Notes under the pieces: generated by a model | Database searches by the model: none | What the model was told of the DNA's origin: nothing | Seen by the model: only the letters and a program-made list of their open reading frames with translations | Made by a program: the position numbers and the translations under genes | Virus record (IMG/VR): IMGVR_UViG_2861074659_000002 | Length of the DNA stretch: 64,000 nt | Origin: a virus | Taxonomy: Duplodnaviria; Heunggongvirae; Uroviricota; Caudoviricetes | Strand: one strand, 5' to 3' | In this document: positions 1 to 64,000 of the stretch, piece by piece | Layout of the letters: each line of letters begins with the position of its first letter | Position numbering within the stretch: position 1 is the stretch's first letter

Positions 1-1201
<1,201 letters not shown>

Positions 1202-1224
<23 letters not shown>

Positions 1225-1420
1225 TTCTGATCCTCTTCAAAAGGCCACCTGTTACTGGTCGATTTAAGTCAACCTTTACCGCTGATTCGTGGAACAGATA
1301 CTCTCTTCCATCCTTAACCGGAGGTGGGAATATCCTGCATTCCCGAACCCATCGACGAACTGTTTCAAGGCTTCTTGGACGTCGCTGGCGTGCGTTCCAC
1401 TCCTGAAGTGTCAAGTACAT
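1202..1420 (-). CDS. xis: Excisionase Xis (72 aa)
   Basis: MYLTLQEWNARQRRPRSLETVRRWVRECRIFPP... matches lambda Xis; overlaps int start. Confidence 0.95.
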
Positions 1421-1715
1421 CGCAAAGTCTCCGCAATTACACGCAAGAAAAAACCGCCATCAGGCGGCTTGGTGTTCTTTCAGTTCTTCAATTCGAATAT
1501 TGGTTACGTCTGCATGTGCTATCTGCGCCCATATCATCCAGTGGTCGTAGCAGTCGTTGATGTTCTCCGCTTCGATAACTCTGTTGAATGGCTCTCCATT
1601 CCATTCTCCTGTGACTCGGAAGTGCATTTATCATCTCCATAAAACAAAACCCGCCGTAGCGAGTTCAGATAAAATAAATCCCCGCGAGTGCGAGGATTGT
1701 TATGTAATATTGGGT

Positions 1716-1997
1716 TTAATCATCTATATGTTTTGTACAGAGAGGGCAAGTATCGTTTCCACCGTACTCGTGATAATAATTTTGCACGGTATCAGTCATT
1801 TCTCGCACATTGCAGAATGGGGATTTGTCTTCATTAGACTTATAAACCTTCATGGAATATTTGTATGCCGACTCTATATCTATACCTTCATCTACATAAA
1901 CACCTTCGTGATGTCTGCATGGAGACAAGACACCGGATCTGCACAACATTGATAACGCCCAATCTTTTTGCTCAGACTCTAACTCATTGATACTCAT
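1716..1997 (-). CDS. ea8.5: Ea8.5 protein (93 aa)
   Basis: Position and length match lambda ea8.5 downstream of xis. Confidence 0.8.
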   Translation of the reverse strand: MSINELESEQKDWALSMLCRSGVLSPCRHHEGVYVDEGIDIESAYKYSMKVYKSNEDKSPFCNVREMTDTVQNYYHEYGGNDTCPLCTKHIDD

Positions 1998-2188
1998 TTA
2001 TAAACTCCTTGCAATGTATGTCGTTTCAGCTAAACGGTATCAGCAATGTTTATGTAAAGAAACAGTAAGATAATACTCAACCCGATGTTTGAGTACGGTC
2101 ATCATCTGACACTACAGACTCTGGCATCGCTGTGAAGACGACGCGAAATTCAGCATTTTCACAAGCGTTATCTTTTACAAAACCGATC

Positions 2189-2737
2189 TCACTCTCCTTT
2201 GATGCGAATGCCAGCGTCAGACATCATATGCAGATACTCACCTGCATCCTGAACCCATTGACCTCCAACCCCGTAATAGCGATGCGTAATGATGTCGATA
2301 GTTACTAACGGGTCTTGTTCGATTAACTGCCGCAGAAACTCTTCCAGGTCACCAGTGCAGTGCTTGATAACAGGAGTCTTCCCAGGATGGCGAACAACAA
2401 GAAACTGGTTTCCGTCTTCACGGACTTCGTTGCTTTCCAGTTTAGCAATACGCTTACTCCCATCCGAGATAACACCTTCGTAATACTCACGCTGCTCGTT
2501 GAGTTTTGATTTTGCTGTTTCAAGCTCAACACGCAGTTTCCCTACTGTTAGCGCAATATCCTCGTTCTCCTGGTCGCGGCGTTTGATGTATTGCTGGTTT
2601 CTTTCCCGTTCATCCAGCAGTTCCAGCACAATCGATGGTGTTACCAATTCATGGAAAAGGTCTGCGTCAAATCCCCAGTCGTCATGCATTGCCTGCTCTG
2701 CCGCTTCACGCAGTGCCTGAGAGTTAATTTCGCTCAC
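2189..2737 (-). CDS. ea22: Ea22 protein (182 aa)
   Basis: Position and length match lambda ea22. Confidence 0.8.
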   Translation of the reverse strand: MSEINSQALREAAEQAMHDDWGFDADLFHELVTPSIVLELLDERERNQQYIKRRDQENEDIALTVGKLRVELETAKSKLNEQREYYEGVISDGSKRIAKLESNEVREDGNQFLVVRHPGKTPVIKHCTGDLEEFLRQLIEQDPLVTIDIITHRYYGVGGQWVQDAGEYLHMMSDAGIRIKGE

Positions 2738-2955
2738 TTCGAACCTCTCTGTTTACTGATAAGTTCCAGATCCTCCTGGCAACTTGCACAAGTCCGACAA
2801 CCCTGAACGACCAGGCGTCTTCGTTCATCTATCGGATCGCCACACTCACAACAATGAGTGGCAGATATAGCCTGGTGGTTCAGGCGGCGCATTTTTATTG
2901 CTGTGTTGCGCTGTAATTCTTCTATTTCTGATGCTGAATCAATGATGTCTGCCAT
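2734..2955 (-). CDS. Small hypothetical protein with four-Cys zinc-ribbon motif (CCECGD...CRTCASC), TraR/DksA-like
   Basis: 73 aa ORF overlapping ea22 start by 4 nt (operon-like coupling); Cys spacing typical of C4 zinc finger. Confidence 0.5.
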   Translation of the reverse strand: MADIIDSASEIEELQRNTAIKMRRLNHQAISATHCCECGDPIDERRRLVVQGCRTCASCQEDLELISKQRGSK

Positions 2956-3180
2956 CTTTCATTAATCCCTGAACTGTTGGTTAATACGCTTGAGGGTGAA
3001 TGCGAATAATAAAAAAGGAGCCTGTAGCTCCCTGATGATTTTGCTTTTCATGTTCATCGTTCCTTAAAGACGCCGTTTAACATGCCGATTGCCAGGCTTA
3101 AATGAGTCGGTGTGAATCCCATCAGCGTTACCGTTTCGCGGTGCTTCTTCAGTACGCTACGGCAAATGTCATCGACGTTT

Positions 3181-3366
3181 TTATCCGGAAACTGCTGTCT
3201 GGCTTTTTTTGATTTCAGAATTAGCCTGACGGGCAATGCTGCGAAGGGCGTTTTCCTGCTGAGGTGTCATTGAACAAGTCCCATGTCGGCAAGCATAAGC
3301 ACACAGAATATGAAGCCCGCTGCCAGAAAAATGCATTCCGTGGTTGTCATACCTGGTCTCTCTCAT
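3181..3366 (-). CDS. Hypothetical protein orf61 (61 aa)
   Basis: Length and position match lambda orf61. Confidence 0.55.
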   Translation of the reverse strand: MRETRYDNHGMHFSGSGLHILCAYACRHGTCSMTPQQENALRSIARQANSEIKKSQTAVSG

Positions 3367-3538
3367 CTGCTTCTGCTTTCGCCACCATCATTTCCAGCTT
3401 TTGTGAAAGGGATGCGGCTAACGTATGAAATTCTTCGTCTGTTTCTACTGGTATTGGCACAAACCTGATTCCAATTTGAGCAAGGCTATGTGCCATCTCG
3501 ATACTCGTTCTTAACTCAACAGAAGATGCTTTGTGCAT
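3347..3538 (-). CDS. Hypothetical protein orf63 (63 aa)
   Basis: Length and position match lambda orf63. Confidence 0.55.
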   Translation of the reverse strand: MHKASSVELRTSIEMAHSLAQIGIRFVPIPVETDEEFHTLAASLSQKLEMMVAKAEADERDQV

Positions 3539-3693
3539 ACAGCCCCTCGTTTATTATTTATCTCCTCAGCCAGCCGCTGTGCTTTCAGTGGATTTCGGAT
3601 AACAGAAAGGCCGGGAAATACCCAGCCTCGCTTTGTAACGGAGTAGACGAAAGTGATTGCGCCTACCCGGATATTATCGTGAGGATGCGTCAT
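3511..3693 (-). CDS. Hypothetical protein orf60a (60 aa from second Met of ORF)
   Basis: [19 protein letters not shown]...; 4-nt overlap with exo as in lambda. Confidence 0.55.
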
Positions 3694-4370
3694 CGCCATT
3701 GCTCCCCAAATACAAAACCAATTTCAGCCAGTGCCTCGTCCATTTTTTCGATGAACTCCGGCACGATCTCGTCAAAACTCGCCATGTACTTTTCATCCCG
3801 CTCAATCACGACATAATGCAGGCCTTCACGCTTCATACGCGGGTCATAGTTGGCAAAGTACCAGGCATTTTTTCGCGTCACCCACATGCTGTACTGCACC
3901 TGGGCCATGTAAGCTGACTTTATGGCCTCGAAACCACCGAGCCGGAACTTCATGAAATCCCGGGAGGTAAACGGGCATTTCAGTTCAAGGCCGTTGCCGT
4001 CACTGCATAAACCATCGGGAGAGCAGGCGGTACGCATACTTTCGTCGCGATAGATGATCGGGGATTCAGTAACATTCACGCCGGAAGTGAATTCAAACAG
4101 GGTTCTGGCGTCGTTCTCGTACTGTTTTCCCCAGGCCAGTGCTTTAGCGTTAACTTCCGGAGCCACACCGGTGCAAACCTCAGCAAGCAGGGTGTGGAAG
4201 TAGGACATTTTCATGTCAGGCCACTTCTTTCCGGAGCGGGGTTTTGCTATCACGTTGTGAACTTCTGAAGCGGTGATGACGCCGAGCCGTAATTTGTGCC
4301 ACGCATCTTCCCCCTGTTCGACAGCTCTCACATCGATCCCGGTACGCTGCAGGATAATGTCCGGTGTCAT
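3690..4370 (-). CDS. exo: Lambda exonuclease (Red alpha, 226 aa)
   Basis: [20 protein letters not shown]... matches lambda Exo. Confidence 0.95.
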
Positions 4371-5152
4371 GCTGCCACCTTCTGCTCTGCGGCTTTCTGT
4401 TTCAGGAATCCAAGAGCTTTTACTGCTTCGGCCTGTGTCAGTTCTGACGATGCACGAATGTCGCGGCGAAATATCTGGGAACAGAGCGGCAATAAGTCGT
4501 CATCCCATGTTTTATCCAGGGCGATCAGCAGAGTGTTAATCTCCTGCATGGTTTCATCGTTAACCGGAGTGATGTCGCGTTCCGGCTGACGTTCTGCAGT
4601 GTATGCAGTATTTTCGACAATGCGCTCGGCTTCATCCTTGTCATAGATACCAGCAAATCCGAAGGCCAGACGGGCACACTGAATCATGGCTTTATGACGT
4701 AACATCCGTTTGGGATGCGACTGCCACGGCCCCGTGATTTCTCTGCCTTCGCGAGTTTTGAATGGTTCGCGGCGGCATTCATCCATCCATTCGGTAACGC
4801 AGATCGGATGATTACGGTCCTTGCGGTAAATCCGGCATGTACAGGATTCATTGTCCTGCTCAAAGTCCATGCCATCAAACTGCTGGTTTTCATTGATGAT
4901 GCGGGACCAGCCATCAACGCCCACCACCGGAACGATGCCATTCTGCTTATCAGGAAAGGCGTAAATTTCTTTCGTCCACGGATTAAGGCCGTACTGGTTG
5001 GCAACGATCAGTAATGCGATGAACTGCGCATCGCTGGCATCACCTTTAAATGCCGTCTGGCGAAGAGTGGTGATCAGTTCCTGTGGGTCGACAGAATCCA
5101 TGCCGACACGTTCAGCCAGCTTCCCAGCCAGCGTTGCGAGTGCAGTACTCAT
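4367..5152 (-). CDS. bet: Red beta single-strand annealing protein (261 aa)
   Basis: [48 protein letters not shown]... matches lambda Bet. Confidence 0.95.
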
Positions 5153-5157
5153 TCGTT

Positions 5158-5574
5158 TTATACCTCTGAATCAATATCAACCTGGTGGTGAGCAATGGTT
5201 TCAACCATGTACCGGATGTGTTCTGCCATGCGCTCCTGAAACTCAACATCGTCATCAAACGCACGGGTAATGGATTTTTTGCTGGCCCCGTGGCGTTGCA
5301 AATGATCGATGCATAGCGATTCAAACAGGTGCTGGGGCAGGCCTTTTTCCATGTCGTCTGCCAGTTCTGCCTCTTTCTCTTCACGGGCGAGCTGCTGGTA
5401 GTGACGCGCCCAGCTCTGAGCCTCAAGACGATCCTGAATGTAATAAGCGTTCATGGCTGAACTCCTGAAATAGCTGTGAAAATATCGCCCGCGAAATGCC
5501 GGGCTGATTAGGAAAACAGGAAAGGGGGTTAGTGAATGCTTTTGCTTGATCTCAGTTTCAGTATTAATATCCAT
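5158..5574 (-). CDS. gam: Gam RecBCD inhibitor (138 aa)
   Basis: [24 protein letters not shown]... matches lambda Gam. Confidence 0.95.
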
Positions 5575-5672
5575 TTTTTATAAGCGTCGACGGCTTCACG
5601 AAACATCTTTTCATCGCCAATAAAAGTGGCGATAGTGAATTTAGTCTGGATAGCCATAAGTGTTTGATCCAT
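5529..5672 (-). CDS. kil: Kil host-killing protein (47 aa)
   Basis: [47 protein letters not shown]. Confidence 0.75.
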
Positions 5673-5805
5673 TCTTTGGGACTCCTGGCTGATTAAGTAT
5701 GTCGATAAGGCGTTTCCATCCGTCACGTAATTTACGGGTGATTCGTTCAAGTAAAGATTCGGAAGGGCAGCCAGCAACAGGCCACCCTGCAATGGCATAT
5801 TGCAT
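5641..5805 (-). CDS. cIII: CIII (54 aa), FtsH inhibitor stabilising CII
   Basis: [54 protein letters not shown]. Confidence 0.85.
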   Translation of the reverse strand: MQYAIAGWPVAGCPSESLLERITRKLRDGWKRLIDILNQPGVPKNGSNTYGYPD

Positions 5806-5877
5806 GGTGTGCTCCTTATTTATACATAACGAAAAACGCCTCGAGTGAAGCGTTATTGGTATGCGGTAAAACCGCAC

Positions 5878-6246
5878 TCAGGCGGCCTTGATAGTCATAT
5901 CATCTGAATCAAATATTCCTGATGTATCGATATCGGTAATTCTTATTCCTTCGCTACCATCCATTGGAGGCCATCCTTCCTGACCATTTCCATCATTCCA
6001 GTCGAACTCACACACAACACCATATGCATTTAAGTCGCTTGAAATTGCTATAAGCAGAGCATGTTGCGCCAGCATGATTAATACAGCATTTAATACAGAG
6101 CCGTGTTTATTGAGTCGGTATTCAGAGTCTGACCAGAAATTATTAATCTGGTGAAGTTTTTCCTCTGTCATTACGTCATGGTCGATTTCAATTTCTATTG
6201 ATGCTTTCCAGTCGTAATCAATGATGTATTTTTTGATGTTTGACAT
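5878..6246 (-). CDS. ea10: Ea10 protein (122 aa)
   Basis: Length and position match lambda ea10. Confidence 0.75.
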   Translation of the reverse strand: MSNIKKYIIDYDWKASIEIEIDHDVMTEEKLHQINNFWSDSEYRLNKHGSVLNAVLIMLAQHALLIAISSDLNAYGVVCEFDWNDGNGQEGWPPMDGSEGIRITDIDTSGIFDSDDMTIKAA

Positions 6247-6428
6247 CTGTTCATATCCTCACAGATAAAAAATCGCCCTCACACTGGAGGGCAAAGAAGA
6301 TTTCCAATAATCAGAACAAGTCGGCTCCTGTTTAGTTACGAGCGACATTGCTCCGTGTATTCACTCGTTGGAATGAATACACAGTGCAGTGTTTATTCTG
6401 TTATTTATGCCAAAAATAAAGGCCACTA

Positions 6429-6629
6429 TCAGGCAGCTTTGTTGTTCTGTTTACCAAGTTCTCTGGCAATCATTGCCGTCGTTCGTATTGCCCATTTATC
6501 GACATATTTCCCATCTTCCATTACAGGAAACATTTCTTCAGGCTTAACCATGCATTCCGATTGCAGCTTGCATCCATTGCATCGCTTGAATTGTCCACAC
6601 CATTGATTTTTATCAATAGTCGTAGTCAT
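6429..6629 (-). CDS. ral: Ral restriction-alleviation protein (66 aa)
   Basis: MTTTIDKNQWCGQFKRCNGCKLQSECMVKPEEMFPVMEDGKYVDKWAIRTTAMIARELGKQNNKAA. Confidence 0.85.
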   Translation of the reverse strand: MTTTIDKNQWCGQFKRCNGCKLQSECMVKPEEMFPVMEDGKYVDKWAIRTTAMIARELGKQNNKAA

Positions 6630-6707
6630 ACGGATAGTCCTGGTATTGTTCCATCACATCCTGAGGATGCTCTTCGAACTCTTCAAATTCTTCTTCCATA
6701 TATCACC

Positions 6708-7037
6708 TCAAATAAGTGGTTTGCTGCCTAATTTAATTTTCTGGCGACCAACACAAGTCACACCCATTTCACTGCGTGGCTTGCTGTAGTAAATACGGTT
6801 CTGTTTACGCTCGACTTCTTCTGCCTTCTTGCAGCGAAGGCTTCCGAGTGATGCTGCTTTATCTGCTCTGACGCAACCAGAGAGCTTTAGCGCAATTTTT
6901 CGCGCCAGTGCTTCATTACTGCGTCGCTCGGCAATAAGTTCTGCTCTGCGAGCTTTGTAGCGGCTTTTTGCCGTACCTTTGGATTCTTTCCAGACAATGG
7001 TTACCATGATGGTCTCCTTTAAGTGGCTTTGGCGCAT
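6708..7037 (-). CDS. N: N antiterminator of phage-21 type (ORF 109 aa; true start may be the internal Met at MVTIVWKESKG)
   Basis: Arginine-rich motif GTAKSRYKARRAELIAERR typical of phi21 N; C-terminus resembles lambda N (...GRQKIK..PLI). Confidence 0.8.
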   Translation of the reverse strand: MRQSHLKETIMVTIVWKESKGTAKSRYKARRAELIAERRSNEALARKIALKLSGCVRADKAASLGSLRCKKAEEVERKQNRIYYSKPRSEMGVTCVGRQKIKLGSKPLI

Positions 7038-7300
7038 GACGCGTCGAGGTGCTTATCTTCTCGATCGCTGTCTTGTAGCTGCAATTCGCGCCATCCCCAA
7101 AACCACTCAAGTTCTGGTCTCAACGGTTAGGTTGAGAGTCCGTCGATGTTAAAGAGCCTGCCAATCTGTTCCGTTTGGCTTCCAGCGTCCTGCTGATGGC
7201 TTAAATTTAAGACTTCTTAATTTATTGGTCAAGTGCATTTTTGAAGAAAACTTAATTTTATGGGCGTGAATTTAGTTTGTCTTTGATTTTTAACGGGAAA

Positions 7301-7322
7301 TAAAAAAGGGGCGAAAGCCCCT
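7301..7322 (-). terminator. Rho-independent terminator hairpin downstream of cI (GGGGC-TTTC-GCCCC followed by T-run on minus strand)
   Basis: Perfect 5-bp stem with T6 tail read on minus strand immediately after cI stop. Confidence 0.5.
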
Positions 7323-7972
7323 TAAGGAAGGTTTGCTAGCTTGGCATCAACGACAACGCCAATGATTTTACAGTTCCCATTGATTTCAATCATTGGGTAT
7401 TGTGGATTGAGTGGTTTCAGGAATTTTCTACCGGCATCAATAACTAACTTTTTGAATGTCGCCTCGTTTTCTCCTTCAAGTTTGGCGACTACCAGCTTTC
7501 CATTACGTGGTTCGACTTCTGGGTCGACGAGAATAATCATCCCCTCAGGAATACTCAGTCCTGCCGGGGCAGTCATTGAATCGCCTTTAACGTCGAGCCA
7601 AAAAGAGTCTTCAGAACAATCTACCGTTGTGTCGTACCAGTTATCTATTGCACGCCTATGATATGGCTCTACAGCTTCCATCCAACATCCTGCGCTTACC
7701 CAACTAATTAGAGGATACGAACCTCTTGGATCATGCCTGCTGTGATAGGCAATGTTTGAAAGACTATCCTCTCCTTTCAACAGGTAATCAGGGGAGCACT
7801 GCAAAGCCTTGGCTAAGGCCAATAGGTTTTCGCCATTGGGCTCAGTTTCAGATCGCTCCCATTGGGAAATAGCAACATTAGACACGCCAACCATCTTGCC
7901 AAGGGCAGCCTGCCTAATCTTGAGTTCTTTTCTGCGAGCGCGAATACGCTCACCCATCAGTTGTGTATTCAT
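7322..7972 (-). CDS. cI: CI-type repressor (216 aa), P22 c2 / phage 21 family, HTH N-domain plus LexA-like S24 autocleavage domain
   Basis: MNTQLMGERIRARRKELKIRQAALGKMVGVSNVAISQWERSE...GDSM...NGNCKIIGVVVDAKLANLP; intact in copy 1. Confidence 0.9.
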   Translation of the reverse strand: MNTQLMGERIRARRKELKIRQAALGKMVGVSNVAISQWERSETEPNGENLLALAKALQCSPDYLLKGEDSLSNIAYHSRHDPRGSYPLISWVSAGCWMEAVEPYHRRAIDNWYDTTVDCSEDSFWLDVKGDSMTAPAGLSIPEGMIILVDPEVEPRNGKLVVAKLEGENEATFKKLVIDAGRKFLKPLNPQYPMIEINGNCKIIGVVVDAKLANLP

Positions 7973-8052
7973 AGTTAAGACATCTTAAATAAACTTGACT
8001 TAAGATTCCTTTGGTGGATAATTTAAGTGTTCTTTAATTTCGGAGCGAGTCT
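7973..8052. promoter_or_regulatory. Divergent operator/promoter region between cI and cro (OR with pR and pRM); candidate pR -35 TTGACT (7995..8000) and -10 GATAAT (8017..8022)
   Basis: 80-bp intergenic region between divergent repressor genes with sigma70-like hexamers at 16-bp spacing. Confidence 0.55.
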
Positions 8053-8237
8053 ATGTACAAAAAAGATGTTATTGACCACTTCGGAACCCAGCGTGCTGTT
8101 GCTAAGCACTAGGCATTAGCGATGCAGCAGTCTCTCAGTGGAAAGAAGTTATCCCAGAGAAAGACGCCTATCGATTGGAAATCGTTACAGCTGGCGCCCT
8201 GAAGTATCAAGAAAGTGCTTACCGCCAAGCGGCATAA
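8053..8237 (+). pseudogene. cro: Cro (P22 / phage 21 type) interrupted by a 1-bp deletion after codon 18 (AAA to AA), premature stop
   Basis: MYKKDVIDHFGTQRAVAKH* in copy 1 versus intact 61-aa ORF at 51392..51577 in copy 2. Confidence 0.8.
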
Positions 8238-8352
8238 GCAAATTGCTCTTTAACAGTTCTGGCCTTTCACCTCTAACCGGGTGAGCAAACATCAGCGGCA
8301 AATCCATTGGGTGTGCCGCTATAACTCAATATCAATATAGGTAAATTAACAA

Positions 8353-8650
8353 ATGGCACAAGCAAGCTACAGCAAGCCAACACAGCGAGAAATTGATCGC
8401 GCTGAAACTGATTTACTCATCAACCTGTCAACGCTTACCCAGCGCGGTCTGGCAAAGATGATTGGCTGTCATGAATCGAGATAAGCAGAACGGACTGGAG
8501 ATTATTGCTTCGGTCTTGTGTGCTTTCGGAATGGCATCAGACATCAGTCCGATTAGCAGGGCTTTTAAGTATGCGCTTGATGGACTCACAAAGAAAAAAC
8601 GCCCGGTGTGCAAGACCGAGCGTTCTGAACAAATCCAGATGGAGTTCTGA
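8353..8650 (+). pseudogene. cII: CII-like activator, apparently split over three reading frames (N-terminal 43 codons, then C-terminal ...KKKRPVCKTERSEQIQMEF in another frame)
   Basis: N-terminus MAQASYSKPTQREIDRAETDLLINLSTLTQRGLAKMIGCHES resembles cII HTH region; C-terminus matches lambda CII tail; same in both copies. Confidence 0.55.
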
Positions 8651-8681
8651 GGTCATTACTGGATCTATCAACAGAGTCATT

Positions 8682-9576
8682 ATGACAAATACAGCAAAAT
8701 ACTCAACTTCGGCAGAGGTAACTTGCCGGACAGGAGCGTAATGTGGCAGATCTCGATGATGGTTACGCCAGACTATCAAATATGCTGCTTGAGGCTTATT
8801 CGGGCGCAGATCTGACCAAGCGACAGTTTAAAGTGCTGCTTGCCATTCTGCGTAAACCTATGGTGGAATAAACCAATGGACAGAATCACCGATTCTCAAC
8901 TTAGCGAGATTACAAAGTTACCTGTCAAACGGTGCAATGAAGCCAAGTTAGAACTCGTCAGAATGAATATTATCAAGCAGCAAGGCGGCATGTTTGGACC
9001 AAATAAAAACATCTCAGAATGGTGTATCCCTCAAACGAGGGGAAAATCCCCTAAACGAGGGATAAAACATCCCTCAAATTGGGGGATTGCTATCCCTCAA
9101 AACAGGGGGACACAAAAGACACTATTACAAAAGAAAAAAGAAAAGATTATTCGTCAGAGAATTCTGGCGAATCCTCTGACCAGCCAGAAAACGACCTTTC
9201 TGTGGTGAAACCGGATGCTGCAATTCAGAGCGGCAGCAAGTGGGGGACAGCAGAAGACCTGACCGCCGCAGAGTGGATGTTTGACATGGTGAAGACTATC
9301 GCACCATCAGCCAGAAAACCGAATTTTGCTGGGTGGGCTAACGATATCCGCCTGATGCGTGAACGTGACGGACGTAACCACCGCGACATGTGTGTGCTGT
9401 TCCGCTGGGCATGCCAGGACAACTTCTGGTCCGGTAACGTGCTGAGCCCGGCCAAACTCCGCGATAAGTGGACCCAACTCGAAATCAACCGTAACAAGCA
9501 ACAGGCAGGCGTGACAGCCAGCAAACCAAAACTCGACCTGACAAACACAGACTGGATTTACGGGGTGGATCTATGA
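8682..9576 (+). pseudogene. O: Replication initiator O, fragmented by several 1-nt indels in N-terminal region and iterons; C-terminal 165 aa domain intact
   Basis: MTNTAK then frame breaks; pieces ...NKPMDRITDSQLSEITKLPVKRCNEAKLELVRMNIIKQQGGMFGPNKNISEWCIPQ and CYPSKQGDTKDT...WIYGVDL match lambda O in different frames. Confidence 0.8.
9026..9150. promoter_or_regulatory. ori: Origin of replication (four O-binding iterons ATCCCTCAAA-CGAGGG type plus AT-rich region) embedded in O
   Basis: Four tandem ~18-20 bp inverted-repeat iterons followed by A-rich tract; iteron spacer lengths differ from what I recall for lambda. Confidence 0.7.
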
Positions 9577-10274
9577 AAAACATCGCCGCACAGATGGTTA
9601 ACTTTGACCGTGAGCAGATGCGTCGGATCGCCAACAACATGCCGGAACAGTACGACGAAAAGCCGCAGGTACAGCAGGTAGCGCAGATCATCAACGGTGT
9701 GTTCAGCCAGTTACTGGCAACTTTCCCGGCGAGCCTGGCTAACCGTGACCAGAACGAAGTGAACGAAATCCGTCGCCAGTGGGTTCTGGCTTTTCGGGAA
9801 AACGGGATCACCACGATGGAACAGGTTAACGCAGGAATGCGCGTAGCCCGTCGGCAGAATCGACCATTTCTGCCATCACCCGGGCAGTTTGTTGCATGGT
9901 GCCGGGAAGAAGCATCCGTTACCGCCGGACTGCCAAACGTCAGCGAGCTGGTTGATATGGTTTACGAGTATTGCCGGAAGCGAGGCCTGTATCCGGATGC
10001 GGAGTCTTATCCGTGGAAATCAAACGCGCACTACTGGCTGGTTACCAACCTGTATCAGAACATGCGGGCCAATGCGCTTACTGATGCGGAATTACGCCGT
10101 AAGGCCGCAGATGAGCTTGTCCATATGACTGCGAGAATTAACCGTGGTGAGGCGATCCCTGAACCAGTAAAACAACTTCCTGTCATGGGCGGTAGACCTC
10201 TAAATCGTGCACAGGCTCTGGCGAAGATCGCAGAAATCAAAGCTAAGTTCGGACTGAAAGGAGCAAGTGTATGA
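9573..10274 (+). CDS. P: Replication protein P (DnaB helicase loader, 233 aa)
   Basis: Full-length match to lambda P. Confidence 0.95.
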
Positions 10275-11074
10275 CGGGCAAAGAGGCAATTATTCATTAC
10301 CTGGGGACGCATAATAGCTTCTGTGCGCCGGACGTTGCCGCGCTAACAGGCGCAACAGTAACCAGCATAAATCAGGCCGCGGCTAAAATGGCACGGGCAG
10401 GTCTTCTGGTTATCGAAGGTAAGGTCTGGCGAACGGTGTATTACCGGTTTGCTACCAGGGAAGAACGGGAAGGAAAGATGAGCACGAACCTGATGAACAA
10501 ACTGGATACGATTGGATTCGACAACAAAAAAGACCTGCTTATCTCGGTGGGCGATTTGGTTGATCGTGGTGCAGAGAACGTTGAATGCCTGGAATTAATC
10601 ACATTCCCCTGGTTCAGAGCTGTACGTGGAAACCATGAGCAAATGATGATTGATGGCTTATCAGAGCGTGGAAACGTTAATCACTGGCTGCTTAATGGCG
10701 GTGGCTGGTTCTTTAATCTCGATTACGACAAAGAAATTCTGGCTAAAGCTCTTGCCCATAAAGCAGATGAACTTCCGTTAATCATCGAACTGGTGAGCAA
10801 AGATAAAAAATATGTTATCTGCCACGCCGATTATCCCTTTGACGAATACGAGTTTGGAAAGCCAGTTGATCATCAGCAGGTAATCTGGAACCGCGAACGA
10901 ATCAGCAACTCACAAAACGGGATCGTGAAAGAAATCAAAGGCGCGGACACGTTCATCTTTGGTCATACGCCAGCAGTGAAACCACTCAAGTTTGCCAACC
11001 AAATGTATATCGATACCGGCGCAGTGTTCTGCGGAAACCTAACATTGATTCAGGTACAGGGAGAAGGCGCATGA
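10271..11074 (+). CDS. Ren-NinI fusion created by nin5-type deletion; C-terminal part is Ser/Thr protein phosphatase (lambda PPase) with GDxVDRG and GNHE motifs
   Basis: N-terminus [27 protein letters not shown] (Ren) joined in frame to ...[36 protein letters not shown]...RGNHE (NinI/orf221). Confidence 0.85.
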
Positions 11075-11694
11075 GACTCGAAAGCGTAGCTAAATTTCAT
11101 TCGCCAAAAAGCCCGATGATGAGCGACTCACCACGGGCCACGGCTTCTGACTCTCTTTCCGGTACTGATGTGATGGCTGCTATGGGGATGGCGCAATCAC
11201 AAGCCGGATTCGGTATGGCTGCATTCTGCGGTAAGCACGAACTCAGCCAGAACGACAAACAAAAGGCTATCAACTATCTGATGCAATTTGCACACAAGGT
11301 ATCGGGGAAATACCGTGGTGTGGCATATCTTGAAGGAAATACTAAGGCAAAGGTACTGCAAGTGCTCGCAACATTCGCTTATGCGGATTATTGCCGTAGT
11401 GCCGCGACGCCGGGGGCAAGATGCAGAGATTGCCATGGTACAGGCCGTGCGGTTGATATTGCCAAAACAGAGCTGTGGGGGAGAGTTGTCGAGAAAGAGT
11501 GCGGAAGATGCAAAGGCGTCGGCTATTCAAGGATGCCAGCAAGCGCAGCATATCGCGCTGTGACGATGCTAATCCCAAACCTTACCCAACCCACCTGGTC
11601 ACGCACTGTTAAGCCGCTGTATGACGCTCTGGTGGTGCAATGCCACAAAGAAGAGTCAATCGCAGACAACATTTTGAATGCGGTCACACGTTAG
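11071..11694 (+). CDS. Q: Late gene antiterminator Q (207 aa)
   Basis: Length/position and sequence match lambda Q. Confidence 0.9.
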
Positions 11695-11736
11695 CAGCAT
11701 GATTGCCACGGATGGCAACATATTAACGGCATGATA

Positions 11737-11766
11737 TTGACTTATTGAATAAAATTGGGTAAATTT
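11737..11766 (+). promoter_or_regulatory. Late promoter pR' (-35 TTGACT 11737..11742, -10 TAAATT 11760..11765, 17-bp spacer), with qut region
   Basis: Consensus-like sigma70 hexamers downstream of Q and about 190 nt upstream of tR'. Confidence 0.65.
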
Positions 11767-11805
11767 GACTCAACGATGGGTTAATTCGCTCGTTGTGGTA
11801 GTGAG

Positions 11806-12000
11806 ATGAAAAGAGGCGGCGCTTACTACCGATTCCGCCTAGTTGGTCACTTCGACGTATCGTCTGGAACTCCAACCATCGCAGGCAGAGAGGTCTGCAA
11901 AATGCAATCCCGAAACAGTTCGCAGGTAATAGTTAGAGCCTGCATAACGGTTTCGGGATTTTTTATATCTGCACAACAGGTAAGAGCATTGAGTCGATAA
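11806..12000 (+). CDS. Hypothetical orf-64 overlapping 6S leader RNA region
   Basis: 64-aa ORF at lambda orf-64 position; coding status doubtful. Confidence 0.3.
   Translation: MKRGGAYYRFRLVGHFDVSSGTPTIAGREVCKMQSRNSSQVIVRACITVSGFFISAQQVRALSR
11905..11966 (+). terminator. tR' terminator (3' end of 6S RNA): stem AATCCCGAAAC...GTTTCGGGATT followed by T-run
   Basis: Long GC-containing hairpin followed by TTTTTTA. Confidence 0.65.
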
Positions 12001-12370
12001 TCGTGAAGAGTCGGCGAGCCTGGTTAGCCAGTGCTCTTTCCGTTGTGCTGAATTAAGCGAATACCGGAAGCAGAACCGGATCACCAAATGCGTACAGGCG
12101 TCATCGCCGCCCAGCAACAGCACAACCCAAACTGAGCCGTAGCCACTGTCTGTCCTGAATTCATTAGTAATAGTTACGCTGCGGCCTTTTACACATGACC
12201 TTCGTGAAAGCGGGTGGCAGGAGGTCGCGCTAACAACCTCCTGCCGTTTTGCCCGTGCATATCGGTCACGAACAAATCTGATTACTAAACACAGTAGCCT
12301 GGATTTGTTCTATCAGTAATCGACCTTATTCCTAATTAAATAGAGCAAATCCCCTTATTGGGGGTAAGAC

Positions 12371-12694
12371 ATGAAGATGCCAGAAAAACATGACCTGTTG
12401 GCCGCCATTCTCGCGGCAAAGGAACAAGGCATCGGGGCAATCCTTGCGTTTGCAATGGCGTACCTTCGCGGCAGATATAATGGCGGTGCGTTTACAAAAA
12501 CAGTAATCGACGCAACGATGTGCGCCATTATCGCCTGGTTCATTCGTGACCTTCTCGACTTCGCCGGACTAAGTAGCAATCTCGCTTATATAACGAGCGT
12601 GTTTATCGGCTACATCGGTACTGACTCGATTGGTTCGCTTATCAAACGCTTCGCTGCTAAAAAAGCCGGAGTAGAAGATGGTAGAAATCAATAA
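12371..12694 (+). CDS. S: Holin/antiholin S (S107 from Met1; S105 holin from Met3 at 12377), wild type
   Basis: [34 protein letters not shown]...; dual-start MKM motif; Trp56 codon intact. Confidence 0.95.
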
Positions 12695-13154
12695 TCAACG
12701 TAAGGCGTTCCTCGATATGCTGGCGTGGTCGGAGGGAACTGATAACGGACGTCAGAAAACCAGAAATCATGGTTATGACGTCATTGTAGGCGGAGAGCTA
12801 TTCACTGATTACTCCGATCACCCTCGCAAACTTGTCACGCTAAACCCAAAACTCAAATCAACAGGCGCCGGACGCTACCAGCTTCTTTCCCGTTGGTGGG
12901 ATGCCTACCGCAAGCAGCTTGGCCTGAAAGACTTCTCTCCGAAAAGTCAGGACGCTGTGGCATTGCAGCAGATTAAGGAGCGTGGCGCTTTACCTATGAT
13001 TGATCGTGGTGATATCCGTCAGGCAATCGACCGTTGCAGCAATATCTGGGCTTCACTGCCGGGCGCTGGTTATGGTCAGTTCGAGCATAAGGCTGACAGC
13101 CTGATTGCAAAATTCAAAGAAGCGGGCGGAACGGTCAGAGAGATTGATGTATGA
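12678..13154 (+). CDS. R: Endolysin R (lytic transglycosylase, 158 aa)
   Basis: [28 protein letters not shown]... matches lambda R. Confidence 0.95.
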
Positions 13155-13612
13155 GCAGAGTCACCGCGATTATCTCCGCTCTGGTTATCTGCATCATCGT
13201 CTGCCTGTCATGGGCTGTTAATCATTACCGTGATAACGCCATTACCTACAAAGCCCAGCGCGACAAAAATGCCAGAGAACTGAAGCTGGCGAACGCGGCA
13301 ATTACTGACATGCAGATGCGTCAGCGTGATGTTGCTGCGCTCGATGCAAAATACACGAAGGAGTTAGCTGATGCTAAAGCTGAAAATGATGCTCTGCGTG
13401 ATGATGTTGCCGCTGGTCGTCGTCGGTTGCACATCAAAGCAGTCTGTCAGTCAGTGCGTGAAGCCACCACCGCCTCCGGCGTGGATAATGCAGCCTCCCC
13501 CCGACTGGCAGACACCGCTGAACGGGATTATTTCACCCTCAGAGAGAGGCTGATCACTATGCAAAAACAACTGGAAGGAACCCAGAAGTATATTAATGAG
13601 CAGTGCAGATAG
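13151..13612 (+). CDS. Rz: Spanin inner-membrane subunit Rz (153 aa)
   Basis: Matches lambda Rz. Confidence 0.9.
13371..13553 (+). CDS. Rz1: Spanin outer-membrane lipoprotein Rz1 (60 aa), embedded in +1 frame of Rz
   Basis: [23 protein letters not shown]... lipobox LVVVGC, proline-rich. Confidence 0.85.
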
Positions 13613-13643
13613 AGCTGACCATATCGATGGGCAACTCATGCAA

Positions 13644-13937
13644 TTATTTTGAGCAATACACACGCGCTTCCAGCGGAGTATAAATGCCTAAAGTAATAAA
13701 ACCGAGCAATCCATTTACGAATGTTTGCTGGGTTTCTGTTTTAACAACATTTTCTGCGCCGCCACAAATTTTAGCTGCATCGACAGTTTTCTTCTGCCCA
13801 ATTCCAGAAACGAAGAAATGATGGGTGATGGTTTCCTTTGGTGCTACTGCTGCCGGTTTGTTTTGAACAGTAAACGTCTGTTGAGCACATCCTGTAATAA
13901 GCAGGGCCAGCGCAGTAGCGAGTAGCATTTTTTTCAT
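13644..13937 (-). CDS. bor: Bor lipoprotein (serum resistance, 97 aa)
   Basis: MKKMLLATALALLITGCAQQ... lipobox; matches lambda Bor. Confidence 0.9.
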   Translation of the reverse strand: MKKMLLATALALLITGCAQQTFTVQNKPAAVAPKETITHHFFVSGIGQKKTVDAAKICGGAENVVKTETQQTFVNGLLGFITLGIYTPLEARVYCSK

Positions 13938-14226
13938 GGTGTTATTCCCGATGCTTTTTGAAGTTCGCAGAATCGTATGTGTAGAAAATTAAACAAACCC
14001 TAAACAATGAGTTGAAATTTCATATTGTTAATATTTATTAATGTATGTCAGGTGCGATGAATCGTCATTGTATTCCCGGATTAACTATGTCCACAGCCCT
14101 GACGGGGAACTTCTCTGCGGGAGTGTCCGGGAATAATTAAAACGATGCACACAGGGTTTAGCGCGTACACGTATTGCATTATGCCAACGCCCCGGTGCTG
14201 ACACGGAAGAAACCGGACGTTATGAT

Positions 14227-14760
14227 TTAGCGTGGAAAGATTTGTGTAGTGTTCTGAATGCTCTCAGTAAATAGTAATGAATTATCAAAGGTATAGTAAT
14301 ATCTTTTATGTTCATGGATATTTGTAACCCATCGGAAAACTCCTGCTTTAGCAAGATTTTCCCTGTATTGCTGAAATGTGATTTCTCTTGATTTCAACCT
14401 ATCATAGGACGTTTCTATAAGATGCGTGTTTCTTGAGAATTTAACATTTACAACCTTTTTAAGTCCTTTTATTAACACGGTGTTATCGTTTTCTAACACG
14501 ATGTGAATATTATCTGTGGCTAGATAGTAAATATAATGTGAGACGTTGTGACGTTTTAGTTCAGAATAAAACAATTCACAGTCTAAATCTTTTCGCACTT
14601 GATCGAATATTTCTTTAAAAATGGCAACCTGAGCCATTGGTAAAACCTTCCATGTGATACGAGGGCGCGTAGTTTGCATTATCGTTTTTATCGTTTCAAT
14701 CTGGTCTGACCTCCTTGTGTTTTGTTGATGATTTATGTCAAATATTAGGAATGTTTTCAC
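14227..14760 (-). CDS. Hypothetical protein (lambda p78-like, 177 aa)
   Basis: ORF at lambda p78 position between bor and cos. Confidence 0.6.
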
Positions 14761-14922
14761 TTAATAGTATTGGTTGCGTAACAAAGTGCGGTCCTGCTGG
14801 CATTCTGGAGGGAAATACAACCGACAGATGTATGTAAGGCCAACGTGCTCAAATCTTCATACAGAAAGATTTGAAGTAATATTTTAACCGCTAGATGAAG
14901 AGCAAGCGCATGGAGCGACAAA

Positions 14923-15129
14923 ATGAATAAAGAACAATCTGCTGATGATCCCTCCGTGGATCTGATTCGTGTAAAAAATATGCTTAATAGCACCATTTCT
15001 ATGAGTTACCCTGATGTTGTAATTGCATGTATAGAACATAAGGTGTCTCTGGAAGCATTCAGAGCAATTGAGGCAGCGTTGGTGAAGCACGATAATAATA
15101 TGAAGGATTATTCCCTGGTGGTTGACTGA
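14923..15129 (+). CDS. Hypothetical protein (lambda p79-like, 68 aa)
   Basis: ORF at lambda p79 position. Confidence 0.4.
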
Positions 15130-15293
15130 TCACCATAACTGCTAATCATTCAAACTATTTAGTCTGTGACAGAGCCAACACGCAGTCTGTCACTGTCAGG
15201 AAAGTGGTAAAACTGCAACTCAATTACTGCAATGCCCTCGTAATTAAGTGAATTTACAATATCGTCCTGTTCGGAGGGAAGAACGCGGGATGT

Positions 15294-15488
15294 TCATTCT
15301 TCATCACTTTTAATTGATGTATATGCTCTCTTTTCTGACGTTAGTCTCCGACGGCAGGCTTCAATGACCCAGGCTGAGAAATTCCCGGACCCTTTTTGCT
15401 CAAGAGCGATGTTAATTTGTTCAATCATTTGGTTAGGAAAGCGGATGTTGCGGGTTGTTGTTCTGCGGGTTCTGTTCTTCGTTGACAT
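15294..15488 (-). CDS. Putative small ribbon-helix-helix DNA-binding protein (64 aa)
   Basis: RNIRFPNQMIEQINIALEQKG...FSAWVIEACRRRL pattern resembles Arc/CopG RHH fold; about 200 bp from cos. Confidence 0.35.
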   Translation of the reverse strand: MSTKNRTRRTTTRNIRFPNQMIEQINIALEQKGSGNFSAWVIEACRRRLTSEKRAYTSIKSDEE

Positions 15489-15675
15489 GAGGTTGCCCCG
15501 TATTCAGTGTCGCTGATTTGTATTGTCTGAAGTTGTTTTTACGTTAAGTTGATGCAGATCAATTAATACGATACCTGCGTCATAATTGATTATTTGACGT
15601 GGTTTGATGGCCTCCACGCACGTTGTGATATGTAGATGATAATCATTATCACTTTACGGGTCCTTTCCGGTGATC

Positions 15676-15699
15676 CGACAGGTTACGGGGCGGCGACCT
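15676..15699. other. cos: cos site (cosN); right end ...CAGGTTACG joined to left-end 12-nt cohesive sequence GGGCGGCGACCT
   Basis: Exact lambda cohesive-end sequence at 15688..15699 followed by Nu1 190 nt downstream. Confidence 0.9.
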
Positions 15700-15876
15700 C
15701 GCGGGTTTTCGCTATTTATGAAAATTTTCCGGTTTAAGGCGTTTCCGTTCTTCTTCGTCATAACTTAATGTTTTTATTTAAAATACCCTCTGAAAAGAAA
15801 GGAAACGACAGGTGCTGAAAGCGAGCTTTTTGGCCTCTGTCGTTTCCTTTCTCTGTTTTTGTCCGTGGAATGAACA

Positions 15877-16396
15877 ATGGAAGTCAACAAAAAGCAGCTG
15901 GCTGACATTTTCGGTGCGAGTATCCGTACCATTCAGAACTGGCAGGAACAGGGAATGCCCGTTCTGCGAGGCGGTGGCAAGGGTAATGAGGTGCTTTATG
16001 ACTCTGCCGCCGTCATAAAATGGTATGCCGAAAGGGATGCTGAAATTGAGAACGAAAAGCTGCGCCGGGAGGTTGAAGAACTGCGGCAGGCCAGCGAGGC
16101 AGATCTCCAGCCAGGAACTATTGAGTACGAACGCCATCGACTTACGCGTGCGCAGGCCGACGCACAGGAACTGAAGAATGCCAGAGACTCCGCTGAAGTG
16201 GTGGAAACCGCATTCTGTACTTTCGTGCTGTCGCGGATCGCAGGTGAAATTGCCAGTATTCTCGACGGGCTCCCCCTGTCGGTGCAGCGGCGTTTTCCGG
16301 AACTGGAAAACCGACATGTTGATTTCCTGAAACGGGATATCATCAAAGCCATGAACAAAGCAGCCGCGCTGGATGAACTGATACCGGGGTTGCTGA

Positions 16397-16422
<26 letters not shown>
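15877..16422 (+). CDS. nu1: Terminase small subunit Nu1 (181 aa)
   Basis: MEVNKKQLADIFGASIRTIQNWQEQGMPV... matches lambda Nu1. Confidence 0.95.
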
Positions 16423-20103
<3,681 letters not shown>

Positions 20104-20123
<20 letters not shown>

Positions 20124-21422
20124 TCTCCCGCATATTGCCAGCATGGCCTTTAATGAGCCGCTGATGCTTGAACCCGCCTATGCGCGGGTTTTCTTTTGTG
20201 CGCTTGCAGGCCAGCTTGGGATCAGCAGCCTGACGGATGCGGTGTCCGGCGACAGCCTGACTGCCCAGGAGGCACTCGCGACGCTGGCATTATCCGGTGA
20301 TGATGACGGACCACGACAGGCCCGCAGTTATCAGGTCATGAACGGCATCGCCGTGCTGCCGGTGTCCGGCACGCTGGTCAGCCGGACGCGGGCGCTGCAG
20401 CCGTACTCGGGGATGACCGGTTACAACGGCATTATCGCCCGTCTGCAACAGGCTGCCAGCGATCCGATGGTGGACGGCATTCTGCTCGATATGGACACGC
20501 CCGGCGGGATGGTGGCGGGGGCATTTGACTGCGCTGACATCATCGCCCGTGTGCGTGACATAAAACCGGTATGGGCGCTTGCCAACGACATGAACTGCAG
20601 TGCAGGTCAGTTGCTTGCCAGTGCCGCCTCCCGGCGTCTGGTCACGCAGACCGCCCGGACAGGCTCCATCGGCGTCATGATGGCTCACAGTAATTACGGT
20701 GCTGCGCTGGAGAAACAGGGTGTGGAAATCACGCTGATTTACAGCGGCAGCCATAAGGTGGATGGCAACCCCTACAGCCATCTTCCGGATGACGTCCGGG
20801 AGACACTGCAGTCCCGGATGGACGCAACCCGCCAGATGTTTGCGCAGAAGGTGTCGGCATATACCGGCCTGTCCGTGCAGGTTGTGCTGGATACCGAGGC
20901 TGCAGTGTACAGCGGTCAGGAGGCCATTGATGCCGGACTGGCTGATGAACTTGTTAACAGCACCGATGCGATCACCGTCATGCGTGATGCACTGGATGCA
21001 CGTAAATCCCGTCTCTCAGGAGGGCGAATGACCAAAGAGACTCAATCAACAACTGTTTCAGCCACTGCTTCGCAGGCTGACGTTACTGACGTGGTGCCAG
21101 CGACGGAGGGCGAGAACGCCAGCGCGGCGCAGCCGGACGTGAACGCGCAGATCACCGCAGCGGTTGCGGCAGAAAACAGCCGCATTATGGGGATCTCAAC
21201 TGTGAGGAGGCTCACGGACGCGAAGAACAGGCACGCGTGCTGGCAGAAACCCCCGGTATGACCGTGAAAACGGCCCGCCGCATTCTGGCCGCAGCACCAC
21301 AGAGTGCACAGGCGCGCAGTGACACTGCGCTGGATCGTCTGATGCAGGGGGCACCGGCACCGCTGGCTGCAGGTAACCCGGCATCTGATGCCGTTAACGA
21401 TTTGCTGAACACACCAGTGTAA
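20104..21422 (+). pseudogene. C: Prohead protease C with nested scaffold Nu3; frameshifted by 1-bp deletion at 21191..21196
   Basis: GTG start at 20104; after ...AENSRIMGI the frame ends at 21261 while the C/Nu3 C-terminus (LAETPGMTVKTARRILAAAP...DLLNTPV) continues in another frame to 21422. Confidence 0.8.
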
Positions 21423-21431
21423 GGGATGTTT

Positions 21432-21764
21432 ATGACGAGCAAAGAAACCTTTACCCATTACCAGCCGCAGGGCAACAGTGACCCGGCTCATACCGCAACC
21501 GCGCCCGGCGGATTGAGTGCGAAAGCGCCTGCAATGACCCCGCTGATGCTGGACACCTCCAGCCGTAAGCTGGTTGCGTGGGATGGCACCACCGACGGTG
21601 CTGCCGTTGGCATTCTTGCGGTTGCTGCTGACCAGACCAGCACCACGCTGACGTTCTACAAGTCCGGCACGTTCCGTTATGAGGATGTGCTCTGGCCGGA
21701 GGCTGCCAGCGACGAGACGAAAAAACGGACCGCGTTTGCCGGAACGGCAATCAGCATCGTTTAA
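21432..21764 (+). CDS. D: Head decoration protein D (110 aa)
   Basis: [52 protein letters not shown]... Confidence 0.95.
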
Positions 21765-21819
21765 CTTTACCCTTCATCACTAAAGGCCGCCTGTGCGGCT
21801 TTTTTTACGGGATTTTTTT

Positions 21820-22845
21820 ATGTCGATGTACACAACCGCCCAACTGCTGGCGGCAAATGAGCAGAAATTTAAGTTTGATCCGCTGTTTCTGCGTCTCTTT
21901 TTCCGTGAGAGCTATCCCTTCACCACGGAGAAAGTCTATCTCTCACAAATTCCGGGACTGGTAAACATGGCGCTGTACGTTTCGCCGATTGTTTCCGGTG
22001 AGGTTATCCGTTCCCGTGGCGGCTCCACCTCTGAATTTACGCCGGGATATGTCAAGCCGAAGCATGAAGTGAATCCGCAGATGACCCTGCGTCGCCTGCC
22101 GGATGAAGATCCGCAGAATCTGGCGGACCCGGCTTACCGCCGCCGTCGCATCATCATGCAGAACATGCGTGACGAAGAGCTGGCCATTGCTCAGGTCGAA
22201 GAGATGCAGGCAGTTTCTGCCGTGCTTAAGGGCAAATACACCATGACCGGTGAAGCCTTCGATCCGGTTGAGGTGGATATGGGCCGCAGTGAGGAGAATA
22301 ACATCACGCAGTCCGGCGGCACGGAGTGGAGCAAGCGTGACAAGTCCACGTATGACCCGACCGACGATATCGAAGCCTACGCGCTGAACGCCAGCGGTGT
22401 GGTGAATATCATCGTGTTCGATCCGAAAGGCTGGGCGCTGTTCCGTTCCTTCAAAGCCGTCAAGGAGAAGCTGGATACCCGTCGTGGCTCTAATTCCGAG
22501 CTGGAGACAGCGGTGAAAGACCTGGGCAAAGCGGTGTCCTATAAGGGGATGTATGGCGATGTGGCCATCGTCGTGTATTCCGGACAGTACGTGGAAAACG
22601 GCGTCAAAAAGAACTTCCTGCCGGACAACACGATGGTGCTGGGGAACACTCAGGCACGCGGTCTGCGCACCTATGGCTGCATTCAGGATGCGGACGCACA
22701 GCGCGAAGGCATTAACGCCTCTGCCCGTTACCCGAAAAACTGGGTGACCACCGGCGATCCGGCGCGTGAGTTCACCATGATTCAGTCAGCACCGCTGATG
22801 CTGCTGGCTGACCCTGATGAGTTCGTGTCCGTACAACTGGCGTAA
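21820..22845 (+). CDS. E: Major capsid protein E (341 aa)
   Basis: MSMYTTAQLLAANEQKFKFDPLFLRLFFRESYPFTTEKVYLSQIPGLVNMALYVSPIVSGEVIRSRGGSTSEF... Confidence 0.95.
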   Translation: MSMYTTAQLLAANEQKFKFDPLFLRLFFRESYPFTTEKVYLSQIPGLVNMALYVSPIVSGEVIRSRGGSTSEFTPGYVKPKHEVNPQMTLRRLPDEDPQNLADPAYRRRRIIMQNMRDEELAIAQVEEMQAVSAVLKGKYTMTGEAFDPVEVDMGRSEENNITQSGGTEWSKRDKSTYDPTDDIEAYALNASGVVNIIVFDPKGWALFRSFKAVKEKLDTRRGSNSELETAVKDLGKAVSYKGMYGDVAIVVYSGQYVENGVKKNFLPDNTMVLGNTQARGLRTYGCIQDADAQREGINASARYPKNWVTTGDPAREFTMIQSAPLMLLADPDEFVSVQLA

Positions 22846-22886
22846 TCATGGCCCTTCGGGGCCATTGTTTCTCTGTGGAGGAGTCC

Positions 22887-23285
22887 ATGACGAAAGATGA
22901 ACTGATTGCCCGTCTCCGCTCGCTGGGTGAACAACTGAACCGTGATGTCAGCCTGACGGGGACGAAAGAAGAACTGGCGCTCCGTGTGGCAGAGCTGAAA
23001 GAGGAGCTTGATGACACGGATGAAACTGCCGGTCAGGACACCCCTCTCAGCCGGGAAAATGTGCTGACCGGACATGAAAATGAGGTGGGATCAGCGCAGC
23101 CGGATACCGTGATTCTGGATACGTCTGAACTGGTCACGGTCGTGGCACTGGTGAAGCTGCATACTGATGCACTTCACGCCACGCGGGATGAACCTGTGGC
23201 ATTTGTGCTGCCGGGAACGGCGTTTCGTGTCTCTGCCGGTGTGGCAGCCGAAATGACAGAGCGCGGCCTGGCCAGAATGCAATAA
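22887..23285 (+). CDS. FI: DNA packaging protein FI (132 aa)
   Basis: MTKDELIARLRSLGEQLNRDVSLTGTKEELALRVAELKEE... Confidence 0.9.
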   Translation: MTKDELIARLRSLGEQLNRDVSLTGTKEELALRVAELKEELDDTDETAGQDTPLSRENVLTGHENEVGSAQPDTVILDTSELVTVVALVKLHTDALHATRDEPVAFVLPGTAFRVSAGVAAEMTERGLARMQ

Positions 23286-23296
23286 CGGGAGGCGCT

Positions 23297-23650
23297 GTGG
23301 CTGATTTCGATAACCTGTTCGATGCTGCCATTGCCCGCGCCGATGAAACGATACGCGGGTACATGGGAACGTCAGCCACCATTACATCCGGTGAGCAGTC
23401 AGGTGCGGTGATACGTGGTGTTTTTGATGACCCTGAAAATATCAGCTATGCCGGACAGGGCGTGCGCGTTGAAGGCTCCAGCCCGTCCCTGTTTGTCCGG
23501 ACTGATGAGGTGCGGCAGCTGCGGCGTGGAGACACGCTGACCATCGGTGAGGAAAATTTCTGGGTAGATCGGGTTTCGCCGGATGATGGCGGAAGTTGTC
23601 ATCTCTGGCTTGGACGGGGCGTACCGCCTGCCGTTAACCGTCGCCGCTGA
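23297..23650 (+). CDS. FII: Head-tail connector FII (117 aa)
   Basis: Matches lambda gpFII. Confidence 0.9.
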   Translation: MADFDNLFDAAIARADETIRGYMGTSATITSGEQSGAVIRGVFDDPENISYAGQGVRVEGSSPSLFVRTDEVRQLRRGDTLTIGEENFWVDRVSPDDGGSCHLWLGRGVPPAVNRRR

Positions 23651-23661
23651 AAGGGGGATGT

Positions 23662-24240
23662 ATGGCCATAAAAGGTCTTGAGCAGGCCGTTGAAAACCTC
23701 AGCCGTATCAGCAAAACGGCGGTGCCTGGTGCCGCCGCAATGGCCATTAACCGCGTTGCTTCATCCGCGATATCGCAGTCGGCGTCACAGGTTGCCCGTG
23801 AGACAAAGGTACGCCGGAAACTGGTAAAGGAAAGGGCCAGGCTGAAAAGGGCCACGGTCAAAAATCCGCAGGCCAGAATCAAAGTTAACCGGGGGGATTT
23901 GCCCGTAATCAAGCTGGGTAATGCGCGGGTTGTCCTTTCGCGCCGCAGGCGTCGTAAAAAGGGGCAGCGTTCATCCCTGAAAGGTGGCGGCAGCGTGCTT
24001 GTGGTGGGTAACCGTCGTATTCCCGGCGCGTTTATTCAGCAACTGAAAAATGGCCGGTGGCATGTCATGCAGCGTGTGGCTGGGAAAAACCGTTACCCCA
24101 TTGATGTGGTGAAAATCCCGATGGCGGTGCCGCTGACCACGGCGTTTAAACAAAATATTGAGCGGATACGGCGTGAACGTCTTCCGAAAGAGCTGGGCTA
24201 TGCGCTGCAGCATCAACTGAGGATGGTAATAAAGCGATGA
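23662..24240 (+). CDS. Z: Tail component Z (192 aa)
   Basis: Matches lambda gpZ. Confidence 0.9.
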   Translation: MAIKGLEQAVENLSRISKTAVPGAAAMAINRVASSAISQSASQVARETKVRRKLVKERARLKRATVKNPQARIKVNRGDLPVIKLGNARVVLSRRRRRKKGQRSSLKGGGSVLVVGNRRIPGAFIQQLKNGRWHVMQRVAGKNRYPIDVVKIPMAVPLTTAFKQNIERIRRERLPKELGYALQHQLRMVIKR

Positions 24241-24632
24241 AACATACTGAACTCCGTGCAGCCGTACTGGATGCACTGGAGAAGCATGACACCGGGGCGA
24301 CGTTTTTTGATGGTCGCCCCGCTGTTTTTGATGAGGCGGATTTTCCGGCAGTTGCCGTTTATCTCACCGGCGCTGAATACACGGGCGAAGAGCTGGACAG
24401 CGATACCTGGCAGGCGGAGCTGCATATCGAAGTTTTCCTGCCTGCTCAGGTGCCGGATTCAGAGCTGGATGCGTGGATGGAGTCCCGGATTTATCCGGTG
24501 ATGAGCGATATCCCGGCACTGTCAGATTTGATCACCAGTATGGTGGCCAGCGGCTATGACTACCGGCGCGACGATGATGCGGGCTTGTGGAGTTCAGCCG
24601 ATCTGACTTATGTCATTACCTATGAAATGTGA
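24237..24632 (+). CDS. U: Tail tube terminator U (131 aa)
   Basis: Matches lambda gpU. Confidence 0.9.
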
Positions 24633-24639
24633 GGACGCT

Positions 24640-38369: not shown

Positions 38370-39602
38370 TCAATTGTTCATAGTGTTTACATCACCGCCA
38401 ATTGCTTTTAAGACTGAACGCATGAAATATGGTTTTTCGTCATGTTTTGAGTCTGCTGTTGATATTTCTAAAGTCGGTTTTTTTTCTTCGTTTTCTCTAA
38501 CTATTTTCCATGAAATACATTTTTGATTATTATTTGAATCAATTCCAATTACCTGAAGTCTTTCATCTATAATTGGCATTGTATGTATTGGTTTATTGGA
38601 GTAGATGCTTGCTTTTCTGAGCCATAGCTCTGATATCCAAATGAAGCCATAGGCATTTGTTATTTTGGCTCTGTCAGCTGCATAACGCCAAAAAATATAT
38701 TTATCTGCTTGATCTTCAAATGTTGTATTGATTAAATCAATTGGATGGAATTGTTTATCATAAAAAATTAATGTTTGAATGTGATAACCGTCCTTTAAAA
38801 AAGTCGTTTCTGCAAGCTTGGCTGTATAGTCAACTAACTCTTCTGTCGAAGTGATATTTTTAGGCTTATCTACCAGTTTTAGACGCTCTTTAATATCTTC
38901 AGGAATTATTTTATTGTCATATTGTATCATGCTAAATGACAATTTGCTTATGGAGTAATCTTTTAATTTTAAATAAGTTATTCTCCTGGCTTCATCAAAT
39001 AAAGAGTCGAATGATGTTGGCGAAATCACATCGTCACCCATTGGATTGTTTATTTGTATGCCAAGAGAGTTACAGCAGTTATACATTCTGCCATAGATTA
39101 TAGCTAAGGCATGTAATAATTCGTAATCTTTTAGCGTATTAGCGACCCATCGTCTTTCTGATTTAATAATAGATGATTCAGTTAAATATGAAGGTAATTT
39201 CTTTTGTGCAAGTCTGACTAACTTTTTTATACCAATGTTTAACATACTTTCATTTGTAATAAACTCAATGTCATTTTCTTCAATGTAAGATGAAATAAGA
39301 GTAGCCTTTGCCTCGCTATACATTTCTAAATCGCCTTGTTTTTCTATCGTATTGCGAGAATTTTTAGCCCAAGCCATTAATGGATCATTTTTCCATTTTT
39401 CAATAACATTATTGTTATACCAAATGTCATATCCTATAATCTGGTTTTTGTTTTTTTGAATAATAAATGTTACTGTTCTTGCGGTTTGGAGGAATTGATT
39501 CAAATTCAAGCGAAATAATTCAGGGTCAAAATATGTATCAATGCAGCATTTGAGCAAGTGCGATAAATCTTTAAGTCTTCTTTCCCATGGTTTTTTAGTC
39601 AT
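38370..39602 (-). CDS. ea47: Ea47 accessory protein (410 aa from Met at 39602; ORF extends to 39629), function unknown
   Basis: Low-GC b-region ORF at lambda ea47 position. Confidence 0.7.
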   Translation of the reverse strand: MTKKPWERRLKDLSHLLKCCIDTYFDPELFRLNLNQFLQTARTVTFIIQKNKNQIIGYDIWYNNNVIEKWKNDPLMAWAKNSRNTIEKQGDLEMYSEAKATLISSYIEENDIEFITNESMLNIGIKKLVRLAQKKLPSYLTESSIIKSERRWVANTLKDYELLHALAIIYGRMYNCCNSLGIQINNPMGDDVISPTSFDSLFDEARRITYLKLKDYSISKLSFSMIQYDNKIIPEDIKERLKLVDKPKNITSTEELVDYTAKLAETTFLKDGYHIQTLIFYDKQFHPIDLINTTFEDQADKYIFWRYAADRAKITNAYGFIWISELWLRKASIYSNKPIHTMPIIDERLQVIGIDSNNNQKCISWKIVRENEEKKPTLEISTADSKHDEKPYFMRSVLKAIGGDVNTMNN

Positions 39603-40192
39603 AAAACTCTCCATTTTGATAGGTTGCATGCTAGATGCTGATATATTTTAGAGGTGATAAAATTAACTGCTTAACTGTCAATGTAATACAAGTTGTTTGA
39701 TCTTTGCAATGATTCTTATCAGAAACCATATAGTAAATTAGTTACACAGGAAATTTTTAATATTATTATTATCATTCATTATGTATTAAAATTAGAGTTG
39801 TGGCTTGGCTCTGCTAACACGTTGCTCATAGGAGATATGGTAGAGCCGCAGACACGTCGTATGCAGGAACGTGCTGCGGCTGGCTGGTGAACTTCCGATA
39901 GTGCGGGTGTTGAATGATTTCCAGTTGCTACCGATTTTACATATTTTTTGCATGAGAGAATTTGTACCACCTCCCACCGACCATCTATGACTGTACGCCA
40001 CTGTCCCTAGGACTGCTATGTGCCGGAGCGGACATTACAAACGTCCTTCTCGGTGCATGCCACTGTTGCCAATGACCTGCCTAGGAATTGGTTAGCAAGT
40101 TACTACCGGATTTTGTAAAAACAGCCCTCCTCATATAAAAAGTATTCGTTCACTTCCGATAAGCGTCGTAATTTTCTATCTTTCATCATATT

Positions 40193-41083
40193 CTAGATCC
40201 CTCTGAAAAAATCTTCCGAGTTTGCTAGGCACTGATACATAACTCTTTTCCAATAATTGGGGAAGTCATTCAAATCTATAATAGGTTTCAGATTTGCTTC
40301 AATAAATTCTGACTGTAGCTGCTGAAACGTTGCGGTTGAACTATATTTCCTTATAACTTTTACGAAAGAGTTTCTTTGAGTAATCACTTCACTCAAGTGC
40401 TTCCCTGCCTCCAAACGATACCTGTTAGCAATATTTAATAGCTTGAAATGATGAAGAGCTCTGTGTTTGTCTTCCTGCCTCCAGTTCGCCGGGCATTCAA
40501 CATAAAAACTGATAGCACCCGGAGTTCCGGAAACGAAATTTGCATATACCCATTGCTCACGAAAAAAAATGTCCTTGTCGATATAGGGATGAATCGCTTG
40601 GTGTACCTCATCTACTGCGAAAACTTGACCTTTCTCTCCCATATTGCAGTCGCGGCACGATGGAACTAAATTAATAGGCATCACCGAAAATTCAGGATAA
40701 TGTGCAATAGGAAGAAAATGATCTATATTTTTTGTCTGTCCTATATCACCACAAAATGGACATTTTTCACCTGATGAAACAAGCATGTCATCGTAATATG
40801 TTCTAGCGGGTTTGTTTTTATCTCGGAGATTATTTTCATAAAGCTTTTCTAATTTAACCTTTGTCAGGTTACCAACTACTAAGGTTGTAGGCTCAAGAGG
40901 GTGTGTCCTGTCGTAGGTAAATAACTGACCTGTCGAGCTTAATATTCTATATTGTTGTTCTTTCTGCAAAAAAGTGGGGAAGTGAGTAATGAAATTATTT
41001 CTAACATTTATCTGCATCATACCTTCCGAGCATTTATTAAGCATTTCGCTATAAGTTCTCGCTGGAAGAGGTAGTTTTTTCAT
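40193..41083 (-). CDS. ea31: Ea31 accessory protein (296 aa) with HNH-type nuclease motif
   Basis: CPFCGD...IDHFLPIAHYPEFSVMPINLVPSCRDCNMGEKG resembles HNH endonuclease (Cys pairs flanking His-Asn-His-like core); 4-nt overlap with ea59. Confidence 0.75.
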   Translation of the reverse strand: MKKLPLPARTYSEMLNKCSEGMMQINVRNNFITHFPTFLQKEQQYRILSSTGQLFTYDRTHPLEPTTLVVGNLTKVKLEKLYENNLRDKNKPARTYYDDMLVSSGEKCPFCGDIGQTKNIDHFLPIAHYPEFSVMPINLVPSCRDCNMGEKGQVFAVDEVHQAIHPYIDKDIFFREQWVYANFVSGTPGAISFYVECPANWRQEDKHRALHHFKLLNIANRYRLEAGKHLSEVITQRNSFVKVIRKYSSTATFQQLQSEFIEANLKPIIDLNDFPNYWKRVMYQCLANSEDFFRGI

Positions 41084-42657
41084 TGTACTTTACCTTCATC
41101 TCTGTTCATTATCATCGCTTTTAAAACGGTTCGACCTTCTAATCCTATCTGACCATTATAATTTTTTAGAATGGTTTCATAAGAAAGCTCTGAATCAACG
41201 GACTGCGATAATAAGTGGTGGTATCCAGAATTTGTCACTTCAAGTAAAAACACCTCACGAGTTAAAACACCTAAGTTCTCACCGAATGTCTCAATATCCG
41301 GACGGATAATATTTATTGCTTCTCTTGACCGTAGGACTTTCCACACGCAGGATTTTGGAACCTCTTGCAGTACTACTGGGGAATGAGTTGCAATTATTGC
41401 TACACCATTGCGTGCATCGAGTAAGTCGCTTAATGTTCGTAAAAAAGCAGAGAGCAAAGGTGGATGCAGATGAACCTCTGGTTCATCGAATAAAACTAAT
41501 GACTTTTCGCCAACGACATCTACTAATCTTGTGATAGTAAATAAAACAATTGCATGTCCAGAGCTCATTCGAAGCAGATATTTCTGGATATTGTCATAAA
41601 ACAATTTAGTGAATTTATCATCGTCCACTTGAATCTGTGGTTCATTACGTCTTAACTCTTCATATTTAGAAATGAGGCTGATGAGTTCCATATTTGAAAA
41701 GTTTTCATCACTACTTAGTTTTTTGATAGCTTCAAGCCAGAGTTGTCTTTTTCTATCTACTCTCATACAACCAATAAATGCTGAAATGAATTCTAAGCGG
41801 AGATCGCCTAGTGATTTTAAACTATTGCTGGCAGCATTCTTGAGTCCAATATAAAAGTATTGTGTACCTTTTGCTGGGTCAGGTTGTTCTTTAGGAGGAG
41901 TAAAAGGATCAAATGCACTAAACGAAACTGAAACAAGCGATCGAAAATATCCCTTTGGGATTCTTGACTCGATAAGTCTATTATTTTCAGAGAAAAAATA
42001 TTCATTGTTTTCTGGGTTGGTGATTGCACCAATCATTCCATTCAAAATTGTTGTTTTACCACACCCATTCCGCCCGATAAAAGCATGAATGTTCGTGCTG
42101 GGCATAGAATTAACCGTCACCTCAAAAGGTATAGTTAAATCACTGAATCCGGGAGCACTTTTTCTATTAAATGAAAAGTGGAAATCTGACAATTCTGGCA
42201 AACCATTTAACACACGTGCGAACTGTCCATGAATTTCTGAAAGAGTTACCCCTCTAAGTAATGAGGTGTTAAGGACGCTTTCATTTTCAATGTCGGCTAA
42301 TCGATTTGGCCATACTACTAAATCCTGAATAGCTTTAAGAAGGTTATGTTTAAAACCATCGCTTAATTTGCTGAGATTAACATAGTAGTCAATGCTTTCA
42401 CCTAAGGAAAAAAACATTTCAGGGAGTTGACTGAATTTTTTATCTATTAATGAATAAGTGCTTACTTCTTCTTTTTGACCTACAAAACCAATTTTAACAT
42501 TTCCGATATCGCATTTTTCACCATGCTCATCAAAGACAGTAAGATAAAACATTGTAACAAAGGAATAGTCATTCCAACCATCTGCTCGTAGGAATGCCTT
42601 ATTTTTTTCTACTGCAGGAATATACCCGCCTCTTTCAATAACACTAAACTCCAACAT
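41080..42657 (-). CDS. ea59: Ea59 accessory protein (525 aa), P-loop ATPase (ABC/AAA_21/OLD-like)
   Basis: Walker A GRNGCGKTT and Walker B-like LVLFDEPEVHLHP motifs. Confidence 0.75.
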   Translation of the reverse strand: MLEFSVIERGGYIPAVEKNKAFLRADGWNDYSFVTMFYLTVFDEHGEKCDIGNVKIGFVGQKEEVSTYSLIDKKFSQLPEMFFSLGESIDYYVNLSKLSDGFKHNLLKAIQDLVVWPNRLADIENESVLNTSLLRGVTLSEIHGQFARVLNGLPELSDFHFSFNRKSAPGFSDLTIPFEVTVNSMPSTNIHAFIGRNGCGKTTILNGMIGAITNPENNEYFFSENNRLIESRIPKGYFRSLVSVSFSAFDPFTPPKEQPDPAKGTQYFYIGLKNAASNSLKSLGDLRLEFISAFIGCMRVDRKRQLWLEAIKKLSSDENFSNMELISLISKYEELRRNEPQIQVDDDKFTKLFYDNIQKYLLRMSSGHAIVLFTITRLVDVVGEKSLVLFDEPEVHLHPPLLSAFLRTLSDLLDARNGVAIIATHSPVVLQEVPKSCVWKVLRSREAINIIRPDIETFGENLGVLTREVFLLEVTNSGYHHLLSQSVDSELSYETILKNYNGQIGLEGRTVLKAMIMNRDEGKVQ

Positions 42658-43259
42658 ATAGTAACCCTTAATTTTATTAAAATAACCGCAATTTATTTGG
42701 CGGCAACACAGGATCTCTCTTTTAAGTTACTCTCTATTACATACGTTTTCCATCTAAAAATTAGTAGTATTGAACTTAACGGGGCATCGTATTGTAGTTT
42801 TCCATATTTAGCTTTCTGCTTCCTTTTGGATAACCCACTGTTATTCATGTTGCATGGTGCACTGTTTATACCAACGATATAGTCTATTAATGCATATATA
42901 GTATCGCCGAACGATTAGCTCTTCAGGCTTCTGAAGAAGCGTTTCAAGTACTAATAAGCCGATAGATAGCCACGGACTTCGTAGCCATTTTTCATAAGTG
43001 TTAACTTCCGCTCCTCGCTCATAACAGACATTCACTACAGTTATGGCGGAAAGGTATGCATGCTGGGTGTGGGGAAGTCGTGAAAGAAAAGAAGTCAGCT
43101 GCGTCGTTTGACATCACTGCTATCTTCTTACTGGTTATGCAGGTCGTAGTGGGTGGCACACAAAGCTTTGCACTGGATTGCGAGGCTTTGTGCTTCTCTG
43201 GAGTGCGACAGGTTTGATGACAAAAAATTAGCGCAAGAAGACAAAAATCACCTTGCGCT

Positions 43260-43500
43260 AATGCTCTGTTACAGGTCACTAATACCATCTAAGTAGTTGA
43301 TTCATAGTGACTGCATATGTTGTGTTTTACAGTATTATGTAGTCTGTTTTTTATGCAAAATCTAATTTAATATATTGATATTTATATCATTTTACGTTTC
43401 TCGTTCAGCTTTTTTATACTAAGTTGGCATTATAAAAAAGCATTGCTTATCAATTTGTTGCAACGAACAGGTCACTATCAGTCAAAATAAAATCATTATT
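43260..43500. other. attP: attP attachment site, common core GCTTTTTTATACTAA at 43408..43422, flanked by AT-rich arm sequences
   Basis: Exact lambda att core with phage sequence on both sides (b region left, int right). Confidence 0.9.
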
Positions 43501-44566
43501 TGATTTCAATTTTGTCCCACTCCCTGCCTCTGTCATCACGATACTGTGATGCCATGGTGTCCGACTTATGCCCGAGAAGATGTTGAGCAAACTTATCGCT
43601 TATCTGCTTCTCATAGAGTCTTGCAGACAAACTGCGCAACTCGTGAAAGGTAGGCGGATCCCCTTCGAAGGAAAGACCTGATGCTTTTCGTGCGCGCATA
43701 AAATACCTTGATACTGTGCCGGATGAAAGCGGTTCGCGACGAGTAGATGCAATTATGGTTTCTCCGCCAAGAATCTCTTTGCATTTATCAAGTGTTTCCT
43801 TCATTGATATTCCGAGAGCATCAATATGCAATGCTGTTGGGATGGCAATTTTTACGCCTGTTTTGCTTTGCTCGACATAAAGATATCCATCTACGATATC
43901 AGACCACTTCATTTCGCATAAATCACCAACTCGTTGCCCGGTAACAACAGCCAGTTCCATTGCAAGTCTGAGCCAACATGGTGATGATTCTGCTGCTTGA
44001 TAAATTTTCAGGTATTCGTCAGCCGTAAGTCTTGATCTCCTTACCTCTGATTTTGCTGCGCGAGTGGCAGCGACATGGTTTGTTGTTATATGGCCTTCAG
44101 CTATTGCCTCTCGGAATGCATCGCTCAGTGTTGATCTGATTAACTTGGCTGACGCCGCCTTGCCCTCGTCTATGTATCCATTGAGCATTGCCGCAATTTC
44201 TTTTGTGGTGATGTCTTCAAGTGGAGCATCAGGCAGACCCCTCCTTATTGCTTTAATTTTGCTCATGTAATTTATGAGTGTCTTCTGCTTGATTCCTCTG
44301 CTGGCCAGGATTTTTTCGTAGCGATCAAGCCATGAATGTAACGTAACGGAATTATCACTGTTGATTCTCGCTGTCAGAGGCTTGTGTTTGTGTCCTGAAA
44401 ATAACTCAATGTTGGCCTGTATAGCTTCAGTGATTGCGATTCGCCTGTCTCTGCCTAATCCAAACTCTTTACCCGTCCTTGGGTCCCTGTAGCAGTAATA
44501 TCCATTGTTTCTTATATAAAGGTTAGGGGGTAAATCCCGGCGCTCATGACTTCGCCTTCTTCCCAT
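43496..44566 (-). CDS. int: Integrase Int, full length (356 aa), tyrosine recombinase
   Basis: Ends ...HELRSLSARLYEKQISDKFAQHLLGHKSDTMASQYRDDRGREWDKIEIK with catalytic region present. Confidence 0.95.
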   Translation of the reverse strand: MGRRRSHERRDLPPNLYIRNNGYYCYRDPRTGKEFGLGRDRRIAITEAIQANIELFSGHKHKPLTARINSDNSVTLHSWLDRYEKILASRGIKQKTLINYMSKIKAIRRGLPDAPLEDITTKEIAAMLNGYIDEGKAASAKLIRSTLSDAFREAIAEGHITTNHVAATRAAKSEVRRSRLTADEYLKIYQAAESSPCWLRLAMELAVVTGQRVGDLCEMKWSDIVDGYLYVEQSKTGVKIAIPTALHIDALGISMKETLDKCKEILGGETIIASTRREPLSSGTVSRYFMRARKASGLSFEGDPPTFHELRSLSARLYEKQISDKFAQHLLGHKSDTMASQYRDDRGREWDKIEIK

Positions 44567-44762
44567 TTCTGATCCTCTTCAAAAGGCCACCTGTTACTGG
44601 TCGATTTAAGTCAACCTTTACCGCTGATTCGTGGAACAGATACTCTCTTCCATCCTTAACCGGAGGTGGGAATATCCTGCATTCCCGAACCCATCGACGA
44701 ACTGTTTCAAGGCTTCTTGGACGTCGCTGGCGTGCGTTCCACTCCTGAAGTGTCAAGTACAT
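44544..44762 (-). CDS. xis: Excisionase Xis (copy 2)
   Basis: Identical translation to copy 1. Confidence 0.95.
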   Translation of the reverse strand: MYLTLQEWNARQRRPRSLETVRRWVRECRIFPPPVKDGREYLFHESAVKVDLNRPVTGGLLKRIRNGKKAKS

Positions 44763-45057
44763 CGCAAAGTCTCCGCAATTACACGCAAGAAAAAACCGCC
44801 ATCAGGCGGCTTGGTGTTCTTTCAGTTCTTCAATTCGAATATTGGTTACGTCTGCATGTGCTATCTGCGCCCATATCATCCAGTGGTCGTAGCAGTCGTT
44901 GATGTTCTCCGCTTCGATAACTCTGTTGAATGGCTCTCCATTCCATTCTCCTGTGACTCGGAAGTGCATTTATCATCTCCATAAAACAAAACCCGCCGTA
45001 GCGAGTTCAGATAAAATAAATCCCCGCGAGTGCGAGGATTGTTATGTAATATTGGGT

Positions 45058-45339
45058 TTAATCATCTATATGTTTTGTACAGAGAGGGCAAGTATCGTTT
45101 CCACCGTACTCGTGATAATAATTTTGCACGGTATCAGTCATTTCTCGCACATTGCAGAATGGGGATTTGTCTTCATTAGACTTATAAACCTTCATGGAAT
45201 ATTTGTATGCCGACTCTATATCTATACCTTCATCTACATAAACACCTTCGTGATGTCTGCATGGAGACAAGACACCGGATCTGCACAACATTGATAACGC
45301 CCAATCTTTTTGCTCAGACTCTAACTCATTGATACTCAT
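45058..45339 (-). CDS. ea8.5: Ea8.5 (copy 2)
   Basis: Identical translation to copy 1. Confidence 0.8.
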   Translation of the reverse strand: MSINELESEQKDWALSMLCRSGVLSPCRHHEGVYVDEGIDIESAYKYSMKVYKSNEDKSPFCNVREMTDTVQNYYHEYGGNDTCPLCTKHIDD

Positions 45340-45530
45340 TTATAAACTCCTTGCAATGTATGTCGTTTCAGCTAAACGGTATCAGCAATGTTTATGTAAA
45401 GAAACAGTAAGATAATACTCAACCCGATGTTTGAGTACGGTCATCATCTGACACTACAGACTCTGGCATCGCTGTGAAGACGACGCGAAATTCAGCATTT
45501 TCACAAGCGTTATCTTTTACAAAACCGATC

Positions 45531-46079
45531 TCACTCTCCTTTGATGCGAATGCCAGCGTCAGACATCATATGCAGATACTCACCTGCATCCTGAACCCAT
45601 TGACCTCCAACCCCGTAATAGCGATGCGTAATGATGTCGATAGTTACTAACGGGTCTTGTTCGATTAACTGCCGCAGAAACTCTTCCAGGTCACCAGTGC
45701 AGTGCTTGATAACAGGAGTCTTCCCAGGATGGCGAACAACAAGAAACTGGTTTCCGTCTTCACGGACTTCGTTGCTTTCCAGTTTAGCAATACGCTTACT
45801 CCCATCCGAGATAACACCTTCGTAATACTCACGCTGCTCGTTGAGTTTTGATTTTGCTGTTTCAAGCTCAACACGCAGTTTCCCTACTGTTAGCGCAATA
45901 TCCTCGTTCTCCTGGTCGCGGCGTTTGATGTATTGCTGGTTTCTTTCCCGTTCATCCAGCAGTTCCAGCACAATCGATGGTGTTACCAATTCATGGAAAA
46001 GGTCTGCGTCAAATCCCCAGTCGTCATGCATTGCCTGCTCTGCCGCTTCACGCAGTGCCTGAGAGTTAATTTCGCTCAC
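45531..46079 (-). CDS. ea22: Ea22 (copy 2)
   Basis: Identical translation to copy 1. Confidence 0.8.
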   Translation of the reverse strand: MSEINSQALREAAEQAMHDDWGFDADLFHELVTPSIVLELLDERERNQQYIKRRDQENEDIALTVGKLRVELETAKSKLNEQREYYEGVISDGSKRIAKLESNEVREDGNQFLVVRHPGKTPVIKHCTGDLEEFLRQLIEQDPLVTIDIITHRYYGVGGQWVQDAGEYLHMMSDAGIRIKGE

Positions 46080-46297
46080 TTCGAACCTCTCTGTTTACTG
46101 ATAAGTTCCAGATCCTCCTGGCAACTTGCACAAGTCCGACAACCCTGAACGACCAGGCGTCTTCGTTCATCTATCGGATCGCCACACTCACAACAATGAG
46201 TGGCAGATATAGCCTGGTGGTTCAGGCGGCGCATTTTTATTGCTGTGTTGCGCTGTAATTCTTCTATTTCTGATGCTGAATCAATGATGTCTGCCAT
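46076..46297 (-). CDS. Small zinc-ribbon hypothetical protein (copy 2)
   Basis: Identical translation to copy 1. Confidence 0.5.
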   Translation of the reverse strand: MADIIDSASEIEELQRNTAIKMRRLNHQAISATHCCECGDPIDERRRLVVQGCRTCASCQEDLELISKQRGSK

Positions 46298-46522
46298 CTT
46301 TCATTAATCCCTGAACTGTTGGTTAATACGCTTGAGGGTGAATGCGAATAATAAAAAAGGAGCCTGTAGCTCCCTGATGATTTTGCTTTTCATGTTCATC
46401 GTTCCTTAAAGACGCCGTTTAACATGCCGATTGCCAGGCTTAAATGAGTCGGTGTGAATCCCATCAGCGTTACCGTTTCGCGGTGCTTCTTCAGTACGCT
46501 ACGGCAAATGTCATCGACGTTT

Positions 46523-46708
46523 TTATCCGGAAACTGCTGTCTGGCTTTTTTTGATTTCAGAATTAGCCTGACGGGCAATGCTGCGAAGGGCGTTTTCCTG
46601 CTGAGGTGTCATTGAACAAGTCCCATGTCGGCAAGCATAAGCACACAGAATATGAAGCCCGCTGCCAGAAAAATGCATTCCGTGGTTGTCATACCTGGTC
46701 TCTCTCAT
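46523..46708 (-). CDS. orf61 (copy 2)
   Basis: Identical translation to copy 1. Confidence 0.55.
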   Translation of the reverse strand: MRETRYDNHGMHFSGSGLHILCAYACRHGTCSMTPQQENALRSIARQANSEIKKSQTAVSG

Positions 46709-46880
46709 CTGCTTCTGCTTTCGCCACCATCATTTCCAGCTTTTGTGAAAGGGATGCGGCTAACGTATGAAATTCTTCGTCTGTTTCTACTGGTATTGGC
46801 ACAAACCTGATTCCAATTTGAGCAAGGCTATGTGCCATCTCGATACTCGTTCTTAACTCAACAGAAGATGCTTTGTGCAT
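46689..46880 (-). CDS. orf63 (copy 2)
   Basis: Identical translation to copy 1. Confidence 0.55.
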   Translation of the reverse strand: MHKASSVELRTSIEMAHSLAQIGIRFVPIPVETDEEFHTLAASLSQKLEMMVAKAEADERDQV

Positions 46881-47035
46881 ACAGCCCCTCGTTTATTATT
46901 TATCTCCTCAGCCAGCCGCTGGGCTTTCAGTGGATTTTGGATAACAGAAAGGCCGGGAAATACCCAGCCTCGCTTTGTAACGGAGTAGACGAAAGTGATC
47001 GCACCTACCCGGATATTATCGTGAGGATGCTTCAT
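46853..47035 (-). CDS. orf60a (copy 2; 2 aa substitutions vs copy 1)
   Basis: MTHPHD in copy 1 vs MKHPHD in copy 2. Confidence 0.55.
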
Positions 47036-47712
47036 CGCCATTGCTCCCCAAATACAAAACCAATTTCAGCCAGTGCCTCGTCCATTTTTTCGATGAACTC
47101 CGGCACCATCTCGTCAAAACTAGCCATGTACTTTTCATCCCGCTCAACCACGACATAATGCAGTCCTTCACGCTTCATACGCGGGTCATAGTTGGCAAAG
47201 TACCAGGCATCTTTTCGCGTCACCCACATGCTGTACTGCACCTGGGCCATGTAAGCTGACTTTATGGCCTCGAAACCACCGAGCCGGAACTTCATGAAAT
47301 TCCGGGAGGTAAACGGGCATTTCAGTTCAAGGCCGTTGCCGTCACTGCATAAACCATCCGGAGAGCAGGCGGTACGCATACTTTCGTCGCGATAGATGAT
47401 CGGTGATTCAGTAACATTCACGCCGGAAGTGAACTCAAACAGGGCTCTGGCGTCGTTCTCGTACTGTTTTCCCCAGGCCAGCGCTTTAGCGTTAACTTCC
47501 GGAGCCACACCGGTGCAAACCTCAGCAAGCAGGGTGTGGAAGTAGGACATTTTCATGTCAGGCCACTTTTTTCCGGAGCGGGGTTTTGCTATTACGTTAT
47601 GAACTTCTGAAGCTGTGATGACGCCGAGCCGTAATTTGTGCCACGCATCATCCCCCTGTTCGACAGCTCTCACGTCGATCCCGGTACGCTGCAGGATAAT
47701 GTCCGGTGTCAT
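47032..47712 (-). CDS. exo: Exonuclease Exo (copy 2; about 6 aa substitutions vs copy 1)
   Basis: Full-length 226 aa ORF. Confidence 0.95.
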
Positions 47713-48494
47713 GCTGCCACCTTCTGCTCTGCGGCTTTCTGTTTCAGGAATCCAAGAGCTTTTACTGCTTCGGCCTGTGTCAGTTCTGACGATGCGCGAA
47801 TGTCGCGGCGAAATATCTGGGAACAGAGCGGCAATAAGTCGTCATCCCATGTTTTATCCAGGGCGATCAGCAGAGTGTTAATCTCCTGCATGCTTTCATC
47901 GTTAACCGGAGTGATGTCGCGTTCCGGCTGGCGTTCTGCAGTGTATGCGGTATTTTCGACAATGCGCTCGGCTTCATCCTTGTCATAGATACCAGCAAAT
48001 CCGAAGGCCAGGCGGGCACACTGAATCATGGCTTTATGCCGTAACATCCGTTTAGGATGCGACTGCCACGGCCCCGTGATTTCTCTGCCTTCGCGGGTTT
48101 TGAATGGTTCGCGGCGGCATTCATCCATCCACTCGGTAACGCAGATCGGATGATTACGGTCCTTGCGGTAAATCCGGCATGTACAGGATTCGTTGTCCTG
48201 CTCAAAGTCCATGCCATCAAACTGCTGGTTTTCATTGATGATGCGGGACCAGCCATCAACGCCCACCACCGGAACGATGCCGTTCTGCTTATCAGGAAAG
48301 GCGTAAATTTCTTTCGTCCACGGATTAAGGCCGTACTGGTTGGCGACGATCAGCAATGCGATGAACTGCGCATCGCTGGCATCACCTTTAAATGCCGTCT
48401 GGCGAAGAGTGGTGATCAGTTCCTGTGGGTCGACAGAATCCATGCCGACACGTTCAGCCAGCTTCCCAGCCAGCGTTGCGAGTGCTGTACTCAT
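47709..48494 (-). CDS. bet: Bet (copy 2; 1 aa substitution vs copy 1)
   Basis: Full-length 261 aa ORF. Confidence 0.95.
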
Positions 48495-48499
48495 CCGTT

Positions 48500-48916
48500 T
48501 TATACCTCTGAATCAATATCAACCTGATGGTGAGCAATGGTTTCAACCATGTACCGGATGTGTTCTGCCATGCGCTCCTGAAACTCAACATCGTCATCAA
48601 ATGCACGGGTAATGGCTTTTTTGCTGGCCCCGCAGCGTTGTAAATGATCGATGCAGAGCGATTCAAACAAATGCTGGGGCAGGCCTTTTTCCATGTCGTC
48701 TGCCAGTTCTGCCTCTTTCTCTTCACGGGCGAGCTGCTGGTAGTGACGCGCCCAGCTCTGAGCCTCAAGACGATCCTGAATGTAATAAGCGTTCATGGCT
48801 GAACTCCTGAAATAGCTGTGAAAATATCGCCCGCGAAATGCCAGGCTGATTAGGAAAACAGGAAAGGGGGTTAGTGAATGCTTTTGCTTGATCTCAGTTT
48901 CAGCATTAATATCCAT
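48500..48916 (-). CDS. gam: Gam (copy 2; about 4 aa substitutions vs copy 1)
   Basis: Full-length 138 aa ORF. Confidence 0.95.
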
Positions 48917-49014
48917 TTTTTATAAGCGTCGACGGCTTCACGAAACATCTTTTCATCGCCAATAAAAGTGGCGATAGTGAATTTAGTCTGGATAGCCATA
49001 CGTGTTTGATCCAT
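48871..49014 (-). CDS. kil: Kil (copy 2; 1 aa substitution)
   Basis: [12 protein letters not shown]... Confidence 0.75.
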
Positions 49015-49147
49015 TCTTTGGGACTCCTGGCTGATTAAGTATGTCGATAAGGCGTTTCCATCCGTCACGTAATTTACGGGTGATTCGTTCAAGTAAAGAT
49101 TCGGAAGGGCAGCCAGCAACAGGCCACCCTGCAATGGCATATTGCAT
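48983..49147 (-). CDS. cIII: CIII (copy 2)
   Basis: Identical translation to copy 1. Confidence 0.85.
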   Translation of the reverse strand: MQYAIAGWPVAGCPSESLLERITRKLRDGWKRLIDILNQPGVPKNGSNTYGYPD

Positions 49148-49219
49148 GGTGTGCTCCTTATTTATACATAACGAAAAACGCCTCGAGTGAAGCGTTATTG
49201 GTATGCGGTAAAACCGCAC

Positions 49220-49588
49220 TCAGGCGGCCTTGATAGTCATATCATCTGAATCAAATATTCCTGATGTATCGATATCGGTAATTCTTATTCCTTCACTACC
49301 ATCCATTGGAGGCCATCCTTCCTGACCATTTCCATCATCCCAGTCGAACTCACAAACAACACCATATGCATTTAAGTCTTTCGAAATTGCTATAAGCAGA
49401 GCATGTTGCGCCAGCATGATTAATACAGCATTTAATAAAGAGCCGTGTTTATTGAGTCGGTATTCAGAGTCTGACCAGAAATTATTAATCTGGTGAAGTT
49501 TTTCCTCTGTCATTACGTCATGGTCGATTTCAATTTCTATTGATGCTTTCCAGTCGTAATCAATGATGTATTTTTTGATGTTTGACAT
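49220..49588 (-). CDS. ea10: Ea10 (copy 2; 3 aa substitutions)
   Basis: Full-length 122 aa ORF. Confidence 0.75.
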   Translation of the reverse strand: MSNIKKYIIDYDWKASIEIEIDHDVMTEEKLHQINNFWSDSEYRLNKHGSLLNAVLIMLAQHALLIAISKDLNAYGVVCEFDWDDGNGQEGWPPMDGSEGIRITDIDTSGIFDSDDMTIKAA

Positions 49589-49770
49589 CTGTTCATATCC
49601 TCACAGATAAAAAATCGCCCTCACACTGGAGGGCAAAGAAGATTTCCAATAATCAGAACAAGTCGACTCCTGTTTAGTTACGAGCGACATTGCTCCGTGT
49701 ATTCACTCATTGGAATGAATACACAGTGCAGTGTTTATTCTGTTATTTATGCCAAAAATAAAGGCCACTA

Positions 49771-49971
49771 TCAGGCAGCTTTGTTGTTCTGTTTACCAAG
49801 TTCTCTGGCAATCATTGCCGTCGTTCGTATTGCCCATTTATCGACATATTTCCCATCTTCCATTACAGGAAACATTTCTTCAGGCTTAACCATGCATTCC
49901 GATTGCAGCTTGCATCCATTGCATCGCTTGAATTGTCCACACCATTGATTTTTATCAATAGTCGTAGTCAT
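49771..49971 (-). CDS. ral: Ral (copy 2)
   Basis: Identical translation to copy 1. Confidence 0.85.
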   Translation of the reverse strand: MTTTIDKNQWCGQFKRCNGCKLQSECMVKPEEMFPVMEDGKYVDKWAIRTTAMIARELGKQNNKAA

Positions 49972-50049
49972 ACGGATAGTCCTGGTATTGTTCCATCACA
50001 TCCTGAGGATGCTCTTCGAACTCTTCAAATTCTTCTTCCATATATCACC

Positions 50050-50379
50050 TCAAATAAGTGGTTTGCTGCCTAATTTAATTTTCTGGCGACCAACACAAGT
50101 CACACCCATTTCACTGCGTGGCTTGCTGTAGTAAATACGGTTCTGTTTACGCTCGACTTCTTCTGCCTTCTTGCAGCGAAGGCTTCCGAGTGATGCTGCT
50201 TTATCTGCTCTGACGCAACCAGAGAGCTTTAGCGCAATTTTTCGCGCCAGTGCTTCATTACTGCGTCGCTCGGCAATAAGTTCTGCTCTGCGAGCTTTGT
50301 AGCGGCTTTTTGCCGTACCTTTGGATTCTTTCCAGACAATGGTTACCATGATGGTCTCCTTTAAGTGGCTTTGGCGCAT
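50050..50379 (-). CDS. N: N antiterminator, phage-21 type (copy 2)
   Basis: Identical translation to copy 1. Confidence 0.8.
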   Translation of the reverse strand: MRQSHLKETIMVTIVWKESKGTAKSRYKARRAELIAERRSNEALARKIALKLSGCVRADKAASLGSLRCKKAEEVERKQNRIYYSKPRSEMGVTCVGRQKIKLGSKPLI

Positions 50380-50663
50380 GACGCGTCGAGGTGCTTATCT
50401 TCTCGATCGCTGTCTTGTAGCTGCAATTCGCGCCATCCCCAAAACCACTCAAGTTCTGGTCTCAACGGTTAGGTTGAGAGTCCGTCGATGTTAAAGAGCC
50501 TGCCAATCTGTTCCGTTTGGCTTCCAGCGTCCTGCTGATGGCTTAAATTTAAGACTTCTTAATTTATTGGTCAAGTGCATTTTTGAAGAAAACTTAATTT
50601 TATGGGCGTGAATTTAGTTTGTCTTTGATTTTTAACGGGAAATAAAAAAGGGGCGAAAGCCCC

Positions 50664-51311
50664 TTAAGGAAGGTTTGCTAGCTTGGCATCAACGACAACG
50701 CCAATGATTTTACAGTTCCCATTGATTTCAATCATTGGGTATTGTGGATTGAGTGGTTTCAGGAATTTTCTACCGGCATCAATAACTAACTTTTTGAATG
50801 TCGCCTCGTTTTCTCCTTCAAGTTTGGCGACTACCAGCTTTCCATTACGTGGTTCGACTTCTGGGTCGACGAGAATAATCATCCCCTCAGGAATACTCAG
50901 TCCTGCCGGGCAGTCATTGAATCGCCTTTAACGTCGAGCCAAAAAGAGTCTTCAGAACAATCTACCGTTGTGTCGTACCAGTTATCTATTGCACGCCTAT
51001 GATATGGCTCTACAGCTTCCATCCAACATCCTGCGCTTACCCAACTAATTAGAGGATACGAACCTCTTGGATCATGCCTGCTGTGATAGGCAATGTTTGA
51101 AAGACTATCCTCTCCTTTCAACAGGTAATCAGGGAGCACTGCAAAGCCTTGGCTAAGGCCAATAGGTTTCGCCATTGGGCTCAGTTTCAGATCGCTCCCA
51201 TTGGGAAATAGCAACATTAGACACGCCAACCATCTTGCCAAGGGCAGCCTGCCTAATCTTGAGTTCTTTTCTGCGAGCGCGAATACACTCACCCATCAGT
51301 TGTGTATTCAT
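50664..51311 (-). pseudogene. cI: cI repressor (copy 2) disrupted by three 1-bp homopolymer deletions plus one substitution
   Basis: Split into ORFs 50664..50882 and 50897..51292; deletions at about 50908 (GGGG to GGG), 51131 (GGGG to GGG), 51167 (TTTT to TTT) relative to copy 1. Confidence 0.85.
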
Positions 51312-51391
51312 AGTTAAGACATCTTAAATAAACTTGACTTAAGATTCCTTTGGTGGATAATTTAAGTGTTCTTTAATTTCGGAGCGAGTCT

Positions 51392-51577
51392 ATGTACAAA
51401 AAAGATGTTATTGACCACTTCGGAACCCAGCGTGCTGTTGCTAAAGCACTAGGCATTAGCGATGCAGCAGTCTCTCAGTGGAAAGAAGTTATCCCAGAGA
51501 AAGACGCCTATCGATTGGAAATCGTTACAGCTGGCGCCCTGAAGTATCAAGAAAGTGCTTACCGCCAAGCGGCATAA
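51392..51577 (+). CDS. cro: Cro (P22 / phage 21 type), intact 61 aa
   Basis: MYKKDVIDHFGTQRAVAKALGISDAAVSQWKEVIPEKDAYRLEIVTAGALKYQESAYRQAA. Confidence 0.9.
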   Translation: MYKKDVIDHFGTQRAVAKALGISDAAVSQWKEVIPEKDAYRLEIVTAGALKYQESAYRQAA

Positions 51578-51691
51578 GCAAATGCTCTTTAACAGTTCTG
51601 GCCTTTCACCTCTAACCGGGTGAGCAAACATCAGCGGCAAATCCATTGGGTGTGCCGCTATAACTCAATATCAATATAGGTAAATTAACAA

Positions 51692-51989
51692 ATGGCACAA
51701 GCAAGCTACAGCAAGCCAACACAGCGAGAAATTGATCGCGCTGAAACTGATTTACTCATCAACCTGTCAACGCTTACCCAGCGCGGTCTGGCAAAGATGA
51801 TTGGCTGTCATGAATCGAGATAAGCAGAACGGACTGGAGATTATTGCTTCGGTCTTGTGTGCTTTCGGAATGGCATCAGACATCAGTCCGATTAGCAGGG
51901 CTTTTAAGTATGCGCTTGATGGACTCACAAAGAAAAAACGCCCGGTGTGCAAGACCGAGCGTTCTGAACAAATCCAGATGGAGTTCTGA
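51692..51989 (+). pseudogene. cII: cII-like, split across frames (copy 2)
   Basis: Same structure as copy 1. Confidence 0.55.
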
Positions 51990-52020
51990 GGTCATTACTG
52001 GATCTATCAACAGAGTCATT

Positions 52021-52915
52021 ATGACAAATACAGCAAAATACTCAACTTCGGCAGAGGTAACTTGCCGGACAGGAGCGTAATGTGGCAGATCTCGATGATG
52101 GTTACGCCAGACTATCAAATATGCTGCTTGAGGCTTATTCGGGCGCAGATCTGACCAAGCGACAGTTTAAAGTGCTGCTTGCCATTCTGCGTAAACCTAT
52201 GGTGGAATAAACCAATGGACAGAATCACCGATTCTCAACTTAGCGAGATTACAAAGTTACCTGTCAAACGGTGCAATGAAGCCAAGTTAGAACTCGTCAG
52301 AATGAATATTATCAAGCAGCAAGGCGGCATGTTTGGACCAAATAAAAACATCTCAGAATGGTGTATCCCTCAAACGAGGGGAAAATCCCCTAAACGAGGG
52401 ATAAAACATCCCTCAAATTGGGGGATTGCTATCCCTCAAAACAGGGGGACACAAAAGACACTATTACAAAAGAAAAAAGAAAAGATTATTCGTCAGAGAA
52501 TTCTGGCGAATCCTCTGACCAGCCAGAAAACGACCTTTCTGTGGTGAAACCGGATGCTGCAATTCAGAGCGGCAGCAAGTGGGGGACAGCAGAAGACCTG
52601 ACCGCCGCAGAGTGGATGTTTGACATGGTGAAGACTATCGCACCATCAGCCAGAAAACCGAATTTTGCTGGGTGGGCTAACGATATCCGCCTGATGCGTG
52701 AACGTGACGGACGTAACCACCGCGACATGTGTGTGCTGTTCCGCTGGGCATGCCAGGACAACTTCTGGTCCGGTAACGTGCTGAGCCCGGCCAAACTCCG
52801 CGATAAGTGGACCCAACTCGAAATCAACCGTAACAAGCAACAGGCAGGCGTGACAGCCAGCAAACCAAAACTCGACCTGACAAACACAGACTGGATTTAC
52901 GGGGTGGATCTATGA
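52021..52915 (+). pseudogene. O: Replication protein O, fragmented (copy 2)
   Basis: Same ORF fragments as copy 1. Confidence 0.8.
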
Positions 52916-53613
52916 AAAACATCGCCGCACAGATGGTTAACTTTGACCGTGAGCAGATGCGTCGGATCGCCAACAACATGCCGGAACAGTACGACGAAAA
53001 GCCGCAGGTACAGCAGGTAGCGCAGATCATCAACGGTGTGTTCAGCCAGTTACTGGCAACTTTCCCGGCGAGCCTGGCTAACCGTGACCAGAACGAAGTG
53101 AACGAAATCCGTCGCCAGTGGGTTCTGGCTTTTCGGGAAAACGGGATCACCACGATGGAACAGGTTAACGCAGGAATGCGCGTAGCCCGTCGGCAGAATC
53201 GACCATTTCTGCCATCACCCGGGCAGTTTGTTGCATGGTGCCGGGAAGAAGCATCCGTTACCGCCGGACTGCCAAACGTCAGCGAGCTGGTTGATATGGT
53301 TTACGAGTATTGCCGGAAGCGAGGCCTGTATCCGGATGCGGAGTCTTATCCGTGGAAATCAAACGCGCACTACTGGCTGGTTACCAACCTGTATCAGAAC
53401 ATGCGGGCCAATGCGCTTACTGATGCGGAATTACGCCGTAAGGCCGCAGATGAGCTTGTCCATATGACTGCGAGAATTAACCGTGGTGAGGCGATCCCTG
53501 AACCAGTAAAACAACTTCCTGTCATGGGCGGTAGACCTCTAAATCGTGCACAGGCTCTGGCGAAGATCGCAGAAATCAAAGCTAAGTTCGGACTGAAAGG
53601 AGCAAGTGTATGA
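52912..53613 (+). CDS. P: Replication protein P (copy 2)
   Basis: Identical translation to copy 1. Confidence 0.95.
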
Positions 53614-54413
53614 CGGGCAAAGAGGCAATTATTCATTACCTGGGGACGCATAATAGCTTCTGTGCGCCGGACGTTGCCGCGCTAACAGGCGCAACAGTAA
53701 CCAGCATAAATCAGGCCGCGGCTAAAATGGCACGGGCAGGTCTTCTGGTTATCGAAGGTAAGGTCTGGCGAACGGTGTATTACCGGTTTGCTACCAGGGA
53801 AGAACGGGAAGGAAAGATGAGCACGAACCTGATGAACAAACTGGATACGATTGGATTCGACAACAAAAAAGACCTGCTTATCTCGGTGGGCGATTTGGTT
53901 GATCGTGGTGCAGAGAACGTTGAATGCCTGGAATTAATCACATTCCCCTGGTTCAGAGCTGTACGTGGAAACCATGAGCAAATGATGATTGATGGCTTAT
54001 CAGAGCGTGGAAACGTTAATCACTGGCTGCTTAATGGCGGTGGCTGGTTCTTTAATCTCGATTACGACAAAGAAATTCTGGCTAAAGCTCTTGCCCATAA
54101 AGCAGATGAACTTCCGTTAATCATCGAACTGGTGAGCAAAGATAAAAAATATGTTATCTGCCACGCCGATTATCCCTTTGACGAATACGAGTTTGGAAAG
54201 CCAGTTGATCATCAGCAGGTAATCTGGAACCGCGAACGAATCAGCAACTCACAAAACGGGATCGTGAAAGAAATCAAAGGCGCGGACACGTTCATCTTTG
54301 GTCATACGCCAGCAGTGAAACCACTCAAGTTTGCCAACCAAATGTATATCGATACCGGCGCAGTGTTCTGCGGAAACCTAACATTGATTCAGGTACAGGG
54401 AGAAGGCGCATGA
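53610..54413 (+). CDS. Ren-NinI phosphatase fusion (copy 2)
   Basis: Identical translation to copy 1. Confidence 0.85.
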
Positions 54414-55033
54414 GACTCGAAAGCGTAGCTAAATTTCATTCGCCAAAAAGCCCGATGATGAGCGACTCACCACGGGCCACGGCTTCTGACTCTCTTTCCG
54501 GTACTGATGTGATGGCTGCTATGGGGATGGCGCAATCACAAGCCGGATTCGGTATGGCTGCATTCTGCGGTAAGCACGAACTCAGCCAGAACGACAAACA
54601 AAAGGCTATCAACTATCTGATGCAATTTGCACACAAGGTATCGGGGAAATACCGTGGTGTGGCATATCTTGAAGGAAATACTAAGGCAAAGGTACTGCAA
54701 GTGCTCGCAACATTCGCTTATGCGGATTATTGCCGTAGTGCCGCGACGCCGGGGGCAAGATGCAGAGATTGCCATGGTACAGGCCGTGCGGTTGATATTG
54801 CCAAAACAGAGCTGTGGGGGAGAGTTGTCGAGAAAGAGTGCGGAAGATGCAAAGGCGTCGGCTATTCAAGGATGCCAGCAAGCGCAGCATATCGCGCTGT
54901 GACGATGCTAATCCCAAACCTTACCCAACCCACCTGGTCACGCACTGTTAAGCCGCTGTATGACGCTCTGGTGGTGCAATGCCACAAAGAAGAGTCAATC
55001 GCAGACAACATTTTGAATGCGGTCACACGTTAG
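54410..55033 (+). CDS. Q: Antiterminator Q (copy 2)
   Basis: Identical translation to copy 1. Confidence 0.9.
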
Positions 55034-55709
55034 CAGCATGATTGCCACGGATGGCAACATATTAACGGCATGATATTGACTTATTGAATAAAATTGGGTA
55101 AATTTGACTCAACGATGGGTTAATTCGCTCGTTGTGGTAGTGAGATGAAAAGAGGCGGCGCTTACTACCGATTCCGCCTAGTTGGTCACTTCGACGTATC
55201 GTCTGGAACTCCAACCATCGCAGGCAGAGAGGTCTGCAAAATGCAATCCCGAAACAGTTCGCAGGTAATAGTTAGAGCCTGCATAACGGTTTCGGGATTT
55301 TTTATATCTGCACAACAGGTAAGAGCATTGAGTCGATAATCGTGAAGAGTCGGCGAGCCTGGTTAGCCAGTGCTCTTTCCGTTGTGCTGAATTAAGCGAA
55401 TACCGGAAGCAGAACCGGATCACCAAATGCGTACAGGCGTCATCGCCGCCCAGCAACAGCACAACCCAAACTGAGCCGTAGCCACTGTCTGTCCTGAATT
55501 CATTAGTAATAGTTACGCTGCGGCCTTTTACACATGACCTTCGTGAAAGCGGGTGGCAGGAGGTCGCGCTAACAACCTCCTGCCGTTTTGCCCGTGCATA
55601 TCGGTCACGAACAAATCTGATTACTAAACACAGTAGCCTGGATTTGTTCTATCAGTAATCGACCTTATTCCTAATTAAATAGAGCAAATCCCCTTATTGG
55701 GGGTAAGAC

Positions 55710-56033
55710 ATGAAGATGCCAGAAAAACATGACCTGTTGGCCGCCATTCTCGCGGCAAAGGAACAAGGCATCGGGGCAATCCTTGCGTTTGCAATGGCGT
55801 ACCTTCGCGGCAGATATAATGGCGGTGCGTTTACAAAAACAGTAATCGACGCAACGATGTGCGCCATTATCGCCTGGTTCATTCGTGACCTTCTCGACTT
55901 CGCCGGACTAAGTAGCAATCTCGCTTATATAACGAGCGTGTTTATCGGCTACATCGGTACTGACTCGATTGGTTCGCTTATCAAACGCTTCGCTGCTAAA
56001 AAAGCCGGAGTAGAAGATGGTAGAAATCAATAA
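55710..56033 (+). CDS. S: Holin S (copy 2)
   Basis: Identical translation to copy 1. Confidence 0.95.
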
Positions 56034-56493
56034 TCAACGTAAGGCGTTCCTCGATATGCTGGCGTGGTCGGAGGGAACTGATAACGGACGTCAGAAAACC
56101 AGAAATCATGGTTATGACGTCATTGTAGGCGGAGAGCTATTCACTGATTACTCCGATCACCCTCGCAAACTTGTCACGCTAAACCCAAAACTCAAATCAA
56201 CAGGCGCCGGACGCTACCAGCTTCTTTCCCGTTGGTGGGATGCCTACCGCAAGCAGCTTGGCCTGAAAGACTTCTCTCCGAAAAGTCAGGACGCTGTGGC
56301 ATTGCAGCAGATTAAGGAGCGTGGCGCTTTACCTATGATTGATCGTGGTGATATCCGTCAGGCAATCGACCGTTGCAGCAATATCTGGGCTTCACTGCCG
56401 GGCGCTGGTTATGGTCAGTTCGAGCATAAGGCTGACAGCCTGATTGCAAAATTCAAAGAAGCGGGCGGAACGGTCAGAGAGATTGATGTATGA
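56017..56493 (+). CDS. R: Endolysin R (copy 2)
   Basis: Identical translation to copy 1. Confidence 0.95.
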
Positions 56494-56951
56494 GCAGAGT
56501 CACCGCGATTATCTCCGCTCTGGTTATCTGCATCATCGTCTGCCTGTCATGGGCTGTTAATCATTACCGTGATAACGCCATTACCTACAAAGCCCAGCGC
56601 GACAAAAATGCCAGAGAACTGAAGCTGGCGAACGCGGCAATTACTGACATGCAGATGCGTCAGCGTGATGTTGCTGCGCTCGATGCAAAATACACGAAGG
56701 AGTTAGCTGATGCTAAAGCTGAAAATGATGCTCTGCGTGATGATGTTGCCGCTGGTCGTCGTCGGTTGCACATCAAAGCAGTCTGTCAGTCAGTGCGTGA
56801 AGCCACCACCGCCTCCGGCGTGGATAATGCAGCCTCCCCCCGACTGGCAGACACCGCTGAACGGGATTATTTCACCCTCAGAGAGAGGCTGATCACTATG
56901 CAAAAACAACTGGAAGGAACCCAGAAGTATATTAATGAGCAGTGCAGATAG
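56490..56951 (+). CDS. Rz: Rz (copy 2)
   Basis: Identical translation to copy 1. Confidence 0.9.
56710..56892 (+). CDS. Rz1: Rz1 (copy 2)
   Basis: Identical translation to copy 1. Confidence 0.85.
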
Positions 56952-56982
56952 AGCTGACCATATCGATGGGCAACTCATGCAA

Positions 56983-57276
56983 TTATTTTGAGCAATACAC
57001 ACGCGCTTCCAGCGGAGTATAAATGCCTAAAGTAATAAAACCGAGCAATCCATTTACGAATGTTTGCTGGGTTTCTGTTTTAACAACATTTTCTGCGCCG
57101 CCACAAATTTTAGCTGCATCGACAGTTTTCTTCTGCCCAATTCCAGAAACGAAGAAATGATGGGTGATGGTTTCCTTTGGTGCTACTGCTGCCGGTTTGT
57201 TTTGAACAGTAAACGTCTGTTGAGCACATCCTGTAATAAGCAGGGCCAGCGCAGTAGCGAGTAGCATTTTTTTCAT
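56983..57276 (-). CDS. bor: Bor lipoprotein (copy 2)
   Basis: Identical translation to copy 1. Confidence 0.9.
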   Translation of the reverse strand: MKKMLLATALALLITGCAQQTFTVQNKPAAVAPKETITHHFFVSGIGQKKTVDAAKICGGAENVVKTETQQTFVNGLLGFITLGIYTPLEARVYCSK

Positions 57277-57565
57277 GGTGTTATTCCCGATGCTTTTTGA
57301 AGTTCGCAGAATCGTATGTGTAGAAAATTAAACAAACCCTAAACAATGAGTTGAAATTTCATATTGTTAATATTTATTAATGTATGTCAGGTGCGATGAA
57401 TCGTCATTGTATTCCCGGATTAACTATGTCCACAGCCCTGACGGGGAACTTCTCTGCGGGAGTGTCCGGGAATAATTAAAACGATGCACACAGGGTTTAG
57501 CGCGTACACGTATTGCATTATGCCAACGCCCCGGTGCTGACACGGAAGAAACCGGACGTTATGAT

Positions 57566-58099
57566 TTAGCGTGGAAAGATTTGTGTAGTGTTCTGAATGC
57601 TCTCAGTAAATAGTAATGAATTATCAAAGGTATAGTAATATCTTTTATGTTCATGGATATTTGTAACCCATCGGAAAACTCCTGCTTTAGCAAGATTTTC
57701 CCTGTATTGCTGAAATGTGATTTCTCTTGATTTCAACCTATCATAGGACGTTTCTATAAGATGCGTGTTTCTTGAGAATTTAACATTTACAACCTTTTTA
57801 AGTCCTTTTATTAACACGGTGTTATCGTTTTCTAACACGATGTGAATATTATCTGTGGCTAGATAGTAAATATAATGTGAGACGTTGTGACGTTTTAGTT
57901 CAGAATAAAACAATTCACAGTCTAAATCTTTTCGCACTTGATCGAATATTTCTTTAAAAATGGCAACCTGAGCCATTGGTAAAACCTTCCATGTGATACG
58001 AGGGCGCGTAGTTTGCATTATCGTTTTTATCGTTTCAATCTGGTCTGACCTCCTTGTGTTTTGTTGATGATTTATGTCAAATATTAGGAATGTTTTCAC
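57566..58099 (-). CDS. Hypothetical p78-like protein (copy 2)
   Basis: Identical translation to copy 1. Confidence 0.6.
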
Positions 58100-58261
58100 T
58101 TAATAGTATTGGTTGCGTAACAAAGTGCGGTCCTGCTGGCATTCTGGAGGGAAATACAACCGACAGATGTATGTAAGGCCAACGTGCTCAAATCTTCATA
58201 CAGAAAGATTTGAAGTAATATTTTAACCGCTAGATGAAGAGCAAGCGCATGGAGCGACAAA

Positions 58262-58468
58262 ATGAATAAAGAACAATCTGCTGATGATCCCTCCGTGGAT
58301 CTGATTCGTGTAAAAAATATGCTTAATAGCACCATTTCTATGAGTTACCCTGATGTTGTAATTGCATGTATAGAACATAAGGTGTCTCTGGAAGCATTCA
58401 GAGCAATTGAGGCAGCGTTGGTGAAGCACGATAATAATATGAAGGATTATTCCCTGGTGGTTGACTGA
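58262..58468 (+). CDS. Hypothetical p79-like protein (copy 2)
   Basis: Identical translation to copy 1. Confidence 0.4.
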
Positions 58469-58632
58469 TCACCATAACTGCTAATCATTCAAACTATTTA
58501 GTCTGTGACAGAGCCAACACGCAGTCTGTCACTGTCAGGAAAGTGGTAAAACTGCAACTCAATTACTGCAATGCCCTCGTAATTAAGTGAATTTACAATA
58601 TCGTCCTGTTCGGAGGGAAGAACGCGGGATGT

Positions 58633-58827
58633 TCATTCTTCATCACTTTTAATTGATGTATATGCTCTCTTTTCTGACGTTAGTCTCCGACGGCAGGCTT
58701 CAATGACCCAGGCTGAGAAATTCCCGGACCCTTTTTGCTCAAGAGCGATGTTAATTTGTTCAATCATTTGGTTAGGAAAGCGGATGTTGCGGGTTGTTGT
58801 TCTGCGGGTTCTGTTCTTCGTTGACAT
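58633..58827 (-). CDS. Putative small RHH protein (copy 2)
   Basis: Identical translation to copy 1. Confidence 0.35.
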   Translation of the reverse strand: MSTKNRTRRTTTRNIRFPNQMIEQINIALEQKGSGNFSAWVIEACRRRLTSEKRAYTSIKSDEE

Positions 58828-59014
58828 GAGGTTGCCCCGTATTCAGTGTCGCTGATTTGTATTGTCTGAAGTTGTTTTTACGTTAAGTTGATGCAGATCA
58901 ATTAATACGATACCTGCGTCATAATTGATTATTTGACGTGGTTTGATGGCCTCCACGCACGTTGTGATATGTAGATGATAATCATTATCACTTTACGGGT
59001 CCTTTCCGGTGATC

Positions 59015-59038
59015 CGACAGGTTACGGGGCGGCGACCT
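59015..59038. other. cos: cos site (copy 2)
   Basis: Same ...GGTTACG GGGCGGCGACCT junction. Confidence 0.9.
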
Positions 59039-59215
59039 CGCGGGTTTTCGCTATTTATGAAAATTTTCCGGTTTAAGGCGTTTCCGTTCTTCTTCGTCAT
59101 AACTTAATGTTTTTATTTAAAATACCCTCTGAAAAGAAAGGAAACGACAGGTGCTGAAAGCGAGCTTTTTGGCCTCTGTCGTTTCCTTTCTCTGTTTTTG
59201 TCCGTGGAATGAACA

Positions 59216-59735
59216 ATGGAAGTCAACAAAAAGCAGCTGGCTGACATTTTCGGTGCGAGTATCCGTACCATTCAGAACTGGCAGGAACAGGGAATGCCCG
59301 TTCTGCGAGGCGGTGGCAAGGGTAATGAGGTGCTTTATGACTCTGCCGCCGTCATAAAATGGTATGCCGAAAGGGATGCTGAAATTGAGAACGAAAAGCT
59401 GCGCCGGGAGGTTGAAGAACTGCGGCAGGCCAGCGAGGCAGATCTCCAGCCAGGAACTATTGAGTACGAACGCCATCGACTTACGCGTGCGCAGGCCGAC
59501 GCACAGGAACTGAAGAATGCCAGAGACTCCGCTGAAGTGGTGGAAACCGCATTCTGTACTTTCGTGCTGTCGCGGATCGCAGGTGAAATTGCCAGTATTC
59601 TCGACGGGCTCCCCCTGTCGGTGCAGCGGCGTTTTCCGGAACTGGAAAACCGACATGTTGATTTCCTGAAACGGGATATCATCAAAGCCATGAACAAAGC
59701 AGCCGCGCTGGATGAACTGATACCGGGGTTGCTGA

Positions 59736-59761
<26 letters not shown>
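59216..59761 (+). CDS. nu1: Terminase small subunit Nu1 (copy 2)
   Basis: Identical translation to copy 1. Confidence 0.95.
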
Positions 59762-63442
<3,681 letters not shown>

Positions 63443-63462
<20 letters not shown>

Positions 63463-64000
63463 TCTCCCGCATATTGCCAGCATGGCCTTTAATGAGCCGC
63501 TGATGCTTGAACCCGCCTATGCGCGGGTTTTCTTTTGTGCGCTTGCAGGCCAGCTTGGGATCAGCAGCCTGACGGATGCGGTGTCCGGCGACAGCCTGAC
63601 TGCCCAGGAGGCACTCGCGACGCTGGCATTATCCGGTGATGATGACGGACCACGACAGGCCCGCAGTTATCAGGTCATGAACGGCATCGCCGTGCTGCCG
63701 GTGTCCGGCACGCTGGTCAGCCGGACGCGGGCGCTGCAGCCGTACTCGGGGATGACCGGTTACAACGGCATTATCGCCCGTCTGCAACAGGCTGCCAGCG
63801 ATCCGATGGTGGACGGCATTCTGCTCGATATGGACACGCCCGGCGGGATGGTGGCGGGGGCATTTGACTGCGCTGACATCATCGCCCGTGTGCGTGACAT
63901 AAAACCGGTATGGGCGCTTGCCAACGACATGAACTGCAGTGCAGGTCAGTTGCTTGCCAGTGCCGCCTCCCGGCGTCTGGTCACGCAGACCGCCCGGACA
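63443..64000 (+). CDS. C: Prohead protease C, 5' part only (copy 2, truncated by window end)
   Basis: Same GTG start context as copy 1; runs off window. Confidence 0.8.

Follow-up and report, generated by a model that had tools for sequence, protein, structure and literature searches.

Why should two lambdoid genomes that lie head to tail, and that are otherwise nearly identical, differ abruptly over less than three kilobases of their recombination genes? The window, i.e., the whole 64,000-nucleotide stretch of DNA analysed, holds the same lambda imm21 nin5 segment twice. Copy 1 (313..20661) extends from the BamHI site in int to B and carries, in order, xis, red, imm21, O, P, Q, the lysis genes, cos (15687/15688), A, W and B, and copy 2 (43655..64000) repeats this segment until it runs off the end of the window. 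Self-BLAST and a column-by-column comparison put the two copies at 99.69% identity with an offset of 43342, the differences amounting to 59 substitutions and five single-base indels. All but one of these substitutions (58/59) lie within 3580..6367 of copy 1 (46922..49709 in copy 2), a divergence of 2.08% over 2788 bp, and the copies do not differ at all within 313..3579, 6368..7565 and 8244..20661. The probability that at least 58 of 59 substitutions would fall in a pre-specified interval covering 13.7% of the repeat is about 4e-49. The initial annotation had placed the patch at 3579..6370 and 46921..49712, limits with which the column comparison agrees, and pairwise alignment bears out its view that the substitutions are confined there and not evenly spread. 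The identical translations that it reported for xis, ea8.5, ea22 and N are confirmed and extend to ral, and P, Q, the lysis genes and A/B all fall in 8244..20661, where the copies are without difference. Outside the patch the copies are indeed near-identical, but a second small cluster at 7566..8243 had been overlooked.

The two copies are engineered lambda genomes of the imm21 nin5 type. In each, phage 21 N-cI-cro-cII stands in place of lambda N-rex-cI-cro-cII; the immunity segment (6708..8651 in copy 1, with N21 at 6708..7007 and cI21 at 7322..7972, followed by cro and cII) differs from phage 21 and DE3 by indels alone, and comparison with lambda found no homology over 6724..8585. Outside this substitution, att-int-xis, P, Q, the lysis genes, cos and the structural genes are colinear with lambda at 99.8-99.9% identity (window 15688..50066 corresponds to lambda 1..34381), and the nin5 deletion is seen as a junction of lambda 40501 to 43298.

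The two genomes differ in structure at their int ends. Positions 1..319 (plus strand) hold the 5′ part of the TEM-1 bla gene from its ATG (1..306, a 100% match) and then an EcoRI-BamHI linker, read directly as ggaattcggatcc, which joins lambda at window position 313, the lambda BamHI site 27972 within int. The int gene of copy 1 is truncated (235..1224, minus strand) and codes for 304 lambda Int residues plus 25 junk residues, the C-terminal catalytic part being lost. Copy 2 has a full-length int (43496..44566, minus strand) whose 356-aa product is identical to lambda Int, and the int identity initially reported for the two copies therefore holds over their shared part only. Between the copies lies an intact attP core, GCTTTTTTATACTAA (43408..43422, plus strand), the sole copy of the core in the window, and the DE3 attR and attL ends meet at 43407/43408. 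Because the window begins inside the copy 1 insert, no attL, attR or bacterial DNA is found within its 64,000 nt, and the arrangement, which fits either, may be a chromosomal tandem prophage or a circular or concatemeric heterodimer. Dilysogens in tandem, linked via attP, are a standard construct in laboratory work; in the helper-packaging strains of Feiss et al. (PMC4669245), for instance, the genomes are likewise head to tail, with attP between them and cos in each, but here both genomes are imm21. An int-defective insertion phage next to an int+ genome looks like a vector plus helper pair. The context, lambda imm21 nin5 with an engineered insertion in int, is that of laboratory hybrid phages and not of natural mosaicism.

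A four-way alignment assigns the alleles of the patch. Copy 1 agrees with DE3, and copy 2 with phage 21 (OL657228), at each of the 58 sites, and all 57 sites of the copy 1 patch that are informative between lambda and 21 are of the lambda type. To the left of the patch (2764..3523), both copies are lambda-type at about 30 informative sites; from 6709 rightward, both follow phage 21, indels aside. In database comparisons, the copy 1 patch matches DE3, lambda imm21 (OM418625) and lambda h434 imm21 at 100% identity and lambda at 99.9%, while the best match of the copy 2 patch is phage 21 (99.5% over 4 kb), lambda and DE3 reaching 98.5%. The suggestion that the two copies took their modules from different lambdoid sources is thus correct, lambda/DE3 being the source for copy 1 and phage 21 for copy 2, except that no self-contained module was swapped, since the 21 tract of copy 2 spans about 5.5 kb from orf60a to O.

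The limits of that tract are given by the parental-type strings, which in each copy show one lambda-to-21 switch on the left and one 21-to-lambda switch on the right. In copy 2 the left switch lies within 46866..46921 (3524..3579 in copy-1 coordinates), 56 bp that are identical in lambda and 21 and sit in the orf63/orf60a overlap; informative sites are lambda-type up to 3523 and 21-type from 3580. In copy 1 it lies within 6368..6708, 341 bp identical in the two phages between ea10 and ral/orf28, after the last lambda-type site (6367) and before the first 21-type site (6709), an interval common to DE3, OM418625 and OM418627. A left junction between ea10 and ral is found in copy 1 but not in copy 2; it is a trait of the stocks sequenced so far and no defining feature of lambda imm21 hybrids. 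On the right, copy 1, copy 2 and DE3 return to lambda in the O gene at the ori iterons (9026..9155; 52365..52494 in copy 2), with site 9025 of the 21 type and sites from 9156 onward of the lambda type. From 3580 to 9025 in copy-1 coordinates, the phage 21 tract of copy 2 is unbroken, running for about 5.5 kb from exo-bet-gam-kil-cIII-ea10 through the immunity region into O. The patch thus has a right edge only because copy 1 also becomes phage 21-derived there, and what appears between the copies as a two-ended patch is a shifted left end of the 21 substitution.

Very probably, then, the window consists of two lambda imm21 nin5 genomes of laboratory origin, linked head to tail via attP, and the patch marks the unequal extent of their leftward 21 DNA. 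Both genomes are recombinants of lambda and phage 21, with 21 DNA reaching different distances leftward from the immunity region. The 21 tract of copy 1 starts between ea10 and ral and leaves the Red region (orf60a to ea10) to lambda; in copy 2 the exchange took place 2.8 kb further left, in the 56-bp identity at orf63/orf60a, so that its Red region is that of phage 21. Lambda and 21 are about 98% identical in these genes, and the outcome is therefore a sharp 2.8-kb patch with about 2% substitutions, most of them silent. The exchanges were presumably ordinary homologous recombination in the crosses that built or back-crossed the stocks. A right-arm ancestor common to both phages is likely, because the O-gene junction, the nin5 deletion and the Q-region changes are the same as in DE3, and the int-defective insertion phage (copy 1) was probably lysogenised together with the int+ imm21 phage (copy 2). 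Copy 2 itself may have arisen independently as a hybrid, at an earlier stage of back-crossing or when the phage was later crossed to phage 21 again. There is about an even chance that it is an int+ att+ b+ imm21 nin5 hybrid, distinct from the sequenced stocks, that took the whole Red-kil-cIII-ea10 block from 21, maybe as an earlier back-cross stage or a helper.

Differences between the copies that are sharply bounded on both sides could also suggest gene conversion without crossover, in which one of two identical lambda imm21 genomes later received a 2.8-kb 21-like tract, with both of its ends inside the Red region, from a source such as a prophage resident in the host or a phage infecting it at the same time. 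Lambdoid Red regions are widespread in E. coli, 4,144 of 5,426 genomes having a match. Such a conversion is nevertheless improbable. The right limit of the patch is no junction in copy 2, which stays 21-type to 9025 without any lambda-type site, and instead coincides with the left junction of copy 1, which recurs in DE3, OM418625 and OM418627. A conversion patch with two ends is rejected on this pattern (copy 1 lambda-type to 6367 and 21-type from 6709, copy 2 21-type over 3580..9025), and the patch recombination in one copy proposed in the initial annotation is not supported, for at the edges of the patch neither copy has donor sequence with recipient flanks on both sides. A resident E. coli prophage is rejected as donor as well: none of the 5,426 complete E. 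coli genomes matches the copy 2 patch over its full length at more than 98.4% identity, and phage 21 matches at every site, so that phage 21 itself is the donor. Crossing lambda imm21 once more with phage 21, with one exchange falling in shared 21 DNA, would give the same appearance, yet this would be a crossover with 21 and not a conversion.

Slightly less credible again is an artefact of sequencing or assembly, in which the copies would be truly identical, or a single genome, and the patch would reflect consensus errors, mis-polishing or reads from a mixed population. The window does contain sequence errors (about 19 single-base indels, with frameshifts), but these are indels clustered at 7566..9053, with none in the patch, and errors would not recreate phage 21 at all 58 sites with no novel base among them. 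The copies also differ in structure, bla interrupting int in one while the other has int whole, together with attP; even if the tandem join were false and came from a mixed stock, two genomes with different Red alleles would remain. Divergence of the Red module in place after a duplication, by local hypermutation or diversifying selection, has next to no claim on the data. The substitutions do fall in one functional module and cause 18 amino acid changes in exo, gam, ea10, kil, orf60a and bet. However, about two thirds of the changes are silent, every derived allele is already present in phage 21, the 17.5 kb of flanking sequence is unchanged (the cluster at 7566..8243 aside) and the ends of the tract coincide with lambda/21 recombination junctions.

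The relatives of the two hybrids place them among known laboratory phages. Like the lambda imm21 stocks (OM418625 and OM418627, the latter lambda h434 imm21), the window copies combine a lambda backbone with a phage 21 immunity segment, and their junctions lie within homologous lambda/21 DNA. Lambda imm21 is also reported to have further 21 sequence beyond the immunity region (Feiss et al., 2022, PMC9119081). Copy 2 differs from all sequenced stocks in that its 21 tract reaches 2.8 kb further left, from ea10 to orf60a. Right endpoints vary among stocks, OM418625 being 21-type to at least 9922 and OM418627 mosaic, whereas the window copies return to lambda at the ori iterons; the nin5 deletion is a further difference from both. 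Phage 21 shares with copy 2 the gene order orf60a-exo-bet-gam-kil-cIII-ea10-ral-N-cI and every site of 46922..~52364, save single-base deletions and one cI substitution, but outside this tract copy 2 is lambda throughout (int, xis, att, structural genes, P, Q and lysis).

Copy 1 is closest to DE3/vector D69 (EU078592), the prophage that provides BL21(DE3) with T7 RNA polymerase. Its identity with DE3 4697..41311 is 99.96% and is complete from the BamHI site in int to 8103; over window 313..36915 only 14 single-base indels (13 deletions and one insertion) and two substitutions in J (A1000V and V1077L) separate the two. The likeness includes both 21/lambda junctions, nin5, a lost HindIII site (lambda 44141) and a destroyed BamHI site (lambda 5505), and in both phages int is broken at BamHI 27972 by foreign DNA. 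However, DE3 carries lacI-lacUV5-T7 gene 1 as cargo, while window 1..312 has no DE3 match and its cargo end is TEM-1 bla. The EcoRI-B fragment (lambda 21226..26104), deleted in DE3, is present at 36915..41788, colinear with lambda. DE3 itself is rejected as copy 1 on its different cargo and the presence of this fragment, and, unlike DE3, the window has a second, int+ genome after copy 1. Another lead is lambda RS45, described as an imm21 bla′-lacZ vector with a 3′-truncated bla (Simons et al., 1987, via PMC2681174 and PMC5001618). By these descriptions, RS45-type phages share imm21 and the truncated bla with the window, where bla′ continues through the linker directly into lambda int and not into lacZ as in the described fusions. 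The bla-int junction had no match in complete E. coli genomes, phages and plasmids, nor did its exact pattern in IMG/VR, GTDB species genomes and JGI metagenomes. Exact-protein look-ups for the Bla′-fusion and truncated Int ORFs were empty, and the literature on D69, DE3 helper phages and lambda pir held nothing usable for the identity of the vector.

The second cluster of differences between the copies, at 7566..8243 in phage 21 cI and cro, has a single substitution, its other five differences being 1-bp indels. In the window as a whole, comparison with DE3, phage 21 and lambda shows roughly 19 single-base indels, which put frameshifts into cI, cro, cII, O, C, K and J. The single-base deletions in cI-cro-cII-O look like sequence error; they would inactivate essential genes, and parts of the sequence are therefore unreliable. 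The clustered indels (7566..9053) lie mostly in short runs of 2-4 bases, and all of them fall between SalI 7523 and EcoRI 9159, which suggests an old or poorly covered fragment sequence, and earlier phage 21 fragment sequences are known to hold numerous single-base errors (PMC9119081). With its frameshifting errors, the imm21 cI-cro-cII-O stretch of this record is unfit as a reference.

The patch is known biology, an ordinary by-product of old phage crosses. It records the construction of laboratory hybrids, illustrates the well-known homologous exchange between lambdoid phages and has little biological weight. Users of the strain or sequence should be aware that two non-identical imm21 genomes are present, one of them with phage 21 Red genes. 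If the proposed origin is correct, the tandem pair, heteroallelic at 58 markers within 2.8 kb, could report gene conversion between tandem prophages, and copy 2 would be a case of phage 21 Red proteins working in a lambda background.

Both versions of the Red region have whole reading frames, each ORF having one terminal stop and the same length in the two copies, and keep exo, bet and gam in the same order on the pL strand. Exo, Bet and Gam are the names under which identical sequence is annotated in DE3, lambda and phage 21; gene coordinates were transferred from the DE3 annotation and amino acid differences obtained by comparing translations, which agree with the per-gene counts given initially. 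All these genes are on the minus strand. The copies differ by 5 nt and 2 aa in orf60a (3511..3693; 46853..47035 in copy 2), by 17 nt and 6 aa in exo (3690..4370; 47032..47712), by 14 nt and 1 aa (T201S) in bet (4367..5152; 47709..48494), by 11 nt and 4 aa in gam (5158..5574; 48500..48916) and by 7 nt and 3 aa in ea10 (5878..6246; 49220..49588). In copy 1 coordinates, kil (5529..5672) has 2 aa differences and cIII (5641..5805) none. The differences in exo are E21D, T90A, D138N, N168D, I189V and I202M; E21D comes from site 4308, which is exo codon 21 by codon arithmetic and where the allele is private to the copy-1/DE3 lineage. Both allelic versions are probably active in recombination, judging from their identity to genes of viable lambda and 21, and the two modules should work alike, the difference between them presumably serving no particular purpose; pL is not active in a repressed lysogen. 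The patch also changes the restriction map: neither the EcoRI site at lambda 31747 nor the SmaI site at 31617 is present in exo of copy 2, which carries an extra SalI site at 49662.

The whole window is lambda-derived laboratory DNA, in which 15688..50066 is colinear with lambda 1..34381 and 313..6724 matches lambda 27971..34381, while the N-rex-cI-cro-cII region of lambda is swapped for a non-lambda segment and the nin5 deletion joins lambda 40501 to 43298. Self-comparison reveals one long direct repeat, 313..20661 (copy 1) versus 43655..64000 (copy 2), with 99.69% identity and an offset of 43342. When the alignment of the copies was walked column by column, 59 substitutions and five 1-bp indels were found. 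Fifty-eight of the substitutions lie within 3580..6367 (copy 2: 46922..49709), where divergence is 2.08% over 2788 bp; for a pre-specified interval representing 13.7% of the repeat, the probability of such clustering is ~4e-49. The initial annotation had reported this patch of clustered substitutions, and both its existence and its coordinates are confirmed, pairwise alignment of the copies with each other, lambda and phage 21 showing differences that are confined and not evenly spread. The accompanying statement that the copies are near-identical elsewhere holds for 313..3579, 6368..7565 and 8244..20661, where no difference exists, but it missed a second, smaller cluster at 7566..8243, in the phage 21 cI/cro region, composed of five single-base indels and one substitution.

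The patch spans orf60a-exo-bet-gam-kil-cIII-ea10, i.e., the Red region. Comparison of the translations gives two amino acid differences in orf60a, six in exo, one in bet, four in gam, two in kil, none in cIII and three in ea10, in agreement with the counts first proposed; as also claimed, xis, ea8.5, ea22 and N have the same translation in both copies, and so does ral. Roughly two in three nucleotide differences in the patch are silent, all of its reading frames are intact in both copies, and Exo, Bet, Gam, Kil, CIII and Ea10 are complete in either version. The pL genes of the Red region are off in a repressed lysogen, and nothing suggests a role for the difference, which is a pedigree marker.

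The parentage of the two versions is apparent from an alignment of both copies with DE3 (EU078592, the BL21(DE3) prophage) and phage 21 (OL657228): all 58 patch sites show the DE3 base in copy 1 and the phage 21 base in copy 2. With lambda added, 57 of these sites are lambda/21 polymorphisms, and the allele at the remaining one, 4308 (Exo E21D), is confined to the lineage of copy 1, DE3 and lambda imm21. Lambda and phage 21 differ by about 2% across the patch. In database searches, DE3, OM418625 (lambda imm21) and OM418627 (lambda h434 imm21) match the copy 1 patch at 100% identity, and lambda does so at 99.9%; for the copy 2 patch, the best match is phage 21 (99.5% over 4 kb), with lambda and DE3 at 98.5%. 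On the left, 88 informative sites define one clean parental switch per genome. In copy 2, the switch falls between 3523 (lambda-type) and 3580 (21-type), and no lambda-type site follows up to 9025; copy 1 is lambda-type through 6367, like DE3, OM418625 and OM418627, and 21-type from 6709. The left edge of the patch is hence the lambda/21 junction of copy 2, in a 56-bp identity stretch at the orf63/orf60a overlap, and the right edge is that of copy 1, in a 341-bp identity stretch between ea10 and ral. Over the interval between the edges, copy 1 is lambda and copy 2 phage 21. Since each genome has one left switch and copy 2 is 21-type without break from 3580 to 9025, the patch is a two-ended insert in neither. 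The parental strings support the view that the patch probably exists because the imm21 substitution ends at different points on the left in two laboratory hybrids, and such an endpoint difference is already known biology.

The proposal that the copies drew on different lambdoid sources is therefore upheld and can be made specific, as lambda versus phage 21 at 58/58 sites. Its companion, patch recombination in one copy, is not supported: a gene-conversion patch would be a bounded tract within one genome, in conflict with the unbroken run of 21 sequence in copy 2. Divergence of the Red module in place is excluded by the phage 21 allele at every one of the 58 sites, with no novel base; sequencing error cannot reproduce these alleles either, and the errors that the window does contain are indels located outside the patch. 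Had the tandem join arisen only in assembly, from a mixed phage stock, there would still be two genomes that differ in their Red alleles. As for the donor, a homologue of the patch region occurs in 4,144 of 5,426 complete E. coli genomes, none of which yields a full-length match to the copy 2 patch above 98.4%, against identity with phage 21 at every differing site; a resident prophage thus seems an unlikely donor. Because the copy 2 patch is contiguous with the imm21 segment, phage 21 itself is the simplest source.

Lambda imm21 originated from a cross of lambda with phage 21, followed by back-crosses to lambda, and homologous exchange in each cross could shift the ends of the 21 tract. The right-hand junction varies among sequenced lambda imm21 stocks: compared over 9025..9922, OM418625 is 21-type (P) at 25/25 informative sites through 9922 and OM418627 is a mosaic alternating with lambda-type (L) sites as PPPP LLLLLLL PP LLLLLLLLLLLL, and DE3 and both window copies change from 21 to lambda once only, at the ori iterons of gene O (between 9025 and 9156). 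The announcement of the lambda imm21 genomes describes the hybrids as carrying additional 21 sequence beyond the immunity region (PMC9119081). The right junction, the nin5 deletion and the changes in the Q region are common to copy 1, copy 2 and DE3, which argues that the right arms of both copies have one ancestor and that only a left-side cross sets the copies apart. Since back-crossing to lambda could only shorten the 21 tract, copy 2 would either have gone through fewer back-crosses or stem from an imm21 phage that was crossed with phage 21 again.

Position 1 of the window coincides with the first base of the TEM-1 bla start codon (ATG). After 306 bases of bla, an EcoRI-BamHI linker (ggaattcggatcc) makes the connection to lambda at the BamHI site within int (1..319), and the cargo further left lies outside the window; the left edge of the repeat, 313, is lambda BamHI site 27972. 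The bla break falls one base short of a ScaI half-site. Int of copy 1 is cut after residue 304, and so is expected to be non-functional. The sole attP core of the window (43408..43422) is intact, lies between the copies and is followed by the full-length int of copy 2 (43496..44566), identical to that of lambda. The window thus pairs an insertion phage whose int is disrupted with a following int+ phage of identical immunity, the two being joined via attP. The use of an int+ helper phage to lysogenise an int-defective phage is standard practice. Tandem dilysogens of the head-to-tail attP form are described as routine laboratory constructs (PMC4669245). Searches for the bla-int construct or junction in complete E. 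coli genomes, phage records, plasmids, IMG/VR, GTDB species genomes and JGI metagenomes were negative, and the two junction ORFs have no exact-protein match. The bla' fragment in imm21 copy 1 is reminiscent of the lambda RS45 family, described as imm21 bla'-lacZ phages; in the window, however, bla' adjoins int instead of lacZ. Copy 1 matches DE3 from DE3 position 4697 onward (99.96%), but was rejected as DE3 itself: it carries different cargo, and DE3/D69 has lost the EcoRI-B fragment (b region, lambda 21226..26104), which is present between the copies at 36915..41788.

Single-base lesions are concentrated elsewhere. Relative to DE3, phage 21, OM418625 and, for gene O only, lambda, all of which agree with one another, both copies lack a base at nine positions (8479, 8502, 8674, 8696, 8723, 8857, 8862, 9036 and 9053) and have an extra G at 9039; copy 1 alone lacks 8104, and copy 2 alone lacks 7566, 7791, 7827 and 8243 and carries the cI R9C substitution (7948). 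These clustered indels (7566..9053; copy 2: 50908..52392) all fall inside the interval bounded by SalI (7523) and EcoRI (9159); they put cro out of frame in copy 1 and cI in copy 2, and disrupt the frames of cII and O in both copies. Isolated single-A deletions versus DE3, outside homopolymer runs, occur at 21195 (gene C), 30112 (K) and 34223 (J), the first in what used to be a BamHI site (lambda 5505; C-to-A in DE3); if real, these would be lethal frameshifts in essential genes. As a phage with such lesions would be unable to grow, the indels most likely reflect record errors and not biology. Numerous single-base errors have been reported in earlier phage 21 fragment sequences (PMC9119081). 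The patch is free of all these indels.

Several minor differences from the lambda reference were also recorded. Three substitutions lie at 36345, 38128 and 41346. Gene J carries, at 34188 and 34417, C2999T (A1000V) and G3229T (V1077L) versus both lambda and DE3, in the C-terminal receptor-binding part; both are candidate host-range (h) mutations. As in DE3, two substitutions at 11326..11328 (copy 2: 54665..54667) have removed the Q-gene HindIII site (lambda 44141) from both copies, and five more differences at 12803..13773 (R/Rz/bor region) are common to DE3. Within exo, the EcoRI site (lambda 31747) and SmaI site (lambda 31617) are present in copy 1 (4089 and 3959) and absent from copy 2 (47431 and 47301), and the patch creates an extra SalI site in copy 2 at 49662; these differences are handy markers for distinguishing the copies.

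Follow-up and report, generated by a model that had tools for sequence, protein, structure and literature searches.

The region from position 6630 to position 8650 of the window (the whole 64-kb stretch of viral DNA that was analysed) is, judging from its sequence, almost certainly the classical lambda imm21 hybrid, in which the immunity region of phage 21 lies within a lambda chromosome. The first-pass annotation had proposed this reading, and it is supported both by matches of 99.6-99.7% identity to OM418625, DE3 and phage 21 and by the mapping of both boundaries. Phage 21 DNA occupies positions 6709-8614, where comparison with phage 21, lambda imm21 and DE3 reveals no substitutions and three 1-base deletions. 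A 2.6-kb query is covered over its full length (100%) at 99.6-99.7% identity by OM418625, EU078592/NC_042057, OL657228 and lambda h434 imm21; against DE3, no substitution is present throughout window positions 3800-11400, and all differences in the immunity region are 1-base indels. This segment of ~1.91 kb stands in for ~4.25 kb of lambda (34,367-38,617 of NC_001416), which contains sieB, N, rexB, rexA, cI, cro and most of cII. The imm21 swap is a long-known structure and no discovery, having been familiar since the 1960s-70s, and nothing in it bears on an open biological question. A complete sequence of lambda imm21 is also available (OM418625.1; Feiss et al. 2022, PMC9119081).

The 21-type content of the segment comprises N, nutL, PL/OL, cI, OR/PR, cro, nutR and most of cII. 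To its left lie ral and orf28 of lambda, and to its right the end of cII, which is identical to that of lambda, followed by oop, O and P. The window holds two tandem copies of the element with attP between them (repeat period 43,339-43,342), and the features below belong to copy 1 unless stated otherwise.

6368-6708: left lambda/21 crossover interval, from informative SNPs (lambda state up to 6367, phage 21 state from 6709 on) and from the alignment to lambda
6429-6629, minus strand: lambda-type ral, an ORF of 66 aa, 100% identical to lambda Ral by tblastn (Pfam Ral, E=1.6e-48)
6613-6699, minus strand: lambda orf28, 28/28 identical to the lambda protein and annotated in DE3
6708-7007, minus strand: phage 21 antiterminator N, an ORF of 99 aa closed by TGA at 6708-6710; the DE3 and phage 21 records also name it N
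6921-6986, minus strand: arginine-rich motif of N, the boxB RNA-binding peptide, residues 8-29, ESKGTAKSRYKARRAELIAERR
7118-7157, minus strand: nutL, with a boxB hairpin at 7118-7137 and boxA at 7150-7157, transferred from the phage 21 annotation
7204-7286, minus strand: PL (-35 TTGACC, -10 TAAATT) with OL1 at 7205-7222, OL2 at 7240-7257 and OL3 at 7269-7286, from promoter scan and operator pattern
7306-7323, minus strand: intrinsic terminator directly after cI, from terminator scan (fold -12.1 kcal/mol, z=-2.7) and phage 21 annotation
7322-7972, minus strand: phage 21 cI repressor, 216 aa, intact in copy 1, from comparison with P22 c2 and lambda cI, PDB and Pfam
7973-8038, plus strand: OR, with 18-bp sites at 7973-7990, 7998-8015 and 8021-8038, from the operator pattern
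8053-8237, plus strand: phage 21 cro of the P22-Cro type, frameshifted as written, from translation and the list of differences to DE3 and phage 21
8245-8284, plus strand: nutR, with boxA GCTCTTTA at 8245-8252 and a boxB hairpin at 8267-8284, from phage 21 annotation, sequence and predicted hairpin
8353-8650, plus strand: phage 21 cII, frameshifted at 8479 and 8502 as written, from ORF fragments 8353-8484 and 8462-8650 and the difference list
8596-8626, minus strand: hairpin of the oop terminator, lying across the right boundary of non-homology, from terminator scan and lambda alignment
8682-9576, plus strand: lambda-type replication gene O with the ori iterons, fragmented as written, from the ORF list and the lists of differences to DE3, lambda imm21 and lambda
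9026-9155: right lambda/21 crossover interval, inside O, from runs of informative sites and alignment
50050-51989: imm21 region of copy 2, from the repeat period, copy-to-copy differences and ORFs, with N at 50050-50349, cI at 50664-51311, cro at 51392-51577 and cII at 51692-51989

Alignment to phage 21 and lambda, the check suggested in the first-pass annotation, located both substitution boundaries. Identity to lambda holds up to 6708 (lambda 34,366) and is uninterrupted again from 8615 (lambda 38,618), so that the boundaries of non-homology fall at 6708/6709 on the left and 8614/8615 on the right, and alignments of 6709-8614 to lambda show scattered similarity only. The opposite outcome, in which the proteins would be closer to lambda than to their phage 21/P22 homologues, was examined and is not what is found for 6709-8614. 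Identity to lambda takes in the final 11 codons of cII (TERSEQIQMEF) and all sequence rightward of 8615, and in terms of homology the claim that lambda sequence resumes at the cII C-terminus is thus correct; as a statement about the recombination joint it does not hold, since phage 21 and lambda are near-identical beyond 8615 and the real joint lies farther right, at 9026-9155. Phasing of SNPs in copy 1 gives lambda-type sequence at 3415-6367, 21-type at 6709-9025 and lambda-type again at 9156-9922. At position 9025 the base is still that of phage 21 (lambda 39,033 C>T), and the identical silent TGC>TGT change at lambda 39,033 has been described in lambda imm21 (PMC3349717). The sequenced lambda imm21 (OM418625.1) has the same phage 21 segment with the same non-homology boundaries, likewise lacks rexAB and sieB and, as in the window, is lambda-type at every position from 313 to the left boundary; it differs in having additional phage 21 SNPs that run from O into P over the equivalent of window 9156-9922, a stretch of lambda type in the window, and in being nin+ with an int that has no insert.

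On the left side, ral is the last lambda gene of known function before the substitution. The gap of 78 bp previously noted between ral and N is confirmed (between the ral start at 6629 and the N stop codon at 6708), but the gap is occupied by lambda orf28. Since the boundaries have been mapped against lambda and gene searches of the 64 kb were negative, sieB, rexB and rexA are shown to be gone, in line with the original claim. Searches of the whole 64 kb by tblastn with lambda RexA, RexB and SieB returned no match better than E=0.17, and the best for P22 SieB was no better than E=0.82. No rex genes are present between cI and OL, and the imm21 proteins gave no matches to the PADLOC RexA/RexB models, for which the lambda controls scored 9e-110 and 8.6e-61. 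With no RexA or RexB match anywhere in the 64 kb, the Rex exclusion system does not appear to be encoded here, as had been suggested. In P22, the space from ral to gene 24 holds sieB/esc, whereas none is found at the ral-N position of the window.

The gene order N, PL/OL, cI, OR/PR, cro, nutR and cII is the same as in the lambda immunity region, with the same switch logic; lambda differs in its additional sieB, rexB and rexA, its 17-bp operators, its different boxB and N arginine-rich motif, and its unrelated Cro. The N ORF contains GTAKSRYKARRAELIAERR, and residues 8-29 are identical (22/22) to the phage 21 N peptide of PDB 1NYB chain A, which bears out the earlier assignment of a phi21 arginine-rich motif. 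Likeness to lambda N is limited to the C-terminal 37 aa of the window N (59% identity). The boxB of nutL is predicted to fold into a hairpin with a stem of 7 bp and a loop of 6 nt. Scanning positions 6000-9600 with Rfam at E<=0.1 produced no matches, including to boxB and oop.

The assignment of cI and cro to the P22 c2/cro type rather than the lambda type also stands. The repressor, which is the same as phage 21 cI, is 93.5% identical to P22 c2 (216 aa) and 34.5% identical to lambda cI, its first 76 residues align to the P22 c2 structure 1ADR (E=1.9e-39), and HTH_3 and Peptidase_S24 domains are detected in Pfam. The Cro of reference imm21 matches P22 Cro (PDB 1RZS) at 60/61 positions, the cro DNA in the window is of the phage 21/P22 type, and a tblastn search of the 64 kb with lambda Cro gave nothing better than E=8.8. 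Operators were sought by scanning with ANTNAAG-N4-CTTNANT, the P22 operator consensus, allowing up to 2 mismatches. OL1 and OL2 match with 0 and 1 mismatches and the three OR sites with 0, 1 and 0, whereas OL3 lies outside the matches with at most 2 mismatches and owes its placement solely to the annotation of phage 21. In the whole 64 kb, sites with 0 or 1 mismatches number ten, and each belongs to OL or OR of one of the two copies. According to the promoter scan, PR overlaps OR (-35 TTGACT at 7995-8000, -10 GATAAT at 8017-8022). P22 immC (NC_002371) shares this 18-bp operator pattern, and its PL-OL-c2-OR-cro block is homologous to that of the window at 83.6% nucleotide identity, although the P22-like portion is confined to the PL-OL-cI-OR-cro block at approximately 7143-8255. 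We considered whether N and cII are P22-like as well and rejected this, because P22 gene 24 (the N analogue) and c1 (the cII analogue) have no BLASTP match to the window N and the 21-type cII, respectively.

The reference cII protein contains a Phage_CII domain (Pfam, E=2.1e-36) and is 39% identical to lambda cII. The CII site of PRE, TTGC-N6-TTGC, is located at 8362-8375. At the end of the gene, the cII/oop overlap is reported to be altered in lambda imm21 (PMC3349717).

Several of these genes are broken in the sequence as written, namely cro, cII and O in copy 1 and cI, cII and O in copy 2, and the frameshifts in copy 1 cro, cII and O and in copy 2 cI had been overlooked in the first-pass annotation. 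In copy 1, the loss of one A at 8104 brings cro to a stop after codon 19, and O is interrupted by 6 one-base deletions and 1 insertion within 8696-9053. In copy 2, cI is broken by three 1-base deletions and cII carries the same two deletions as copy 1, while cro translates intact. The functional description of the imm21 genes is valid only if these indels are artefacts, and sequencing or assembly error, rather than biology, is most likely responsible for the broken cro, cII and O and for the broken cI of copy 2. It is very unlikely that the frameshifts are real, which would make copy 1 cI+ cro- cII- O- and copy 2 cI- cro+ cII- O-, a pair of complementary defectives. The deletions do stand in the given sequence, and a repressed prophage would be under no selection to retain cro, cII and O; moreover, ten of the deletions are identical in both copies, which is not expected from random, independent read errors. 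Against this, the two copies disagree with each other, and all 25 clustered indels (25/25) are homopolymer-length changes, compared with 45% of bases that sit in runs of at least 2; they fall in two clusters of ~1-1.5 kb each that contain no substitutions in copy 1 and one in copy 2 (51287). Three separate 1-base deletions within a single cI are hard to explain as mutations, and similar 1-base losses also occur in the essential genes C, K and J. Furthermore, the 30-mer with the cro deletion is absent from IMG/VR and the 44-mer with the cII deletions from both IMG/VR and GTDB genomes, whereas at least 120 contigs of IMG/VR contain the intact cII 46-mer.

Simple random read error nevertheless does not account for the clustering of the indels (11 in 950 bp vs 3 in ~35.6 kb) and their sharing between copies. 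A slightly more remote variant is that the deletions are genuine and arose by localised homopolymer slippage, leaving tandem, complementary, replication-dead imm21 prophages as a natural or deliberately 'locked' lysogen, in which copy 1 would supply the sole intact repressor, copy 2 the sole intact Cro, and neither copy cII or O. Real frameshifts, if true, would imply a locked, non-replicating and non-inducible dilysogen.

The backbone of the element, comprising attP, int, the b region and the structural genes, is that of lambda. A nin5 junction is present at 10483-10494 with the loss of 2,806 bp, generating a ren-ninI fusion ORF (10271-11074) identical to that of DE3, and the BamHI site in int holds a bla' fragment and an EcoRI/BamHI linker, GGAATTCGGATCC. 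Because of the nin5 junction and the bla'/linker at this site, a laboratory origin is concluded. The carrier, which has the imm21 crossover intervals and the nin5 deletion in common with DE3, is a vector of the D69/DE3 lineage with a foreign insert at the int BamHI site. A lead to the vector itself is lambdaRS45 ('imm21 ind+ bla'-lacZsc') or another D69 derivative. The 35-mer across the bla'-int junction occurs neither in IMG/VR nor in GTDB genomes or JGI metagenomes, none of the complete E. coli genomes in RefSeq spans this junction, and our literature search found no open-access paper on imm21 with nin5 and D69. The int of copy 2 is intact, and phage 21 SNPs in that copy extend through exo-ral.

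Such a background raises the question of whether the element is DE3 itself, the prophage carried by expression strains of the BL21(DE3) type. DE3 and DE3-carrying strains are the top database matches, the crossover intervals are compatible with those of DE3 given the absence of substitutions across 3800-11400, and DE3/D69 (EU078592, NC_042057) shares with the window the nin5 ren-ninI fusion, an insertion of 12 bp in gene A and the presence of inserted DNA at the BamHI site of int. However, at the BamHI junction the window has bla' and the linker in place of lacI-lacUV5-T7 gene 1, and positions 255-4696 of DE3, which encode lacI, lacUV5 and T7 gene 1, are unmatched anywhere in the window. The window also retains, at 36916-41787 and collinear with lambda, the 4.9-kb EcoRI-B segment that DE3 has lost. 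It does not carry the C>A change of DE3 at the BamHI-5505 site and has its own 1-base indels, and a second copy with an intact int follows. Identity with DE3 is accordingly ruled out as exceedingly improbable by the missing lacI and T7 gene 1, the presence of EcoRI-B and the difference at BamHI-5505.

The idea of a native phage 21 or a natural mosaic prophage has practically no chance of being correct. In its favour, the imm21 segment is the same as in phage 21, immunity modules of the 21 type occur commonly among prophages of wild E. coli (97-98% identity) and in IMG/VR, and copy 2 carries the phage 21 SNPs mentioned above. In copy 1, however, 66 informative sites in the left flank and 24 in the right flank show the lambda state; attP, int and the b region belong to lambda, whereas phage 21 has a different integrase and an attP that adjoins an icd fragment; and nin5, bla' and the synthetic EcoRI/BamHI linker mark a laboratory construct. 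Native phage 21 is ruled out by the lambda-type flanks and the lambda attP and int. Coliphage 21 (OL657228.1) is identical to window 6368-9155 except for 1-base indels, and its annotations of N, nutL, OL, cI, OR, cro, nutR, cII and PRE transfer directly, whereas it differs in its own integrase and attP (icd site), head genes and accessory genes, copy 1 being lambda-type outside 6368-9155.

For the laboratory lambda imm21 hybrid, the probable course of events can be drawn from what is established for lambda, P22 and phage 21. The cI(21) repressor would bind the P22-type operators of 18 bp in OL and OR, thereby shutting off PL and PR, and a lysogen should be immune to phages of 21 immunity and not to lambda or 434. 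After induction, the arginine-rich motif of N(21) would bind the 21-type boxB of nutL and nutR to bring about antitermination, and Cro(21) and cII(21) would play their usual roles in the lysis/lysogeny switch. Because rexAB and sieB are absent, the prophage would be expected to provide neither Rex exclusion of T4 rII nor SieB exclusion. The phenotype expected for lambda imm21 from the literature (PMC1885671, PMC11077077) is immunity to phages of 21 immunity, sensitivity to lambda and 434, and no exclusion of T4 rII. Taken as a tandem double copy of a laboratory lambda imm21 nin5 vector, the window matters for bookkeeping only: the annotation of its genes should be carried over from lambda, phage 21 and DE3, and the disrupted frames of cro, cII, O and cI should be read as probable errors in the sequence and not as pseudogenes.

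In copy 1, the first of two units in the window in which the immunity module of phage 21 (imm21) replaces that of lambda, the following features occur in order, as read from the ORF list and the sequence of 6000-9300.

6429-6629, minus strand: ral
6708-7007, minus strand: N, 99 codons
between N and the repressor gene: control region, 284 bp
7322-7972, minus strand: repressor gene cI, 216 codons
between cI and the cro-like gene: operator region, 80 bp
from 8053, rightward: short cro-like gene
8353-8650: cII-like gene, with lambda O and then P next in order

A 2.6-kb query (6300-8900) was matched over its full length, at 99.6-99.7%, by phage DE3, lambda imm21, lambda h434 imm21, and phage 21. 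Matches were also obtained with every DE3-carrying E. coli laboratory strain. Together with the mapped boundaries, these matches bear out the classical imm21 hybrid proposed in the first-pass annotation and support a classical imm21 substitution within a laboratory lambda vector. Such a substitution has been known for decades and its full sequence is published (PMC9119081).

The individual proteins are in line with this origin. N had been said to carry the phi21 arginine-rich motif, and its residues 8-29 (ESKGTAKSRYKARRAELIAERR) are identical to the phage 21 N peptide of PDB 1NYB at 22 of 22 positions. cI shares 93.5% identity with P22 c2 over 216 aa vs 34.5% with lambda cI, and its DNA-binding domain was aligned to the P22 c2 structure 1ADR (E=1.9e-39). 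Of 61 residues, 60 agree between the reference imm21 Cro and P22 Cro (1RZS); lambda Cro found no match within the window. The assignment of cI and cro to the P22 rather than the lambda type is thus correct for both genes, but the likeness to P22 is confined to the PL-OL-cI-OR-cro block (about 7143-8255, 83.6% nucleotide identity); BLASTP of the 21-type N and cII gave no match to P22 gene 24 or c1. The absence of rexA, rexB, and sieB was confirmed, as neither lambda RexA, RexB, and SieB nor P22 SieB had a match in the whole 64 kb, and the PADLOC RexA and RexB models recognized the lambda controls but no imm21 protein. The distance of just 78 bp between ral and N is also right, but this interval is occupied by lambda orf28.

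The operators were searched with ANTNAAG-N4-CTTNANT, which we take to be the 18-bp P22 operator consensus. With at most one mismatch, all ten matches in the 64 kb fell inside the operator regions of copy 1 and copy 2 (the second unit, imm21 region 50050-51989). The sites of copy 1 are listed below.

7205 and 7240: OL1 and OL2, by pattern
7973, 7998, and 8021: OR sites, by pattern
7995-8022: PR (TTGACT-16-GATAAT), overlapping operators
7232-7204: PL, overlapping operators
7306-7323: intrinsic terminator immediately after cI
7118-7137: nutL boxB hairpin
8267-8284: nutR boxB hairpin

The two boxB hairpins have the loop CUAACC in common, and their positions agree with the annotation of the phage 21 record. 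Since the terminator directly follows cI, no gene lies between cI and OL.

Both substitution boundaries were mapped by alignment against lambda. On the left, lambda identity extends to 6708 (lambda 34,366), the first base of the N stop codon; on the right, it is uninterrupted again from 8615 (lambda 38,618), inside the oop terminator and 11 codons short of the cII end, so that approximately 4.25 kb of lambda are replaced by approximately 1.91 kb of phage 21 DNA. Because the two phages are nearly identical to each other beyond both boundaries, the true joints can be located only from sites at which they differ. In copy 1, such sites follow lambda over 3415-6367, phage 21 over 6709-9025, and lambda again over 9156-9922, which places the crossovers within 6368-6708 and 9026-9155. 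The reported reversion to lambda from the cII C-terminus rightward therefore holds for sequence identity, but the recombination joint lies further right. The last 21-type site, 9025, is a silent TGC>TGT at lambda 39,033 that is published for lambda imm21 (PMC3349717).

The window comprises approximately 1.5 units of a 43.34-kb repeat rather than one single prophage. Mapped against lambda imm21, it divides as follows, with cos junctions at 15687/15688 and 59026/59027.

313-15687: int to nin5 to cos junction
15688-59026: cos, A-J, b region, attP, int, imm21, nin5
59027-64000: beginning of another left arm

An intact attP (core 43408-43422) joins the two tandem units, an arrangement like that of a tandem dilysogen or a concatemer. 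The units differ from each other: in copy 2, int is intact and the stretch exo-bet-gam-kil-cIII-ea10-ral (46922-49709) carries phage 21 SNPs, which places the left crossover of copy 2 elsewhere (46866-46921) and makes this copy a distinct lambda/21 hybrid. Lambda imm21 (OM418625; Feiss et al.) differs again, with additional phage 21 DNA at the right side. The nin5 deletion (2,806 bp, lambda 40,502-43,307; junctions at 10483-10494 in copy 1 and 53822-53833 in copy 2) fuses ren with the ninI phosphatase gene into one 267-codon ORF (10271-11074). DE3 has exactly the same fusion and shows zero substitutions over 3800-11400. Relative to lambda imm21 (OM418625), terminase gene A carries a 12-bp insertion (17550-17561 and 60889-60900), which is shared with DE3 and looks like a lineage marker for this laboratory lambda family. 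However, the window lacks the lacI and T7 gene 1 of DE3 and keeps the EcoRI-B segment of the lambda b region (ea47, ea31, ea59, and neighbours; 36916-41787) that is deleted in DE3, which means that the backbone is not D69/DE3 itself.

Position 1 of the window is exactly the ATG of TEM bla. Within 1-318, copy 1 opens with the first 101 bla codons, which the linker GGAATTCGGATCC connects to lambda at the int BamHI site, so that int of copy 1 lacks the 3′ end, presumably some 53 codons as reckoned from lambda coordinates. Searches of IMG/VR, GTDB genomes, JGI metagenomes, and RefSeq complete E. coli genomes did not recover the 35-mer spanning the bla-int junction. A possible relative is lambdaRS45 ('imm21 ind+ bla'-lacZsc').

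The first-pass annotation missed that several frames are broken as written. Copy 1 has ten one-base deletions and one insertion within 8104-9053. As a result, cro meets a stop after codon 19, cII is interrupted at two places, and O is broken as well. At the rate of the rest of copy 1, a stretch of 950 bp should hold only 0.08 indels. The cluster of copy 2 (50908-52392) holds 14 indels, ten of which, from cII to O, are common with copy 1; here cro is intact, cI has three one-base deletions and one substitution, one further deletion lies past cro, and cI, cII, and O are broken. These clusters differ from all references. It is very improbable that the indels are genuine: every one of the 25 clustered indels alters the length of a homopolymer of 2-5 bases (runs of this kind hold 45% of the bases), the copy 1 cluster contains no substitutions, and the cII version of the window occurs in none of the IMG/VR contigs, at least 120 of which carry the intact cII 46-mer. 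They are probably sequencing or assembly errors, a reading that does not account for their confinement to approximately 1.5 kb or for their partial sharing between the copies. Similar isolated one-base deletions vs DE3 and lambda imm21 occur at 21195, 30112, and 34223 in the essential genes C, K, and J; if true, any one of these deletions would kill the phage. At the BamHI-5505 site, which contains the deletion in C, lambda reads GGATCC, DE3 GGATAC, and the window GGATC. In addition, two substitutions vs the same references, 34188 (C>T) and 34417 (G>T), fall in the C-terminal, host-range part of the tail-tip gene J and may represent an h-type marker carried by this vector.

With the parts read from sequence and the mechanism taken from what is established for lambda, P22, and phage 21, cI(21) bound to OL and OR would repress PL and PR and limit immunity to 21-immunity phages; lambda imm21 is not blocked by the immunity of a lambda lysogen (PMC1885671). 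Upon induction, the arginine-rich motif of N(21) would bind 21-type boxB RNA, leading to antitermination of leftward and rightward transcription, and Cro and cII would play the same roles as in lambda. SieB exclusion depends on sieB, and a lysogen would lack it in the absence of this gene. Likewise, exclusion of T4 rII by a lysogen would be impossible without rexA and rexB (PMC1885671; PMC11077077).

Follow-up and report, generated by a model that had tools for sequence, protein, structure and literature searches.

Lambda vectors that carry the immunity region of phage 21 are the closest described relatives of the DNA analyzed here. D69 and DE3 (EU078592) are imm21 nin5 vectors in which foreign DNA is inserted at the BamHI site of int; both have a deletion of about 4.9 kb in the b region, and in DE3 the insertion site is occupied by T7 gene 1 (the T7 RNA polymerase cassette). 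Phages of the RS45 type combine imm21 with a 3'-truncated bla gene (bla') placed beside a cloning linker. Lambda RS45 lysogenises without a helper. PMC2681174 lists the genotype of lambda RS45 as 'imm21 ind+ bla'-lacZsc' and describes lacZ fusion phages of this type as being checked, as a matter of routine, for whether a lysogen is single or multiple. Tandem lambda polylysogens have the order attL-prophage-attP-prophage-attR.

We analyzed the whole 64,000-nucleotide stretch IMGVR_UViG_2861074659_000002 (hereafter the window). A preliminary description of the window had read its two immunity switches as reciprocally damaged, with the repressor gene cI intact and cro frameshifted in the first copy and the reverse in the second, and had proposed that, if the lesions are real, a clear-type helper phage is held in check in trans by a repressor-proficient vector prophage. 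The two prophage units, the states of their cI and cro genes and the possible origins of the frameshifts are described below and compared with the laboratory phages named above.

Two lambda-imm21 hybrid prophages in tandem

Self-BLAST of the window gave a direct repeat in which 313..20661 corresponds to 43655..64000 with 99.69% identity, the copy 1 side (313..20661) extending from int' to lambda gene C. A base-by-base alignment of the two copies contained 64 differences. Substitutions lying inside 3580..6367 accounted for 58 of them; the others were five 1-bp indels in 7566..8243 and a single base change at 7948, where copy 1 has G and copy 2 has A. The copies were identical over 313..3579 and 8244..20661.

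The repeat unit is 43,342 bp long and is a lambda phage with the genotype b+ imm21 nin5. Mapping onto lambda placed 313..6724 at lambda 27971..34381, 8585..10492 at lambda 38591..40501 and 10483..15687 at lambda 43298..48502, where the cos site is reached; from there 15688..50066 follows lambda 1..34381 without a break, crossing the b region, attP and int. The alignment is broken at 6725..8584 by imm21-specific DNA without lambda homology, which contains N21, nutL, OL, cI, OR, cro, nutR and most of cII and matches DE3 and phage 21. The phage 21 N21-cI-cro-cII region was accordingly found inside lambda flanks, as in an imm21 hybrid. Both copies carry the nin5 deletion, lambda 40501 being joined to 43298 at window 10492/10483 with the loss of lambda 40502..43297. 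The b-region segment at 36916..41787 (EcoRI-B region) is wild type, being 100% identical to lambda, and is absent from DE3. Between the copies, the attP core GCTTTTTTATACTAA (43408..43422, + strand) occurs as the sole copy in the window, and the lambda alignment is continuous across it. An intact attP (POP') separates the two colinear prophage units, which is the arrangement of a tandem dilysogen.

The two units differ at int. The window starts exactly at the ATG of bla, and 1..307 (+ strand) is the 5' part of the TEM-1 gene (bla', codons 1-102), which forms the right end of the copy 1 insert. The ORF at 1..339 opens with MSIQHFRV, and its residues 1-102 match residues 1-102 of TEM beta-lactamase (E = 4e-64). 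A linker with EcoRI (GAATTC) and BamHI (GGATCC) sites, read from the sequence at 308..319, joins bla' and lambda int at the BamHI site of int. Homology to lambda and DE3 begins at 313, the GGATCC at 314..319 matches DE3 4697 and lambda 27972, and the foreign insert in int is present in copy 1 only. Copy 1 int (235..1224, − strand) is a 329-aa ORF that is identical to Int as far as SFEGDP and then continues with NSLNQV, read antisense to bla'; about 50 C-terminal residues are missing. Because int is truncated at the BamHI junction, the copy 1 phage is Int-defective. Over 313..36915 (36.6 kb), copy 1 showed 14 one-base gaps and 2 substitutions relative to DE3. Searches of viral, genome and metagenome contigs, phages, plasmids and RefSeq E. 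coli returned no exact match to the bla'-int junction. Its absence from the RefSeq complete E. coli genomes is compatible with, though no proof of, an assembly that was excluded for its frameshifts.

In regard to copy 2, int is a full and intact ORF of 356 aa (43496..44566, − strand). The patch at 3580..6367 is of the lambda/DE3 type in copy 1 and of the phage 21 type in copy 2 (46922..49709), the two versions being separated by 58 substitutions and no indel. The copy 2 patch, which spans exo-bet-gam-kil-cIII-ea10-ral, was 100.0% identical to phage 21 OL657228, and copy 2 matched phage 21 at 100.0% identity over 2,851 bp. Comparison with phage 21 placed the right 21/lambda crossover at 9026..9155 in both copies, and the left one within 3524..3579 for copy 2 and within 6368..6724 for copy 1. 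No sequenced equivalent of a lambda-21 hybrid with phage 21 DNA from exo to ral was found in the phage collection searched, and we regard this as a detail of strain history. We also considered whether the second copy could be an assembly duplication or concatemer; this was rejected, copy 2 having 58 phage 21 alleles, an intact int and attP, and copy 1 having the bla' junction.

Judged by their sequences, the two units of the window are two different laboratory lambda-imm21 hybrid prophages arranged head to tail in an engineered lysogen.

The cI and cro genes and the surrounding indels

The ORF states given in the preliminary description were all recovered. Copy 1 cI, which encodes the phage 21 repressor (P22 C2-like), is intact over its claimed length of 216 aa (7322..7972, − strand) and showed no differences from the C2 gene of DE3. 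Copy 1 cro (8053..8237, + strand) has the 1-bp deletion that had been reported. The reading frame and the alignment with the reference place it at 8104, where one A of AAA is missing (window, GCTAAGCAC; reference, GCTAAAGCAC), and the gene is translated into the 19-aa product MYKKDVIDHFGTQRAVAKH followed by an early stop. This cro allele had no exact public match among viral, genome and metagenome contigs, phages, plasmids and RefSeq E. coli. Copy 2 cro is intact (61 aa; 51392..51577, + strand), as had been stated. Copy 2 cI (50664..51311, − strand) consists of split ORFs, and alignment located each of the three 1-bp deletions and the single substitution attributed to it. The deletions are at 50908 (window, CCGGGCAG; reference, CCGGGGCAG), 51132 and 51167; in copy 1 coordinates they are the loss of a G from GGGG at 7566, a G from GGGG at 7791 and a T from TTTT at 7827. 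The substitution is R9C, at 51287. A further difference, absent from the earlier account, is that copy 2 lacks one T at 51583 (copy 1 8243), 6 nt past the cro stop and adjoining boxA-R, the position of which was taken from the phage 21 annotation.

The five copy-specific indels are in runs of 2–4 identical bases, in agreement with the earlier remark on short homopolymers, and they are the only indels between the copies in the 20.3-kb repeat. All five fall within 678 of 20,349 bp (P = about 4e-8 under uniform placement). In the cI-cro interval, the copies differ neither from each other nor from the references in their operators and promoters. Residues 1-68 of cI are nearly identical to P22 C2 (PDB 1adr, 2r1j and 3jxb), and the C-terminal domain matches lambda cI. 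By our estimate, the reciprocity between the cro and cI lesions would arise by chance about once in 12 cases, given 1 + 4 indels and a coding fraction of about 90% over this stretch; it is not statistically notable.

Alignment with DE3, phage 21 and lambda imm21 revealed that the copy-specific indels are part of an indel-dense zone (7566..9053) with 15 one-base homopolymer indels. Deletions make up 14 of the 15, and all 15 are located in runs of 2–5 identical bases. Copy 1 contains 11 (8104 and ten that are shared), and copy 2 contains 14 (7566, 7791, 7827, 8243 and the same ten). The ten that are common to both copies lie at 8479..9053, directly beside the copy-specific ones. Two of these shared deletions (8479 and 8502) split the ORF of cII (8353..8650, + strand), which is broken in both copies, and the indel at 8674 is intergenic. 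Seven are located in the replication gene O (8682..9576, + strand; coordinates from DE3 13070..13969), which includes the ori iterons and is likewise broken in both copies: 8696, 8723, 8854, 8862, 9033, 9039 (an added G) and 9053, the last three being within the iterons. Outside the zone, isolated single-A deletions that are not in homopolymers occur at 21195 (C/Nu3), 30112 (K) and 34223 (J), and these break C, K and J.

The indel list was the same when phage 21 was used as the reference instead of DE3. Against phage 21, copy 1 showed 0 substitutions and 11 indels over 6368..9155, and copy 2 showed 1 substitution (R9C) and 14 indels over 3580..9150. The immunity region was 99.7% identical to six records (DE3 twice, DN1, phage 21, lambda imm21 and lambda h434 imm21); these were sequenced independently and agree on a length of 1504 nt, against 1500 nt in the window. 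The best E. coli matches to the region were all (DE3) expression strains, none of them at 100%.

The indels are strongly clustered, with 11 of the 14 in copy 1 lying within 4.1% of the sequence (P = 1.7e-13). The composition of the zone is ordinary: it makes up 4.1% of the length, contains about 4.3% of the homopolymer runs and has a GC content (0.45) like that of its neighbors. An excess of homopolymers or a low GC content was therefore rejected as the cause of the cluster. The lack of a lambda reference, or the familiarity of a basecaller with lambda, was also rejected, since the imm21/lambda boundary at 8585 falls inside the zone and no errors occur in the left 840 bp of the imm21-specific DNA. 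A deterministic, context-specific basecalling error was set aside with weak power, on the grounds that 7 identical contexts elsewhere and the runs after 9053 are correct.

Consensus errors and real lesions as explanations

The frameshifts in cI and cro are very probably errors of a consensus that was not polished locally (7566..9053), and not mutations. Sequencing error had been named as a serious alternative in the preliminary description, and we judged it to be the better explanation in light of the 15-indel cluster and the agreement of the six references. The argument rests on the kind of change and on its consequences. One-base, deletion-biased homopolymer indels are clustered without accompanying substitutions, and six references, in which the broken ORFs are intact, jointly contradict the window. 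The indels wreck cII twice and the essential gene O seven times in both phages, with the head and tail genes C, K and J affected as well, and copy 2 cI bears three frameshifts where one would suffice. Each of these points argues for an artifact. The copy-specific and shared indels are best treated as one cluster because they are contiguous and of the same type; dividing them into real and artifactual events would require a coincidence. The problem would be one of local quality because the same contexts are correct elsewhere and the errors end sharply at 9053 despite similar runs beyond it.

Consensus errors of this kind could have arisen if the lengths of homopolymers were under-called over about 1.5 kb that missed accurate polishing in both copies. 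The segment may have been bridged by a long-read-derived consensus in a hybrid assembly. Short-read polishing may also have failed in near-identical tandem repeats, with reads mapping to whichever copy lacked the draft error; this second route would account for the copy-specific errors. In the real DNA, cro, cII and O would then be intact in both copies, copy 1 cI would be wild type, and copy 2 cI would differ by R9C alone. The indels resemble the homopolymer consensus errors of long-read or flow sequencing in that they are one base in length, deletion-biased, confined to homopolymers and ORF-breaking, and in that some are specific to one copy. Errors of that sort are normally scattered throughout unpolished sequence, whereas here they occupy a sharp-edged zone of 1.5 kb. 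Two properties of the zone count against an artifact. Its sharp bounds (7566..9053) match neither the imm21/lambda boundary nor GC content, homopolymer density or context, and the remaining ~19 kb of the repeat contain 0 indels relative to DE3.

If the lesions are instead taken literally, the window would hold a cI+ cro- vector and a clear, cro+ helper with a frameshifted cI, repressed in trans by the vector repressor. The ORF states of cI and cro are as this model describes, copy 2 is, like the postulated helper, a separate int+ att+ phage, and the identical imm21 operators and promoters would permit repression in trans. Real lesions would also be tolerable once the phages are integrated because the upkeep of a prophage requires no cro, cII or O. 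However, the model demands five independent real frameshifts beside ten further homopolymer indels that it leaves unexplained, and three frameshifts in one gene are unlike a clear mutant. A lambda phage that is cI+ cro- forms no plaques, which would have made it impossible to propagate the vector or to grow it lytically for the lysate from which the lysogen had to be made. With O broken seven times in both copies, neither phage could replicate, and the deleted cro allele is in no public sequence searched. We consider this model highly unlikely. The structural half of the earlier proposal stands: attP, int and the 58 alleles describe a tandem of an Int-defective vector and an int+ partner. What falls away is the definition of the two phages by frameshifts, as cI+/cro- and cI-/cro+, the cluster being error-like. 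The complementary lesions of the two switches are thus most likely not a real feature. A mutational origin of the whole cluster, as a shower of -1 frameshifts near the lambda/21 origin followed by gene conversion between the copies, would fit its sharp bounds and its end in the ori iterons, as well as the ten identical events in both copies, which tandem gene conversion could yield. Error-prone polymerases are known for deletions in small mononucleotide repeats; error-prone break-repair synthesis is an example of a source. Nevertheless, 15 unselected frameshifts in 1.5 kb without base substitutions would exceed described mutational processes by orders of magnitude, and the three similar isolated deletions elsewhere point to general deletion noise. 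This origin is less parsimonious than a technical artifact, and we give it almost no credence.

The substitution in copy 2 cI has to be weighed separately from the indels. R9C (7948 G>A; 51287) results from a coding-strand C>T transition and is located in helix 1 of the helix-turn-helix DNA-binding domain. Relative to phage 21 and DE3, neither copy has any other substitution in its immunity region. Among 32 diverse homologues, residue 9 was Arg in 24, Leu in 8 and Cys in none. A search for functional data on cI residue R9 found none. The change is probably a genuine allele. It is possible, if doubtful, that the indels are erroneous and copy 2 is nevertheless a clear helper through R9C, with only copy 1 giving a working repressor. 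Substitution noise is otherwise undetectable in this sequence, Cys never takes the place of the prevailing Arg, the change is a coding-strand C>T transition, and the N-terminal domain hardly differs from that of P22 C2; these points favor a functional lesion. The Leu found in a quarter of the homologues implies that Arg is not strictly required, and a lone substitution in a zone of low quality could itself be erroneous. Moreover, an int+ cI+ phage would co-lysogenise equally well, which makes the structure explicable without a clear mutation. More broadly, we think it unlikely that copy 2 is a truly repressor-defective clear helper, through R9C and/or a cI frameshift, that was trapped in the tandem and is silenced by the vector repressor alone. 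If it were, the record would be a 'fossil' of helper-assisted lysogenisation, a procedure after which no helper should remain.

Reading the frameshifts as consensus errors has practical consequences. A pseudogene annotation, or an account of repression in trans, built on them would mislead. The strain appears to hold two imm21 prophages and not one, and an int+ att+ prophage with an intact attP junction bears on reporter copy number, on stability and on the possible release of phage. Even if the lesions were real, they would reflect a known laboratory phenomenon, the co-integration of a helper phage with a vector.

Relationship to known laboratory phages

On sequence evidence, the immunity region is of the type found in imm21 laboratory vectors such as D69, DE3 and λRS45. 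The switch itself is ordinary in architecture and corresponds to the P22 C2/phage 21 cI-Cro switch, its Cro being P22-Cro-like by the reference annotations. The window resembles D69 and DE3 in the imm21 region and in nin5, and its right arm is the same as that of DE3, without differences over 9054..20661. The copy 1 insert occupies the very BamHI position in int that is used in DE3 (DE3 4697 = window 313), and both phages are Int-defective. At this site, however, DE3 has T7 gene 1, whereas copy 1 has bla' and the EcoRI/BamHI linker. The b-region deletion of D69 and DE3 was not found in the window, where this region is wild type, and J of copy 1 carries A1000V and V1077L relative to DE3. A DE3 prophage of the BL21(DE3) type was rejected as the identity of the window, which has no T7 gene 1 junction, has a wild-type b region and has a bla' junction present in no RefSeq E. 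coli genome.

Copy 1 resembles the RS45-type phages in its imm21 region and in the truncated bla' beside a cloning linker. RS45 needs no helper, whereas in copy 1 bla' abuts a disrupted int; a lacZ(YA) reporter, if any, would lie across the bla promoter, to the left of the window. Copy 1 is at most a candidate RS45-type phage. Lambda InCh, which uses bla homology, was considered as a source of bla' and set aside, as most of lambda is deleted in the last step of the InCh system.

The window is like the tandem lambda polylysogens in its internal attP and its colinear units. It differs from them in that the two units are different phages; attL and attR lie beyond the window. The components are all well known: lambda-21 hybrid immunity, nin5, a D69-style insertion at the int BamHI site, bla' homology arms and tandem lysogens with an internal attP.

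Single-base deletions and the left edge of the window

Copy 1, the Int-defective vector prophage, was compared with the lambda imm21 nin5 vector DE3 (EU078592). Three isolated single-A deletions, none of which lies in a homopolymer, were found at 21195 (context GGGGAT[A]CTC), 30112 (GGGGG[A]CGA), and 34223 (AAAGC[A]GTG), where they shift the reading frames of C/Nu3, K, and J, respectively. These deletions show that background deletion errors extend beyond the dense indel zone (7566..9053).

The ATG of TEM-1 bla is the exact first position of the window, and the truncated gene (bla') ends with codon 102, which is the position of the ScaI site in pBR322, followed by the linker GGAATTCGGATCC. The junction lacks the T that a blunt ScaI cut (AGT/ACT) would leave before the linker; this absence could reflect either one more 1-bp deletion or nibbling during linker cloning. 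DNA driven by or abutting the bla promoter, possibly a lacZ fusion, lies beyond the left end of the window.

An imm21 cI-cro-cII-O stretch with only 96.7% identity to the window was found at 902244..904381 of CP061244.1 (hit H118), a 1.41-Mb record of an E. coli "plasmid" from a human cell culture sample. Apparently, this record too is a noisy assembly, made from a laboratory lysogen that carries a DE3-type imm21 phage.

Repressor start and extent of the phage-21 DNA

The records of phage 21 (OL657228, locus 7756..8328) and lambda imm21 start the repressor at Met27, giving a protein of 190 aa that would lack helix 1 as well as some of the helix-turn-helix. Judged from the alignment, the deposited start looks mis-called, because the 216-aa form matches P22 C2 (PDB 1adr) over its full length.

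In both copies, the right-hand crossover from phage 21 to lambda is located inside the ori iteron region, where the 21-type SNPs end at 9025 and the lambda-type SNPs begin at 9156. The end of the indel zone (9053) falls within this interval, possibly by coincidence.

Comparison with sequenced imm21 phages

In copy 2, the phage-21 DNA reaches left through ral, ea10, cIII, kil, gam, bet, and exo, and 46922..49709 (corresponding to 3580..6367 in copy 1) is 100% identical to phage 21. Across the exo-ral segment, lambda imm21, lambda h434 imm21, and DE3, as sequenced, carry lambda-type DNA (98.0%) rather than the phage-21 type, and the particular lambda-21 hybrid seen in copy 2 therefore has no representative in the phage collection.

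Over 36.6 kb, copy 1 differs from DE3 by just two substitutions (34188 and 34417), which cause A1000V (C2999T) and V1077L (G3229T) in J. Both are inside the receptor-specificity region (residues 960-1132), in which host-range evolution recurs at residues 990-1000 and 1077 (PMC6646904), and together they are probably an extended-host-range (h) marker of the classical type carried by the vector. The holin gene S (12371..12694) is intact in both copies, and the Sam7 amber is therefore absent, as it is from the deposited DE3 sequence. The b-region segment of wild-type lambda (36916..41787) is still present in copy 1, whereas the imm21 nin5 vectors D69 and DE3 have lost it by deletion.

Follow-up and report, generated by a model that had tools for sequence, protein, structure and literature searches.

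The cII gene in this stretch of lambdoid phage DNA (64,000 nucleotides in length and analysed as a whole, below called the window) is written in three reading frames in each of its two copies. We consider this split most probably an error of the sequence record and not a property of the phage, the technical cause being proposed from the pattern of changes, and the real cII is very probably intact. The underlying gene would be an ordinary phage-21-type cII of 99 aa, belonging to the lambda CII family and located between cro/nutR/tR1 and O, in which two short runs (AA and TTT) were each read one base short. Both runs would lie inside a locally poor stretch of about 1 kb (8104-9053; in copy 2 50908-52392), in which homopolymer lengths were miscounted. 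The two deletions were observed directly, as were the cluster of changes to which they belong, the link of these changes to homopolymers and their absence from every independent sequence.

The cII gene as written

An earlier note on this DNA had described a cII divided over three frames. Alignment to reference sequences verified the split and its position, and the frames had been reconstructed essentially correctly. Frame 1 (8353-8478) comprised 42 native codons, after which the first deletion created AGA TAA with the stop at 8482-8484, resulting in an ORF of 43 aa at 8353-8484; the N-terminus thus ended after 43 codons as described. The second frame (8481-8501) contained seven native codons and the third (8504-8650) the last 48 codons and the stop (IASVLCAFGM...EQIQMEF). 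One base was lost from each of the codons K43 and F51, and the two 1-nt deletions that had been suggested as the cause were exactly those found against the references. The same pattern had been noticed in copy 2, and there the agreement was base for base. Of the two signatures ascribed to the middle segment, ISR..DW was indeed present in a piece of only 7-8 codons, but VLSEW is not cII sequence. It lies in an ORF at 8505-8741, in which the middle frame continues beyond the second deletion, and is an out-of-frame reading of the C-terminal part of cII.

In a five-way alignment with DE3, phage 21 and lambda h434 imm21 the only differences over a 341-nt stretch covering cII were two 1-nt gaps, and the resemblance of the pieces to cII is therefore due to homology and not to chance. 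The reference gene was 300 nt long and identical in DE3, phage 21 (OL657228) and lambda h434 imm21; it was also 300 nt long and intact in lambda imm21. Translation of the DE3 and phage 21 genes resulted in one continuous 99-aa protein each, annotated as "transcription activator" in OL657228 and as "CII-like transcriptional activator" in NC_042057. The alignment to phage 21 cII, which had been named beforehand as a check, thus revealed a continuous 99-codon ORF that differed from the window by the two bases only. Among phage 21, lambda imm21, DE3 and the window, cII occupied the same place with 298 of 300 positions identical and the pRE site unchanged; the window differed in lacking the two bases and in an ORF that ended after 43 codons.

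The rebuilt 99-aa protein matched the Pfam family Phage_CII (PF05269) with 124.5 bits over profile positions 1-91, the curated cut-off being 21.3 bits. The 43-aa piece alone scored 48.8 bits (positions 1-39) and the C-terminal piece 47.6 bits (48-91); profile positions 40-47, absent from both flanking pieces, correspond to the middle segment ISRTDWR. A single ORF of about 97-99 codons is expected for this family, whereas the written gene had a stop at codon 44 in both copies. The position of cII between cro/nutR/tR1 and the replication gene O followed the gene order of DE3 and phage 21. Lambda cII (NP_040630, 97 aa) belongs to the same Pfam family and shares the gene order, a homologous C-terminus and the downstream O region with the window, which is lambda-homologous from 8585 (lambda 38591). 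It differs in that the N-terminal two thirds in the window are a diverged imm21 allele; lambda cII itself is absent. An exact-protein look-up of the 43-aa product yielded no match on record, and an Rfam scan of 7900-9300 gave no match.

The frame layout by itself would fit a cII whose product is made from three frames by means of programmed ribosomal frameshifting or transcriptional slippage, but such recoding is so improbable that we give it practically no credence. All relatives contained one continuous ORF, and the reference alignment effectively refutes the idea. The two sites are runs of 1-2 residual bases, a slippery heptamer was found at neither of them, and two consecutive +1-type events 24 nt apart would be required. 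Furthermore, the same lesions were found in non-coding DNA (the ribosome binding site (RBS) of O and the iterons).

Table. Coordinates of cII, of the surrounding cluster of single-base changes and of the neighbouring genes in the window.
Feature	Position	Strand	Observation
cII (phage 21 type), copy 1	8353..8650	+	298 nt vs 300 in references; three frames (alignment to DE3, phage 21, lambda h434 imm21)
cII, copy 2	51692..51989	+	base-for-base as copy 1, both deletions included
cII deletion 1	8479..8479	+	AA->A, TCGAAGAT -> TCGAGAT, codon K43
cII deletion 2	8502..8503	+	TTT->TT, GAGATTTATT -> GAGATTATT, codon F51
cII middle segment ISRTDWR	8481..8501	+	second frame, between deletions 1 and 2
CII binding site TTGC-N6-TTGC of pRE, inside cII 5' end	8362..8375	-	unchanged vs phage 21 annotation
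Cluster, copy 1	8104..9053	+	11 single-base homopolymer length changes: 10 contractions, 1 expansion; 0 substitutions
Cluster change in cro	8104		AAA->AA, copy 1
Cluster changes in cII	8479, 8502		
Cluster change in Shine-Dalgarno of O	8674		AGGAG -> AGAG
Cluster changes in O	8696, 8723, 8857, 8862		
Cluster changes in O and ori iterons 1 and 2	9036, 9039 (+G), 9053		
Cluster, copy 2	50908..52392	+	same 10 changes from cII to ori, plus cI deletions, one substitution, T deletion 51583
cro, copy 1	8053..8237	+	185 nt vs 186; stop at codon 20
Replication gene O, copy 1	8682..9576	+	895 nt vs 900; first stop at codon 20; at least 4 ORF pieces
Replication gene O, copy 2	52021-52915		same state as copy 1
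cI (imm21 repressor), copy 1	7322..7972	-	intact, same as DE3 C2
cI, copy 2	50664..51311	-	648 nt vs 651; three 1-nt deletions; stop at codon 53

Single-base changes around cII

The window was compared with prophage DE3 (NC_042057 / EU078592) over 313-36915, and along these 36.6 kb the list of differences contained 2 mismatches and 14 one-base gaps. Eleven of the 14 indels were located within 950 nt around cII (P about 5e-14 after correction for the choice of interval). All 11 fell in runs of at least 2 bases, a class that makes up 46% of the bases (P = 2e-4), and the hit rate increased with the length of the run: 0 of 557 single bases, 2 of 145 doublets, 5 of 45 triplets and 4 of 11 runs of four or more were affected. 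Homopolymers would have been miscounted about once per 90 bases in the cluster. The density climbed to the right, with 1 change in 8104-8478, 2 in 8479-8673, 3 in 8674-8856 and 5 in 8857-9053, and ended abruptly at 9053. The same changes were obtained when phage 21 or lambda h434 imm21 was used as the reference, and those in the lambda-homologous part also against lambda itself; at every site the references agreed with each other.

Homopolymer-length miscalls occur in late Sanger read tails, in consensus sequences from 454, Ion Torrent or nanopore reads and in sequence typed by hand. The cluster resembled such miscalls in that nearly all changes were one-base contractions, became more frequent with run length, were free of substitutions, put needed, even indispensable, genes out of frame and were absent from independent sequences. 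It differed in being confined to about 1-1.5 kb, with the same contexts elsewhere correct. All affected 7-10-mer contexts that have further occurrences in the genome are correct in those places, and the errors are therefore not systematic with respect to context, which argues against an artefact unless a special local cause is assumed. Candidates for this cause are poor quality at the end of a read, low coverage and a segment compiled by hand. The rightward rise and the sudden stop at 9053 would agree with the end of one read that had been joined to known lambda sequence, or with a patch of low coverage.

A second point against an artefact is that ten errors were shared exactly by copies that differ elsewhere, which independent random errors would not do. 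Copies 1 and 2 were 100% identical over 8244-20661, and the identity of the two cII genes is for this reason no independent confirmation: we infer that one shared consensus or one pasted segment would have brought the same errors into both copies. At run-length differences between the copies, each copy was the sole deviant from all references at its own sites.

Several other origins were tested and rejected. A genome-wide, context-specific error of the chemistry was dismissed on the correct reading of each affected 7-10-mer elsewhere. Composition bias was dismissed with a GC content across the cluster of 44-47%, which is ordinary. A reference-guided correction that skipped imm21-specific DNA was discarded, as the imm21-specific part 6724-8103 of copy 1 was free of errors and the cluster extended about 470 nt into lambda-identical O sequence. 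The imm21/lambda homology border at 8585 was discarded as a cause as well, because the cluster crosses it. The older partial phage 21 record AJ237660 contains the intact sequence and was not the source of the errors. A naturally decayed pseudogene did not agree with 2 substitutions against 14 clustered indels in 36.6 kb.

Three lone one-base deletions outside the cluster, at 21195, 30112 and 34223, each concerned a single A outside runs, in which they differed from homopolymer miscalls, and caused frameshifts in the essential genes C/Nu3, K and J. Position 21195 corresponds to what was the BamHI site 5505 of lambda. DE3 has lost this site by a C->A substitution, and the window lacks one base there. 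This missing base also looks like a record error. The deletion of a G at 15825 (lambda 138) and the insertion of a G at 29952 (lambda 14266/7) relative to J02459 were common to DE3; the present record departs here from the 1982 lambda reference without being in error.

Intact cII was found in all independent sequences, namely OL657228, AJ237660, DE3 (the phage record and about 20 lysogen assemblies), DN1, lambda imm21 and lambda h434 imm21, and at every indel site these agreed with each other. An exact match to the cluster was found in none of the phage, plasmid and complete E. coli genome records; the roughly 20 DE3-lysogen assemblies listed and AJ237660 contained the longer, intact version. 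At least 120 IMG/VR contigs carried the intact 50-mer across both cII sites, and 0 IMG/VR contigs carried either single deletion. The doubly deleted 48-mer was absent from phages, plasmids, complete E. coli genomes, IMG/VR, GTDB genomes and JGI metagenomes.

Phages without a functional cII are viable and frequent among laboratory stocks, and the lesions were present in both copies; one or both cII deletions might thus be genuine, forming a true cII-null, clear-plaque allele, and the neighbouring indels sequencing noise. We regard this as very unlikely. The cII indels could not be told apart from their nine neighbours by type, context or sharing between the copies, a double frameshift 24 nt apart without restoration of the frame would be an odd real allele, and the rest of the lysogeny circuit of copy 1 (pRE site, cI and cIII) was untouched.

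Genes and sites affected beyond cII

Gene by gene against DE3, copy 1 contained frameshifts in cro, cII, O, C (with Nu3 inside), K and J, and copy 2 in cI, cII and O; more than 30 other genes encoded proteins identical to those of DE3. The gene cro was intact in copy 2. O carried seven changes, six deletions and one insertion, with a net loss of 5 nt. An exact-protein look-up of a 165-aa O fragment returned only unrelated cryptic prophages of EHEC strains. Over 8674-9053 (copy 2: 52013-52392) the RBS of O lacked one G and ori iterons 1 and 2 were changed, from AAAACGAGGG to AAACGAGGGG and from TAAAACGAGG to TAAACGAGG. The cI deletions of copy 2 were at 50908, 51132 and 51167, accompanied by a substitution at 51287 (G->A, R9C), and the cro-cII spacer of copy 2 had TT->T at 51583.

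The same type of lesion hit cro, the O RBS, O, the ori iterons, cI (copy 2), C/Nu3, K and J, and the defect is therefore not specific to cII. The earlier idea that this might be an engineered or helper phage, with a defective cII and therefore poor at lysogenising, found no support in this distribution. The sequencing error that had been offered in its place was the better alternative, but it was not systematic as proposed: it was local, restricted to 8104-9053 (from 50908 in copy 2). A phage with exactly the written sequence could neither replicate nor build heads or tails, because O, the O RBS, two of four iterons, C/Nu3 (head protease/scaffold), K (tail) and the receptor-binding end of J are lost, and neither copy could help the other, since the O lesions are common to both. 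That non-viable lesions sit in an otherwise pristine genome, nearly the same as DE3 and lambda, favours an error of the record.

The window was identified as a laboratory lambda imm21 nin5 hybrid, present in about one and a half copies, and is related to D69 and DE3. In the imm21 substitution lambda 34381-38591 is replaced by window 6724-8585, and nin5 has removed the lambda DNA between 40501 and 43298, the junction being at about window 10483-10494. The cos sites at 15687/15688 and 59026/59027 define a unit of 43,339 bp, and an intact attP (about 43408) forms the connection between the two copies. At 10271-11074 nin5 fuses ren to ninI to form one ORF of 267 aa, annotated in DE3 as serine/threonine phosphatase. 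At 11326-11328 the lambda HindIII site 44141 is lost by two substitutions (AAGCTT -> TATCTT), as in DE3.

Window 1-320 starts exactly at the ATG of the TEM beta-lactamase gene (bla). It comprises roughly 307 nt from the 5' part of bla and, after these, an EcoRI/BamHI linker (GGAATTCGGATCC) that connects with lambda int at its BamHI site (lambda 27972). The window is an engineered lambda vector with a 3'-truncated bla'. The bla'-linker-int junction was searched for in the same collections as the doubly deleted cII 48-mer and was found in none of them. LambdaRS45 has been described as imm21 ind+ bla'-lacZsc (PMC2681174) and serves as a lead only to the identity of the vector. LambdaRS45-type vectors and D69/DE3 resemble the window in the lambda imm21 nin5 backbone, the foreign insert at the int BamHI site and the 3'-truncated bla'; DE3 also has the HindIII-removing mutation in common with it. 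LambdaRS45-type vectors differ in that the linker of the window is not followed by lacZ; what precedes bla' lies outside the window.

The tandem copies (313-20661 and 43655-64000) were not identical: the bla' insert was present in the int of copy 1, and the int of copy 2 was uninterrupted. A simple wrap-around or rolling-circle concatemer of one phage can thus not account for the window; a tandem dilysogen formed by two phages, a mixed assembly and the joining of records are possible origins. Between 46922-49709 (copy 2) and 3580-6367 (copy 1) we found 58 substitutions in exo-bet-gam-kil-cIII-ea10. There the allele of copy 2 was 99.8% identical to phage 21 and that of copy 1 was of the lambda/DE3 type; in copy 2 the phage 21 substitution therefore reaches further leftward from the immunity region. 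J has substitutions at 34188 and 34417 (lambda 18503 C>T and 18733 G>T), both in its receptor-binding C-terminal part and absent from DE3 and lambda; they might be host-range (h) mutations. The window also contains some 4.9 kb from the b region of lambda (36915-41788, stf/tfa-ea47-ea31-ea59 side), deleted in DE3. This DNA was nearly identical to lambda; listed substitutions were at 36345, 38128 and 41346.

The clearly engineered nature of this lambda DNA, with a bla' fragment and an EcoRI/BamHI linker fused to int, two non-identical copies joined via attP as in a tandem dilysogen and ten changes common to both copies, speaks for the mutations being real. The window would then contain two tandem crippled lambda imm21 prophages, created deliberately or accidentally (reporter or vector plus helper), with cro-cII-O-ori wrecked and kept passively in the chromosome. 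We judge this improbable. Eleven independent -1/+1 events in 950 nt without substitutions correspond to no known mutational outcome; natural decay proceeds mostly by substitutions, and a designer would delete the module instead of scattering frameshifts. The O defect was present in both copies, in addition to the C, K and J frameshifts in copy 1 (the same part of copy 2 is outside the window), and neither copy could for this reason have been propagated as a phage from which to obtain the lysogen. None of the changes was found in any other sequence searched.

Genuine frameshifts might also have arisen by a localised process that made a dense patch of -1 homopolymer changes across cro-cII-O-ori and left the other 40 kb untouched, a scenario to which we attach very little weight. 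An error-prone burst of slippage-type synthesis or a poor synthetic or PCR-derived replacement fragment would be candidates for such a process.

Implications for cII and for the record

CII activates pRE, pI and paQ and thereby commits the phage to lysogeny, as known from lambda and applied here by homology, and loss of CII results in clear plaques. If the written sequence were real, the 43-aa product, which ends about 40% into the 99-aa protein, would represent a null allele. As it stands, automatic annotation of the record would turn cII, cro, O, cI (copy 2), C, K and J into pseudogenes or fragments. Agreement between two repeat copies inside one record does not independently confirm a variant, and the record is no basis for ascribing phenotypes like "lysogenises poorly" or "replication-defective helper" to the phage. 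The scientific weight of the split is small: cII is a well-known gene in phage 21 and lambda imm21, and in the real DNA it is almost surely intact.

Follow-up and report, generated by a model that had tools for sequence, protein, structure and literature searches.

Gene O and the replication origin of bacteriophage lambda (J02459/NC_001416), together with their counterparts in the prophage DE3 (EU078592), are the closest described relatives of the locus analyzed here. The O allele of lambda differs from the one carried by DE3, which is also the common allele in Escherichia coli, at a single silent position (39033). Loss of function in this region is well known from laboratory selections, and selection against lambda replicative killing gives O, P and ori mutants. 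Two other systems are relevant for comparison. Natural prophage decay, which produces the cryptic lambdoid prophages with interrupted replication and immunity genes, leaves substitutions, larger deletions and IS insertions across the prophage. Homopolymer consensus errors, on the other hand, belong to the sequence record, and are recognized as indel-only changes of one base that lie in runs, are biased towards deletion, reach a density of about 1%, break essential genes repeatedly and are absent from every independent record.

The DNA examined here is a window of 64,000 nucleotides (the whole stretch analyzed, IMG/VR record IMGVR_UViG_2861074659_000002) in which gene O is interrupted in each of two tandem prophages. 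Outside seven one-base changes, this O is identical to the DE3 and common E. coli allele. As in lambda, iterons 3 and 4, the AT-rich region, the C-terminal 173 residues of O and the overlapping gene P are all preserved without difference, whereas the Phage_rep_O domain is split, the ribosome-binding site lacks one G, iteron 1 is altered and iteron 2 is short. The locus resembles decaying cryptic prophages in that replication and immunity genes are interrupted within an integrated prophage, but it shows essentially no substitutions, large lesions or IS elements, and 55 kb of near-perfect lambda sequence surround the affected patch. With homopolymer consensus errors it shares every one of the features listed above; it differs from them in that the changes are held within a sharply bounded patch of 1-1.5 kb per copy, where the longest runs are mostly spared. 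Because of the spectrum of the changes, their clustering, the lack of support for them in other records and the exact restoration of O when they are corrected, the broken O is very probably an error of the sequence record, caused by a local low-quality or unpolished consensus, and not a property of the phage.

Two engineered prophages in tandem

The window does not contain wild-type lambda but two engineered lambda imm21 nin5 prophages of the D69/DE3 type arranged in tandem, with the first unit at 313-43654, the second at 43655-64000 and a period of 43,342 bp. From position 313 onward the sequence is collinear with DE3 (lambda imm21 nin5, D69 type) through gene J. Downstream of J it continues with the full lambda b region, the attP-type junction that joins the units (core GCTTTTTTATACTAA, 43408-43422) and an intact int gene identical to that of lambda (43496-44566), the second phage copy running from 43655. 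At the left end, bases 1-306 correspond to codons 1-102 of TEM-1 bla, the window starting exactly at the bla ATG. This truncated gene is followed, within 1-320, by the linker GGAATTCGGATCC (EcoRI/BamHI), whose other end meets the lambda BamHI site within int (lambda 27972). The fusion truncates the Int of copy 1 and creates chimeric open reading frames at 1-339 on the plus strand and 235-1224 on the minus strand; the bla'-int junction was absent from the complete E. coli genomes, genome_contigs, viral_contigs and phage records searched.

Copy 2 carries 58 substitutions relative to copy 1 between 46922 and 49709, in orf60a, exo, bet, gam, kil and ea10. Its alleles in this interval match phage 21 (OL657228) at 99.8%, and the encoded proteins are still full length. 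Judged by these alleles, copy 2 is a distinct hybrid of lambda and phage 21 and contains more DNA of phage 21 than copy 1 does. Duplication of a single phage during assembly was considered and rejected, since copy 2 has 58 sites with phage 21 alleles, an intact int and the attP junction. The tandem pair looks like an insert-bearing, int-negative phage next to an int-positive phage, and the latter may have served as helper; no usable literature was found on the vector or helper phages (lambda RZ5, lambda pir/D69, helper B10/B482). At the time the lysogen was made, both phages must presumably have been able to grow, and every lesion described below would therefore have arisen later, in laboratory time.

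Two further features of the backbone can be mentioned. The lambda EcoRI fragment 21226-26104 of the b region, deleted in DE3, is present at 36916-41787 and includes a BamHI site at 38030; therefore, the unit is not a plain D69/DE3 backbone. In addition, the nin5 deletion (10271-11074) fuses ren to the ninI phosphatase in a 267-aa open reading frame, as in the DE3 annotation of ren.

Gene O and the ori iterons

The sequence-only reading of this stretch had described an O gene that hops between frames, altered ori iterons and an intact C-terminal region of O followed by an intact P, and comparison with lambda and DE3 bore out all three observations. In copy 1, O occupies 8682-9576 on the plus strand (895 nt versus 900), opens with MTNTAK and meets its first stop at codon 20 of the ATG frame. 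It is separated from DE3 and lambda by seven one-base length changes, namely the loss of an A at 8695 (A5 to A4), a T at 8722 (T3 to T2), an A at 8856 (A4 to A3) and a G at 8861 (G3 to G2), followed by the loss of an A at 9035, the gain of a G at 9039 and the loss of an A at 9052. Copy 2 (52021-52915, plus strand) carries all seven as well, at positions 52034, 52061, 52195, 52200, 52374, 52378 and 52391. The residues of lambda O are scattered over several frames: frame 0 holds residues 1-6; frame 2 holds 6-14, 63-119 and 122-126; and frame 1 holds 16-59 and 127-299. As written, there is no single open reading frame of about 299 aa with an N-terminal Phage_rep_O domain (Pfam PF04492); the domain is split over two plus-strand fragments in different frames, one at 8743-8871 with profile positions 2-40 and the other at 8840-9208 with profile positions 43-95. 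The C-terminal part (residues 127-299) is contained in an open frame at 9079-9576 (plus strand) that is identical to lambda and is devoid of a proper start of its own. Upstream, the Shine-Dalgarno region of O (8668-8676, plus strand) has changed from AGGAG to AGAG by the loss of a G at 8673 in both copies. Gene P (9573-10274, plus strand), which overlaps the O stop codon (ATGA) as expected for a lambda-type O, is intact in both copies and encodes a protein of 233 aa identical to that of DE3.

Read literally, neither copy would be expected to produce O. A set of mutually compensating frameshifts yielding a functional protein was rejected, given that the net shift is -5 and that stops occur in every intermediate frame. 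Reverting the seven one-base changes restores a continuous 299-aa open reading frame equal to lambda O, with zero other nucleotide differences, which is the very outcome that the sequence-only reading had set against its own proposal of O-deficient prophages in need of O in trans. This restoration, together with the remaining evidence, makes a biological O deficiency unlikely, and errors in the record are the better explanation.

Among the four 18-bp iterons located within O, the first two are altered in the record. Iteron 1 (9026-9043, plus strand) reads ATCCCTCAAACGAGGGGA in the window versus ATCCCTCAAAACGAGGGA in lambda, with an A lost from an A4 run and a G gained in a G3 run, so that its length is kept and its sequence altered. 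Iteron 2 (9046-9062, plus strand; ATCCCCTAAACGAGGGA) has lost an A from an A4 run and measures 17 nt versus 18. Iterons 3 (9069-9086) and 4 (9092-9109), both on the plus strand, and the AT-rich region beside them are identical to lambda. Iterons 1 and 4 start with a shared 12-nt context, ATCCCTCAAAAC; in both copies it is contracted in the first of them, whereas the second, 66 nt downstream, keeps it whole. Errors determined by sequence context were rejected on these grounds, the same context having had different outcomes, and inspection by eye revealed no Dam or Dcm motif at the cluster sites. Because an identical context is contracted in one iteron and intact in the other, the process of error or mutation is bound to the region rather than to the local sequence.

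The identity of the affected elements brings to mind a selective origin, in which survivors of induction or replicative killing would have acquired O and ori mutations that recombination later transferred to the other prophage. For the loss of lambda replication, the expected targets are elements altered here, namely O, the ribosome-binding site in front of it and two iterons. One mutation is enough for this, however, and the lesions are redundant throughout: O has seven, cI three, cII two and the O ribosome-binding site one, when a single one would inactivate each gene, and those in cro, cII and cI would not be required at all. Moreover, classical ori-negative mutants are small deletions between iterons and not one-base run changes; P, an equally good target, is unaltered; and the cluster also includes the repressor gene of copy 2, whose loss favors induction and not survival. 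Selection fails as an explanation because a gene that is inactivated by one lesion does not need seven, three or two, and this scenario is regarded as extremely improbable.

Extent and spectrum of the indel cluster

The earlier impression that the lesions concentrate in O has to be replaced by that of a block of 1-1.5 kb extending from cI/cro to iteron 2. In copy 1, 11 one-base run-length changes and zero substitutions lie between 8103 and 9052, spanning cro, cII, the O ribosome-binding site, the O N-terminus and iterons 1-2. In copy 2, 14 one-base changes and one substitution (51287, in cI) lie between 50907 and 52391; this cluster spans cI too, but cro is intact. The cII gene, of phage 21 type (8353-8650, plus strand), has two 1-bp deletions (8478 and 8501) in both copies and stops at codon 44. 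The cro gene of copy 1, also of phage 21 type (8053-8237, plus strand), has lost an A at 8103, in this copy only. In copy 2, the imm21 repressor gene cI (50664-51311, minus strand) carries three 1-bp deletions (50907, 51131 and 51166) besides a G-to-A change at 51287, and a further 1-bp change is found just past cro, at 51582; the cI of copy 1 (7322-7972) is intact. Ten indels, from 8478 onward to the right, are common to both copies. The private ones lie to the left: copy 1 has one, in cro (8103), and copy 2 has four, of which three are in cI and one follows cro. The G-to-A change in the copy-2 cI, at the position equivalent to 7948 in copy 1, replaces Arg9 by Cys. Neither copy 1 nor DE3 nor phage 21 has it, and it may have arisen as a true clear-plaque mutation in a helper phage.

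Outside the two clusters the sequence is almost free of differences. In copy 1, 11 of the 14 indels fall within 958 bp of 36.6 kb, and in copy 2 all 14 fall within 1,496 bp of 20.4 kb (binomial probability of about 1e-15 in each case). The resulting densities are 11.5 and 9.4 indels per kb within the clusters, and 0.08 and 0 per kb beyond them. Where copy 1 is homologous to DE3 (36.6 kb), three indels and two substitutions lie beyond the cluster, and copy 2 shows no differences beyond its own except the phage 21 alleles. To the right of 9052, more than 11 kb follow without any difference from DE3 in both copies, and the 10-kb stretch comprising b, att and int contains three substitutions with respect to lambda and no indel. 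Expressed as an error rate, this represents about 1% inside the patch versus about 0.005% elsewhere, with approximately one difference per 18 kb in the remaining 55 kb of lambda sequence. Neutral decay fails as an explanation because of this hundred-fold local excess and because the b region, which is never needed by the phage, has zero indels in 10 kb. Nor is there the mixed spectrum, at a similar density across unselected DNA, that would be expected of a decayed prophage, the copy-1 cluster having no substitutions with respect to DE3.

The spectrum of the changes is uniform. All 15 distinct events add or remove one base in mononucleotide runs of 2-5 bases (14 losses and 1 gain), and bases in runs make up only 46% of the region (p of about 1e-5 for all events lying in runs). 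The proportion of altered runs is 3 of 223 for those of 2 bases, 5 of 61 for those of 3 and 6 of 9 for those of 4, and 1 of 5 for runs of 5-6 bases. Accordingly, the longest runs of the cluster are mostly intact, including both A6 runs and two of the three A5 runs. There is also a weak strand asymmetry, with 5 of 11 G runs of at least 3 bases altered versus 0 of 10 C runs.

This spectrum bears on the possibility that the lesions are real and man-made, introduced when the segment was reconstructed with synthetic or recombineered DNA containing single-base deletions from its synthesis. The window is clearly engineered, as attested by the bla fragment and linker fused to the BamHI site in int, and unverified oligonucleotide-built DNA contains deletion-dominated errors at about 1-10 per kb, a density similar to the one seen here. 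Synthesis deletions are nevertheless not limited to mononucleotide runs, yet every event here lies in one, and the same segment shows partly different events in the two copies. In addition, there is no design reason for resynthesizing the cI-ori segment of a vector phage, and a phage carrying such a segment could not be grown. A synthetic origin is therefore barely credible.

The distribution of shared and private events between the copies is relevant to a different proposal, according to which a local frameshift-prone process acted after lysogeny and gene conversion between the copies then homogenized everything rightward of about 8478. The process might have been error-prone repair synthesis that recurred many times, or slippage near ori or the repressor region, and both prophages would then be O-negative, ori-damaged and replicated only passively. 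A shared block accompanied by private events is what conversion followed by independent lesions would leave; the intact cI of copy 1 makes the written sequence compatible with a viable lysogen; and the dependence on run length up to 4-base runs would also suit polymerase slippage. This proposal has to face, however, the alteration of one context in iteron 1 and its integrity in iteron 4, the sparing of most of the longest runs, which are the most prone to slippage, and the fact that the changes are seen in none of more than 1,300 other genomes. It must also place about 10 frameshifts per kb over 1.5 kb beside 55 kb that are nearly unaltered, and we know of no process that introduces frameshifts at this density, with almost no substitutions, while leaving the adjacent 55 kb nearly untouched. 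Furthermore, since two different hybrids share ten identical indels and keep the private ones to the left, a recurring, region-tied error process fits better than shared descent. A post-lysogeny frameshift-prone process is accordingly judged improbable, and a real, localized, frameshift-only hypermutation acting on the cI-to-ori module independently in the two copies, with conversion spreading the damage, very improbable. Genuine lesions of some kind, whatever their origin, are unlikely. If they were real, they would point to a lysogen in which both prophages are unable to replicate, and to a previously unknown process that generates frameshifts in a sharply localized manner at a prophage origin.

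Search for the changes in independent sequences

A 241-nt query covering the O N-terminus (8660-8900) matched 1,824 homologous places, distributed over 1,360 complete E. coli genomes. At all of them the identity to the query is below 99%, and none shares the deletions. The best E. coli matches differ from it by exactly five gaps and no substitution, so the underlying O allele is the common one. O is likewise intact in all the DE3-type and phage 21 records examined. Exact searches with the mutated O starts (67 nt and 57 nt) gave no match in genome_contigs, viral_contigs or metagenome_contigs, and exact-protein look-ups with five window-specific products (the Int fusion, the bla' fusion, the truncated cII, the O fragment and the truncated J) gave no match either. 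In PLSDB, the plasmid that best matches the cluster region reaches only 94.8% identity. The idea that the segment had been stitched from an old, error-prone phage 21 record was rejected, as AJ237660 has intact cro, cII and O.

A probable local failure of the consensus

The preferred reading, a sequence-record error, would work as follows. Over about 1-1.5 kb of each tandem copy, from the imm21 repressor region to iteron 2, the quality of the consensus would be far below that of the remainder, and short runs of identical bases would have been miscounted by one inside this patch. A rate of about one error per 100 bases would match an unpolished or thinly covered long-read consensus, or one that is poor for other reasons, while the other 55 kb resemble polished sequence. 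The step responsible might be, as a guess, a gap in polishing coverage within the tandem repeat that was filled with draft sequence. Reads would be assignable to one copy near the distinguishing exo-bet alleles and pooled further off, and this could give rise to the mixture of private and shared events. Most likely, the true sequence is that of an ordinary DE3/lambda O and ori with four normal iterons.

Two properties expected of a consensus artefact are present, that is, the changes consist only of one-base run changes without linked substitutions (the one substitution being private and unrelated), and they are absent from independent sequences of the same element. A third is not, given that the errors are neither assembly-wide nor rising with run length but restricted to 958 and 1,496 bp, with runs of 5-6 bases altered in only 1 of 5 cases. 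The confinement to 1-1.5 kb can only be accommodated by also assuming that coverage or polishing was lost locally, and the integrity of most of the longest runs is atypical of the length dependence of flow-based or nanopore sequencing. It also counts against an artefact that the lysogen as written would still be viable, because the repressor gene of copy 1 is undamaged and passive replication maintains the prophages, so that biology would permit this sequence. In practical terms, a dense, indel-only cluster inside a repeat is a signature of a patch that escaped polishing, and the pseudogenes of O/ori, cII, cro and cI, and probably those of C, K and J, should not be used for biological interpretation or annotation.

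Isolated changes in late genes

Another early impression, that A, B, H and P were clean, held for P, which is intact, but not for the late genes overall, where C, K and J of copy 1 are frameshifted by isolated 1-bp deletions on the plus strand (at 21194, 30111 and 34222, respectively), which correspond to lambda positions 5509, 14426 and 18538. These three deletions are probably consensus errors as well. The one in gene C lies in a former BamHI site (lambda 5505), exactly where this site is polymorphic through engineering. At 21190-21196 the window reads GGATCTC, versus GGATACTC in DE3 and GGATCCTC in lambda and lambda imm21; the site itself is GGATAC in DE3, with an A, and GGATCC in lambda, with a C, and in the window it is GGATC, with the base dropped. 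The 21194 deletion is likely to be a consensus error at a position where the tandem phages truly differ. The deletion in gene J falls on nucleotide 3034 of the gene, the site of the classic A3034G host-range change. J also carries C2999T, a known host-range or adsorption mutation, and G3229T (window positions of the three J sites: 34188 for 2999, 34222 for 3034 and 34417 for 3229), and the J alleles seen here are not carried by any phage record searched. The J of this phage is probably of an extended-host-range type, with its true sequence masked at nucleotide 3034, where the deletion may hide an A3034G substitution. Both the 21194 and the 34222 deletions could have arisen either by the consensus dropping a base where the copies differ or by a substitution accompanied by a run contraction.

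Finally, a record outside the window came up in the comparisons. MW057783.1, which bears the name Campylobacter phage CJLB-4, matches lambda at 99.8% identity over a query of 11.5 kb; it seems to represent contamination with lambda control DNA and not a phage of Campylobacter.

Follow-up and report, generated by a model that had tools for sequence, protein, structure and literature searches.

The C/Nu3 locus

The DNA analysed here, a stretch of 64 kb referred to throughout as the window, carries on its forward strand a copy of the phage lambda head protease gene C and of the scaffold gene Nu3 nested within it. The features of this locus are as follows:

20104..21261, + strand: gene C (S49 head protease) as written, 385 aa, correct to residue 363 and followed by 22 out-of-frame residues and a stop
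20818..21261, + strand: nested Nu3 scaffold frame, truncated by the gap in C; its ATG corresponds to lambda 5132, from the lambda annotation mapped through the alignment
21189..21197, + strand: remnant of lambda BamHI site 1 (GGGGAT^CTC), lambda 5509 being missing between 21194 and 21195
21195..21422, + strand: authentic C/Nu3 C-terminal segment, 75 codons in a displaced frame, listed as ORF 21237..21422 (LAETPGMTVK...DLLNTPV)

The true start of C is the GTG at 20104, the longest open reading frame spans 19969..21261, and the frame ends at 21261. Residues 1-363 are identical to lambda C and include an intact Peptidase_S49 domain (residues 150-297; Pfam PF01343, E = 1.1e-44). The nested in-frame start of Nu3 is also present, and Nu3 has its C-terminus in common with C. 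Over these shared 75 C-terminal residues, the single continuous frame is absent as written, with the break at 21195. Wild-type lambda C/Nu3 (J02459 4418..5737 and 5132..5737, respectively) has both the BamHI site and one frame, whereas the window as written is without the C-terminal 75 residues. At 21185..21200, the window reads TTATGGGGATCTCAAC against GGGGATCCTCAAC in lambda J02459, in which the BamHI site lies at 5505; over the core of this interval, 21189..21197, GGGGATCTC stands against GGGGATCCTC. An earlier note made from the sequence alone had read the window in this way, had given lambda a BamHI site at this point in C and had described the C-terminal frame as out of register with the body of the gene. 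The alignment bears out each of these statements: one base, lambda 5509, is absent, and the C/Nu3 C-terminus is out of frame with the body ending at 21261. Insertion of A, C or T at the gap yields a 439-aa protein identical to lambda C, the 75 displaced codons being otherwise untouched.

One way to take the locus at face value is to assume that the truncated C/Nu3 is functional or recoded, for instance by ribosomal frameshifting that would restore the C-terminus. This idea can be dismissed for practical purposes: the local sequence, GGGGATCTCAAC, supports no slippery-site argument, a single frame is kept at all of the more than 3,200 homologous loci, and the same record breaks many unrelated genes. 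The gap allele was not found among 50,697 phage records, 5,426 E. coli genomes, IMG/VR or the GTDB representative genomes. It was likewise not found in JGI metagenome contigs, a result that carries no weight, given that the control DE3 allele was equally absent there. Searches for exact protein matches to the frameshifted C, to the truncated J and to the Bla' fusion were all negative.

Two tandem lambda–phage 21 hybrid units

BLAST comparison with lambda J02459 indicates that the window is engineered phage DNA throughout, with no host sequence. It is composed of two tandem lambda–phage 21 hybrid units in prophage order, of about 43.3 kb each, both carrying imm21 and nin5:

1..319, + strand: 5' fragment of TEM bla with an EcoRI/BamHI linker that meets lambda int at the BamHI site 27972
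313..43407, + strand: unit 1, in the order 'int-xis-exo...imm21...nin5...QSR-cos (15687/15688)-A...J-b region-attP
43408..64000, + strand: unit 2, incomplete, with intact attP/int, phage-21-type exo-bet-gam (46922..49709), imm21, nin5, cos (59026/59027) and Nu1..B

The 5' end of TEM bla (1..312) opens the window with its ATG; some 101 codons of it precede GGAATTCGGATCC, after which comes lambda int at 27972. Positions 313..6724 correspond to lambda 27971..34381, after which come a non-lambda immunity block, lambda 38591..40501, the nin5 deletion and lambda 43298..48502. From 15688 to 50066, the window follows lambda 1..34381, continuous across an intact attP and int; beyond 50066, the order of immunity block, nin5 and right arm is repeated, and lambda 1..4975 then runs to the window end. 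Unit 2 ends before its own C site, which would follow some 535 bases further on, and its allele at lambda 5509 falls outside. The earlier note had also placed a second, retained BamHI site in tfa; the site is there (lambda 22346, orf-194/tfa), although it occupies 38030..38035 rather than 38029..38034. The other BamHI sites in the window are at 314 and 43656.

The two units are different phages, separated by 59 substitutions, 58 of them in exo-bet-gam. Across 2,851 bp, the exo-bet-gam-kil-cIII-ea10 block of unit 2 (46922..49709) is indistinguishable (100.0% identity) from authentic phage 21 (OL657228). In unit 1, this block is of the lambda version, so the left crossover points differ between the two hybrids. 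The units are joined via an intact attP, and int is interrupted by foreign DNA in unit 1 and intact in unit 2. This tandem arrangement is the one that would be expected from an int-defective phage lysogenised with an int+ helper. In unit 1, the nin5 deletion yields a 267-aa ren–nin fusion ORF (10271..11074), which is annotated likewise in DE3. Among 5,426 E. coli genomes, no full match was found to the bla'-int junction, the lambda/21 crossover or the indel cluster described below.

Relationship to the DE3/D69 vector lineage

The closest sequenced relative of unit 1 is the DE3 prophage (EU078592), with 99.96% identity over window positions 313..36915 (36.6 kb). The 16 differences between them comprise 13 one-base deletions, one one-base insertion and two substitutions. 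The DE3 prophage is the lambda D69 BamHI insertion vector (Mizusawa & Ward 1982, cited in PMC12090343) with an insert. DE3 and unit 1 have identical imm21 substitution junctions, without a single difference, and share the nin5 deletion as well as the loss of HindIII 44141 (AAGCTT to TATCTT). This HindIII site, located in gene Q, has been removed by two substitutions in both units of the window (11326..11328 and 54665..54667). Both phages also carry foreign DNA at the BamHI site in int (lambda 27972), which in the window consists of bla' and the linker.

The BamHI site in C is absent from DE3, as it is from the window, and the connection that the earlier note had drawn between this loss and vector engineering holds in this respect: the sequenced phage nearest to unit 1, built on the D69 BamHI vector backbone, is without the site as well. 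However, the two sequences differ in how the site is lost. DE3 reads GGGGATACTC, in which a C-to-A change at lambda 5509 converts GGATCC into GGATAC and the Ile364 codon from ATC to ATA; the change is silent and the frame is kept, whereas the window has a gap at this diagnostic position. The base absent from C in the window is thus exactly the base substituted in DE3. At 100% identity, the A allele occurs in only 18 of the 3,225 E. coli records with the locus, all 18 being DE3 strains. The A allele is therefore a laboratory marker of the vector lineage.

Several differences set the window apart from DE3. DE3 is deleted for lambda 21226-26104 (EcoRI 1-2), whereas the window retains the b region and the BamHI site at 38030; the DE3 insert is lacI-lacUV5-T7 gene 1, whereas that of the window is a bla' fragment; and J is wild type in DE3, whereas in the window it carries substitutions. 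Judged from its sequence, the window backbone belongs to the D69/DE3 vector family, yet it is distinct from D69 itself in retaining the b region and in having another J and another insert.

The DE3 allele has one occurrence in IMG/VR. The contig concerned (L007; IMGVR_UViG_3300008886_000010) has the DE3-type GGATAC and, along the 12.3 kb from Rz to E, 29 substitutions relative to the window; it may represent a DE3 recombinant or a further phage of the vector lineage. Origami2-DE3 was considered as a tandem-lysogen comparator and set aside, the assembly around its imm21 fragment being scrambled and uninformative. In the RefSeq record (L006; NZ_CP084529.1 4540001..4590000), this fragment lies between gltX and tRNA genes and adjoins F-plasmid and DLP12 pieces.

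Other lambda vectors provide further points of comparison. In the replacement vectors L47, 1059 and EMBL3/4, the marker sbhI-lambda-1° denotes that BamHI site 1 has been lost while the phage stays viable, which means an in-frame change. A literature search on the sbhI genotype symbol retrieved unrelated papers only. The RS45-type reporter phages (imm21 ind+ bla'-lacZsc; PMC2681174, PMC5001618) combine imm21 with a 3'-truncated bla arm at the cloning junction, as does the window. The bla' arm and imm21 of the window resemble those of RS45-type lacZ transfer phages, the lacZ side of the insert lying outside the window.

Other indels and substitutions in the window

The gap in C is one of 28 one-base indels that the whole window shows relative to DE3 and phage 21, against only three substitutions outside the phage 21 block. 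Three of the indels are isolated gaps that affect C, K (at lambda 14426) and J (at nt 3034 of the gene), and the remaining 25 are clustered:

30111..30112, + strand: gap in K (lambda 14426, A), which splits this tail gene into ORFs 29818..30171 and 30090..30560
34188..34417, + strand: J C-terminal region, with C2999T (A1000V) at 34188, the gap at nt 3034 (34222/34223) and G3229T (V1077L) at 34417
8104..9053, + strand: 11 one-base indels of unit 1, each a change in homopolymer length, in cro21, cII21, the O ribosome-binding site, O and the ori iterons
50908..52392, + strand: 14 one-base indels of unit 2, in cI21, the nutR region, cII21, O and ori

Restoring one base at the gap in K yields the full-length protein of 199 aa. 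If the true base there were G, K would carry T51A. No known variant at lambda 14426 was found. The J gene as written stops at 34261, after 1023 of its 1132 residues, and one base restored at the gap yields a 1132-aa J with A1000V and V1077L. C2999T and A3034G are both recurrent host-range mutations in J (PMC5046904), and the gap in J coincides with nt 3034, the position of the canonical host-range change A3034G (S1012G). C2999T is also found in the lambda-pir prophage of strain ST18. The sequence of this region suggests that the vector stock behind the window carried a J allele of the extended-host-range (h) type.

The indel clusters occur only in the imm21–O–ori region of each unit, at a density of about one indel per 100 bp, and neighbouring 6-nt runs are correct. 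Ten of the 14 indels in the unit 2 cluster are common to unit 1 and four are its own (three of these in cI21), which brings the unit-specific indels over both units to five. The best match to the unit 1 cluster among 5,426 E. coli genomes is 99.1%, and about 20 independent DE3 sequences, which agree with one another, differ from the window at all 11 positions of this cluster. As written, cro, cII and O are broken in both units and cI in unit 2, and C, K and J are broken as well. In unit 2, the phage 21 repressor cI21 also carries R11C (CGC to TGC) at 51287, a substitution that is seen neither in unit 1 or DE3 nor in phage 21 or lambda imm21; a helper phage with a true clear or regulatory allele could be its source.

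Origin of the missing base

Taken together, the sequence comparisons indicate that the base missing from C is most probably an error of the sequence record, introduced at the consensus or assembly stage, rather than a property of the phage. The true C/Nu3 would then most likely be in frame and functional, with either GGATAC or a mixture of GGATAC and GGATCC between the tandem copies. In the model that we favour, the DNA is an engineered lambda–phage 21 hybrid prophage of reporter type, with a backbone that it shares with the D69/DE3 BamHI vector lineage. This lineage lost BamHI site 1 in C by the silent C-to-A change that converts GGATCC into GGATAC, and the variant base would have been dropped in the record. 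A plausible cause would be the presence of A and C alleles in the two tandem units, a conflict that a consensus step could have turned into a gap; an ambiguity character may also have been stripped out. Put more generally, the consensus step may have mishandled positions at which one tandem copy conflicts with the other, or the reads with a guide sequence.

Several lines of evidence support a record error. The excess of indels over substitutions (14 vs. 2 in unit 1) is typical of consensus error and the reverse of the spontaneous mutation spectrum. Ten identical indels occur in two otherwise different phages. C, K and J all regain their full length when a single base is added at each of the isolated gaps, with nothing else wrong downstream. 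The position of the isolated gaps also matters: that in C falls on the base substituted in DE3 and that in J on nt 3034, which points to the mishandling of variant positions. For two of three isolated gaps to fall on known variant bases within 27.7 kb, we estimate a chance of about 1e-6, assuming some 20 known variant positions. A final argument comes from the way in which such lysogens are made. An insertion phage needs to be propagated lytically before lysogenisation, and a phage without cro, cII, O, C, K and J function could not be grown to make the lysogen.

Other observations run counter to a record error. The record is otherwise clean, as illustrated by the 2,851 bp at 100% identity to phage 21 and by the agreement of all 93 homopolymers of at least 6 nt with the references. 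The indels are sharply localised, at about one per 100 bp in imm21–O and only three elsewhere. Moreover, C, K, J and O are dispensable in a lysogen, so real defects in them would be tolerated after integration. Three general causes of sequencing error were considered and rejected: base-calling error at Dam sites (only one of 161 GATC sites is affected), the classical long-homopolymer error (all 93 runs of at least 6 nt match the references) and low coverage of AT-rich regions, the clusters having an ordinary GC content (0.45) and the far more AT-rich b region (0.39) being free of indels.

A related but distinct proposal places the artefact on a wild-type site. The true sequence would then be GGATCC, one of its two C residues having disappeared, for instance when a homopolymer or a Dam site (GATC) was miscalled, and BamHI site 1 would be present in the real DNA. 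The gap can indeed be described as a contraction of CC to C, comparable to the shortened homopolymers of the imm21–O clusters, and the left arm is not purely D69, with a full b region and J substitutions that have no DE3 counterpart. Nevertheless, we regard this proposal as highly improbable, given the single affected GATC site and the absence of any wrong long homopolymer. In addition, the gaps in K and J are not in homopolymers, and the coincidence of the gap in C with the DE3 variant base, and of that in J with nt 3034, implicates variant positions rather than sequence context.

Another alternative is a genuine −1 frameshift in C/Nu3, spontaneous or produced by site-removal engineering, which would leave a defective prophage making no heads. 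The gap is present in the sequence, the site was targeted by vector builders, the head genes of a resident prophage are not under selection, and the tandem partner could supply C in trans. Yet a real deletion appears unlikely on several grounds. In DE3, the nearest relative, the same base has been silently substituted, and a further loss of exactly that base would have no known cause. Standard BamHI fill-in or trimming alters the length by four bases, not one. The 75 displaced codons are intact, and at the time of lysogenisation the phage with the bla' insertion must have been viable. A real deletion would also demand that the 27 other one-base indels be real, when only three substitutions lie outside the phage 21 block and ten of the indels are identical in two different units. 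The reading in the earlier note that the site was removed by a frameshifting deletion, and that this copy is non-viable, finds no support as biology: DE3 carries a silent ATC-to-ATA change at the missing base, the record contains 27 other one-base indels, and one added base restores C. The earlier note had itself named a point substitution as what would refute a deletion, and this is the state of the nearest relative, DE3. A BamHI digest cannot tell the two apart, because substitution and deletion both abolish the site.

Extended to the whole record, a literal reading would describe a laboratory strain whose tandem pair of lambda–phage 21 hybrid prophages has been disabled by numerous −1 frameshifts (in C/Nu3, K, J, O, cro and cII), the lesion in C lying on the old BamHI-removal site. 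We consider it decidedly doubtful that the gaps are real in this sense; if they were, this prophage would have to be subject to an unusual mutational process with a bias towards deletions.

Implications

The main consequence of a record error concerns quality control. Taken as written, the record would lead an annotator to score C/Nu3, K, J, O, cro and cII as pseudogenes and the engineered prophage as defective, and the comparisons above suggest that the source of such calls is the record, not the phage itself. What is real beneath the gap is already known, namely the silent removal of BamHI site 1 inherited from the D69 vector lineage. The frameshift in C itself is most likely not a real feature, and, should it prove real, its sole consequence would be that this laboratory copy of the prophage is unable to make heads.

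Follow-up and report, generated by a model that had tools for sequence, protein, structure and literature searches.

The window, meaning the whole 64,000-nucleotide stretch of viral DNA that was analysed (IMG/VR record IMGVR_UViG_2861074659_000002), is phage-lambda DNA with a tandem lysogen. Over the region described here its DNA was 100% identical to phage lambda (NC_001416/J02459), in which the two ORFs carry the names ea59 and ea31. The first-pass annotation had placed this operon at 40193-42657, with products of 525 aa and 296 aa overlapping by 4 nt, and the ORF list gave the same span, lengths and overlap; the strand, which that annotation had left out, is minus for both genes. It had also put the pair in low-GC DNA next to attP, which agreed with a GC content of 0.35-0.39 (versus 0.53-0.60 in the structural-gene arm) and with the position of the attP core, which is surrounded by int binding sites in the J02459 annotation. 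The features of the locus were as follows.

43408..43422, no strand: attP core, GCTTTTTTATACTAA, matching the misc_recomb annotated at 27724-27738 in J02459
42665..42669, minus strand: AAGGG, Shine-Dalgarno sequence of ea59, from sequence reading
41080..42657, minus strand: ea59 CDS, 525 aa; predicted ABC-type ATPase, A subunit (PtuA-like; PADLOC PDC-M01A)
41080..41083, minus strand: ATGA overlap, with the ea59 stop TGA inside the ea31 start ATG
40193..41083, minus strand: ea31 CDS, 296 aa; predicted HNH-type nuclease, B subunit (remote PtuB homologue; PADLOC PDC-M01B)

A GAAGG Shine-Dalgarno sequence for ea31 was read 9 nt upstream of its start, and the ATGA overlap is predicted to give translational coupling of the two genes. 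At the local base composition, the probability of a stop-free run was ~9e-17 for 525 codons and ~9e-10 for 296 codons. Because of these values, together with the hundreds of full-length homologues found for each of Ea59 and Ea31, chance ORFs were excluded.

Judged from its sequence, Ea59 is an ABC-type ATPase (Rad50/SMC/OLD-like). It scored above the cut-offs of Pfam AAA_21 (62 bits, cut-off 27) and AAA_15 (49.2 bits, cut-off 32.1), it matched the PADLOC PtuA model PDLC00282 over its full length (E 8.8e-185), and comparison with canonical PtuA by hhalign gave 98.6%. The Walker A, Walker B-like and HNH motifs named in the first-pass annotation were all present in the corresponding translations. 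The ATPase motifs and the N-terminal domain lie at these positions.

42103..42657, minus strand: Ea59 N-terminal domain, residues 1-185; beta-rich, then helical; specific to the Ea59 family
42049..42075, minus strand: Walker A/P-loop, GRNGCGKTT, Ea59 residues 195-203; invariant in 28 homologues
41554..41565, minus strand: ABC signature, SSGH, Ea59 residues 365-368; aligns with the PtuA signature region (hhalign)
41461..41499, minus strand: Walker B and D-loop, LVLFDEPEVHLHP, Ea59 residues 387-399
41380..41388, minus strand: H-loop, THS, Ea59 residues 424-426; T424, H425 and S426 invariant; aligns with the PtuA HSP motif

All of the ATPase motifs (Walker A, signature, Walker B, H-loop) were invariant in the 28-homologue alignment, and across related loci the Walker A pattern was found in 134/140 and the Walker B pattern, DE[PI][ED].[HG]LH, in 139/140. 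The Walker B/D-loop stretch was the part of Ea59 that aligned with solved PtuA and OLD chains. The N-terminal domain contained many invariant residues, including W28, N29, D30, K55 and Q61, was modelled at pLDDT ~70-90, and gave no match when searched against Pfam and PDB sequences; it is possibly a sensor or assembly domain. In the monomer model, the helical C-terminal segment of Ea59 comprised residues 467-520.

The nuclease signature of Ea31 occupies a short stretch of the protein.

40628..40771, minus strand: HNH zinc-finger core, Ea31 residues 105-152, with C108-x2-C111, D121-H122, N138 and C143-x2-C146-N147

The motif GEKCPFCGD...IDHFLPIAH...CRDCNMGEKG was found in the Ea31 translation at 40628-40771. 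Residues C108, C111, D121, H122, N138, C143, C146 and N147 were invariant in 28 homologues, the core patterns were found in 130-131 of the 133 B proteins, and the core residues aligned with the CxxC...H...N...C columns of PtuB. Profile-profile comparison with canonical PtuB gave 97.4% over the HNH core and ~70 residues past it. The HMM searches that the first-pass annotation had proposed as a check came out above threshold for the ATPase (AAA_21/AAA_15 and PADLOC PtuA) and below threshold for the nuclease, which matched Pfam HNH at E 0.032; Ea31 was also under the cut-off of TIGR02646, the PtuB HNH family, and is not a member by that model. The chains nearest to the predicted Ea31 model were those of PtuB, which ranked top in the Foldseek search of the PDB at a non-significant E of 0.7; the AlphaFold model of the zinc-dependent HNH core was poor (pLDDT <50). 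Family searches with the N- and C-terminal regions of Ea31 gave no match, and its helical C-terminal segment corresponded to residues 203-287 of the monomer model. On its motifs and alignments, Ea31 is a CCCC-zinc HNH nuclease, the core and following helical region of which are homologous to PtuB.

Among the loci with enough DNA sequence available, an Ea31 homologue lay directly downstream of the Ea59 homologue in 118/118 non-lambda loci and in 133/133 loci overall. The genes overlapped by 4 nt in 64/133 pairs and by 1 nt in 16/133. Bacterial chromosomes and islands, rather than phages, housed most of the homologous pairs, many of which were stand-alone cassettes or parts of type I restriction-modification operons; genes for type I restriction-modification, Lamassu or an integrase were frequent neighbours, and cassettes were found at the ends of integrative elements, beside integrases. 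The ea47 gene was rejected as a third component: it accompanies the pair in lambda copies alone, and it received no family assignment in searches of domain, defence and family models. A conserved third gene upstream of the ATPase was likewise rejected, as the ORFs that precede it in E. coli and in Vibrio were unrelated.

The best PADLOC matches were PDC-M01A for Ea59 (E 8e-202, residues 3-521) and PDC-M01B for Ea31 (E 5.8e-113, residues 1-294), and the homologous B proteins tested, down to 25% identity, all fell in PDC-M01B. By these matches the lambda pair belongs to the PADLOC candidate family PDC-M01, from which it shows no structural difference and which is a computational candidate only; the clade comprised 463 clusters at 50% identity (E<=1e-30). 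PDC-M01 has been described as unpublished, and PADLOC gave the same proteins both Septu and PDC-M01 labels in 41 cases (PMC11811056). No published test of Ea59/Ea31 or PDC-M01 was found in the literature.

Like Septu, ea59-ea31 is a two-gene operon: the ABC-type ATPase gene comes first and the HNH nuclease gene, which overlaps it, second. The references for stand-alone Septu were PDB 8EE4/8EE7 and the E. coli Septu Ec-B88. When the sequences were searched directly against solved structures, the matches were weak and local (PtuA 9e-5; PtuB 0.18, or 0.025 with a profile), and because these were not decisive alone, canonical PtuA/PtuB sets were gathered from plasmids for the profile-profile tests. 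Septu defence needs the Walker A/B and HNH residues (PMC13096335), and these are conserved in Ea59 and Ea31. The two systems differ in that Ea59 has a conserved ~185-residue N-terminal domain for which stand-alone PtuA has no equivalent (Walker A at 195 versus ~31), and Ea31 is ~80 residues longer than PtuB (296 versus ~215), with a ~90-residue N-terminal region unmatched and the C-terminal third unaligned. At the last metal ligand position Ea31 has N (CxxCN), not H, and canonical PtuB was assigned to the PADLOC PtuB models, whereas Ea31-like proteins went to the PDC-M01B models instead. Since Ea31 does not reach the cut-off of either Pfam HNH or TIGR02646, and Ea59 and Ea31 each have additional domains without a match, ea59-ea31 is, on these comparisons, not canonical Septu; the two proteins are remote relatives of Septu.

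Retrons of type I-A, represented by the PtuA/PtuB effectors of retron-Eco7/Ec78 and Ec83, were rejected as an identity for the locus, there being no RT or msr/msd RNA beside ea59-ea31. Its neighbours were attP/int and ea47, and an Rfam scan of 38000-45000 detected no retron RNA, the sole match being IS009 at 38000-38198, outside the operon. By contrast, the retron loci L147 and L148 had an RT gene upstream of ptuA. Against the NCBIfam PtuA model, Ea59 scored 49.7 bits (cut-off 500). The OLD nucleases (P2 Old, GajA of Gabija) and PARIS AriA have an ABC ATPase domain related to that of Ea59, which gave weak matches to the OLD structure 6p74 (E 3e-4), DUF2813 and AriA. In OLD proteins the ATPase and a Toprim nuclease domain share one polypeptide, and the partner of AriA is the Toprim-like AriB, not an HNH protein. 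No Toprim domain was detected in Ea59 or Ea31 by Pfam at E up to 0.1, and OLD-family membership was rejected for that reason; only the ATPase lobe of Ea59 is OLD-like, its nuclease partner, unlike in OLD, being a separate HNH protein.

Transcription of the operon in lambda was considered in relation to one further element.

43220..43269, minus strand: tI intrinsic terminator (sib region), a hairpin of -24.3 kcal/mol (z -4.65), then a U6 run

The hairpin lies between int/attP and ea59, upstream of the operon, and was recognised by sequence reading and folding, not by the promoter/terminator scan; we take it to be the tI/sib of established lambda biology. It is predicted to gate transcription entering ea59-ea31 from upstream. 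Prophage-expressed defences of the lysogenic-conversion type, such as RexAB, have a promoter of their own that is active in the lysogen. For ea59-ea31, a consensus scan, which can miss a weak or non-canonical promoter, detected no sigma-70-like site in the ea59-int interval of the minus strand. With no such site found and a strong tI upstream, the pair should rely for its expression on N-antiterminated pL transcripts. The lambda genes listed as expressed in the lysogen are only cI, rexAB, lom and bor (PMC7067206). The pair appears to be expressed in lytic growth and should not be expressed in the lysogen. N-antiterminated pL transcripts would run through int and attP into ea59-ea31, which would be transcribed at an early lytic stage, after induction or, where the lysogen is a tandem one, once repression lifts. 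A stable single lysogen would have no such transcription, and in a single prophage, integration at attP parts ea59-ea31 from pL-int. Unlike Septu, the lambda pair would thus have its expression tied to the lytic pL transcript.

The reading that we favour, with moderate confidence, is that ea59-ea31 is an ATPase-controlled nuclease module of the Septu kind, held in check until cued and, in lambda, expressed from lytic pL. The first-pass reading of the pair as a candidate anti-phage module is supported. The analysis itself established the two genes, their motifs and homologies, the strict pairing and the contexts of related loci; the complex, its control by ATP, the trigger, the substrate and an anti-phage outcome are inferred. 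Translational coupling would supply Ea59 and Ea31 in fixed proportion and, by analogy with PtuA-PtuB, they probably oligomerise, with the nuclease restrained by an ATPase scaffold. In Septu, where the stoichiometry is 6:2, a PtuA oligomer contacts PtuB by way of a C-terminal extension of PtuA and the helical C-terminal domain of PtuB; Ea59 and Ea31 also have helical C-terminal ends. A cue, possibly a foreign phage component, an unusual nucleic acid (e.g. single-stranded DNA) or a drop in ATP, would free the nuclease. Ea31 might then nick supercoiled DNA or act on a tRNA, which would stop either a competing phage or the infected cell itself from replicating.

An ATP- and single-strand-DNA-dependent endonuclease was reportedly purified from lambda-infected cells in a 1982 study; a literature search on the "ben" endonuclease gave nothing relevant. 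With considerable doubt, we also suggest that the lambda pair may be a lytic-cycle weapon and not prophage immunity, that the Ea59 N-terminal domain may be its sensor, and that the complex may be this "novel lambda endonuclease". If so, the pair would be made from the N-antiterminated pL transcript minutes after infection or induction and would protect the infected cell from rival phages, plasmids or satellites, whether co-infecting or resident; alternatively, it would remodel the host tRNA or DNA pool to the benefit of lambda. A defence-type system would then be timed by the early lytic programme of a phage.

The pair may instead be a "housekeeping accessory" nuclease of lambda's own lytic DNA metabolism, with no part in immunity, which for example processes replication or recombination intermediates or attacks host or plasmid DNA; in that role, too, it may be the 1982 activity. 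We regard this reading as unlikely. A role in phage replication does not fit homologous pairs that are mostly found in bacterial chromosomes and islands, and the nearest characterised relatives are immunity proteins. Moreover, ea59 and ea31 are dispensable for growth (PMC10695390), and lambda vectors routinely carry b-region deletions (PMC7580223). A toxin-antitoxin-like addiction or abortive-infection cassette, which stabilises its mobile element without sensing foreign phage and in which the ATPase is the AbiEii/AAA_21-type "toxin" partner, seems more improbable still, despite several points in its favour. Pfam describes AAA_21 as "putative AbiEii toxin, Type IV TA system", one homologue is so named, the cassettes sit at integrative-element ends beside integrases, and PtuAB overexpression is toxic (PMC12445682). 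Against it, lambda from which the b region has been removed can be kept stably and grown on (PMC7580223, PMC10695390). BL21(DE3) has a truncated copy of the pair, ATCC BAA-196 a copy with an IS2 insertion and phage O276 a partly deleted one, and none of these strains shows evident harm, a point against addiction. Toxin-antitoxin behaviour and defence are not mutually exclusive and can coexist.

Phage genomes often contain free-standing HNH genes, PHROG 10378 has the plain label "HNH endonuclease", and the region is of foreign composition, all of which would suit a selfish homing-type HNH or a packaging-associated one (as in HK97-like phages), with Ea59 as an unrelated neighbour. This is highly improbable and is already contradicted by the conserved pairing, as the ATPase-HNH order and start-stop overlap were kept in 118/118 non-lambda loci and the A and B proteins co-diverge (r = 0.93). 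Ea31, at 296 aa and with conserved N- and C-terminal domains, far exceeds a homing HNH module in size. Among the loci that were looked through, none was noted to have an intron, an intein or a disrupted target gene, and ea31 is not beside the terminase genes.

The ea59 and ea31 genes are among the last sizeable genes without an assigned function in lambda, the best-studied phage. Placement in the Septu superfamily would direct mutagenesis to K201 (P-loop), D391/E392 (Walker B) and H122/N138 (nuclease), and would suggest phage panels, tRNA fragment sequencing and plasmid nicking as assays, so that the lambda pair would give a tractable model for the large, uncharacterised PDC-M01 clade. Given its apparent early-lytic expression, the pair could show immunity-type nucleases at work in phage-phage competition, beyond host defence. 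In many lambda vectors, DE3 lysogens and engineered therapeutic lambdas, ea59/ea31 are deleted or truncated, and such strains therefore differ in whether they carry a putatively active nuclease module.

Positions 38000-45000 of the window were 100% identical to phage lambda (NC_001416, J02459) and several lambda derivatives, the window coordinate being the lambda coordinate plus 15,684. The ea59 and ea31 open reading frames, named from the lambda records, were found with their quoted motifs where the first-pass annotation had placed them; at the local base composition, frames of 525 and 296 codons would be open by chance with probabilities of ~9e-17 and ~9e-10. The 4-nt overlap it had described was seen as ATGA, and Shine-Dalgarno-like sequences precede ea59 (AAGGG) and ea31 (GAAGG). 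Low GC around the pair was also confirmed (0.35-0.39 versus 0.53-0.60 in the structural-gene arm). The features of the region are as follows.

38370-39629, minus strand: ea47, 419 aa, matching PHROG 19262 (unknown function) only
40193-41083, minus strand: ea31, 296-aa ORF
41080-42657, minus strand: ea59, 525-aa ORF
43220-43269, minus strand: tI/sib terminator, a hairpin (-24.3 kcal/mol, z -4.65) followed by a U-run
43408-43422: attP

Ea59 scored 62 bits for AAA_21 and 49 bits for AAA_15, above the Pfam threshold in each case, and the complete ABC-ATPase motif set was invariant among 28 aligned homologues:

from G195: Walker A, G195-RNGxGKTT
Q258: invariant glutamine
365-368: signature, SSGH
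387-399: Walker B/D-loop, LxLxDEPExHLHP
T424-H-S: H-loop

Among PADLOC models, Ea59 matched PDC-M01A (8e-202) and the PtuA model PDLC00282 (8.8e-185), both over the full length, followed by other PtuA models, AriA and MADS3 (1e-25 to 1e-13). The top NCBIfam match was retron PtuA, with a score far under that model's cut-off, and one annotation names the ea59 product 'ATP-dependent endonuclease'. The N-terminal domain of ~185 residues is conserved across the family, and no sequence match for it was found in Pfam or the PDB; this family-specific domain is a candidate sensor. A homologue from Ectopseudomonas mendocina (P0202, 54% identical to Ea59) is named 'phage Hau3 resistance protein' in one source, which may reflect an earlier assignment of a related ATPase to phage resistance.

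Ea31 matched PDC-M01B at 5.8e-113 and falls in PHROG 10378, 'HNH endonuclease'. Residues C108, C111, D121, H122, N138, C143, C146 and N147 were invariant among 28 homologues and make up a four-cysteine zinc-finger HNH core with asparagine in the last position. The first-pass domain calls were borne out by HMM searches for the ATPase and by the PADLOC PtuA and PDC-M01 models, whereas for the nuclease Pfam HNH gave an E-value of just 0.032 and TIGR02646 (PtuB family) 13.5 bits (cut-off 52). Ea31-like proteins form a moderately large family, comprising 463 clusters (50% identity) at E<=1e-30 and 2,118 at E<=1e-10 among 1.84 billion representatives.

Sequence searches of solved structures gave weak local matches of Ea59 to retron-type PtuA and an OLD protein, and of Ea31 to PtuB (E 0.18; 0.025 with a profile). 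Because these direct matches were weak, canonical ptuA-ptuB sets, encoding the Septu ATPase and HNH nuclease, were gathered for profile-profile comparison from plasmids of Klebsiella, Vibrio, Rhizobium, Burkholderia, Bacillus thuringiensis and Clostridioides, together with a lone PtuB-like HNH gene of a Pantoea plasmid. The Ea31 family aligned with the PtuB family at 97.4% probability (E 1.1e-11; Ea31 93-220 with PtuB 31-148), a span that takes in the HNH core and ~70 residues past it, and the Ea59 family with the PtuA family at 98.6% probability (E 1.1e-15) over a stretch that includes the signature-to-H-loop lobe and extends further. By these alignments Ea59 and Ea31 are remote homologues of the Septu components, and the nuclease partner is the more specific link to Septu.

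For canonical PtuB proteins the PADLOC matches were to PtuB models (1e-69 to 1e-102), and the matches listed included no PDC-M01B model. In contrast, the best 25 PADLOC matches of Ea31 and of all Ea31-like proteins tested (to 25% identity) were almost all PDC-M01B, with PDC-M62B also present for two of these proteins and a PtuB model for none. The P-loop of stand-alone PtuA lies at ~residue 31, whereas in Ea59 the N-terminal domain precedes Walker A; Ea31 is ~80 residues longer than PtuB, and its N- and C-terminal parts were without match. The PADLOC, TIGR02646 and domain differences set the Ea59/Ea31 family apart as a clade separate from canonical Septu, listed by PADLOC as candidate system PDC-M01. 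As a Bacillus genome survey points out, PDC systems are unpublished candidates, and PADLOC at times assigns identical proteins to Septu as well as to PDC-M01 (PMC11811056).

Canonical Septu membership was rejected because the pair failed the PtuB-family test, and an OLD nuclease because no Toprim domain was found in the pair. The first-pass label 'Septu/OLD-like' thus survives in part: Septu-like applies to both proteins, by remote homology, and to the architecture of an ATPase followed by a coupled HNH nuclease, as a Septu-like candidate but not as canonical Septu, while OLD-like applies to the ATPase domain only.

Conservation of the pair was assessed in 140 fetched loci (80 from bacterial genomes, each species being represented by one genome, 56 from viral contigs and four from Vibrio). 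In 133 of these the Ea59 homologue was followed directly, and in the same orientation, by an Ea31 homologue; six of the seven exceptions were contig ends and one was phage O276. Pairing in non-lambda loci was complete (118/118). The commonest junctions were overlaps of 4 nt (64 loci) and 1 nt (16 loci), and the identities of Ea59 and Ea31 homologues to their lambda counterparts were correlated across loci (r = 0.93). Since ea47 joins the pair in lambda only, and the ORFs upstream of it in E. coli show no relation to those in Vibrio, the conserved unit is exactly two genes. Ea47, which had no match in Pfam, NCBIfam or PADLOC, is by the same distribution a separate orphan gene.

Disrupted copies were also observed. 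In phage O276, a lambda derivative, a deletion joins ea59 codons 1-355 to ea47, and in E. coli ATCC BAA-196 an IS2 element splits the match to the pair in two; in each case ea59-ea31 has been knocked out naturally. The DE3 lysogens BL21(DE3), C43(DE3) and BAP1 keep the first 870 nt of ea59 (window 41788-42657) and lack ea31, so the most widely used expression strains carry a truncated module. The full pair was present in 67 of 5,426 complete E. coli genomes, those listed being mostly laboratory strains of K-12 descent.

A type I restriction-modification operon (hsdM...hsdR) lay directly upstream on the same strand in eight unrelated bacterial loci (L024, L031, L046, L050, L052, L061, L063, L078), and in six of the eight the end of hsdR coincides with the ATPase start codon, which suggests a recurrent composite of restriction-modification with ATPase-HNH. 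Two further loci were flanked by Lamassu genes. In Vibrio parahaemolyticus the pair shares a small island with two integrases and a DUF3987 protein, and adjoins a HerA-like (DUF87) gene and a 402-aa neighbour that lacks annotation. An E. coli pair of 65% identity, with 649 indexed blocks in the contig collection, shares its island with an SMC_N/CTD1/MComp1 conflict system, an integrase, AlpA and RadC; in Ectopseudomonas mendocina the pair is a bare two-gene insert with housekeeping genes on either side. Tyrosine recombinases were found <=10 kb from the pair in 13 of 47 genome loci and 11 of 29 viral loci. Such neighbourhoods would be expected of a defence cassette that travels as cargo of mobile elements.

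Assemblies labelled Chromatiales, Shewanella canadensis, Pseudomonas, Oceanobacillus, Neobacillus, Bradyrhizobium, Kitasatospora and others (genome contigs L005-L014, L016-L018 and L025) also contained lambda DNA with 100% identity to the window. Three of these contigs were ~48.4-48.5 kb (two at ~1x and ~10x coverage) and the rest shorter, some at ~1x; they almost certainly represent control or spike-in contamination and not real hosts.

A consensus scan of the coding strand from the ea59 start (42657) to int (43496) gave no sigma-70-like site. The hairpin at ~43220-43269, overlooked by a simple terminator scan and plain when the sequence was read, we take from established lambda biology to be the tI terminator of the sib region; as it lies between int and ea59, transcription arriving from int must be antiterminated. 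In classical work the name 'Ea' reportedly denoted early, N-dependent products of the pL transcript. Integration at attP cuts the pair off from pL in a single prophage, and in a review the genes given as expressed in lambda lysogens are limited to cI, rexAB, lom and bor (PMC7067206). The module should act in lytic growth or after induction. The earlier suggestion that it sits where prophage defence genes reside, next to attP, stands for location but probably not for timing, given tI upstream, the lack of a sigma-70-like site, the separation from pL and the lysogen list.

Lytic timing would agree with a role for the pair in lambda's own DNA metabolism, but ea59 and ea31 are non-essential in a CRISPRi map (PMC10695390) and engineered lambdas routinely lack them (PMC7580223); this dispensability, and homologues that are mostly non-phage and defence-linked, do not fit such a role. 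A homing endonuclease is contradicted by the invariant pairing and co-divergence of both proteins. The BL21(DE3) truncation, the ATCC BAA-196 insertion and the O276 deletion, with no evident harm to the strains, weaken the case for a pure addiction module. The comparisons support a putative Septu-like anti-phage module. The literature search found no paper testing ea59-ea31; the genes, domain annotations and candidate family are all on record already, and novelty is therefore modest. With this assignment, lambda genes that long lacked a function gain one that can be tested, and the possibility arises that a phage deploys a Septu-like nuclease from its early lytic transcript.

Septu defence requires PtuA Walker A/B and PtuB HNH residues (PMC13096335), and PtuAB nicked supercoiled DNA in vitro. 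In stand-alone Septu, PtuA forms a hexameric assembly, ATP inhibits, a response to phage tail-fibre protein has been reported, and the helical C-terminal domain of PtuB docks on paired PtuA C-terminal extensions (PMC12819146). By analogy, Ea59 oligomers would keep Ea31 inactive until a trigger, possibly sensed by the Ea59 N-terminal domain, freed its nuclease activity on DNA or tRNA. A lead from older work is an ATP- and single-strand-DNA-dependent endonuclease purified from lambda-infected cells (1982), which reportedly mapped to the b region.

The Clostridioides difficile plasmid pZ1322HCD0031-2 carries a canonical Septu pair directly after holin and amidase genes, its B protein matching PADLOC PtuB at 4e-102; it looks like a phage-plasmid, and thus a further Septu-type module on a phage-like element.

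The window itself is not a single lambda genome. At positions 1-306 a TEM-1 bla fragment is fused to lambda at its BamHI site within int, 313-20661 recurs at 43655-64000 (99.7% identity, period 43,342), and cos sites lie at 15688 and 59027. The best matches were imm21-type derivatives. The arrangement resembles a tandem lysogen in which an engineered lambda carrying bla precedes an int+ copy, which places this ea59-ea31 copy at an internal attP junction. At 38000-38198 on the plus strand Rfam matched IS009 with 224 bits (gathering score 117), inside the tail-fibre-assembly gene region (orf-194).
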